DNA of 63,796 nucleotides, filler included, from Collodictyon triciliatum (taxonomy: Eukaryota), in the NCBI GenBank assembly GCA_043381765.1. It is 6 parts of 6 records of this genome, joined end to end, with 100 filler letters (N's around TTAATTAATTAA, not from the genome) between each part and the next. Parts side by side here need not be neighbours in the genome. Positions count along the whole stretch, not along the records: positions 10,434 to 26,309 come from JBHJMP010000772.1; 5 more parts are not named here. The stretch is one strand, 5' to 3'. The number at the start of each line of letters is the position of its first letter. Position 1 is the stretch's first letter. Under the pieces are notes generated by a model, which did not search any database, had not been told where the DNA came from, and saw only the letters and a program-made list of their open reading frames with translations. The translations under genes and the position numbers were made by a program. Shown piece by piece: positions 1-63,796 of the stretch.

Positions 1-395
1 TTTGTTTATTTGTTTATTTGTTTATATGTTTATTTGTCTATTTGTTTGTTTGTTTGTTTGTTTGTTTGTTTGTTAATTTGATGTTAATTTGATGTTAATT
101 TGATGTTAATTTGATGTTAATTTGATGTTAATTTGATGTTAATTTTTGATAATTTTTGATAATTTTTGATAATTTTTGATAATTTTTGATAATTTTTGAT
201 AATTTTTGATAATTTTTGTTAATTTTTGTTAATTTTTGATAATTTTTGTTAATTTTTGTTAATTTTTGTTAATTTTTGATAATTTTTGATAATTTTTGTT
301 AATTTTTGTTAATTTTTGTTAATTTTTGTTAATTTTTGTTAATTTTTGTTAATTTTTGTTAATTTTTGTTAATTTGTTAATTTGTTAATTTGTTT
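1..395. repeat. Compound tandem repeat (TTTG/TTTA, TTAATTTGATG 11-mer, AATTTTTGWT 10-mer) inside an intron of the cyclase-like gene
   Basis: Directly visible arrays, lying downstream (minus strand) of the GTAAG donor at 423. Confidence 0.9.
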
Positions 396-423
396 TTCTT
401 TGCTTTGTTTGCTTTGTACTTAC

Positions 424-2456
424 ACGGGATAGAGGTTATCCAGTAAAAATTTTGTTTGGTTTCTGACTTTCATTTCCTTCTCTCGAATCCATTTTAGTTT
501 CTTCTCGGCGTAAAAGGAGCTATATTTTCATATGTTTCAGAATGTCCGTCACATAAAAAGTAGAATTTACCTTTTCTTTTGTACTTCGACTAGTCTTAAG
601 GTGCTGATGCTCAGTGTAGATGTTATGAGCAATGGCATACCACAACGTAAAATGATTTTAATGTTTGCATTTGTAGTGATTATGAGCAGAACCAGCGGGA
701 AAATATTCGAATAAGCGGTTAAAAGTAGCTGCATCTGGTAATCTCCAGACAACAAAGTTGTCATAACCTGTGACAAATTTGATAGAAAAATATTAGAAAA
801 TCATACTTATGTAAAATCTAAAGTTCTTGAGATTTTAGCTTCTTTTTTCTTACGTACCAAGACGACAATTTGATTTTGGGTCCAAACAGTGTCACTGAAA
901 TTCACTACCCCAACCGAAAAAAGTGTTGAAAATGAGAAGAAAATGAAGCTATGAAGTCTGTAGTACAATCTGTGTTTTATTTTAGTTAAATAAATTCCTG
1001 TTTCCAAGAAATGTAGTATTTTTACATAAAAGGATTCGTATTACTTTGACTTTCCTTTTTCTTTCCTTTTTCTTTTTCTTTTTCTTTTCTTTTTTGTTTA
1101 TTGTTTTTTGGTTTGATTTTTGGTTTTTTGATTCTGTTTTACATTAATTTAATCTAATTATTTCATGATTTTCCTCTTCTTCGATATTTGTCTCCATATT
1201 TTAAAAAAAAAAGCCATTCATAATAAACCTATCTATAATTTAGATCGATATAGGTCCCTTAAAATGAATCATATTATATTACTTTGAAAAATAAAGCTCC
1301 TTTTCGGTGGTTGGCATCTTCTTTCTTAATCTGTTGAAAATTGCCGCACAGAGAACAGAAATGATAGACATTGAAAAATAGACAACCACGTCAAATGTTT
1401 GTGACCATACTACCCTAAGGAATAACATGTATTTAATACTATGAATTAAGTTTGCCCTACTTTTGGAAATAATGATAAAAAAGAAACCAAACATGCCAAT
1501 CCCAGTGAAAAAAGAAAACACGAAGACTACAAGCAGCCCTCTAATACTTGGCGTCAGGGATAACTTGGTTATGCTTATCCTATATTCTTCTTCCATGACA
1601 TCATCCTCAAACCTATAGCCATAATACCGTAGTGGTGAAGGTTTGTCGTTATTTATGTATCTCTTTTTTTCTTTTTCTTTTTCTTTTTCTTTTTCTTTTT
1701 CTTTTTCTTTTTCTTTTTCTTTTTCTTTTTCTTTTTCTTTTTCTTTTTCTTTTTCTTTTTCTTTTACTTTTACTTTTTTATTTTTACTTTTTTATTTTTA
1801 CTTTTTTATTTTTACTTTTTTATTTTTACTTTTTTATTTTTACTTTNNNNNNNNNNNNNNNNNNNNNNNNNNNNNNNNNNNNNNNNNNNNNNNNNNNNNN
1901 NNNNNNNNNNNNNNNNNNNNNNNNNNNNNNNNNNNNNNNNNNNNNNTTTTACTTTTTTACTTTTTTACTTTTTTACTTTTTTACTTTTTTACTTTTTTAC
2001 TTTTTTACTTTTTTACTTTTTTACTTTTTTACTTTTTTACTTTTTTACTTTTTTACTTTTTTACTTTTTACTTTTTACTTTTTTTTTATTTATGCAAAAG
2101 GCGCTCAGGGGCTAAGCCGATATGTTGTTTCTGAAGAAAGGGGCGGAAAACATTAAATGGGGATAATATAACCTCAATGTCTTTTTGACGACATGGCACG
2201 GCGGAAACTGATCAGCTTCTTGTCCATCGTTTTGAGCTCCTCTCATAAAGTCTGGTATTCGTGACGATACAGAACTACCTTTCACTGTGATAGAGTCGAA
2301 ATCATCCTGTTTTTCTGCCAGATAAGTTGCGTGTTTGACTTCCCGAACTTTTAGGCGCAGCAGGTGTCCTTCTCTCTCGGCCGTTGCGTAGCGAGTTGAT
2401 AACGTCGAACCAGTCAAACTAGCAAGTGCCTCCTTCTCGAAGTCTTCGCTTCTCAT
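424..2456 (-). CDS. Multi-pass membrane class III nucleotidyl-cyclase-like protein, paralogue A (5' half; 3' part beyond window start)
   Basis: Exon 1 MRSEDFEKEALASLTGSTLSTRYAT..., hydrophobic exons in 1279-1596, 807-1007 and 567-770, then SFYAEKKLKWIREKEMKVRNQTKFLLDNLYP, the LL-x-N-x-x-P helical motif that precedes class III cyclase domains. Aligns by eye, with the same intron phases, to the gene at 20489-25964. Confidence 0.7.
1660..2085. repeat. Intronic compound microsatellite (TTTTTC drifting to TTTTTAC/TTTTTTAC) with a 100-N scaffold gap
   Basis: Directly visible; source of the spurious FLFLFL and FSFSFS ORFs. Confidence 0.9.
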
Positions 2457-2560
2457 AAGACTATTTTCTACGTTGCAGCTTGATCAAAAATGTATTCTTG
2501 AATTTTATTTTACTTTTTGCCACAGAGCGTTTCTTTGGATATGCTTTCGATTTCTTGTAA

Positions 2561-3010
2561 ATGTCAAGTTCTCACCTTATCTTCAAAATTCGAGTGAGTT
2601 TACGCGACAGATCGGATGAAAGGGAGAGAAACTATGAATTCGTATTCTGGATAGACGGTTGATTACATCAATCAATTGGAAATTAGCTCCACATCATTCC
2701 AAAATCAGTGATTTGTGCTCCAAAGAGCTCTCAAACTAATATTCCCTGATACCAGCTCATGTGGGATGATTCTTCGCAAATCAGTGATGAGTACTCCTCG
2801 AAGGATTCATCACGTATGTCATTACGCTTCTGCGAGCTCGTCTCCCATCGCGAGGTTGCACTGTCCGGGAGTGATGCGGAATATGTTCATGTTTGCTCCA
2901 CAAATCTGAACGTTTATGTTCTGGAGTGTCCGATCAATCTACTCAACCAGGCGTTGCTCAAGCATATATTTATATTGTTGCCTGCTCCACATCCGACTGT
3001 TGAGGACTAA
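2561..3010 (+). CDS. Small hypothetical protein (~95 aa, two exons)
   Basis: ATG 2561 MSSSHLIFKIR, GTGAGT donor, CTAAT branch point, CAG acceptor at 2755, then in frame LMWDDSSQISDEYSSKDSSRMSLRFCELVSHREV...PTVED*. Family not recognised. Confidence 0.5.
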
Positions 3011-3262
3011 GATTAAAGATTACACTGTCAAGCTTGTCAATTGTTGTGAGACTTTCACAAAGCCAGCAGGGGCCTTTATTAAAGGAGAGAAAACTTAATA
3101 GGGGACAAGAAAAAGAGGGAGGAAACCGGCTGGGTGGGATATGAATCAAAACAGAGATGGAAAGGGACTTTCGAGCTTGTCGGTAATTGGTGCTGTGTTA
3201 GCTGGCAATATTGACTTGCGAAGCAGAAAAAGAAAAAAAATTGTTGCTGGTTCGCAAAGGCT

Positions 3263-6200
3263 TTAGGCCGAGACAGGGGCTTTGCGTCTGCGATAGCGTA
3301 CGGTGCAGTTTGCTGCAAGAGGACCGACGACCATGGCCTATTGGGTTGCAAACTCCGTAAGACCATAGTGGGAGTATCACCCTCAGGGAGATACACATCA
3401 TTTGAGTCAGAAGAGAAAGAAAATATGCAGACCTCGTAATCCGGTGTCGGGAAGACTGGATTATCCGGCAGGCTAATTTCGTACATGCGCAATAACACGC
3501 TGAACACGGTCTTGATTTGGATGAATGCAAAATGCTCTCCGAGGCCTACATGAATTGTTTTTTGAACACAGAACCCGTTTCGTGGAACAAAGACAAATAC
3601 AGAGTCATATTGCCAGAACGTAAGACTAAGGTGAACAATGTACATGTATGAAGTCCTCCTCCAAAACCAATGAAACTGAACAACTTCTTTTGGTCCTCAG
3701 CTCGTTCAGGAGAGAAACTAGAGTGTTGAATACTGGGTTAGAAGAATGAAAAGACCTTCTTTATCTTTCTTCATAAGCAGAATGCAAGGCGAATAAGGGG
3801 CACCGGTCAGGGTCGTATTTGTCAGGGTTGGTATAGACATCGCCGAGACGGTGACCAATAGCAGGGGAGACAAAAATGGTGTGGCCAGCGGGGATGGTAT
3901 AGTTCTCGAATTGAAGGTCGACCATGACTTTGCGCATCAAGAAGATGAGAGGAGGGAACAGACGGAGAGCCTCCTTGATGCAGCGGTGAAGGTAAGTCAT
4001 ATTTTCAATGATTTCGGTTGTGAGTGGAACAGAGGGATCTGTGACTGTGGCTTGCTCCTCCAGGACTCCTTTCCTACAAAGCATAAAAAGGATTTTAGAA
4101 ATGAAAGGGGATATTTTTCCGTGACGTTAAACAATCTCAAAAACAACCGGTCTTGTTGATTCATATTGTTAATTATCAAAGTTGTAAGACAAGAAAGAAA
4201 CTCATTACAGGAATTGTGGGTTGTGCAAAAGGAACATGGCAGTCCATGTGCTAGTAATGGAGCTAGTGTGCTGGCCGGCAAATAGAAGAGCTGCGGTAAT
4301 AGAATTTAAAGGGAAGTGTTACAACTGGGTGTGAAACAGTGCTGCGAAATAGGGCTAGGGTAAAGTGATTGATATGATGGAACAACTGCAAATTTTGCTC
4401 TCACCGATAAGCATTCCAGTGACTTCGTCATCAGTTAGCTTGGTACCATCCTTGTACGTGGCATCAATTAAAAGCTGGAACAAGTCGGTTCCCTGGGTAG
4501 CAGAATGTTAAGCACGTTCGATTGTAGATTACAGACAGGTGTGTATCAGAAAAGGTCGCTGCGGAGAAAAGATGAGTTGGTAAACGTGGTTCACAATAGG
4601 CTTCGAGGAACAAGGGGACAGGCAAAAGTGGAGGTATCTGGAGATTTAGACCTTCTCTGTTCCGCTGCGGCGGTTGCGAATCACAGTTGAGAATAGGCGA
4701 ACCATCTCCTCGCGGGCACGGTTTCTCCTCCTGTGGTGCATTGGGATGATAAATTATGTAGCTCACACAAGTTGAGAACAGTAGCTATGTTTAGAATAAT
4801 AAAGGATGAAGTATGTTGCCCAACAATAGTTCAAGGTGAGTACAAATGGTGTCCGCTACTCAGCGAGACCCGTAACACTATGTCTAAATTAGTCCAGTAT
4901 CCTTACAAGTGGGCAGGGATGGGTAGATAAGGGAAGAAGACAGATATGGGTGTAATTCCGTGCTCCAAATCGTGATACAGGCTAGCAACCTGCTCGAACA
5001 TATTTTCGCGGACCTAATAGCGCATTCATATCGATACGTTAGCAGGGTGGATAATGAGTTGAATGTATTAGGGAAAAAAAAAGGGTAGAGGGATCAGTAT
5101 GCAAGATGATATATCCAAACTCAGAATAACGCAGGTATATCGGGTTACGATAGAGGTTCATCAATACCTCTTTACCCATGAGACAGCGAGACGCGGTGAG
5201 AATAATGAGTTCGCTGAAGGCATCCTTCAGGTTGACTTCTCCTTCATCGCCCCACTTGTTGAAGTAGGCCTCGCATTCCTGAACTATCTGAGGGACATAT
5301 GACCTAGTGATATAGTCGAATGGGAAGGGGAATTATTGATAGTTAGATTAGCATACTTATGGAAACGACCTTGGATGTGGATCATATAGGACAGTCATTA
5401 TACCAAAAAAAAAAAACTTGCTTGAGCATGGCGCTCTTGAGTCCATTTGCAGCAATCTTGAGCTGCTGTCCGCGCACCTTCAGTGGAGCGTCATAGACCT
5501 TTACACGCATTAACAAAAATGTGTCCCGTCAGTGGATTATCTACTGCTAAAACTCGGCACGTTTAGTTAGACAAGCATGAGTATCACATAACAGCTCTCG
5601 TTTGGGTGAATCACAGGGTGACTTACAACGCCCTTTCCAAAAACCGGGACAGTGAACTTGTAAACTTCCTGCTGATCGACCTCGCTACAGGGGCCATTAG
5701 AACAATCAGAAAGAGAAGGAGTAAAAATAAACAAAAAAAAATATCTAATTAGGTCGCATGAAGCAGTAGTTTAGTCGTAAAAAAAAAAAACGTCGAGAGT
5801 CATCACACTCTGACAGATTTGGCATAATTGCAAAGGGCAGACCGATCGCCCGCACGAAGCATCACGCCCTGGGCCTCGGGACCGATGAGAAAGGTGAGCT
5901 TGTTGCCAAACATGTTCATGGTGAAGCAGCGACCAAGCTGGAACCAGAGCCATAAGAGCGTGCAAAGCAAAGTCAAATACAAGGAGATCAAACAAGCTTG
6001 TCAAGAGTTTCAATACAAAAGGGACAAACTGAGTAGGCGCTCGCTTCCAAACTTAGCCAGACAGAAAAAAAGGAAAAGGAAAAAGAAAAGGAAAAAGAAA
6101 AGGAAAAGGAATAGGAAAAAGAAAAGGAAAAGGAAAAGGAAAAGACATCATAACCTTGCAAGCAATACGACAAATAGAAAGTCACACAAGCACCGCGCAA

Positions 6201-6497
6201 ACCTGCTTGTGGGCCTCCGAGATATACCCGAGCGGATTGCGGCAGAAGCCGATGATGTTTCCGATCGGCACATAGTTGGACCCGAGAATGGGCGGCGTGC
6301 GGTAGGCAGGGGTCTGCGTGTGGAGGGCGCGATTAGTCGCCGTCCAGGGAAGGAAGGTGGGAAGGAAGTCAGGCAGTGGCGCTTACCTTCTTGAAGACCA
6401 CAGAGAGCAGCAATATGACTGCAGAGAAGGACAGCAGCCCGGCCGCAACAAGCCCAAAGGTTGGCACATCGGACGCCAGGGAAAGCAGGTCGTTCAT
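3263..6497 (-). CDS. CYP51: Sterol 14-alpha-demethylase (cytochrome P450 family 51)
   Basis: Spliced product has an N-terminal membrane anchor, [17 protein letters not shown] (SRS1), [15 protein letters not shown] (I-helix), [10 protein letters not shown] (ExxR) and [14 protein letters not shown] (heme Cys, codon split by an intron). Ends [12 protein letters not shown]. Confidence 0.97.
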
Positions 6498-7209
6498 GGC
6501 TATTGTGGAATTTGCGTGAAGACGATTGCAAGCGCTCTCACGGGATACTCAGCATCCTGCCAGCACCCGATCCTCAAGAGCCGCGCAAGGAGGCGGTAGG
6601 TTTGTGTTTGGGGGATTGCAACAGAAGAGGAAGGAGGAGTGGTTGCCGACCGAGCGTGTGGGGGTGAGGCTTTGCTTCTTGTACTCGAGCGCGTTCTGTG
6701 GGTTTGGCTGTGTCATTGCGCACAGATCGCGTGGGATGCCGTGTGAGCGACAGCTAGTGGTTGAGATTTATTAAAAGCTGTGGCTGTGGCTGTGTTCCTG
6801 ACTTCCCAGAGTTATGGGGAATTTGGCATTCCATGCGCTGTAGAAAAACCCGCCTCGCTGGGAAATACATAATACCCACATTGGCTGTATCGGTGTAGCA
6901 TGTTCATATATCTGGAAAATATTTTAATCTACAAGATACGAGACCTTACTTACACCTGAGTAGGACAATATTCAACACATCTGTTCACGTTACATAATTC
7001 GTTTGTTGCGCAACATATCTCAACACCATGAATTGATTTTTGCCGCATGCACAACAGTAGTTAGCGAACGCTGTCCGCCAGTGCAACTGGGTACAGCGGA
7101 AATCCAGGAGTTCCCAAAACAACTGCACACCGTGTCGCCACATTTGGCACAAACAACACAAAAATCACTTGCAGCCACATTCTCCAGCCTTTTTCCCGGC
7201 GCAAGGTGT

Positions 7210-7330
7210 TTGTGTGATGCAAGTGTGATGAGGTGTGAATATTCACAGCCATGGCGTGTGGCGGAACACAGTCCGTGGTGCGGTGTGATTGTGTGATGCA
7301 AGTGTGATGAGGTGTGATGAATCCGTGATG
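7210..7330. promoter_or_regulatory. Cluster of GTGTGA(T) motifs including a 29-bp direct repeat, in the CYP51/SMO divergent intergenic region
   Basis: TTGTGTGATGCAAGTGTGATGAGGTGTGA at 7210-7238 and 7289-7317, plus GGTGTGAT at 7282 and CCGTGAT at 7323. The repeat is seen directly; the regulatory role is inference. Confidence 0.5.
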
Positions 7331-7848
7331 CATGCTTGGGAACTTGTGCAGTCCGGGAACCCATCAGATCCACGTCGTTTCTTCGGCAAGAATGATCACA
7401 TCCTCATAGCCAGGCTTTGAAGCTCGCATGGTTGTAAATCGCCACGGGGTATCCTTTCGCCCTTCCACACACATCCAACACATACACGCGCACAAGAGTG
7501 GCTGGAAGAACACTGCTGCCCGCAATTCCAACACCAGAATACGCAGTGCGACGCCAAAGGGCTTTCCGCCCAATACACATCCACATGCCACCCACTTCGC
7601 GAACCAACCCACTCCCCGTACATATGGCAACGAATAGAAAGTCCTTTTTTTCAGCTGCGCAACGCCCTATCACAAGCCAGCCAAGCCCTTCGGCTCTATC
7701 CCAAACACACAAGCATAAGAAACAGGACGTGGCAGACCAGAGACCAACATAGAAGGCTCTTCTGCCCCTGTGCCGGGTTCTCTGGTACCTGTCGGGCTTC
7801 TTTCTGAACAACCCTCCAAACAACACAGGCACGCACACGAGCAACGCC

Positions 7849-8073
7849 ATGGAGACGCTCTCTTTTGTCTCTGACTTTGTGCCGCGCGAGTGGGCCGACA
7901 AGAGCGCCGACGAGAAGATCCTCCAGGGCGGCTTGGCGGTCTTTCTGTCCTTGGCTGTCGCAGGCGGCCTCGTCCAACGCATCCAGCGCTTCCAGCGCGA
8001 ACAGAAGCTCACCCTCGGCCGCCGCGTAAGAAGCAACAAAACCCAGCACATAGCCACAGCGGAAAGTGAAGGA

Positions 8074-8105
<32 letters not shown>

Positions 8106-10015
8106 GGGAGGGTTCGGCCCAGCCATACCAAAAGCAGCCGCCCAGACTAATGCGGCATGAGTGCAGGACATCGTCGGCCTTGGGCTTGCGGTCTTCTTTG
8201 GGTACGGACTGCACCGCGAGATCGGGCCGCCCGCGTATGTGTCCGAGGCGCTCAACCAACGGTGGCTGGAGTACGTGGGGACGACCGATCCGCAGTGGTT
8301 CTTTACGCTGACGATCTGGGGCTCCCTCACCCTCACGTGCCTGCTCTTCACCACCCCGTACATGCTTCTCGACATGCTGCACCTCCTCGGCTACCCGCTG
8401 CTGAGCCAGTACAAGCTGCAGAAGGTACCGGCATTTCGACCATTAGAGAGCCCAAGCCTCTGCTTGCAAGCGGTTTCTTGGCTGGCCCCTGCGTTCCCGG
8501 ATAATTGCTGTTGCTTGCTTGCTTGTTGTTGGGATGTGCCTTTTCTCCCTCTCTCTCTCTTTCTCTCCCCCATGGCAAAGAACAGAAGCGTGGGTTTCGT
8601 GCTTATCGTTTTCTCTCTTCTATATCCTTGTATCATATCTAGAGACGTCCCAAGTGGTCCGATATATGGAGCTGCTTCAAGGCCATCGTCCTGGTCTACA
8701 TCGCCATTTTTATCATGACCTACACTTCATTTCCTGTGTACTCTTTCTGCGGGGTATACGCGAACGCGCCCATTCCGACTTGGTGAGCGAAATCACGCAC
8801 CTCTATATCTACGATTGTACATGATGTCTTGCCATGGTATGGAAGGCACCTGATCTACTCGCAAAAGCGTCCGCAACTCTACGCCACAACAACGACAGCT
8901 TCATGACTAAATACAGCTGTGTATTTTTACGTGTGACGTGTGTCATTCAGGGGACGCATTGGCTCTGAGTTGCTTCTCTTCCTCTTCATCGAAGACCTGG
9001 GCCACTTCATCCTTCACTGGATATTCCACGTGGAGCCCTTCTACAAATGGATTCACTCTGTCCACCATCAACACACATATCCATTTGGCCTGACAGGTAC
9101 ACGCTCATGCCTCTGCGCACCATAAGTTTGTTGTGGAAGACACATGCCAATGTCCATGCGAGTAATACTGCTCTCCGTCCCTCACACAATTAACACTTCT
9201 CTTTTGTCCCAACCTATGCAAAGCCACGTACTCGCACCCCATCGAGGTTATCACCCTTGGAATCCCCACAATGATTGGCCCGTCCCTCGTGGGCTCGCAT
9301 CTCTTCACCTTCATCCTCTGGACTAATCTTCGCCAGTGGGACGCCATCGAGACTCGTAATCACACATTCTTCGTCAAATAGCATATAGACATCTATCGTA
9401 TTCCTGACACACAATTGCTAATGGCCAAACTAATGCGGGTTTCTAGATTCCGGATACGAATTCCCATGGAGTTTGTCGAAATGGATTCCACTATGGGGAG
9501 GTTACTCCAACACCCATTCACCCAAAGACATCATACCTTACTCGAGACATAAACTTTGAAGAGATGACCTTACATATGATTCTGGCTCATCTAAATAGTC
9601 GTTATCATAATGTAGGCGCTGAATTTCACGACGCCCACCACGCATTCAAAACCTCCAATTACGCCTCCTCATTCACCTACTTGGACACGCTCTTCGGCAC
9701 GGATGCCTCCTACCGCCGACGCAAGGAGAAGAGTGAATCAGAAAACAGCCAGGTTAGCTCATCAGGGTCTTTCCTATCTCATAGTTACTAATATTCGCGC
9801 CCTTTATAATACCTACGGTGAGAATCCCCTGCGCTGAAATATTATTTCTATGACAGACACAGTCCCAGGAATCTCCCTCTGTTGAGTCACCTGCCAAATC
9901 CCCTGCCAAGTCACCTGCAAAGTCACCTGCAAAGTCACCTGCCAAATCTCCCTCAACTCCTGCAAGCGATGCCAAGAAGGCATCCAACCCCAAACGTAAT
10001 AAAGTGATTCAATAG
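7849..10015 (+). CDS. ERG25: C-4 methylsterol oxidase (SMO/ERG25/MSMO1-type, sterol desaturase/fatty acid hydroxylase superfamily)
   Basis: Three His boxes HWIFH, HSVHH and HDAHH, with flanking motifs YKWIHSVHHQHTYPFGLTATYSHPIE, AIETHSGYEFPWS and NYASSFTYLDTLFGTD. Eight GT-AG exons; ends PKRNKVIQ-TAG. Confidence 0.88.
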
Positions 10016-10333
10016 TAAAACAGAAATATACTCTCCCATGTAGCTCTCCTTGACGAATAGTATTCTTGACATAAGATTTCCCCCTTTATTCGATTCAAGG
10101 CATTCTTGACATATGATAAGGGTTTTTAGAGAGGAATCAAAACATACCAAGTACATACATAAGTTGGAACTGAATACACATATGTACACCGTAACGGTAT
10201 TAGGAGAAATATTCCTGATATTCACTACCTTTCTTGAGTATGACCATCGCCTAATAAACCAAACAAAAGATTGGAAGACAAGTGGCTTTCTAACCACACT
10301 GCTTTAATACAACGCAACTTAGAAACTGGACCC

Positions 10334-10433
10334 NNNNNNNNNNNNNNNNNNNNNNNNNNNNNNNNNNNNNNNNNNNNTTAATTAATTAANNNNNNNNNNN
10401 NNNNNNNNNNNNNNNNNNNNNNNNNNNNNNNNN
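10334..10433. other. Artificial contig spacer (N44-TTAATTAATTAA-N44)
   Basis: Identical 100-nt unit with stops in all six frames occurs five times in the window. Confidence 0.97.
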
Positions 10434-10571
10434 AACACAAAAAACAAAAAAAACACAAAAAAAACAAAAAACACAAAAAACACAAAAAACACAAAAAACA
10501 CAAAAAACACAAAAAACACAAACAAAAACAAAAAAAAAAGAACTGGGTTTAGATAAACAGTAACTAGGCCC

Positions 10572-16971
<6,400 letters not shown>

Positions 16972-17159
16972 ACTAGCTTTTTTTTTCTTGTATAAAGCAA
17001 ATTAAAAATAATGGATGTAATGTCTGCAATGCGACGAAATCATTTGTTTATTAAACCTGTCATTTTGGGCCACGCACACCTAAACATCATCCTAATCCCC
17101 ACTCAACAAATGTAAGAACTGGATTGGAAAACATTTGTTGAAAAGGCAAACACAACTTG

Positions 17160-17992
17160 GACACAAATACAAAATTGAAAACATAAATATAAATACAAAA
17201 TTGAAAACATAGACATAAACACAAAAATGAAAAATAGATGTAATACAAAATTGAATGACATAAATATAAACACAAAATTGAAAACATAAATATAAACACA
17301 AAAATGAAAAATAGATATAAATAAATGCAAAATTGAAAACATAGATATAAACACAAAATTGAATAGCATAGAAATAAACAAAATATTAAAAAAAATATAT
17401 ACACAAGATCGAAAAATATAGATGTAAGCACAAAATGAAAAACATAGATTAAACACAAATGAAAAACATAGATAAAAGCACAAAATGAAAAAACATAGAT
17501 TAAACACAAACGAAAAACATAGATATAAATACAAGATTGAAAAACATATATACAAACACAAAATTGAAAACATAGATATAAACACAAATTGAAAAAATAT
17601 AAACACAAAATGAAAAAAATGGATGTTAACACAAATGAAAAACATAGATATAAACACAAAAATGAAAAAAATATACAAACACAAAATTGAAAACATTAGT
17701 GTAAACACAAAATGAAAAACATATATACAAACACAAAATTGAAAACATTAGTGTAAACACAAATTAAAAAACATAGATATAAACACAAATGAAAAACATA
17801 GATTAAACACAAAATTGAATAGCATAGAAATAAACACAAAATTGAAAAACATATATACAAACACAAAATTGAAAACATTAGTGTAAACACAAAATGAAAA
17901 ACATAGATATAAACACAAAATTGAAGGAAATATAAGCACAAAATGAAAAACATAGATTAAACACAAAATTGAAGGAAATAGATGCAATACAA
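17160..17992. repeat. Degenerate ~24-28-bp minisatellite, consensus about AAACACAAAATTGAAAACATAGATAT, roughly 30 copies
   Basis: Recurring ACACAAAA(T)TGAAAA core with variable tails (CATAGATAT, CATAGATT, CATTAGTGT, CATATATAC, TAGCATAGAAAT). Strongly A-rich on the + strand. Confidence 0.9.
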
Positions 17993-18042
17993 TATTTATA
18001 ATAGTATTTATTATATCATTGAATCTGCTCCATAAACAGGAA

Positions 18043-18114
18043 GCGGGTGTAGCTCAGTGGTAGAGCGTTCGACTGCAGATCGAATGGTCGCCGGTTCAAT
18101 TCCGGTCGCTCGCT
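18043..18114 (+). tRNA. trnC-GCA: tRNA-Cys (anticodon GCA), intronless
   Basis: Acceptor stem GCGGGTG/CGCTCGC, A box TAGCTCAGTGGTAGAGC, anticodon arm TTCGA-CTGCAGA-TCGAA, B box GGTTCAATTCC, discriminator T. Confidence 0.97.
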
Positions 18115-18119
18115 TTTTT
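18114..18119 (+). terminator. RNA polymerase III oligo-T terminator
   Basis: TTTTTT immediately after the tRNA acceptor stem. Confidence 0.8.
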
Positions 18120-18412
18120 GTCTGCCTCGCGCTCGAGTCTGTTTTCTTTTTTAACACTTTATTCGATTCCTGTCTTTTTTTTTATCTTTCTATTTTTTTC
18201 TTTTTTCTTTTCTCTCATTTTGCGCCCACGACGCAGTCCTTCTTTCCTTGGTTCTCTCCACGGCTTTTGTCCCGCTTCTCAAGTGATCGATCTCCTGTCG
18301 GCGCCACACAAAGGATGGAAAAGAATCGCTGTTGGGCAGTGTCTCCTTACACACAGGGATATCTGCGGCCATACGCACACAATAACTAATGAGTTGGTCG
18401 ACTCCAAGAAAT

Positions 18413-18527
18413 AAACAAACAAACAAACAAACAAACAAACAAACAAACAAACAAACAAACAAACAAACAAACAAACAAACAAACAAACAAACAAACAAAC
18501 AAACAAACAAACAAACAAACAAACAAA
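18413..18527. repeat. (AAAC)n microsatellite
   Basis: Directly visible, intergenic. Confidence 0.95.
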
Positions 18528-18668
18528 GAGCAAAAAAGAAAAAGAAAAAAAGGTTAAAAAAAAGTCGACGTTGATGCAAAATACAACTACCTGGAACGGC
18601 TTATTGAATGCACACTGACTGAAAAAAAAATATACAACTTTGATATCTGTCCTCCAAGCCTATTCGCC

Positions 18669-20176
18669 ATGCAGCTGAAGTGGCCCCAAATCAATTGGCG
18701 CATCTATGTGGATCGTCTCGTTCGACCGTACTACATACTCAACATGCTACTGATTCTGTTCTACGTGCTTGTTCGTGAGTTTGAATTGTCTCCACAGTCC
18801 GTTATCTTCAGGGAGGACGACTATGGGATGCAGCGGGTAAGTCCAATAAACAGATGGTTAAATGAATAGATAATTCTGTGGCATCTTTGATTGCCTGTGA
18901 ACATTGTTCTGCAACATATCTTATTTCATGCAGTGTTGTTCATCACACTGAAACTTTTCTTTTTTTAGCCTGTTGGATCATATTCTCTTCATATGCACGA
19001 TATGTCTGTGTCTGTGAATCAAGTCGCTCAACACGACTTAATTGATGAAATAGGAACAACAAGTTTTGTTTTGCGCCCTTGTCATTACCGGAAGGAAAGC
19101 CATGCGCATGTCTTCCATCGAAGCCTTCCTTGGCTCCTTTTTTCTTTATGCGAAGGCATCCATCTCAGTTCTGCTTTTCCTGGCTGATGGTCTCCTATGT
19201 GCTACGTTTGTGACTCTTGCCTTCTGTACGTGAATACATGACTCAATACTTTTCTTTCAAGATGATAATATAAAATTAGATCTAGTGGGGAAAAAAATCA
19301 TTTGTTGATATTATATCATATAAGTCGGAGAAGAAAAATTGATATCGTTGTATACACCACCTCAAAGTAAGTATGGTAGTAATGATTTATAGATAAGATT
19401 TATATAAAAATACACTACAGTTCTTCATGTGTTGTGTCCACAGCCTGATTACAAAGGCCCCAGTGCATACCAATTCGTCAATGAGATTACTCTGAACGAC
19501 CTGCTCAAAAAGACAAGGAACCCTGTGATTGTCACATTTTTCACCACTTGGTCACCTCCCTGCATCCACACTGCTCCAATATTTGCTGATATTTCAATTG
19601 AGTAATACAGCTACCAGCGAATTGTTAAATCTATCATTGAATTTAACGGAAATATTCAAAAGAAAAACATCTTTTTCCCAACAGAAAGAACCAAAGAAAC
19701 CCCCACTGTTATAAATCCCATATTCTTTTCTTTTCTAGATACAAACAGGTAGCAACTTTTGCCAAAGTTGATGTTGGTCGCTATCCTTCCGTTGCAAAGA
19801 AGTACAATATAAATACAGATGGAACGTCCCGCCAACTTCCGACAATAATAAAGTTTGTCGCTGGACAAGAAGTTTCCCGCATTCCGAATATTCCTGAATC
19901 CGGTATAGATAACCGAGTCATCAATAAGGTAAACTCTGTCCTAATAATATCTGCACTTTCCGCAATCTTATTTTTTATTTTATTTCTTCATATGCTCTCT
20001 GACCATCATGAACAATCACTGATCTCCTGGAATAATCCTCTTCACAATAAATTAACATTGATGCATTCGAATTTTATCAGCAAAATATTGTCGATGCTTT
20101 TGAATTGCATGGCCTACTCGACTCTGGGGAAAAGAAAGCACCTAAAAGTGAAACAAAAAAGACAAAGAAAGAATAA
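18669..20176 (+). CDS. TMX2: Thioredoxin-related transmembrane protein 2
   Basis: Five exons: N-terminal PYYILN hydrophobic segment, QPDYKGP after the TM region, non-canonical site FFTTWSPPC (SxxC), KVDVGRYP, SRQLPTII, and a C-terminal dilysine-type tail KKTKKE-TAA. Confidence 0.9.
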
Positions 20177-20488
20177 ATAGATTAATGAATTCTATCTGCA
20201 AATCCAACAGCCTTTTTCTCGCTCTGCCAAATAAAGCACAGAAGCCACTGCCGAACGATATGTTTGTTCAGAACTCATGGAACGCTTGACAAACTTATCA
20301 TCGAACGCAAAATGTGGTGATTCAATATATCTTAAAAATGCCGATCCCTAAGAAAAAGAAAAGGGGAGGAAAAAAAAAAGAAAGAAAAAAAATAGAGACG
20401 CTATGAAAAGGCAAATGGTATGTGTTTTATTGAATACAATTATGGAAATCAAGCTATGGTCGCGGCATCTAGAAATTGGTTCGTTAAG

Positions 20489-23400
20489 CTACTCAAGTTC
20501 ATGTGCTAATCCAACTGTGGGATAATCGCTCATATTCGGCACTTGGGAGATAGATTTCGGGTCGTCAGGATTGCTTTTGTCCGTCACCCACTCGATGTGT
20601 TTGATGTAATGACCCCACACATCAAACTTTTCAGTAATACGATACAGATTGTGAGGCCTTCTCCAACCTTCGAATTCACCCATACATTGAATTTCCATCC
20701 TTTCATGTTCTACCAACAGCCCTTTGATGCTCTCCGTTATCTATCAAGGCATTATCAGCAATATACCAGAGCACTATGTTAACATGTACGGTTTAAGAAA
20801 AAATCTCGTACAAGTATATCCCCATTATTGAATTCTCTTGTTGTCTGCAATCCATTCCAAACTGCGTTGAGGATTAGTTGATTAGTACTTTCATGAGTAA
20901 TTAACAGACGGATTCAAAGTTCGGCACATGTATAAATAGATATGAAACCCGCAGCCCCGAAACAATCGCAAAGCAGCATTCGACTCCCTATATTCGTTGT
21001 GGTTGGGGTCACCTTAGAATATATAACCAACGCAAACATATAAGTGTAGAAGTAAATATTCTCATATTATGTCTACCCGTCAGTCCGTGCCATGTCCATC
21101 CATAATCAACAGATATTGTCGACTTGATTGAAAACTCGGTATTTCCATAGTTCATGTGGTCCATGATAGTTTGAACCTTCATGTTGGATTTTTTTTTCTC
21201 TTTTAAAAAACATACTTTGGCGATATCACATGTTCACAGAAATAAATATGTGAATATTGAATAAAATCACATAGAATACCTGGAAACAATATCCAATCAC
21301 TTTTTTCAATATTTCTTGAATCCTATCGTCTCTATGAGTTCCCGTCGTTGTCGGTACTATCTTTAATACATGAAAAATATGCGTGTTCAAATTAATGAAT
21401 TACAATAAATGAAGGCCAATCTTTACTTTATTGAAATACATTTATAAAAGACGCATATCAATCATCGTGTTCCAGTGTCATACAATCATGCTGGTTCCTG
21501 TTGACTTTGCTATTTCCATCTCATATGCCTTTGAGGCATTCTCCATTAACTTGATGTATTCTACTCATTATTTTTTTTTAATAAATCATTTTAGTTTTTG
21601 GCTTCCTTATCACTTATAAATAGAATTCGACGCTTCTTTAAAACTAACCTGATATTGTCCGATAGTTCTCTTGTATGTTCTTCTGATACTTTTTCGCAAA
21701 GTCGAAATGAAAGTTCACAACTACCACAAACATGTCCTTGATCAGATTCGTTGGAGATGAGTCTCTTCTCTGTATATTTTCATACATCGAGCTGCCCAGT
21801 GTTGATATAAGTGCGACCTCGTTTCTCTTGTTATCATCGATTAATTGCAAAATGCCCTATTTGAATCGAATATGTTAGCTTTAACAATCTAAAATGTTTC
21901 GTAAACGTCAAAGTTTCAAACACTTGTCAGTTAGGACTTACGGATTTCAGTCTCTTTTCATCCAGATACTCTGTTCTTGAGGCTGTGTCTCTTGAAGCAC
22001 TGATAAAATAAAAGAAGAATGTCGGAAATGTGAACAGCGTTATGCCATAAAGTATTCCATACGAACCCGTCCTATTATAAATAAATAGGAGTTGCTTAAT
22101 AACCAAAAGTTGACCTATTGGGAAGAAAAAAATAATCCAACATCTTTACAAAAACTACCCATGCATCTTTACTTACAATTTTGTAGCAAAAACCGTAGTT
22201 ATAGTGCTTGCAGATATGAGCCATAGGACAAGATAAAAAAGGATTTGTATAGCTGGGATAACTACACAGGACACCATATATATAATGGCCTCATATATTT
22301 CGGAGTATAAAAACAGGTAATGGCTCCATTTTACTGAACAACCGAACCCATAACCAGAAAGGACGAATATAATTCGTGTAAGACTGCTGATTCCGTAAGC
22401 TGCTCCAATGAAAGATGGTATTCTCCAGCAGTCGTACGTTGATGTTTTGTTTTTATCATCGTTGAACACAATAAATAGGCTCATTAATGTAAATGTCACA
22501 CAGAAGACGAATACTCTGACAAATAAAAGCCAGTTCTGTGATTCCCGAAAGGATTGGCACTCCGAAAGTATTCCATAGTCTACGTACCCAAAAGCAAAAC
22601 AGCTTGCTATTGTTGCGAATGTTTGAATCCTACATCAATTCAGACGATAGAACACTTCAGGAAGGAATATACTATTTTAATTATTGCATCATATGGATTT
22701 TTTTGTCATTTTCTATGTCTTTTTCTGTTAATTCGAATTTCGTTAACATGTGATTTTTTGATTTATTTTACGTAGAATCCCTTATTTCATAATAAAAGAA
22801 CTTGCCCGAGTATACGCTTGTTCATATGTGTTTTCATGCTACTTTGAAAGAGTATTTCTTCATCTCTCTCGAATCGAAGGTCCCCCAAATAAGCCATCAT
22901 CCCTCTTTTCTTTTTTGCCTGCTGAAACGGGCTCTTTCGATCTTCAATCTGTATGCATAATAAAACAATATGAAGAAAAATAAGGTATTTTCTCTGCGTA
23001 GACGCTATTTTATGCACACTATTCATTTTCTTTTATTCGATCCAAAGATGTTATGTACGTCAATTACCAGAGAATCCAAGATGTCGCATTCGTTATTTTT
23101 GTCTGTATTGAATTTCCCACCGTTTATATGCGACTTTATTCCATTCATATAGTGTGTTTCCAACTGTTTCTCGTTATCGATGCATCGAAATACATATAAA
23201 ATACTTTTTGCGTCCTTTACTCCTGGTAGCTCCTCAAAAAAGGACAGATTATTCTATTCGTATGCATATAGGCGATAGTCAATAACATTGTGTGATGTCT
23301 CCAATATGGAGCGATTCAATGTCTATGATATTACTGTTGTGTCTCCTCTCTCCAGATGGCTGTCTCTCCAATATGCGTTTGTGACAATGTTCCATTCATT

Positions 23401-25964
23401 TGCAGCATCTGCCAATCTCATCGAAGAGCTTAGTCCTGATCAAAATAATTCAATGTTACATGTATTTCTGACAATTTATACATGTATTACGCATACAGTA
23501 AAGTATAGATCCAAACCATCTCCAATTACTTCAAACGTTACTTTCGAGTATTCTAGCAACCCGCCCGACACTGCACCGTTTCCCACTCCAATCTTTATAA
23601 ATGCCTGTGATTGATAGATTTCATATATCTCTTCGCTTATGTATTTTTATTTCATTTGTCAAAAGATATTCTTCCCTAAGTAAGCGTATTAAACCCTTGG
23701 ATTACCTCACTAGTCTGTAATTGTATGCATGCCTTTAAAACAGTCTCTGCTACTTCCAAAAAATCACAGATGTTTTCTCCAAATAAGCCGCTAACAAACT
23801 ATGATCGAGCCACAAATGTCAAATTGTTCAATCTAGATTGTCGTTGAAAACTATCCTATCCTTACCACAGTGCATGCACCTGTGGTTGTGAATATGTGAT
23901 TTAGTGGTGTGCAAAAAAAAAAAAACTTTATTTCGACATTACATGTAAGATTTAAAAAAAATACCCAACGTCCCAGCCTTGTGTAACCCTTTCCTATTGC
24001 AAAATTTGATTGGAATCATCACATATGGTTTTTTGTCTTCAAAAAAATAGGAAATACATTACCGTTCGCACTCCAAGGATACACATCTATAGATATGAGA
24101 AATGTTAAAATAGAATCTTTATCAAGCAACCATAGTCATATTTAAATAGACTACTCATATAGCTCGTCCATTTCTCTCAGTATGGATGGCTTGTCAAGTA
24201 TTGCGTCACTCTTTGCTTGAATTGAGACACACAACACTGCACAGTTACTGTTTTCATAGAATGGGATAATCTTTGATTGCGCCAGGATTGACCTCATCAC
24301 CGGTCTGTGAATTCGATTTTTGTTCATTTCAGCCGTTTATTTAAAACATGAAAATTTTATCGAGTTATTGGAAAGGAATCGATGGAAAATAAGCAAATAC
24401 AACCGCCTTACATAGGATAGAGGTTCGATAGCAAAAACTTTGTGTGATTTCTTCTTTTTACAGCAGATTTCTGGACAATTTTTAGTTTCTCTCTGGCGTA
24501 AAAGGAACTATATGGGAATCAGATAAATTATATCATCATATATTCACACATAGAGTATCTGGAATGTAATTACTTTCTCTTCTGCACTTGAACGGTTTTC
24601 ATCACTGTGGTGCTTATTATTGAAGAAGTAATAACCGGGAACATGCATCGGAAAATAATCTTCATGTCCAAACACAATAAAAATCGAAGGATAGCAAATA
24701 AAGTTATATTTCCAAGTGCTGTAATAATTTTCTGCAGACGATAATCACCAGGGATGACAACGGTGAATACCTATTTAGAAAAATAAAAGATGAGAAAAGA
24801 AAAGCGAAATTTCAAGATATATTTCCTCTTATTTGACCGAGTGTATTATATAAATTTTCATTACAAAAATTATGAACTGGAACTCAGAAAATATGGAGTC
24901 GGGGTTGATGAAGAGTACGATTGTAAACGACATTGTGAGAACGAGGTAAAACCATGCGTTGACCAGAAAGTATACCCTGGGGTATGATGCATAACTGATT
25001 TCATTAATGAGTATATCATTTTGTGCATATCGGAAAGAAATACCTTGACAGAGAGTGAATTTTGTTTTCATTTTTCATCCCGTTTCTCAGGTAGCTGTAG
25101 GCGGTACCAAATACGAAGCAGAAAAATGAAATATGACCGTAATATACTATCCATAAAAACTCGTATCCGATACTAAGAGAGGTAATGCGTCAGTGTTATT
25201 GGTCATTAGGGTTGAAAAAAATACTTTTTTTGTGAAGTGTAGCATTCCGGTTATATAATGGATAAATATTACGAATAATATAATGCGTATGCGGCATATA
25301 AAAGGCCGACTACACAGAATATGACCGTTGTGCCGACAAAATCCATTGCAATATGGACGATATATCCTTTTTCTAAGTTGTCGTCTCTGAACCTGCACAT
25401 TCACAAAGACAAAATAGAATTACACCTTTCTCAGGAGGGAACACAGCTTTGGCTATTTCAAAGTCAACAAAATCGCTGAATAATCTGCATGCAAAGGGAT
25501 GTTTGATTTTCAAAGAAAAGGATATAACGTTTATAATGAAGCAAACGATACATTGTGAAAGAGTGAAGTTAATATACTGATGTATTTTACTCAGAAGGTA
25601 TTTGCGTTTCAAAGTACCTTAGCGTTCTTTTGTTAATTATAGGGGAGGGAAAGGTTTCCTCCTCATGTTCATTCATCTGCAGCTGTTCCATTATGTGTCT
25701 TAAATCCGCCCCTTGGTTCCCGTTGTCAACGCGTGTCCGATGGGTCTCTTTTTCATCTGCTTCGCTACCCTGCCTCTCTCTTGACTGGTTGTGATCCACT
25801 TGCTTGACTCTCATCCGAAGGTATTGTCCATACCTCTTTGAGGTGGCATACTTGGTAGAACCGAGCGACGAGCCAGATGACCCGATGCTTTCGACCTCAT
25901 GCTTTGTCGATCTTGTGTGGTGACTATTCTTGCGATCACTTTGGAGGCCGTCAAAGCCTTCCAT
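20489..25964 (-). CDS. Membrane adenylyl/guanylyl-cyclase-like protein, paralogue B (TM-C1-TM-C2 layout, both domains degenerate)
   Basis: Spliced C1: FLLSNLYPIPV...CAVLCVSIQAKS...KGLHKAGTLGACTVFVSGL...IKIGVGNGAVSGGLLEYSKVTFEVIGDGLSSSMRLAD, collinear with the class III consensus. Second TM block at about 22000-23030. C2: FVVVVNFHFDF...EIAKSTGTSMI...CDCFGAAVWNG...ILITESIKGLL...MGEFEGWRRPHNLYRI. The 3' end may extend to an exon near 20190-20348. Confidence 0.75.
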
Positions 25965-26309
25965 TTCTCCCAGCCTTCAACCTTTGCCTGACTCCGAAGA
26001 TTTTGGTCAGTCTTTCTTGGAATGAGTGGATTTTGTGTGCGTGTTGGTTTGTTGCCTGTTTGTTTTTTGTTTTTTGGGCTGGTATTTTCGTCCTGTGCTG
26101 CGATCGACATTCAAACTTTAATACCTCCGTTATAAAACGTGCCATAATTATCGTTTTGTTTCGTTATACGCTCCATATGTGGTTTTTGTGGTTTTTTATG
26201 GGTTTTTATGGTTTTTTATGGTTTTTTTATGGTTTTTTATGGTTTTTTATGGTTTTTTTATGGTTTTTTTATGGTTTTTTATGGTTTTTTATGGTTTTTT
26301 ATGGTTTTT

Positions 26310-26409
26310 NNNNNNNNNNNNNNNNNNNNNNNNNNNNNNNNNNNNNNNNNNNNTTAATTAATTAANNNNNNNNNNNNNNNNNNNNNNNNNNNNNNNNNNN
26401 NNNNNNNNN
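26310..26409. other. Artificial contig spacer
   Basis: N44-TTAATTAATTAA-N44. Confidence 0.97.
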
Positions 26410-26601
26410 TCTCTTTTCTTCTCTTTTCTTCTCTTTTCTTCTCTTTTATTCTCTTTTATTCTCTTTTATTCTCTTTTATTCTCTTTTATTCTCTTTTATT
26501 CTCTTTTATTCTCTTTTATTCTCTTTTATTCTCTTTTTTTTTGTCCCTTTTTCTCTATTTCCCTTCCTTACAACCCAAGCGCCTCGCAGGAGCACGACCT
26601 G

Positions 26602-28852
26602 ATGGATGCAGACGAGAGCTCCCCCGCCCCGCGTGAAGCCCGGGTAGCCAGCCGCCTGCGACAACAAGTGCTGCAGCACCGCACTGGCCAGAAGCCGGGC
26701 TCCTCAGCCTTTCCAGACAGCGCGCAGCCCTCGGCCACGCATCGCGCTTCGCAGCCTTCTTCTCAGCGCCTATTTTATATCCCACCGCAGCCACGCCCAG
26801 GCTCAGCGCATGCAGTTCTGCGCAAGGCCGAGTCTGCATCTGTCATCTCTACCTCCGCCTCGTCTCCAGCGCTTCTCTTCCACGGATACGCTCCCCGCAA
26901 TCGACGGAACATGAGTCCATCTTTTGCTGCATCAGGCGCCACATCACCGCATGCGCTTCAGCCCCAAAGTGTCGTGTCGGGCGCACAACTCGCTCGAGGC
27001 GTGTCTATCGGGCCATCTCCATCTTCACCAGATGCAGAGCGCATGCCACGGCATTTGAATGGAGGGGCCCTTGCATCATATGCTGGACACAGAAATCCTG
27101 CTGATCCGGAGAATGTGGCCTCCACTCGCAAAGCGGGGTGGATGTCAACGCGTGAGCATCTGCGTGACTCAGAGGACATCCCGGATGATAGGCCTGTTCC
27201 TGCTGCTGACATCCCCGATGACATCGACGAGTTTATTTCAGATTCTAGACCAACGCGGCCGATATCTGCTGGGGCGAGATCTGCTATCTCTTATTCACAA
27301 GAGTCGTTGGTGACTTACTCCCGCTCAGGTGGCTCAGCACGTGATTCGGATTCTGCAGTGAAGAGGACTGTCAATCGCCCGACATCGAAGGCTACTGCCC
27401 CGAATCGTCCGCAGTCATCCAAATCCTTTGTAACTGTTTTCACCAATCAAGAAATATCACAATCAGGAATGAGGGTTGCGATTGCAGAATCTGCCGGAAA
27501 ATATTCAGATAGATCATGTATGCTCATCATACTCAATTTTTGTTCCATTTATTGTATTAATTACTCTCTTCTTTTTTTTTCCTCTCTCTTTTTTCCTCTC
27601 TCTTTTTTCCTCTCTCTTTTTTCCTCTCTCTTTTTTCCTCTCTCTTTTTTCCTCTCTCTTTTTTCCTCTCTCTTTTTTCCTCTCTCTTTTTTCCTCTCTC
27701 TTTTTTCCTNNNNNNNNNNNNNNNNNNNNNNNNNNNNNNNNNNNNNNNNNNNNNNNNNNNNNNNNNNNNNNNNNNNNNNNNNNNNNNNNNNNNNNNNNNN
27801 NNNNNNNNNTTTTTTTTCTCTCTTCTTTTTTCTCTCTTTTTTTCTCTCTCTTTTTTCTCTCTCTTTTTTTCTCTCTTTTTTTTCTCTCTTTTTTTTCTCT
27901 CTCTTTTTTCTCTCTCTTTTTTCTCTCTCTTTTTTCTCTCTCTTTTTTCTCTCTTTTTTTTCTCTCTCTCTCTTTTTTTTCTCTCTCTCTCTGTTTCTCT
28001 CTCTTTTCTCTCTCTCTTTTTTTCTCTCTTCTTTTTCTGTTTCTTTTTCTTACTATGTATATTCGATATTATATTATTTGGTTCGGTGAATTCCTGTTAC
28101 ATTTATTCAAATACTCTTAAAATACTTGAGAAAACTGGTTTATGAAGTTTTGATATCATTTAAGTATTGGTTTTTTTGTTAACTAATGGTTTTCTTTCTC
28201 TATAAATTACGTATATAACCATATTTCAGCTCCTATGACCCATGGCTCTATGTCAAAACAATCTACTGATCAGTTATGGTGGTCTGAGTTCATCTATCAG
28301 AATAAGGAAGAGAGAGGTTTAAATTGCACTTATTGACTGTATTGTATCCTCAATCTCCACTTACAACTTTGCTATTTTTCTTTTCTTTTTTCTTTTTTCA
28401 ATAAGAGAAAGCTATGGTTACGATTTTGGATATTTTTCGATAATTGGTATGTTGCACAACGAAAGCGATTGTAAATTAAAATGTTTCTCCTTTTTTTCTT
28501 TTTTGAATAAAACTCAGAGAAACTATTATGGAGGACATATTGTCCTAATACTTCTGAAGATGTAATTAAGCGCTTTCGCCGAAAGAAATCAAATCGCCAG
28601 AGGAGCCCTCGAAAGGTGTCTTTGTATCTTTTCATCCTTAAGCAGGCGTCTGTTTGTGATTCAATGCATTTATTTCAATTTTGGTAACCCTTTTCATCGA
28701 AACAAATCAAGGAACGGGGTCCGAAAGTTGACTATGCAAAGCGATACCAAAAAATGCTCGAGCGGCTATCTTCTACAATTCAGGAAAAAATGCGTCAACA
28801 AGAAACAAAAAAAATTATGATAGATGAGGAGAGGAAAAAATTCAAAAAAAGA
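26602..28852 (+). CDS. Unknown protein: Ser/Pro/Arg-rich disordered N-terminus followed by a coiled coil; no stop codon before the IDH exons
   Basis: Exon 1 MDADESSP...GKYSDRS (GC-rich), then SPMTHGSMSKQSTDQLWWSEFIYQNKEER, EKLLWRTYCPN...SPRK and ERGPKVDYAKRYQKMLERL...KKFKKR, all phase-compatible. Ends at a GTGAGT donor at 28853. Confidence 0.7.
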
Positions 28853-28867
28853 GTGAGTTATGAACTT

Positions 28868-29283
28868 CTTTTCTTTTTCTTTTCTTTTTCTTTTTCTTTT
28901 CTTTTTCTTTTTCTTTTCTTTTTCTTTTTCTTTTCTTTTCTTTTTCTTTTCTTTTTCTTTTCTTTTCTTTTTCTTTTCTTTTTCTTTTCTTTTTCTTTTC
29001 TTTTTCTTTTCTTTTCTTTTCTTTTTCATTTCTTTTTCATTTCTTTTTCATTTCTTTTTCATTTCTTTTTCATTTCTTTTTCATTTCTTTTCTTTTCTTT
29101 TTCTTTTCATTTTCATTTCTTTTTCTTTTCTTTTCTTTTCTTTTTCATTTCTTTTTCATTTTTCTTTTTCATTTCTTTTTCTTTTCATTTCTTTTTCATT
29201 TCTTTTTCATTTCTTTTTCTCTCCTTTTTCTTTTCTTTTTCTTTTCTTTTCTTTTCTTTTCTTTTTCATTTCTTTTTCATTTC
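28868..29283. repeat. Pyrimidine-rich compound microsatellite (TTTTC, TTTTTC, TTTTTCATTTC)
   Basis: Directly visible; fills the intron between the unknown gene and IDH. Confidence 0.9.
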
Positions 29284-29352
29284 GCTTGTTGGAGCCTTCT
29301 CATAAAAACTAACCCGGAGCCAAACTCGAAAAAAACATTAACAGTCGCACAG

Positions 29353-32300
29353 GCTGCTTCGTTTCAGAAGATCCGTGTTGAAAACCCGGTGGTGGAGTTG
29401 GATGGTGACGAAATGACCAGGTGTTTGGACTTGCGCATGGCCGATATTGACTGTCTCGTTTATTTTACATCCGGTTATTTTTTTGGAGTCGTCGAACATT
29501 TTTTTATATGCAAGTTGAACTTTTGCTGATATTCCCTTTTTTTATTTTCTTTTTTAACTGGTCAGAATCATCTGGAAAATGATCAAGGACAAGGTATCGT
29601 GTCCATGCGCCCTTATAAATGCCTCCTCTTTTTTTTCTTCAATCCTGACCTGTACAATATTTTCTCCTTGCATCAAGATAATATATCACTGTTTAATAAT
29701 AATTAACTGATGGTTATCCCCGTATATCACTGCATCAACATCACAGCTTGTTCTTCCGTATCTTGACATCGACATCAAGTACTATGATTTGGGACTTCCT
29801 TATCGCGACCAAACCAACGACCAGGTCACCGTGGATGCTGCAAACGCAATCAAAAAGTACAACGTAGGAATCAAATGTGCCACAATCACGCCTGACGAGC
29901 AGCGGGTCAAAGGTTAGATGGCGACGAACTCTTCTTGCCTCCACACCACGATATACTCATCGAATATATATTGTATGCATCTTTTTACAATCCCTTTTTT
30001 TTTTCAGATTTTTTTTTTTTGGACTTTGCTCCCTGTCAGTTTTTAAAGGGAAGCATCCCGATGAAAGTAAAGTACTGTTGTTCATCATTTTGAAAGAGTT
30101 TCCTTATGTTGTCAACTAGAGTTTTCTTTGAAGAAAATGTGGCCGAGTCCAAACGGAACCATCCGCAACATTCTCGGTGGGACTGTATTCCGTGAGCCCA
30201 TAGTCTGCAAAAACGTCCCACGCTTGGTTGCAGGTATCAATATTAGATTCGGGAATCACATATTCGAAGTTATCGCGAATCTTTACATCTGTCAGAAATA
30301 CGTGTTGCTCTCTTTTTAATAAGTATGGTCTATCTTTAAAGTCACGTCCTCTTATCATTCATTTAAAAAAATGATGTAAAACAAACATTTTCTAATATTT
30401 ACATGTATATGTCAGGATGGAAGAAACCCATCATCATCGGTCGACATGCCTTTGGAGATCAGGTACTTAAAATCATAAAGCCCTTACTTCCCACAAAAAA
30501 AAAAAACGAGTCAACAATTCTATGTCCTCACATTGAGTATTTTTATATAAATGTGATTTGAATGAAACTCTAGTACAAAGCCACTGATTTGGTCATTCCT
30601 GGTGCTGGAACCCTTGAACTCGTCTATACGCCGAAAGGTATGCCTTTCAAAAGACACCAGTATGCCTATTTGCCGTGCTAATCTTTACGTTCCTTTCATC
30701 TTCAATCTAAATACCTCATTCCCTTGACCGTCTACTAAATCTTCCTTTCAAAACGGCTTTAGATGCAAGCCAACCAAAAAAAACCATCAAGGTCTTTGAC
30801 TACCCTGGTGCTGGTGTCGCAACGTCTCAGTACAATCTGGAGCAGGTGAGTAAAATGAATGATCACTCGTTTTCTCTTCTGTTTCTCTCCACATTATCCT
30901 CCTTTGAATTTTCATGTGTATTCAACCACCCAATGAATCGATATTTTTCTCCTTCTTCGATACCCTAGTCTATTCGCGATTTTGCCCACTCCTGCTTCAA
31001 CTACGCCATCGCGCGTAAAAACCCGCTCTATTTCAGCACTAAAGTAATCTTCCAATGTTTTGTTTATTATTTGTGGAAATATTACGTAAAAGAATGATGC
31101 GCTATGCAACAAAAAAAAAGCATGTCTTGAATAATGACACGAATATATCCGTTGATGGTATACATATTTCTACTCATCTTTTCATTTTATAAAAATAATA
31201 AACATCGACAGAACACAATTCTGAAGGCCTATGATGGACGCTTCAAGGATATATTTGAGGAAATTTATCAGTAAATCACCCATTAAAAATATGACTTTTT
31301 TTCACTTTCGATTATTTGTCGCCGAAACCCTCATTCGCTTACGGTCATAAAACAAAGGGATTACAAAGACCAATTCAAAGCTGCTGGTATATGGTATGAG
31401 CATCGCCTCATCGATGACCAGGTAGTTTACATATCGATGCGTCTCGTCTCATAACCTTTTTTATTGCCCATATATTATATTTATTTTCTCTTCGATCTTT
31501 TTGTCTGTCTGTTAAAATATGGTTTTCGGCTGACCATGAATTTCTAGAGAAGAAAATGAAAGTATTGAGAGTATATCAAATGTTCAGGTCGCACAAACCG
31601 TCAAGTCTGATGGAGGATTTATCTGGGCATGCAAAAACTACGACGGTGATGTCATGTCTGACCTGGTCGCCCAAGGTTAAATCTCTGCAAAAACAAAAGT
31701 TGTCGCTATTTTTGTCCGCGCGCGCTCAATTAGCAATCAAGTATGTTTGTAAACTTTGTTCTGAGGTACTCTTTGCGTTTGAGAATAGGATTTGGTTCTC
31801 TGGGAATGATGACTAGTGTCCTCGTATGTCCTGATGGCAAAACTATCGAATCAGAGGCTGCTCACGGCACAGTTACAAGACACTTTAGACAGCATCAACA
31901 AGGCAAAGAGACCAGGTTCGTATCTTCTGCATAGGGTTGCTGTTTTGAGGCTTGGGCCATCTTTTTCTTTTTCTCTCTTTTTTTTTTCTTCTCTTTCACA
32001 AATGAAGTTTAGAAATGAAAGTAGTTCCAAAGGCGGCTGCACTCCATCATAACGCCACTTTGCGGACACACATATCTATTAAATCATTTTCTGAAATTGT
32101 CCAGCACAAACTCAATTGCAAGCATCTTCGCATGGACTCGTGGGCTGGCCCACCGTGCAAAACTCGACAAGAATGAAGCGCTTGCTCGCTTTGCCTCCGG
32201 TAGAGCGTTTTAACATGAGTAACTCGCGTTTTATTACCCTCAGAAATGTTCATATCATATCGTATCATATCACAAAGCCATCGAAGAAGCCTGCATCGAA

Positions 32301-32564
32301 ACAGTCGAGTCTGGTGTCATGACAAAAGACCTTGCCTTAAGCGTTAAAGGAAGCCTTGACAAGTGCGCAAATCTGACTTCTTATTGAAAAATTACATATG
32401 TTTTAGGAGCCAAAAAAAAAAAATATGGTCTAAGCTAAACTAATTCATTATTTTTTTTTTGGATTGTTAATAACATTGACAGCATCTCGCGCTCGGACTA
32501 CGTTAACACGCAGGATTTTATCGATGCTGTTGCCAAAGGACTGGAAAAGAAGATGTTTTCTTAA
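29353..32564 (+). CDS. IDH1: NADP-dependent isocitrate dehydrogenase (IDH1/IDH2 family); own start codon not visible
   Basis: [98 protein letters not shown] (NADP-type RH), MTKDLA. Ends KKMFS-TAA. IDH1 versus IDH2 orthology not resolved. Confidence 0.96.
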
Positions 32565-32859
32565 CTCTGTGAGGTCCAGAGCGCTTCCCCGCGCCGAATA
32601 AACGATTAAGCCACCATATTCTCTGTGGAGCCCCAGCGCTTAAATGCATATCATATGTTGATCACTTCAGGAGATCGCTTCCATCATATTTTACGCTAAT
32701 GAATTTCGTCGAGATGCGAAAACTGCAATCAGTTTTTTCATGGCGATGCATTAAACATTCATTTCGTTCTTAAAAAAAAGTGCATTACTTCCTCTGGTTG
32801 TGCAATAGGTAAAAAAAATGATTACACAAAGAAAAAATCATAATAACAAAATCACATAC

Positions 32860-34263
32860 ACACGCTCTGGCGGCTCCTCGTTCCAATCAGATACCACACA
32901 AATCTGTCGCAATCAATCATTAGATGCGTAACTCAAAGAGACACGCTGTTCGCATAAGATAGAATCATACGTTGTGGTGAGATGCGCAAAATAAACAAAA
33001 CAAAAAAAAATACCATGTTCCTTGACAGGTCAATCGTTTCCAATCTATGGGCGAACAAAAGGCATCGCGGGAAATGTCGAAACTGCTCGACACAAAGGCA
33101 ATTCATGAATTTAGAAAACATGTTGCAGAGTTTGAAGGAGCCTTGTGAATGAAAAAGAAAAAAAAAGAGGAAACATGAACCACTCTAGTACGAATCGCGT
33201 TTGCTGCTCCTTCACCATAATAAAAATACATGAAAGAACAATTACTCTGTTGTTGCTTATGTCAATGATTCGTAGATTTTGTAAAATAGTAAACGACGCC
33301 GGCAGTGTGGATATCTGTTGAAAACCTCAATATTACATGTGCCAGCTACGTGTGTAACGTGGAGCAAAAGAAAACAACCTTGTTTGACGACAAGTCTAGA
33401 GAATCAATAATCTCCCAGCTGGGTATTAGACTGGACACATCAGCGATGCTTTTGTTTGCAAGAATTACATCGTAGAGCTCCAACGTCCTCAGCACTTTTG
33501 CTATCGGCTGGAAGCGACAGCCGTATCTCTGGTGGTTCTCCCAGCATGGCAAGGTAGATATGCCGCGGGGAAGTCGTTTCACATAAGCATGCCCGAATAG
33601 CTCGATATTCAACTCAAACAAACTGGAAAGGCACGTGAGTCCCTGTGGCAACGACTTCAGCTACGAAAAATGAAAAAAAAAATCAATCATGGTTGAGTGA
33701 GTAAATAGTCCTTTGGCAATCTATAAAAACATGTATAGACTGACGAGCCATTTCTTCCATTATATTGATAAAAAAAATTAATGACGTTGGAAGTGTCTCT
33801 ATTTCACCTTATTTTCCCACAGACTCAAGGTTCTGAGCTTCTGAAAAACCGAGATGGAATCTGGGATGGTTGATATGTCGTTATGGCTGATGCATAATGT
33901 CTCCAAGTTTTTCAACGTAAACACGATTTCCGGGACAGTAGACAGCCTGTTGTTTCCGATGTCGAGTTCGGCCAGGTCGGCCAGAAGAGATAGATGAAGC
34001 GGCAAAGACGTGATTGCGTTGTATCCAAGGAGGAGTGTCCTCAGGTTTGTTAGGGCAGATATCTCATCCGGGATTGAGGCAAACATCCTGGACTCCCAAT
34101 TAATCTCGCACAGCTCGTTCCCCTGGGCTGTCATGGCAGATGTCCCTGATGCTTGTGCTTTCTGCAGCGTGTGTGACTCAGACTCGTGATCCGGCGCAAA
34201 CGGCGGGTGGAGGCTCAGTCGCTTTCTTTTTCGATTTGCTGCTGTCTCGCACTTCTCGGCCAT
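32860..34263 (-). CDS. Leucine-rich repeat protein (SHOC2/IRL-type repeats)
   Basis: MAEKCETAANRKRKR..., LRTLLLGYNAITSLP, LDIGNNRLSTVP, LSLWENK|LKSLP, LDLSSNK|ISTLP, IDISNNR|FRHFP, IDLSRNM. 3' end uncertain. Confidence 0.8.
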
Positions 34264-34568
34264 CGATGCGCTCTGGGCTGGAAACAAGGGCGAGCGGGCT
34301 GACTATGATGCCTTGCCTGCGCATATAAGAGTCTCATTTAGTGATGCCTGCCTCGTCTGGCAAATGATGGGCCCCTTCCGCGTTGTCGCATGTTGCAGCT
34401 CTCGCTCAGCCCTGTCAAGTTCTCTTCCTGAGAAAAAGACTTTGTGCAGTGGAGTTTCCGATCGATCGGTTTGCTTTTTCTTGTGGGGGTTGCGATGTCG
34501 GGCAAGTTCGTGCATGATACTTTTTTTTTTTTTTTTTTTTTTCTTTTTATTTTTTTACAAGGGTTGGG

Positions 34569-34668
34569 NNNNNNNNNNNNNNNNNNNNNNNNNNNNNNNN
34601 NNNNNNNNNNNNTTAATTAATTAANNNNNNNNNNNNNNNNNNNNNNNNNNNNNNNNNNNNNNNNNNNN
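34569..34668. other. Artificial contig spacer
   Basis: N44-TTAATTAATTAA-N44. Confidence 0.97.
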
Positions 34669-34710
34669 GAAAAAAAAAAGGAGGCCCCCCCCCCCCCCCC
34701 CCCCCAATAG

Positions 34711-37700
34711 GTTACATATGCCTTCTTGGCGCATTTCAATCCAATCCTCAGGATAAAGTTACAGGGTATATTTGTCCAAAGGGGTTCTTTTGTCCACGGG
34801 GAGCGGAAAGTCCATCACCTTGCCCTAAAGGTTCCATGCATATAAATTGAGCATTCATGTACTTGAATATCAATTGCTATCCCGTTTAAATCACCTTGAA
34901 TGCTTAAGTAAAGTCTTCAAATTCTTGAAATCATGTCATTTTAACACCTCGAATTTAGGCACATACGGAAGTTCTGAGGGTCTAAGAGAGAAATCAGATT
35001 GTACCCCATGTGATAGTGGATTCTACTGCCCATATTTGAATGCAACTATGGCAGAGTTATTATGTAGCGAAGGTTTCTATTGCCCGATAGGTAATATTCA
35101 AAGAGAAAGGATTCCCATTATTTCGAAAAGTATTCTAACATCCTTACGTTTTCCCATCATACCGGTTTGTATTTGATTGACACGCTTGTTGATACATAAT
35201 TTCTCAAAATTTGACACTTTGTGAAACAGGCCAGTCCGTTAGCAATCCTATACAGTACATATGCCCAGCAGGCCATATATGTCCTGAAGGTTCATCTTCA
35301 CCTACTCTATGCCCAGAGGGCAATTATGTGAACAAAGCCGGACAGGTGTTACAGTCAAACCACATTTACATGCATAGATTTAACTTACGCTAATTCACAT
35401 TATATATAAGCTGCATTATTCAACATAATTTCTTTCTTCATTGAATCAAACAAAGAAAAAAATCACCATTGATTTCTTCAAGCTATTAGATATGCTAAAA
35501 TCGTCCAAAATACTTAGTCCAAAATGATCAAATGTCCTCCTGGCTACTATTGTCCGAATGGAACATCTCTTCCCACACCATGTCAAGAGGGCTTTTATTG
35601 CCCCGCAGGTTCAGCGTACCCGACCAAATGTCCGGCTGGGACTTACCAAAACTCTGTGAACGCCACAGATATTCTGAGTTGTTTGAGCTGCCCAAGTTTT
35701 TTTTCTTCACTATTTAAAATCATAACTTTTAAAAGACATTTATCCAACCCGAATATAACTGAAACACAATTTTTTTTTCTGTGCCAGCACATATTCAGAA
35801 GCATAATACTCTTATTTGATGAAAATAGTTGGGTACTACTGTGATTCCGTTGGGTTGACAGAGCCTAGCGGGAAATGCGCTGCTGGGTACTTTTGCAATG
35901 GAGGGGCAACATCACCCCTTGCAAAGTTGAACAGTACATCTAGTCCAAATTATTGTCCTATTGGCCATTATTGTGAGGAAGGGACTGTTAAACCACTTCC
36001 TTGCCCCATTGGGACATTTAACCCATCCCTGGGCGCCACCAGCATTGGAAACTGTCTTCCATGCCTTCCTGGGAGCTACTGTTCCTCCCAAGGACTGTCA
36101 AAGGTTTCAGGTTGGGGAAAATATTACGATTCGTACTGATATTCTCATTTTTTTATTTTATTGTTGAACAATTCACGTTTTTGAAAGGTAAAAAATCATC
36201 AAACTAAAGCCTAATAGTATCGTGAATTTAACGTATTTTCACCTCGGTAAGACTCCTTGGAATGTAGAGGAGCTCAGGGCATATTATTTACCAGATTCCT
36301 TTTGACTAATAATTGTTTACTATCAATGTCGAAATTGATTAGGCTTCTGCAACCCCGGATTTTTCTGCCTAGAAGGTTCCACTCGTTCTGTTCCTCCATC
36401 TGTAGAATTTGGGTACTATGCAAATCATAGCCTCTATATTTCCAGTGACCCGACATAATTATAATAATTATGCTGGGACCATTGAGCGTAAAACACATTT
36501 GGTTTTTATGAGAATTTTTTTTTTTAGAATAAAAAATTAATAAATCACCTCCCGTATCCATACTTACAGGGATATTTGTCCGCCTGGGTATTATTGTCCG
36601 CTTGGTACTGTTAATGCAACGTCCTTCCCTTGTCCTGCAGGGACATATTCTTCCAAAAATGGTTCGGTAGGAATTCAGGACTGCACACCGTGCCCATCAA
36701 AACAGTATTGCAACATAGGTTCATCAGCACCTACGGGTCGCTGCGATGCTGGATTCTTTTGCAAACTTGGTAGTCCAAGCAATAAGCCTTCAATTTTTGT
36801 TATTGGGATGCACGGGCCTTGTCCTGATGGAATGTTCTGTCCTCCAGCCACGGATGATCCCATTCCCTGTGCTGCGGGGTTGTACTGCAACAGTTCTACT
36901 GTAATAGGGAAATGCGACGCGGGATATTACTGCACCGGGGGCGCAATTGACGCTCAGGCGTCGTTAATCGACGGCACTGGAGGCCCGTGCCCAGAAGGCC
37001 ATTTCTGTCCTTTGGGATCAGTGGAGCCGACACCTTGCCCTGTTGGCACATACTCAACATCACAACGCAACACCCAAGAATCTGACTGCGTCCCTTGTCC
37101 GATGGGATTTGTGTGTCCAAAACCTGGAATCGAAAACTGTACTCAACTGTGCGACCCTGGTTACTACTGTCCTGAGGGGTCCTCAGTTGGTAATCCATAC
37201 ATATGTCCAAAGGGGTCCTATTGCCCACCCGGATCAGGAAGCCCGCACTATTGCCCTCCTGGAACCTTCTCAAACATCACTGGATTACATATCTGCGAAC
37301 CATGTCCCGCAGGCATGACATGCTTTCAAAATGGTACGATAGAGCCTGACTTATGTCCTAAAGGGTTCTATTGTACCTTGGGAGGGTCAAACCTAACCTC
37401 CCTTATTCTTCCATGCCCAGCTGGCCGCTACTCAGACATACTAGGTCTGAAAAGTCCGGACCAGTGCAAGCCGTGTCCTAGATACCATTATTGCCTAGAA
37501 GGCTCGTCATCACCAACTGGCCCATGTTCTGCAGGGTTCCATTGTGTACTTGGAGCCTCTACAAGCCAGCCTACGGACGGTATCACGGGTAATATATGCC
37601 AACCTGGTTCATACTGTCCATCCGGTTCGTCTCCAGTCCCCTGCCCTGAGGGCACATTTAATTTTAATTATGGGGCCACATCTGAGGAGGTCTGTCTATT

Positions 37701-40700
37701 GTGCCCCCCGGGTAAATACTGTGCACCATCCACCGGCTTCGCTTCATCAATTCAATCATGCAGTGGCGGATACATTTGTACGGGTGGATCTTCAGTTCCC
37801 GAGCCAGTGGATGAGACTGGCTACATGTGCCCCATAGGCTCTTTCTGTCGCTCTGGAGATCCAAACAGCAGACGATGCAACCCTGGTTCATATAGCTCCA
37901 GTGTTGGTCAGGCTAACTGCACTTACTGTGATGCAGGATATGCCTGCCCAACTTTTGGTACAACTTTTCCGTTTGTGTGTCCCATGGGTTATTATTGCCC
38001 TTCTGGAACATCACAACCCCTACCATGTCCACCTGGTACATTTAGCTTCTCAACTAGTTTGCAAAGTGATCTCGATTGTACTCCTTGTCCCAGCGGCAGA
38101 TATTGTTCAGGCTTTGGTCAAAGAATCCCCTCAGGGCTATGTGATGCTGGATACATCTGCACCAAGAACTCCAACTCACGCAAGCCACTAAACGATAAAA
38201 ATAATAATGGAATGTGTCCTGTAGGCCATTACTGCCCACGAGGTACAATCGCACCAATACCTTGCCCAATAGGAACTATCTTGTCTTTTGTTGGGGCAAC
38301 GTCCAAGAGTCAATGTGAGCCATGTCCTGCCGGTCATTATTGCTCCAGCCCTGGCATAAGTAAACCCACTGCGCCATGTGATGCGGGATTCTATTGTCCG
38401 TTTAACTTTAACAGTACCACGCCAACGCCATCATGGTTAGTGTGTCCTACCGGATCCAAATGTCCTGCGGGGTCATCGAGCCCGATCCCGTGCCCTCAGG
38501 GTCAATACCAAGATAGACCCCAGCAACCCAATTGCAAGGACTGCCCTCAAGGACACATTTGTCCCCAGCAGGCATCCACAATTTCATTGTGCCCACGAGG
38601 ATCTTATTGCACAGATAAATCTGCTTATCCTATACCATGTCCTGAAGGTACTTACGGAAACAAACCCGGATTGACTTCAGCGTCTCAGTGTCTTCCTTGC
38701 CCAATCGGTATCTTTTGTAACGACGGGATTTTAGATGAGTCTAATCTTTGCTTCGCTGGATTCTATTGTCATATCTCTAGTTTCTCTCCAACACCTGAGC
38801 AAGGTGCTGGCGATTTGTTAAACGGGCCTTGCCCATTGAATTTTTATTGCGAGTCTGGAACGAAATCACCCATACCATGTCCACCAAACTATACCACCAA
38901 ATTTACTGGGGCATCTACTTCCACCATGTGTGTGTTATGCCCAGATGGGACTTCTTGCTCTTCTTCTGGTAACATTCCATGCCCAGCAGGACATTACTGC
39001 TTAAAAGGAGAGGCTCCAACACCATGTCCGCCAGGAACATATTCTGAACATACAGGCCAGCACCTGGTAAACACATGCGTTTCTTGTCAAGAGGGAAAAT
39101 GGTGTGCTTCTGGTTCAGCCTCTCAAGAACCATGTCCTGTTGGTTATTTTTGCCCGGCAGGAACAACAGCGCCCATTCCGTGTCCTGGTGGAACGTTTTC
39201 TGATTTACAAGGCCAGTCTTCCAACGACAGTTGCAGGGTGTGTGTAGGGGGATACTACTGCCCTATGGGATCATCGGCGCAATATGATTGCCCTCCAGGA
39301 TTCTATTGCCCCAGACAGTCTACATTTCCAATACCGTGCCTTCCAGGGATGTTGTGCCCTCTTAGGTCAGAGGCTCAAAAAACATGCCATGCTGGCTCCT
39401 ATTGCCCTCCAAACTTGTTAGCCACTTATCCTTGCCCTGATATTAATTCATGCCCGCAACCCCCGTTCACAATTGCAAATTGCCCATCCAACACGGTCTG
39501 CCACATGTCTGCAAAAACAACCCAGCTTGATTGTCCAAATGGGAACTACTGCCCTCCGGAATCACCCTATCCGATTTTATGTCCGCTTGGTTACATGGCA
39601 AAGCCAGGTTCCAAGCACCAGACCTTGTCCGACGCGTGTTCACTCTGCCCCGAGGGGACCTATGGTGCTGACCCGAAGCGAATGGAATGCAAGGAATGCG
39701 ACCCCGGATATGTTTGCCTTCCTGGAGCAAAAACGGCAAGGCCCAATTCTCCTGAAGAGGGAGGATATCCTTGCCCCAGGGGCTTCTATTGCATGAAATC
39801 ACCAGGAGATACAAAAGTACGTGAGCACCCGTGTCCTACAGGAACATTCAGTTCCATATTGGGTGGAAACTCGCCCAGTACCTGTCAACAGTGTCCCAGA
39901 GACTCTTACAACCCGATGGAGGGCCAGTCTAAATGTCTGCTGTGTGGACCAACATCTTTCCCGACAAATGGTTCGACAACGTGTGAATGCTTCGGACAAC
40001 ACAGAGTTTTCCAACAAAGTGATTCTACATGTCTTTGTGCCGCCGGATATGAATATTATAATAGCTTATTAGAGCTTGAAAATACGGACAATATGGGCGA
40101 CTGTCAAAAAATAATATACCAAGCCTGTACAAACGGTCTTATACGAGCTGCAAATGGAGAATGTTTTTCAGATGAAATACAGTTTTGCTCGAAAAAGTGT
40201 CAAGGTGAGAGTTTTACTTTTGTACCCGAAAGTGGAACCTGCGCCTGTTCATCTCAAACTTACGATGATGTTTGTGACGAAGCATGTAAGGCTTCATCAA
40301 ATTCGTTCTATCTAGACGCTGGTTCCAACTCGATCATTGTCCAGGGCTCGAATGGACTTGTCGGGACTTTGTCACTGCAGAATACCACAACCTCATTTTT
40401 CAGTGTAGCATCATGCAAGACAAATTGCGCTCTGCAAATACTAGAGATGAGCGGAAATGGATTTTCTGGAATATATAACGCTACCATAGATTACATTCAG
40501 GGTTTATTGAACGATGATAGCAAATCAAGGTATTTTCTTTCGAGTTCCGATAGAGCTTCAAGATCTCTTGTTGACTCATTCGCTAAAGTTCAGGACCCTA
40601 TCATATGTCTGGAGCAAGGGGCTTCCTTATTTTTCGATCTGAGTATTGGAGGTGATCATTACCCTGAGTACCAGGTGAACTCTAAGCTAAATACAAATCC

Positions 40701-43700
40701 AAATTTTGATTACGGAGCTTTTCGAAAGCTAGTCACCATGTATCGATCCGATTTTTTCAACTCCATGGCTTTTGCATTCAGTTTCTCCGAGTCTGGTGTT
40801 TATGCCTTTGTTGACCACGCCGACCCATCGAAGGAGTTACTTGTTCGAGTTTCACAGACTGGTTCCGATTGCGGACCGAACTCGATAGAGCCCAAGTCTG
40901 AAAAATCTCTTAAGGCCCGCAACATGGTACAGAATGGAGAGTTTCCCGAATCGAAGAGATGGGGCGTTGTTGGTACGCTGTTTGGCTCTGCGTTGGCAAT
41001 TATAGCTAGTGCATCAGCCCTTTTGTTGAAAAAAGTCAGGCCCCCAACAGTCGAAGAACAAGAAAGGACTCAATACCAACCAGTCGGAGATTATTCAATA
41101 TCTCTTGATGAGGACCATGTCCACTTTCGATCAAAAATGGCGCATGACAAGAGGAAAAGCATGCAAGGCAATCTACAGGAACTATCGGGATTCAACAAAA
41201 AGACCTTTACTGATAAACTTGCAGATCAGAGCCACATTATCGCTCACAAAGGAAACGACACTGTCAACGAGTCCAAAATTATTTTTGAAAATTTACAGCA
41301 AGAGACAGAAGGGCTGAGGAATCTATTGGGAACGAAACTGGATGAGATTGCTGTGCGATATCAAGACTCAAACAAATTAAGCAATATAGCTGAAATGATG
41401 GAAGGTCTACCAGCTGAAATTGAGAGAAGAAAGGCTTTGGCCAGTGGACATGTGGAACTATTGGAGAAGGTACTGTCGAACCAGAAAAAAGAGTTGGAGG
41501 CATTTGGAAACTTTGAAAAGTTGATGAGAAATTACATCGGAGAGGTTAACGCATCTATCGACCACATTCTTTCGGTCATTCATTTGAGTGTGTCAAAGAA
41601 AAAGTTCGATCTTGACCTAACAAATCTCATTCAGGGTCTATCTGATTCTGTTAAAACCTTGGAAATGGTACAGAATCATGAGTATGTAAAATACTCTGTA
41701 ATAGTCTCCACCGAATTCAGCTATGGAGCTCCTTTAGTGTCTCCTCTGAATAATTTGGAAATTGACACGAGTGAATACGTAGATGAGTTTGGGAACCTTC
41801 TGGATACCCCGGGTATCTGTCATTGGAATGCCACTTTATGTGTGTATGAGCCCGCAAATGACCTCTTAATGCGATTGAGTGATGGGAGAGTAATTGGCAT
41901 TCCACCAGGTATGTGTATCCACCCAAAGTCGGGACGCGTAGTTGCTTTAGAGGGGAACGTTGGAGTTGAGTCAAAATCCGGGAAGGTCGTCTTTATGGCT
42001 GGGGACGTATCAGCCTTCGGCGAGAAGGTATACCCCTTATTGTACTCAGATACAGGTCATGATGGTTTAGTTCCCCTTTCAACATTATGGGAGAAGTATG
42101 CAACCCCTGACAACATCCAAGCAAGATATGTTGACCCTTATACTGGAGTGCTGGTCCCAACATTAGCGGTCATCATCGACCCCATGTCCAAGTTGAGAAT
42201 TCCTGTTGGTGGAAGTTATGTCCACCCAATAGTTAAGTTAGTAAGGCCTATAACACACGGTGATCTACTCGGAGATATCGACCAAGGAGTTAGCGTGATT
42301 GCTGGCGTAGGGTATGACAACACAACTGGGAAATTGTTGCCTTTATCTGGTAGGATTCCCGAAAGCCCTGATAAGCACATCATTTTCGGGAGCCGAGCTC
42401 GTGATATCTTTTCTGGAAATGATCTTTTAGTCAGGGGTGCGTGTCGTGATTCTATCGACGTTGGAACCATATCATGCGTGTTTACGGATGAAACTACGTT
42501 CTATGCCAACGTCGAATCCCTTATTTTGGACAAAACATTAGAATCATTTCGATATATCTTACAGAATATAATGGACCTGTCCAAAGACATGAGTAACGGG
42601 GACGCCGAAAAAGTCGAAGAAACAATAAGACAGATATCCTCAATGCACAAATTAAATGACTCTGAAAATGTTCAACACCTTCTGCGCATCCAAGGAATTC
42701 GCCGCTTAACGCTGGAAACACGCCTCGAAATGTCTCAGGGACATCTAAATACCGCTCTTGATGTAAAGATGACGGCAGGTATACTGCATATTCTTATTTT
42801 GGAGGGTGGCCAGCAGATGCCTCTGCTGCTGGGAGAGAATTACTATGACAGCCACTCTCGCATGATGTGTCCCATTTTGGGAATACACGTGCACAGCAAA
42901 ACTGGAGAAATATCTGCTCTTGCGGGAGCTATGAATGACCCCGTAACAGGGGAATTGGTACCTATCACACTGGGAGGAAGAATGAAAAGTTCAGTATCGT
43001 TTTCCATCAATTACATATCTGATGTATACTATGATGAGGAGGTTAACCGCTTAGTACCACGATGCCATGAATTCTACGATCTGAGTGAACTCTCAGCAGA
43101 GGGTTTATTGGATGAGTACTCTGCATATAACAGGAACCAAAACCAAAAGATATCACAAATCCACGTTACTTTGAGTCACATGACATCTCTGTTTGCCTCA
43201 AAAGACCATGTAACTCCCAGAATGACCTTATCTGCACTTAATGAATTATCACGCATTCATAAAGTAATCAAGCAGTTGAAGCAAACACTAGCGGTCTCAG
43301 CACCTCGGTTAGAGGCAGGCTTGGAAGTAAGCATGATGAACAGCGCGTTGCCATATGGGTACATCAGGGACGGGCTGATGGGCCGAAAGTTAATTGATGA
43401 GTTTACATCATTTAGACAGGACTTATTGGATCCAATCAAACTGTTGACAGATGTTGCTACTCTGTGCTATCCGTCCGTAGCCATCACCGAAGAGACGTTG
43501 CCAGATATACTCCCCACATTAGATAGAGCTGTGGAGTGGCCTGCCGAATCTATGCCACAAGTATTGATTTTGATTCAGGAAATCGTAAATAAGTCCGCTC
43601 CTCATTTGACTACTCTCAATGAGATGCAATCCGAAATGCAGTTCTACCAACAAGAGGTCGAAAAGCAGCTCGAAATCTTAAGGTTAGATGACGACAAGAA

Positions 43701-56800: not shown

Positions 56801-59800
56801 CTTAATGAAAAGGTTGCCCTATTTCAGAGAAAGTTTGTCAAGGAGGTTCGCAGGTGGGACGAGGCCGAAAGGAAAATACGCTACTTTGAGGACGAATTGA
56901 AACACCACGCAAAAAGGTATCCTGTAGATGACACGTTCTTTTTGAAAGAGAGCTTGTCATGTGCCGCCGCTTTACGCAGCACCCCGATGCACAGAGAAGC
57001 TCTCGATGAAATGGAAGGAATGATGGATGGAATTGAGAAAGAGCTTCAAATATGCCATTCTAATGAACAATCTTTGTGGGTGTCGATCCGAAAGGCCAAA
57101 GAGTTCCTTCATGTGCTGGACAAAGAAAAAGTATTTTTTGAGGATGTAAGTAATTCATTCGTTTATTTCAAATTACCGCTTATTTTTTTTAAAATTCTTT
57201 ATCAAAGCATATCATCAACTGAGCCACGAAAATCCCACAAATTACGCCTCATTTTCAAGCTATTTTATCAATATTTCCTAACTCATTCCTTCATTCCTTT
57301 TTCTCATTTTTAATACTGGCTTAATCTTCATTGACCATTTTCCGTTTCTCCTTCGATAATCTTTAGGAGTCGCATCTGACTCGAAGAATTGAGGCAGATA
57401 TTGAAGAGCAAAGAAGCTTAGAATTCAAAGAGGATGGATTCCTTAGCTTGATGCGTACTTCGATGGATGCATCAAACCCTATTGACGACTTTTCAAACGC
57501 TGTTTTCCAAGACCCCAACTCGCGTTTGAAGTAATTTTTCTCTATCTTGATATAAATATTATTTAATTGCAAGTGCATCTGAATCGAATAAAGGAATTTT
57601 TTTTTAATGGTATGTGCATCTTGAGTTTACGCACAACTAATATTTTTATGCGAACTTTTTTAAGAAGTCCATTACATCTTATTACATTCTATTAAGTGCA
57701 TTAATATTATTATTATTATTGCATCAAGGACTGTCGCTGGTGTAATCATTCGAGAAAATGTTGATAACCTTTGTCGGTTGCTCTGGAGGTCTAGTAGAGG
57801 AAATATCTACATTCGTACTTCAGATATAGATGAGCCTATTTACGATGTGAAAGAGGTGATTTTGTCAACCACTCAACCTATGTTTCCATAAGAAATATTA
57901 AAATTACAAAAAAAAAGTATGAAAAAGGAAAGGTATCATAATCGTTATTAAAATCATATATTCAATAACCAGGATTCTCACATATCAAAGACAGCCTTCA
58001 TTGTTTTTGTCCAAGGAAATATATTACAGTCTAAAGTGACAAATATTTGTACATCGTTACAAGCATCCCTTTATGAATGTCCGATGTCAGCCCAGGAGCG
58101 GAGATTGCTTCGAGATGCCATCGCCAGCCAACTAAAAGATTTGCAAATAGTTTGTTTTGCTATCCCTTTTTCCCTGGAAAACTTTCTCACTTCATTCTAA
58201 CAAATCAACATAAAAAAGAATTTTGATTGATTCATTCAATTGAATCTACAATTTTTTACACAGTGCCTGCACTATGGTCATATCATACATTCAATGGTCA
58301 ATTTAATGTTACAATTATATGCAAAATTCTAGACTTTGGGCCAAACTATCGATAGAAGGCGATTTACGCTGACTAAGAACATCGAAATGCTGTCAATATG
58401 GAAGATAATTGTCTCCAGAGTACTAAAATTATAAATGCCCAGCTTACTTCATATCTTGATTGTATTTTTTTGAAGCCATATTATGTTTTTGTTTGTTTGT
58501 TTGTTTGTTTGTTTGTTTGTTTGTTTGTTTGTTTGTTTGTTTGTTTGTTTGTTTGTTTGTTTGTTTGTTTGTTTGTTTGTTTNNNNNNNNNNNNNNNNNN
58601 NNNNNNNNNNNNNNNNNNNNNNNNNNNNNNNNNNNNNNNNNNNNNNNNNNNNNNNNNNNNNNNNNNNNNNNNNNNNNNNNNNGTTTGTTTGTTTGTTTGT
58701 TTGTTTGTTTGTTTGTTTGTTTGTTTGTTTGTTTGTTTGTTTGTTTGTTTGTTTGTTTGTTTGTTTGTTTGTTTGTTTGTTTGTTTGTTTGTTTGTTTGT
58801 TTGCTTGCTTGTTTCTTTGTCCCTCATCAAAAATAATATTAGGAAAAAATGATTTATCACGTAATGAACATGACGAGGAGTGACGTAGCAAAGATGTATT
58901 TGGTGGCTGAAGCCTGGTGTCCAGCCACTACAATACCAAATATTATGTTTGCTCTACGAAAAGGAACAGTATACTTTTTATTCTTATTCTCTTTCTTTTT
59001 ATAACTGTTATTTTTATTTTTATATTTTCCCTCATTGATTTAATAGAACATTTTAATGACCTTTAAAGATAAAAATATTTGTAGTGATTCTAAATATGCT
59101 TATATTCTCATTATGAAAAGGAGCGGCGCAGTTCCAATATCCCTTCGATTATGAATCCTATATCACCAACATCAAAACCACCAACGTATTACAAACTCAA
59201 TGCACTTAGTGGTCCTTTCCAAGCCATGGTCGATGCTTACGGAGTGGCCAGTTTTGGAGAAATAAACCCAGGTATGTAAATTTGTATTTCAAAAATCTTT
59301 TAGTTTGATGCAAAAAACAAAAAAAAAACAAAAACAAAAAAAAAAAGATATGAGCACCATAACTAATTACATATCATTCTTTTGACTTACTGATGTTATG
59401 AAAAGAATTATACATTGATAAATGCGCTTTGAAACTTTCTATGAAGCACCCTTTTCGGTGGTCACATTCCCATTTTTGTTTGCTCTGATGTTCGGAGATG
59501 TTGGCCACGGATTTCTGCTTTTCTTTTATGCAATATATTTGATTCGGAAACATAAAGTAGAGAGTCAGCTAGAAGGGGTAGGAATAAACATAAGAAAACA
59601 TGGGAAAAATTTATCATTATACCATTTTTTCACAGTCCAAGAAATCACATGATATGTATGTGTAATCTTAAATTATAAACACACCATCATCAACTGGAAT
59701 GCGGTACGTGACATACTAGGTATACAAATCCCTAGCCGAAGCTCGCTACATGATTTTACTGATGGGATTTTTTTCTATTTACACGGGCATGATTTATGGC

Positions 59801-61898
59801 GAGTTCTTTTCGATTCCCTTCAAAGCATTTTCATCAATGTGGGAGCTCACAGAATTCAAAGAATACAAGCGAATAACCGGAAATGTCTATCCCTTTGGTA
59901 TTGACCCTGTTAGTTTTTATTCAGTCATACGATTCACACAATTTCTTATCAGCCAAGAAAAAAAATAAGAAAAGAAAAGGAAAGAAAAAGAAAAAGAAAA
60001 AGAAAAAGAAAAAGAAAAAGAAAAAGAAAAAGAAAAAGAAAAAGAAAAAGAAAAAGAAAAAGAAAAAGAAAACAAACCACAGCTAGAGGCATGAGAAAAT
60101 CCATAATGTAAACGACATATTTAAGAATTTGATTTATATTTATTTACTACTTACTATTACTGCTATTGCATGTACAATTCCTTGATATTTTACATGCTCA
60201 TTCTTTTAAATCACAGGTTTGGATAGAAAGTGTAAACATGTTAGACTTTTTCAATTCTGTTAAGATGAAGCTGTCAATTGTGTTTGGTGTCATGCAGGTA
60301 TTTTTTTTAATGCCTATGTTTTGAAATAAAAGGAAAATTAAGAAAAATGCAATTTTTTTTATTCATATTTATGAAAGCATTTCAATATTTCTGAATCAAA
60401 GTTCATGCAATACATATTTTAAAAAAACCTAATAGATGATTCTTGGACTTTTCTTAAGCATGTTAAATCACATCCATTTCGGAAGGAGACTGAACATCTA
60501 TGTGGAGTTTATACCCCAGATTTTATTTATGACGTCAATTTTTGGATATATGGTCTTTCTAATATTTTACAAGTGGTCCATCGACTGGACTGGAAGAGAG
60601 TCGCACGCACCATCGTTGATAAATACTATGATAGATATGTTCTTGCAGCCCGGTATAATCAGCGCACCTTTGTACTATGGTCAAGTAATTCTTTTTATGA
60701 TTTTTTTACATTAGGATTAGCTGTTAAAGACATGACTAATATACTTTCAATCGCAGTTTTAAGTCATGCTTTATGCCCGATTCAAGTCAACAAAGTTAAC
60801 TGTCAGAGTTAGGGGAAATGAGAATCAATATTAATCCATTTGCAGGCATATATCCAGGTTGCTCTCTTGATTATCTCATGCATGTGCATACCTGTTCTGT
60901 TGCTGGGCAAACCACTTGTGCAAAGAGCCGAGATGAACAGTAAACGGTTCAATACAGAAGGAGAAAAAGAGAATGACGAGAAGGTCTCTGATTTTATAGC
61001 TTCTATCATCACTATCTATTGTTGATTTCCCTCCAAGAATTATCAAGTCATTCCATTCCGGCTAAAATGGGTTTGTTTAGGACAAAACTCTTTACAACTT
61101 TTGGGACGATATGACTCACCAAACAATACATACCATCGAATTTGTTCTCGGTGCAATTTCCAATACAGCATCATATTTGCGTATTTGGGCACTTTCACTC
61201 GCGCATTCAGGTCGCAATTTTTTTTAAAGCTTTTCCTTTACAGCCATCTCTACATACACACATATTTCGCGTCATAAGCATACACTTTTCTTTTTTATTT
61301 CGTGAATACTAACGTTCCTGTTCGTTGGTTCGAAGTGGTAATTTCCATGACCCTAGTTTTCATTTAATGATTATATGACTCTTCGCAGAGCTTTCCAAGG
61401 TGTTTTGGGAGCAAATAATGGAGGTGTGTTGGCAAACCAAAGACCCGGCAATTATAACAGTCGGTTTCATCGTATGGTTGTTTGCGACTATCGGCATCTT
61501 GATGGGGATGGAGAGCCTGTCTGCATTTTTACATGCCCTTCGCCTTCACTGGTAATACCCACTTTTTTTTTCAGATATGCATTTTTGATGGAGGAATCCA
61601 TTTAAATCTTTGGAGACTATGATTTATTTATTTCATCGCCGAAATATTTTTTTTAATAGCTTTCGTCTCCACGTTATTTTCTCCAGCGGTTTCTTTTCGC
61701 TCGTTCCTTTATTGTTTACTTTAATTTTTTTTTTTATGTATCTTCAACAAGCTGGCGTGATTGACACTGATTACAAGCTATCGATAATGTCTCTTTCATC
61801 TCAGGGTTGAGTTCCAGAACAAATTCTATGTTGGTGACGGAGTTTTATTCGCACCAACAACTTTTTCCGATGCAAACAAGTCTTCCTCTGCGTTGTGA
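56801..61898 (+). CDS. ATP6V0A: V-type proton ATPase V0 subunit a (5' truncated)
   Basis: [32 protein letters not shown]...[79 protein letters not shown] (essential Arg present), [15 protein letters not shown]. Ends with TGA. Confidence 0.96.
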
Positions 61899-62558
61899 AC
61901 GCACACCGACAGAGTGCGGAAAAGCGCACTCCCTTCCAGACTCCGGTGTGAACATGCTATTTTTGAAATAAATTAGATGATGACATATGTAGACATTTTC
62001 ACTAGTAATTCGATTAAATATTCTATTTTAGGTTTATTGGTAGTTTTATGTTTTGTGCGAAGCGAGTGCGTGTGCCGTATTTGAACACATGTCAAACTGA
62101 GTCCTGTCGTACTATACCTTTTTTTTTTTTTTATTAACCTATGTGTGTCTGCAAAGTTAATCCAACACCGTCAGCCGCAATCTGCTGCGAAAGTCTGTGA
62201 TTCATATCGAGTGTCTACGTGAAGCTCTTGACCTTCGCATGATTGGTCGAAACCCTGAGAAAACACTGTCTCTTCTTTTCCTTTTCCTTTTCCATTTGTA
62301 TTTTTTTTTTGTTGTTGTTATGTTTCGTTTTTTAGAACACGATGCGTACCTTCTGGTCTTTCCTGGGACTTTCACTCCTTCTGGGCAGCGTTTGTTGGGC
62401 TCAAAATGGTCAAAGTAAGATTAAACTTATAAGCCTCACATATCTAACTTGAACTCTTTTGTACATACTCTTTTGTCCAATCCACTAGAGTTCGAGCCAA
62501 AACACATTTTTTTGAAAGGGGGAAAAAAAAGAGAAAAAAAAAGAGAAAAAAAAAAGAG

Positions 62559-62618
<60 letters not shown>

Positions 62619-62718
62619 NNNNNNNNNNNNNNNNNNNNNNNNNNNNNNNNNNNNNNNNNNNNTTAATTAATTAANNNNNNNNNNNNNNNNNNNNNNNNNN
62701 NNNNNNNNNNNNNNNNNN
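62619..62718. other. Artificial contig spacer
   Basis: N44-TTAATTAATTAA-N44. Confidence 0.97.
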
Positions 62719-62970
62719 ACGTGAAACGTTTTGAATCTACTTTAAATTAAATGTTGATTACTTTCGGCCACCCTCTTTAATTTATCCCTGCTCTGTCCTC
62801 GTAATTTTTTTTGGAAGGATATTTTTTATATGTGAATTGATACATTTCCTTTCGTAATGCTTACATTATATTTTGGTGTATCGCCCCTAATTCATGATTC
62901 TTTCAATATGCATGTAACATAATGCGAAGATAATGCATGTTGCTTCATGCCTCCTTGACTTGTAAATTAG

Positions 62971-63530
62971 ATATGGAACAGCCGTTCCTGTCCATGGGCG
63001 CGACCCGACAAAGTTTCAACACCAGGTGAATTTGATGAAAGATATACTTTTGTTTTGCTTTTGATTCAAACCCGGGTTGCGGTGATTGTAAAGAAACATA
63101 TAGTAATCCCGCTTGGAAACATTTATACACTATTCATTATTAACTATTCGCAATATATAAATACATATTTTTGAATCGTTTCAAACACTTTCTCTTACCT
63201 CCTCAGGGTTATGGAACTCTGCTGATGGAGGAAGCCGAGAGAATCGCGCGAGAGGAACACGGTTCAGAAAAGTTGGCTGTGATTGCAGGTTTCTCTCTCA
63301 AGCGCATCCTATCTCCTTATTTAGTGTGTGCATACAGGAGAAAAAAAAGTAAAAGGGGAATATTCATAGAGAGAAAGGAAATATATGTGATTAAGAGGGG
63401 CAAAAAGGACTATGAAACACCTGAACTAATCGGCTTTTGGTGTTAAATAAAAGGTGTGGGTACGCGCCATTATTACGCAAAACTTGGGTACAAATTGGAC
63501 GGCCCGTACATGTCGAAGGTTCTCGTCTGA
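62971..63530 (+). CDS. ELP3: Elongator complex protein 3, C-terminal KAT/GNAT exons (5' truncated)
   Basis: [73 protein letters not shown]. Confidence 0.95.
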
Positions 63531-63723
63531 GGCGACATCGAAACGAAATAAAATAAAGGGAAGAAAAACATGACATCGGGTCTTCGAGGATATGGTCTCG
63601 GAAAAAGTGATTGGGCGCTATTGTGTTGCATTCCTATTTTTTTTTTTCCTTTTTGTTACTTTTCTATTTCTATTTGTCCCTTTTTTTTCTGTGTGTTTTT
63701 CTTACTTTTTCATTACATTTTAC

Positions 63724-63775
<52 letters not shown>

Positions 63776-63796
63776 TTTTTTTTTTTTTTTGTTTTT

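Follow-up and report, generated by a model that had tools for sequence, protein, structure and literature searches.

A gene on the minus strand of a 63,796-nucleotide stretch of Collodictyon triciliatum DNA (the window, joined from parts of six records) raises the question of whether a protein laid out like a membrane adenylyl cyclase can still make cAMP or cGMP. A preliminary description of positions 20489–24500 had proposed that both of its class III cyclase domains, C1 and C2, lack catalytic residues and that the product may be a dead receptor, scaffold or regulator. The six peptides on which this proposal was built were all found in minus-strand stop-to-stop ORFs inside 20489–24500 and in the spliced protein. 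In the numbering of our model they are CAVLCVSIQAKS (residues 237–248), KAGTLGACTV (279–288) and GDGLSSSMRL (347–356) in C1, and VVVVNFHFDF (725–734), KSTGTSMI (769–776) and FGAAVWNGLQT (846–856) in C2.

The gene model was obtained with a dynamic-programming splice model and hand curation. Its coding region (20489–25400, minus strand) consists of 24 exons with 949 codons and a stop; the 23 introns (47–144 nt) are all GT–AG, and a single 949-codon frame is preserved. Since the training exons were picked with cyclase motifs in mind, the scores may be slightly inflated. The last three introns are confirmed by a transcript contig and the other 20 of the 23 are predicted only. This spliced contig of 446 nt, from run X1, spans the last four exons of the gene and differs from the window at one position, a synonymous change of ACG to ACA. 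Contig record 1 of this run, covering 20418–20740, includes the 3′ untranslated region (20418–20488, minus strand). The contig joints at 20740/20812 and 20861/20949 delimit minus-strand introns 23 (20741–20811, with plus-strand ends CT..AC) and 22 (20862–20948), the latter splitting the C2 motif as FGAA|VWNGLQT. For intron 21 (20988–21076, minus strand), support comes from the unaligned end of the contig: past 20988 its letters agree with the end of the exon near 21078, following an adaptor-like stretch that we take to be a SMART-type template-switch adaptor. The internal junction of FGAAVWNGLQT and the two neighbouring introns are thus backed by the transcript. The locus holds a genuine protist gene, transcribed and split into many exons, and the earlier claim of an intact frame over about 20 exons was borne out, as 20 of the 24 modelled exons lie within 20489–24500 and the 3′ end is transcribed and spliced.

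The start codon and the first membrane cassette lie beyond those coordinates, and the gene reaches at least 25400. The modelled N-terminus is very short, also in comparison with animal adenylyl cyclases. The ORF list contains a hydrophilic upstream frame of 129 codons (25590–25976, minus strand), which was joined to the gene only at the weakest intron penalty tried (−3) and not at −6 or stronger; it may be a longer cytoplasmic N-terminus or a separate gene.

The predicted protein has the order six membrane helices, linker, C1, long linker, five to six helices, linker and C2, and it carries no ectodomain. Helices were called from Kyte–Doolittle hydropathy with a 19-residue window. The first cassette (24627–25337, minus strand, residues 22–171) gave six hydrophobic helices as six peaks of at least 1.5. 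The second (22002–22606, minus strand, residues about 495–661, with a large exon at 22177–22606) gave five clear peaks and a weak first helix. That helix depends on a tentative 18-nt micro-exon (22654–22671, minus strand), predicted by the splice model only, which bridges to the large membrane exon; no alternative frame-keeping join was found in its place. Relatives of the second-cassette exon are present in environmental contigs (P0001, P0002 and P0004, with 99, 36 and 27% identity). They cover the membrane exon only, and 19 columns are invariant with the 36% and 27% relatives. The two halves are connected by a C1b-like linker (22816–23253, minus strand) of two exons without a recognisable domain, which scored −2.6 bits against the cyclase-domain profile and had no Pfam match.

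PMC9552081 describes animal membrane adenylyl cyclases (tmACs) as two successive units of six helices, linker and cyclase domain (C1, then C2) joined by a long linker, with a conserved transducing element or helical domain ahead of each catalytic domain, whose core before C1 is SxL/MP. The linker exon between helix 6 and C1 (24412–24492, minus strand, …LLSNLYP…) resembles this transducing element or helical domain, as does …LISTLGSS… before C2. The comparison was made with that SxL/MP core, as described there, and with the ILP…VA stretch that precedes bacterial class IIIa domains, which the linker before C1 also seems to resemble; these likenesses were seen by eye and were aligned by no profile. 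Hydropathy and profile alignment together place a cyclase domain after each of the two hexahelical cassettes within a single chain, as in tmACs. Animal AC1–9 have the same order, with class III cyclase homology domains in both halves. Judged from its predicted protein, the gene represents a strongly diverged form of the twelve-helix membrane adenylyl cyclase with two cyclase domains.

The cyclase homology of C1 (23371–24258, minus strand, residues about 232–370) and C2 (20636–21757, minus strand, residues about 715–901), each encoded by seven exons, was examined with profiles built from PF00211-positive bacterial class III cyclase domains. Against a non-redundant 50-domain profile, the spliced protein scored 39.9 bits (E 1.7e-14, one target) in two domains. 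In hmmsearch, C1 scored 16.1–16.4 bits inside the full protein and 21.6 bits when its segment was searched separately, the values for C2 being 21.5 and 26.7 bits. None of 500 shuffled sequences reached the C1 or C2 segment score, none in a set of 300 reached the score observed there, and the TM1, C1b and TM2 segments of the same protein, used as an internal control, scored −1.8 bits or less. The spliced protein was also matched by profiles of 7 rhizobial domains (E 3.3e-5, 9.3 bits), 87 bacterial domains (E 1.6e-7) and 5 class IIIa-like Turneriella domains (E 8.9e-9; 16.4 bits for C1), and all four profiles, assembled independently, gave matches that follow one order along the chain. As a check, the nine-domain alignment A1, which comes from the same plasmid and is the source of the 7-domain profile, finds 70 solved class III cyclases, and AC5, AC8 and AC9 each match it in two stretches. 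There was no Pfam PF00211 match among single exons searched as unspliced translations (0 of 21 ORFs at E ≤ 1), no match in solved cyclase structures from either of two C2 exons tried, and no usable match in the ESM Atlas from the two exons sent (one from C1, one from C2). Since no single exon matches Pfam, solved cyclases or the Atlas, the cyclase homology rests on the spliced model. With its 39.9 bits and the 0 of 500 shuffles, the model upholds the earlier assignment of both domains as class III cyclase homology domains. In the predicted protein, C1 and C2 still carry the sequence hallmarks of the fold, most of the conserved structural glycines among them.

The catalytic columns are almost invariant in the references: the first metal-binding Asp is found in 49 of 50, Lys in 49, the second metal-binding Asp in all 50, and Asn and Arg in 49 each. 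At these columns C1 has Ser, Gly, Ala, Ser and Arg, so that Arg alone is kept. Ser243 (24223–24225, minus strand) was assigned to the first Asp column by column counts and a register test of strand beta-1, in which the register of the preliminary description scored +9.2 bits and the 16 other offsets tested −2.8 bits or less. Ala285, placed at the second Asp column by profile alignment, lies in a predicted 14-nt micro-exon (…ACTV; 23866–23879, minus strand). With the flanking exon ends fixed, only two micro-exons (23879–23869 and 23879–23866) keep the frame, and both give Ala. Ser351 in the Asn column and Arg355 in the Arg column (23416–23430, minus strand) were assigned by profile alignment and column counts.

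In C2, Lys is kept at the second of these five columns, and the last three are occupied by Thr, Trp and Gln. By profile alignment, Lys769 (base recognition) and Thr773 (second metal Asp column) are encoded at 21493–21507. The stretch 20845–20967, which spans the confirmed intron 22, encodes Asp844, a base-recognition residue that is also kept, Trp851 in the Asn column and Gln855 in the Arg column. Profile alignment also placed Glu890 (20669–20671) in the beta-hairpin column where 44 of 50 references have Lys or Arg; all these positions are on the minus strand. The first metal column falls in the strand beta-1 region VVVVNFHFD (21701–21727, minus strand), where V726, N729, F730 and D733 are candidates. 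Since no register of VVVVNFHFDF was convincing, with scores of +1.2 (V), −0.1 (F), −3.9 (D733) and −5.3 bits, the first metal residue of C2 is ambiguous between V, F, N and D. Conserved non-catalytic columns were kept at 7 of 11 aligned positions in C1 and 7 of 12 in C2. The structural columns are thus mostly kept and the catalytic ones gone; therefore, the loss is concentrated on the chemistry.

The peptides had been set against named consensus positions, and profile alignment agreed for five of the six but gave no convincing place to VVVVNFHFDF. Likewise, the proposed absence of the Asp pair holds for C1 (Ser243 and Ala285) and for the second site of C2 (Thr773), but not securely for the first site of C2. 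The Asp of FHFDF, named beforehand as the residue that could overturn the proposal, reaches a metal site in one poor register only. The Asn/Arg pair is incomplete in both domains (Ser351/Arg355 in C1, Trp851/Gln855 in C2).

In the animal enzymes, C1 contributes the Asp pair to the active site, and Lys, Asp, Asn, Arg and the hairpin Lys come from C2, a domain that has no such Asp pair of its own but retains the Lys and Asp of base recognition. The protist C2 likewise keeps these two residues and has Thr at the second Asp column. In contrast with the animal enzymes, C1 is devoid of both metal-binding Asp residues and C2 of Asn, Arg and the hairpin Lys; their single active site is therefore missing here. 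The equivalent site consists of Ser and Ala from C1 and Lys, Asp, Trp, Gln and Glu from C2, which do not complement each other, and the pseudo-symmetric second site has V, F, N or D and Thr on one side and Gly, Glu, Ser and Arg on the other. In the predicted protein, neither possible active site is complete, and both domains are without nearly all residues for making cAMP or cGMP.

A cyclase that still works, by non-canonical or migrated residues or in trans by pairing C2 with an Asp-bearing domain of another chain, would be consistent with both base-recognition residues kept in C2, with Arg in C1, with one register that brings Asp733 into the first metal column of C2, and with bacterial class III monomers that, according to PMC9552081, are inactive until completed by a partner chain. 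We consider it improbable, as the second Asp, Asn and Arg columns, 98–100% conserved in the 50 references, hold Ala/Thr, Ser/Trp and (in C2) Gln. Even in trans, C2 would still have Trp851, Gln855 and Glu890 in place of Asn, Arg and the hairpin Lys, and a partner cyclase is not detectable within the window. The preliminary description had also invoked a paralogue. None could be detected in the window: a tblastn search of the rest of it with the spliced protein gave nothing better than E 0.94, the cyclase-domain profile found only this gene's own exon among all 2086 ORFs of at least 18 aa, and Pfam found no PF00211 in the scanned ORFs of at least 60 aa.

The wholesale loss of catalytic residues, a divergence so great that Pfam misses every exon, and expression known from a single contig of one small run could instead indicate a decaying gene that has lost any function, either a transcribed pseudogene or a cyclase inactivated not long ago. 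This, too, is a poor candidate given 24 exons in one open frame with GT–AG borders throughout, a 153-codon stop-free exon with relatives at 27–36% identity and 19 invariant columns, most structural glycines kept in both domains while the catalytic residues are gone, and a sole transcript difference that is synonymous. It is very improbable that the dead sites result from a wrong gene model, with other exons or assembly errors hiding a normal C1 and C2, in spite of the 20 of 23 introns that are predicted, the need for two micro-exons (14 and 18 nt) and the gapped window joined from contigs, for Ser243, Ser351, Arg355, Lys769 and Thr773 lie within exons away from junctions, the transcript contig bears out the junction beside Trp851 and Gln855, the second Asp site of C1 reads Ala with both frame-keeping micro-exons and Ile by genomic read-through, and no cyclase-like exon is found elsewhere in the window.

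The distance from animal enzymes is extreme: AC5, AC8 and AC9 score 107–127 bits with the nine-domain rhizobial profile, and the protist protein 9.3 bits with the closely related seven-domain one. The best-matching reference type for C1 is the bacterial hexahelical or soluble class IIIa cyclase (Turneriella L092–L109; Rv1625c type, PDB 4p2f and 7yz9). Those cyclases have one domain per chain and pair as homodimers in which the catalytic set is complete, whereas the protist protein has two fused degenerate domains. In a search from a class IIIa-like domain, nearly all of the best 120 matches listed were bacterial proteins. Soluble guanylyl cyclase alpha/beta is a heterodimer with a degenerate partner domain, and chytrid NeoR/rhodopsin-guanylyl-cyclase pairs are reported as a similar case (PMC8815786, PMC12264004). 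Such partners likewise have the cyclase fold without the full catalytic set and are kept through pairing, but they retain one competent site and the protist chain none. P4-ATPase–guanylate cyclase fusions of alveolates and stramenopiles also combine guanylate cyclase domains with many membrane helices (PMC13466520, PMC6592433). They are active and carry an N-terminal P-type ATPase, whereas Pfam found no such ATPase upstream of this gene among ORFs of at least 60 aa at 25.6–29.5 kb, the contig piece ending at 26309.

Our preferred explanation, to which we assign a probability of about 0.6, is that this transcribed twelve-helix, two-domain adenylyl cyclase-like protein is a pseudoenzyme, most likely a non-catalytic regulator or receptor. 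Because both domains lack nearly all cyclase residues, a signalling or regulatory role without catalysis is the most likely one, and such a protein would be unable to cyclise ATP or GTP by the two-metal-ion route. C1 and C2 could still pair within the molecule and the membrane cassettes could still dimerise or sense, and the protein would modulate, scaffold or titrate the partners of active cyclases whose genes lie at other loci. The Lys769/Asp844 pair for adenine recognition may still permit nucleotide binding without turnover. The role as receptor, scaffold or regulator put forward at the outset is plausible, but the evidence, which shows one divergent member of a well-known architecture, does not reach as far as an "undescribed signalling system". 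Cellular effects of a cyclase-derived protein without catalysis have reported precedents in AC3-AT, a truncated, non-catalytic product of an active cyclase gene (PMC11971047), and in a catalytically inactive AC6 mutant, for which cAMP-independent pathways are mentioned (PMC5540275). AC3-AT is an isoform and the AC6 protein an engineered mutant of active enzymes, whereas the protist protein is separately encoded and would be naturally dead. Our literature search, with most subscription journals outside its scope, found no description of such a twelve-helix pseudo-cyclase.

It is a tentative and rather unlikely extension that a conserved family of twelve-helix pseudo-cyclases exists in protists, with this gene as its founder, and that its proteins gave up catalysis, kept Lys769/Asp844 and the second cassette, and act as nucleotide- or membrane-ligand-sensing receptors or as obligatory non-catalytic subunits that set the activity or location of active cyclases. 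Such a family would be a natural experiment separating a role of the membrane anchor as receptor from cAMP synthesis. Own roles for the twelve-helix anchors and the paired domains are debated (PMC9552081). For divergent protists, counts of cyclases from domain searches may err both ways, a gene of this kind being missed exon by exon and, if detected, liable to be miscounted as an enzyme. Membrane adenylyl cyclases have been studied almost wholly as makers of cAMP. If an expressed natural member indeed has both sites dead, the architecture can be retained for a non-catalytic purpose, and the protein would offer a clean system for probing the membrane cassettes and the C1–C2 interface.

The cyclase-like gene on the minus strand is best read as intact and transcribed, and as encoding a pseudoenzyme with the twelve-helix cyclase architecture. 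Its splice model was obtained by dynamic programming that scored codon usage, intron length and simple features of donors and acceptors, followed by hand curation, and contains 24 exons and 23 GT-AG introns of 47-144 nt in a single 949-codon frame, which runs from 25400 to a stop at 20489-20491. The preliminary description had placed the gene at 20489-24500 with about 20 exons. Exactly 20 modelled exons lie between these positions, and the six peptides that it quoted all occur there in minus-strand open frames; the gene is nevertheless larger, since upstream of 24500 there are also the first membrane cassette (TM1) and the start codon. The modelled N-terminus is itself a minimum, and may be extended by a frame of 129 hydrophilic codons at 25590-25976.

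Searches made exon by exon did not reveal the cyclase relationship. There was no match to the Pfam model Guanylate_cyc (PF00211) at E<=1 in the 21 exon ORFs of the locus, two C2 exons compared with the PDB sequences gave chance matches only (E 0.55 and 1.4), and two exons submitted to the ESM Atlas gave no usable match. We therefore compared the spliced protein with profiles built from reference domains, all of them recognised by Pfam's own cyclase model. The references came from the pSymA plasmid (ten), from eighty relatives in bacterial genomes gathered with a single cyclase domain as query, from five more genomes (thirty domains, some of them from Turneriella with PF00211 scores of 166-210 bits), and from the best 120 proteins of a homologue search with a class IIIa-like bacterial domain. 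As a positive control, a nine-domain rhizobial profile recovered 70 solved class III cyclases and matched AC5, AC8 and AC9 in two stretches each, at 107-127 bits. Against the spliced protein, E values were 3.3e-5 for a profile of 7 rhizobial domains, 1.6e-7 for 87 bacterial domains, 8.9e-9 for 5 class IIIa-like domains (C1, the first cyclase homology domain, at 16.4 bits) and 1.7e-14 (39.9 bits) for 50 non-redundant domains, the last matching residues 252-367 in C1 and 743-901 in the second domain, C2; these scores may be slightly flattered, as training exons of the splice model were picked with cyclase motifs in mind, and their bulk comes from exon interiors. All four profiles matched at the two expected places and in the expected order. 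When segments were scored in isolation, C1 reached 21.6 bits and C2 26.7 bits, values attained by none of 500 shuffles, and the control segments of the same protein (TM1, the C1b linker and the second membrane cassette, TM2) scored -1.8 bits or less. The ordered matches, the shuffles and the control segments together argue that the protein is a genuine two-domain homologue of the cyclases, albeit an extremely divergent one.

Nearly all of the best 120 proteins listed by the class IIIa-like search were bacterial. The only two-domain EukProt protein among the listed matches, P0018, is a 744-residue eukaryotic transcript protein from outside the window with two class IIIa-like cyclase domains; wherever these two domains align, their catalytic set is complete. 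Should P0018 stem from a related protist, it would serve well as an active comparator.

The five catalytic columns, together with the base-specificity and hairpin columns, were then read against the 50 references. At the second metal Asp (D in 50/50), C1 has Ala285 and C2 Thr773; at the base-recognition Lys (K in 49/50), Gly281 and Lys769; and at the base-specificity column (T in 26 and D in 20 of the 50), Glu344 and Asp844. The Asn column (N in 49/50) is occupied by Ser351 and Trp851, and the Arg column (R in 49/50) by Arg355 and Gln855. The hairpin Lys/Arg column (K or R in 44/50) is not aligned in C1 and holds Glu890 in C2. Each domain keeps only one of the five catalytic columns, and conserved non-catalytic columns are kept at 7 of the 11 aligned in C1 and 7 of 12 in C2.

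The first metal Asp (D in 49/50 references) lies on strand beta-1. Because the local alignments stop short of this strand, every ungapped register of it was scored. In C1, the register proposed in the preliminary description was clearly preferred, with +9.2 bits where no other exceeded -2.8, and it aligns Ser243 with the first Asp column. The column is ambiguous in C2, where no register was convincing: Val726 scored +1.2 bits, Phe730 -0.1, Asp733 -3.9 and Asn729 -5.3. The register proposed earlier, with Phe730, thus came second, and the earlier proviso that the D in FHFDF might supply the first metal ligand of C2 corresponds to the poorly scoring Asp733 and may still hold for that one position, the second metal position being Thr regardless.

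The animal-type site of the C1-C2 pair accordingly combines Ser and Ala with Lys, Asp, Trp, Gln and Glu, and the second site combines one of Val, Phe, Asn or Asp and a Thr with Gly, Glu, Ser and Arg. The two-metal-ion mechanism of cyclases and the roles of its catalytic residues are established (Tesmer et al. 1999, cited in PMC9552081). Given that mechanism and the residues found, neither site should be catalytic, and we infer that cyclase activity has been lost. The kept pair of Lys769 and Asp844 may still permit nucleotide binding. That the protein has residual cyclase activity, or activity complemented in trans, appears unlikely with these residues at the two sites.

The membrane layout agrees with the twelve-helix architecture. 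A hydropathy scan found six helices in TM1 (residues 22-171) and five clear helices plus a weak one in TM2 (residues 495-661). In the spliced model, C1 occupies residues ~232-370 and is followed by a C1b-type linker of 125 residues with no recognisable domain; C2 occupies residues ~715-901 and is followed by a 48-residue tail. Pseudoheterodimeric membrane adenylyl cyclases, described in PMC9552081, have the same domain order. Judged by eye only, the short segments before C1 and C2 look like the transducing element of membrane adenylyl cyclases, and, again by eye only, they also resemble the ILP…VA segment seen in the class IIIa references from bacteria. A fusion of P4-ATPase and guanylate cyclase of the alveolate type was rejected, since Pfam found no P-type ATPase upstream in ORFs of >=60 aa at 25.6-29.5 kb.

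Relatives were sought with the 153-codon membrane exon. An index-based homologue search of the 153-aa sequence against longer proteins gave no match, and an exhaustive representative search gave four. One of these, a repeat protein, was discarded as spurious. The other three, all on ~1-kb contigs of environmental assemblies, were the same exon at 99% identity and two ORFs of about exon size, 36% and 27% identical. Alignment of the three membrane-exon sequences showed 19 invariant columns, so that conservation of the second membrane cassette extends to at least two further organisms. A metagenome scan for DNA of these relatives, with their alignment as query, gave 596 pattern matches, of which 0 were confirmed. 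That the gene is instead decaying is unlikely; the membrane-exon columns just described are shared, and the coding frame is single throughout.

Evidence on splicing came from run X1, the sole public sequencing run that shared words with the locus (1/20 of the sampled words); its label as RNA is a guess, and the run is treated as weak evidence. One 446-nt contig of this run covers 20418-20740, 20812-20861 and 20949-20988, with intron ends CT..AC on the plus strand. Its loose end agrees with an exon end near 21078, preceded by what is probably a template-switch adaptor. Contig and window sequence disagree at a single base, a synonymous change of ACG to ACA. The contig thereby confirms the last three introns of the model, among them the one that interrupts the C2 motif FGAA/VWNGLQT; the other 20 are predicted. 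Ala285 of C1 falls in a predicted micro-exon of 14 nt; if the exon ends on either side are kept fixed, both possible frame-keeping micro-exons give Ala at this position, and genomic read-through gives Ile. An artefact of the gene model, to which the predicted introns would be open, is very improbable with the 3' end spliced as modelled.

The paralogue mentioned in the preliminary description was not detected in the window. With the spliced protein as query, tblastn found nothing better than E 0.94 in the remainder of the window, and PF00211 was absent from 280 ORFs (130 + 150) of >=60 aa outside the locus, at 1-20 kb and 25.6-61.3 kb. The cyclase profile, run against 2086 ORFs (>=18 aa), returned the gene's own exon at 23479-23646 alone, at E 0.34. 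Since this recovery of just one of the gene's own cyclase-domain exons indicates low sensitivity at the exon level, an equally degenerate copy could escape the search; nothing supports one. Leucine-rich-repeat exons occur at 10706-15582 (plus strand) and 33802-34302 (minus strand). Those on the plus strand are interleaved with long hydrophobic open frames (12191-12850 and 13573-14484) and may form with them a membrane LRR receptor gene. It contains no cyclase-like exon and might be what had been taken for a related gene.

The DNA is eukaryotic, with a G+C of ~35% around the cyclase-like gene. The junctions at 10334-10433, 26310-26409, 34569-34668, 56407-56506 and 62619-62718 each consist of 44 N, TTAATTAATTAA and 44 N, a linker of the six-frame-stop type for joining contigs, and five more gaps of 100 N lie inside simple-sequence repeats. 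The window is thus a stitched pseudo-scaffold, and gene order across linkers is no evidence of linkage. The cyclase-like gene lies in the piece at 10434-26309, where its recognisable neighbours are a thioredoxin-like gene (19.4-20.2 kb, plus strand) and the leucine-rich-repeat exons at 10.7-15.6 kb. Housekeeping exons at 3764-4126 (minus), 8937-9788 (plus) and 29711-31931 (plus) encode cytochrome P450, fatty acid hydroxylase and isocitrate/isopropylmalate dehydrogenase. A single 2834-codon open frame at 36544-45045 (plus), with further exons at 35518-36136, carries Ephrin_rec_like cysteine-rich repeats and appears to encode a giant protein that is secreted or sits at the surface; G+C is 42-49% in this stretch, versus ~35% around the cyclase-like gene. 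A V-ATPase subunit a gene of at least 10 exons lies at 56777-61022 (plus). The best database match of a conserved exon of this gene, a EukProt transcriptome protein, is just 67% identical. The source organism thus seems to be a protist to which nothing in the collections searched is closely related.

A degenerate cyclase domain as one half of a pair is well known. Among the literature matches listed, with most subscription journals outside the scope, we found no description of a twelve-helix two-domain cyclase with both sites dead. As such a pseudoenzyme, the cyclase-like protein would have a non-catalytic role, for example as a regulator, scaffold or receptor.
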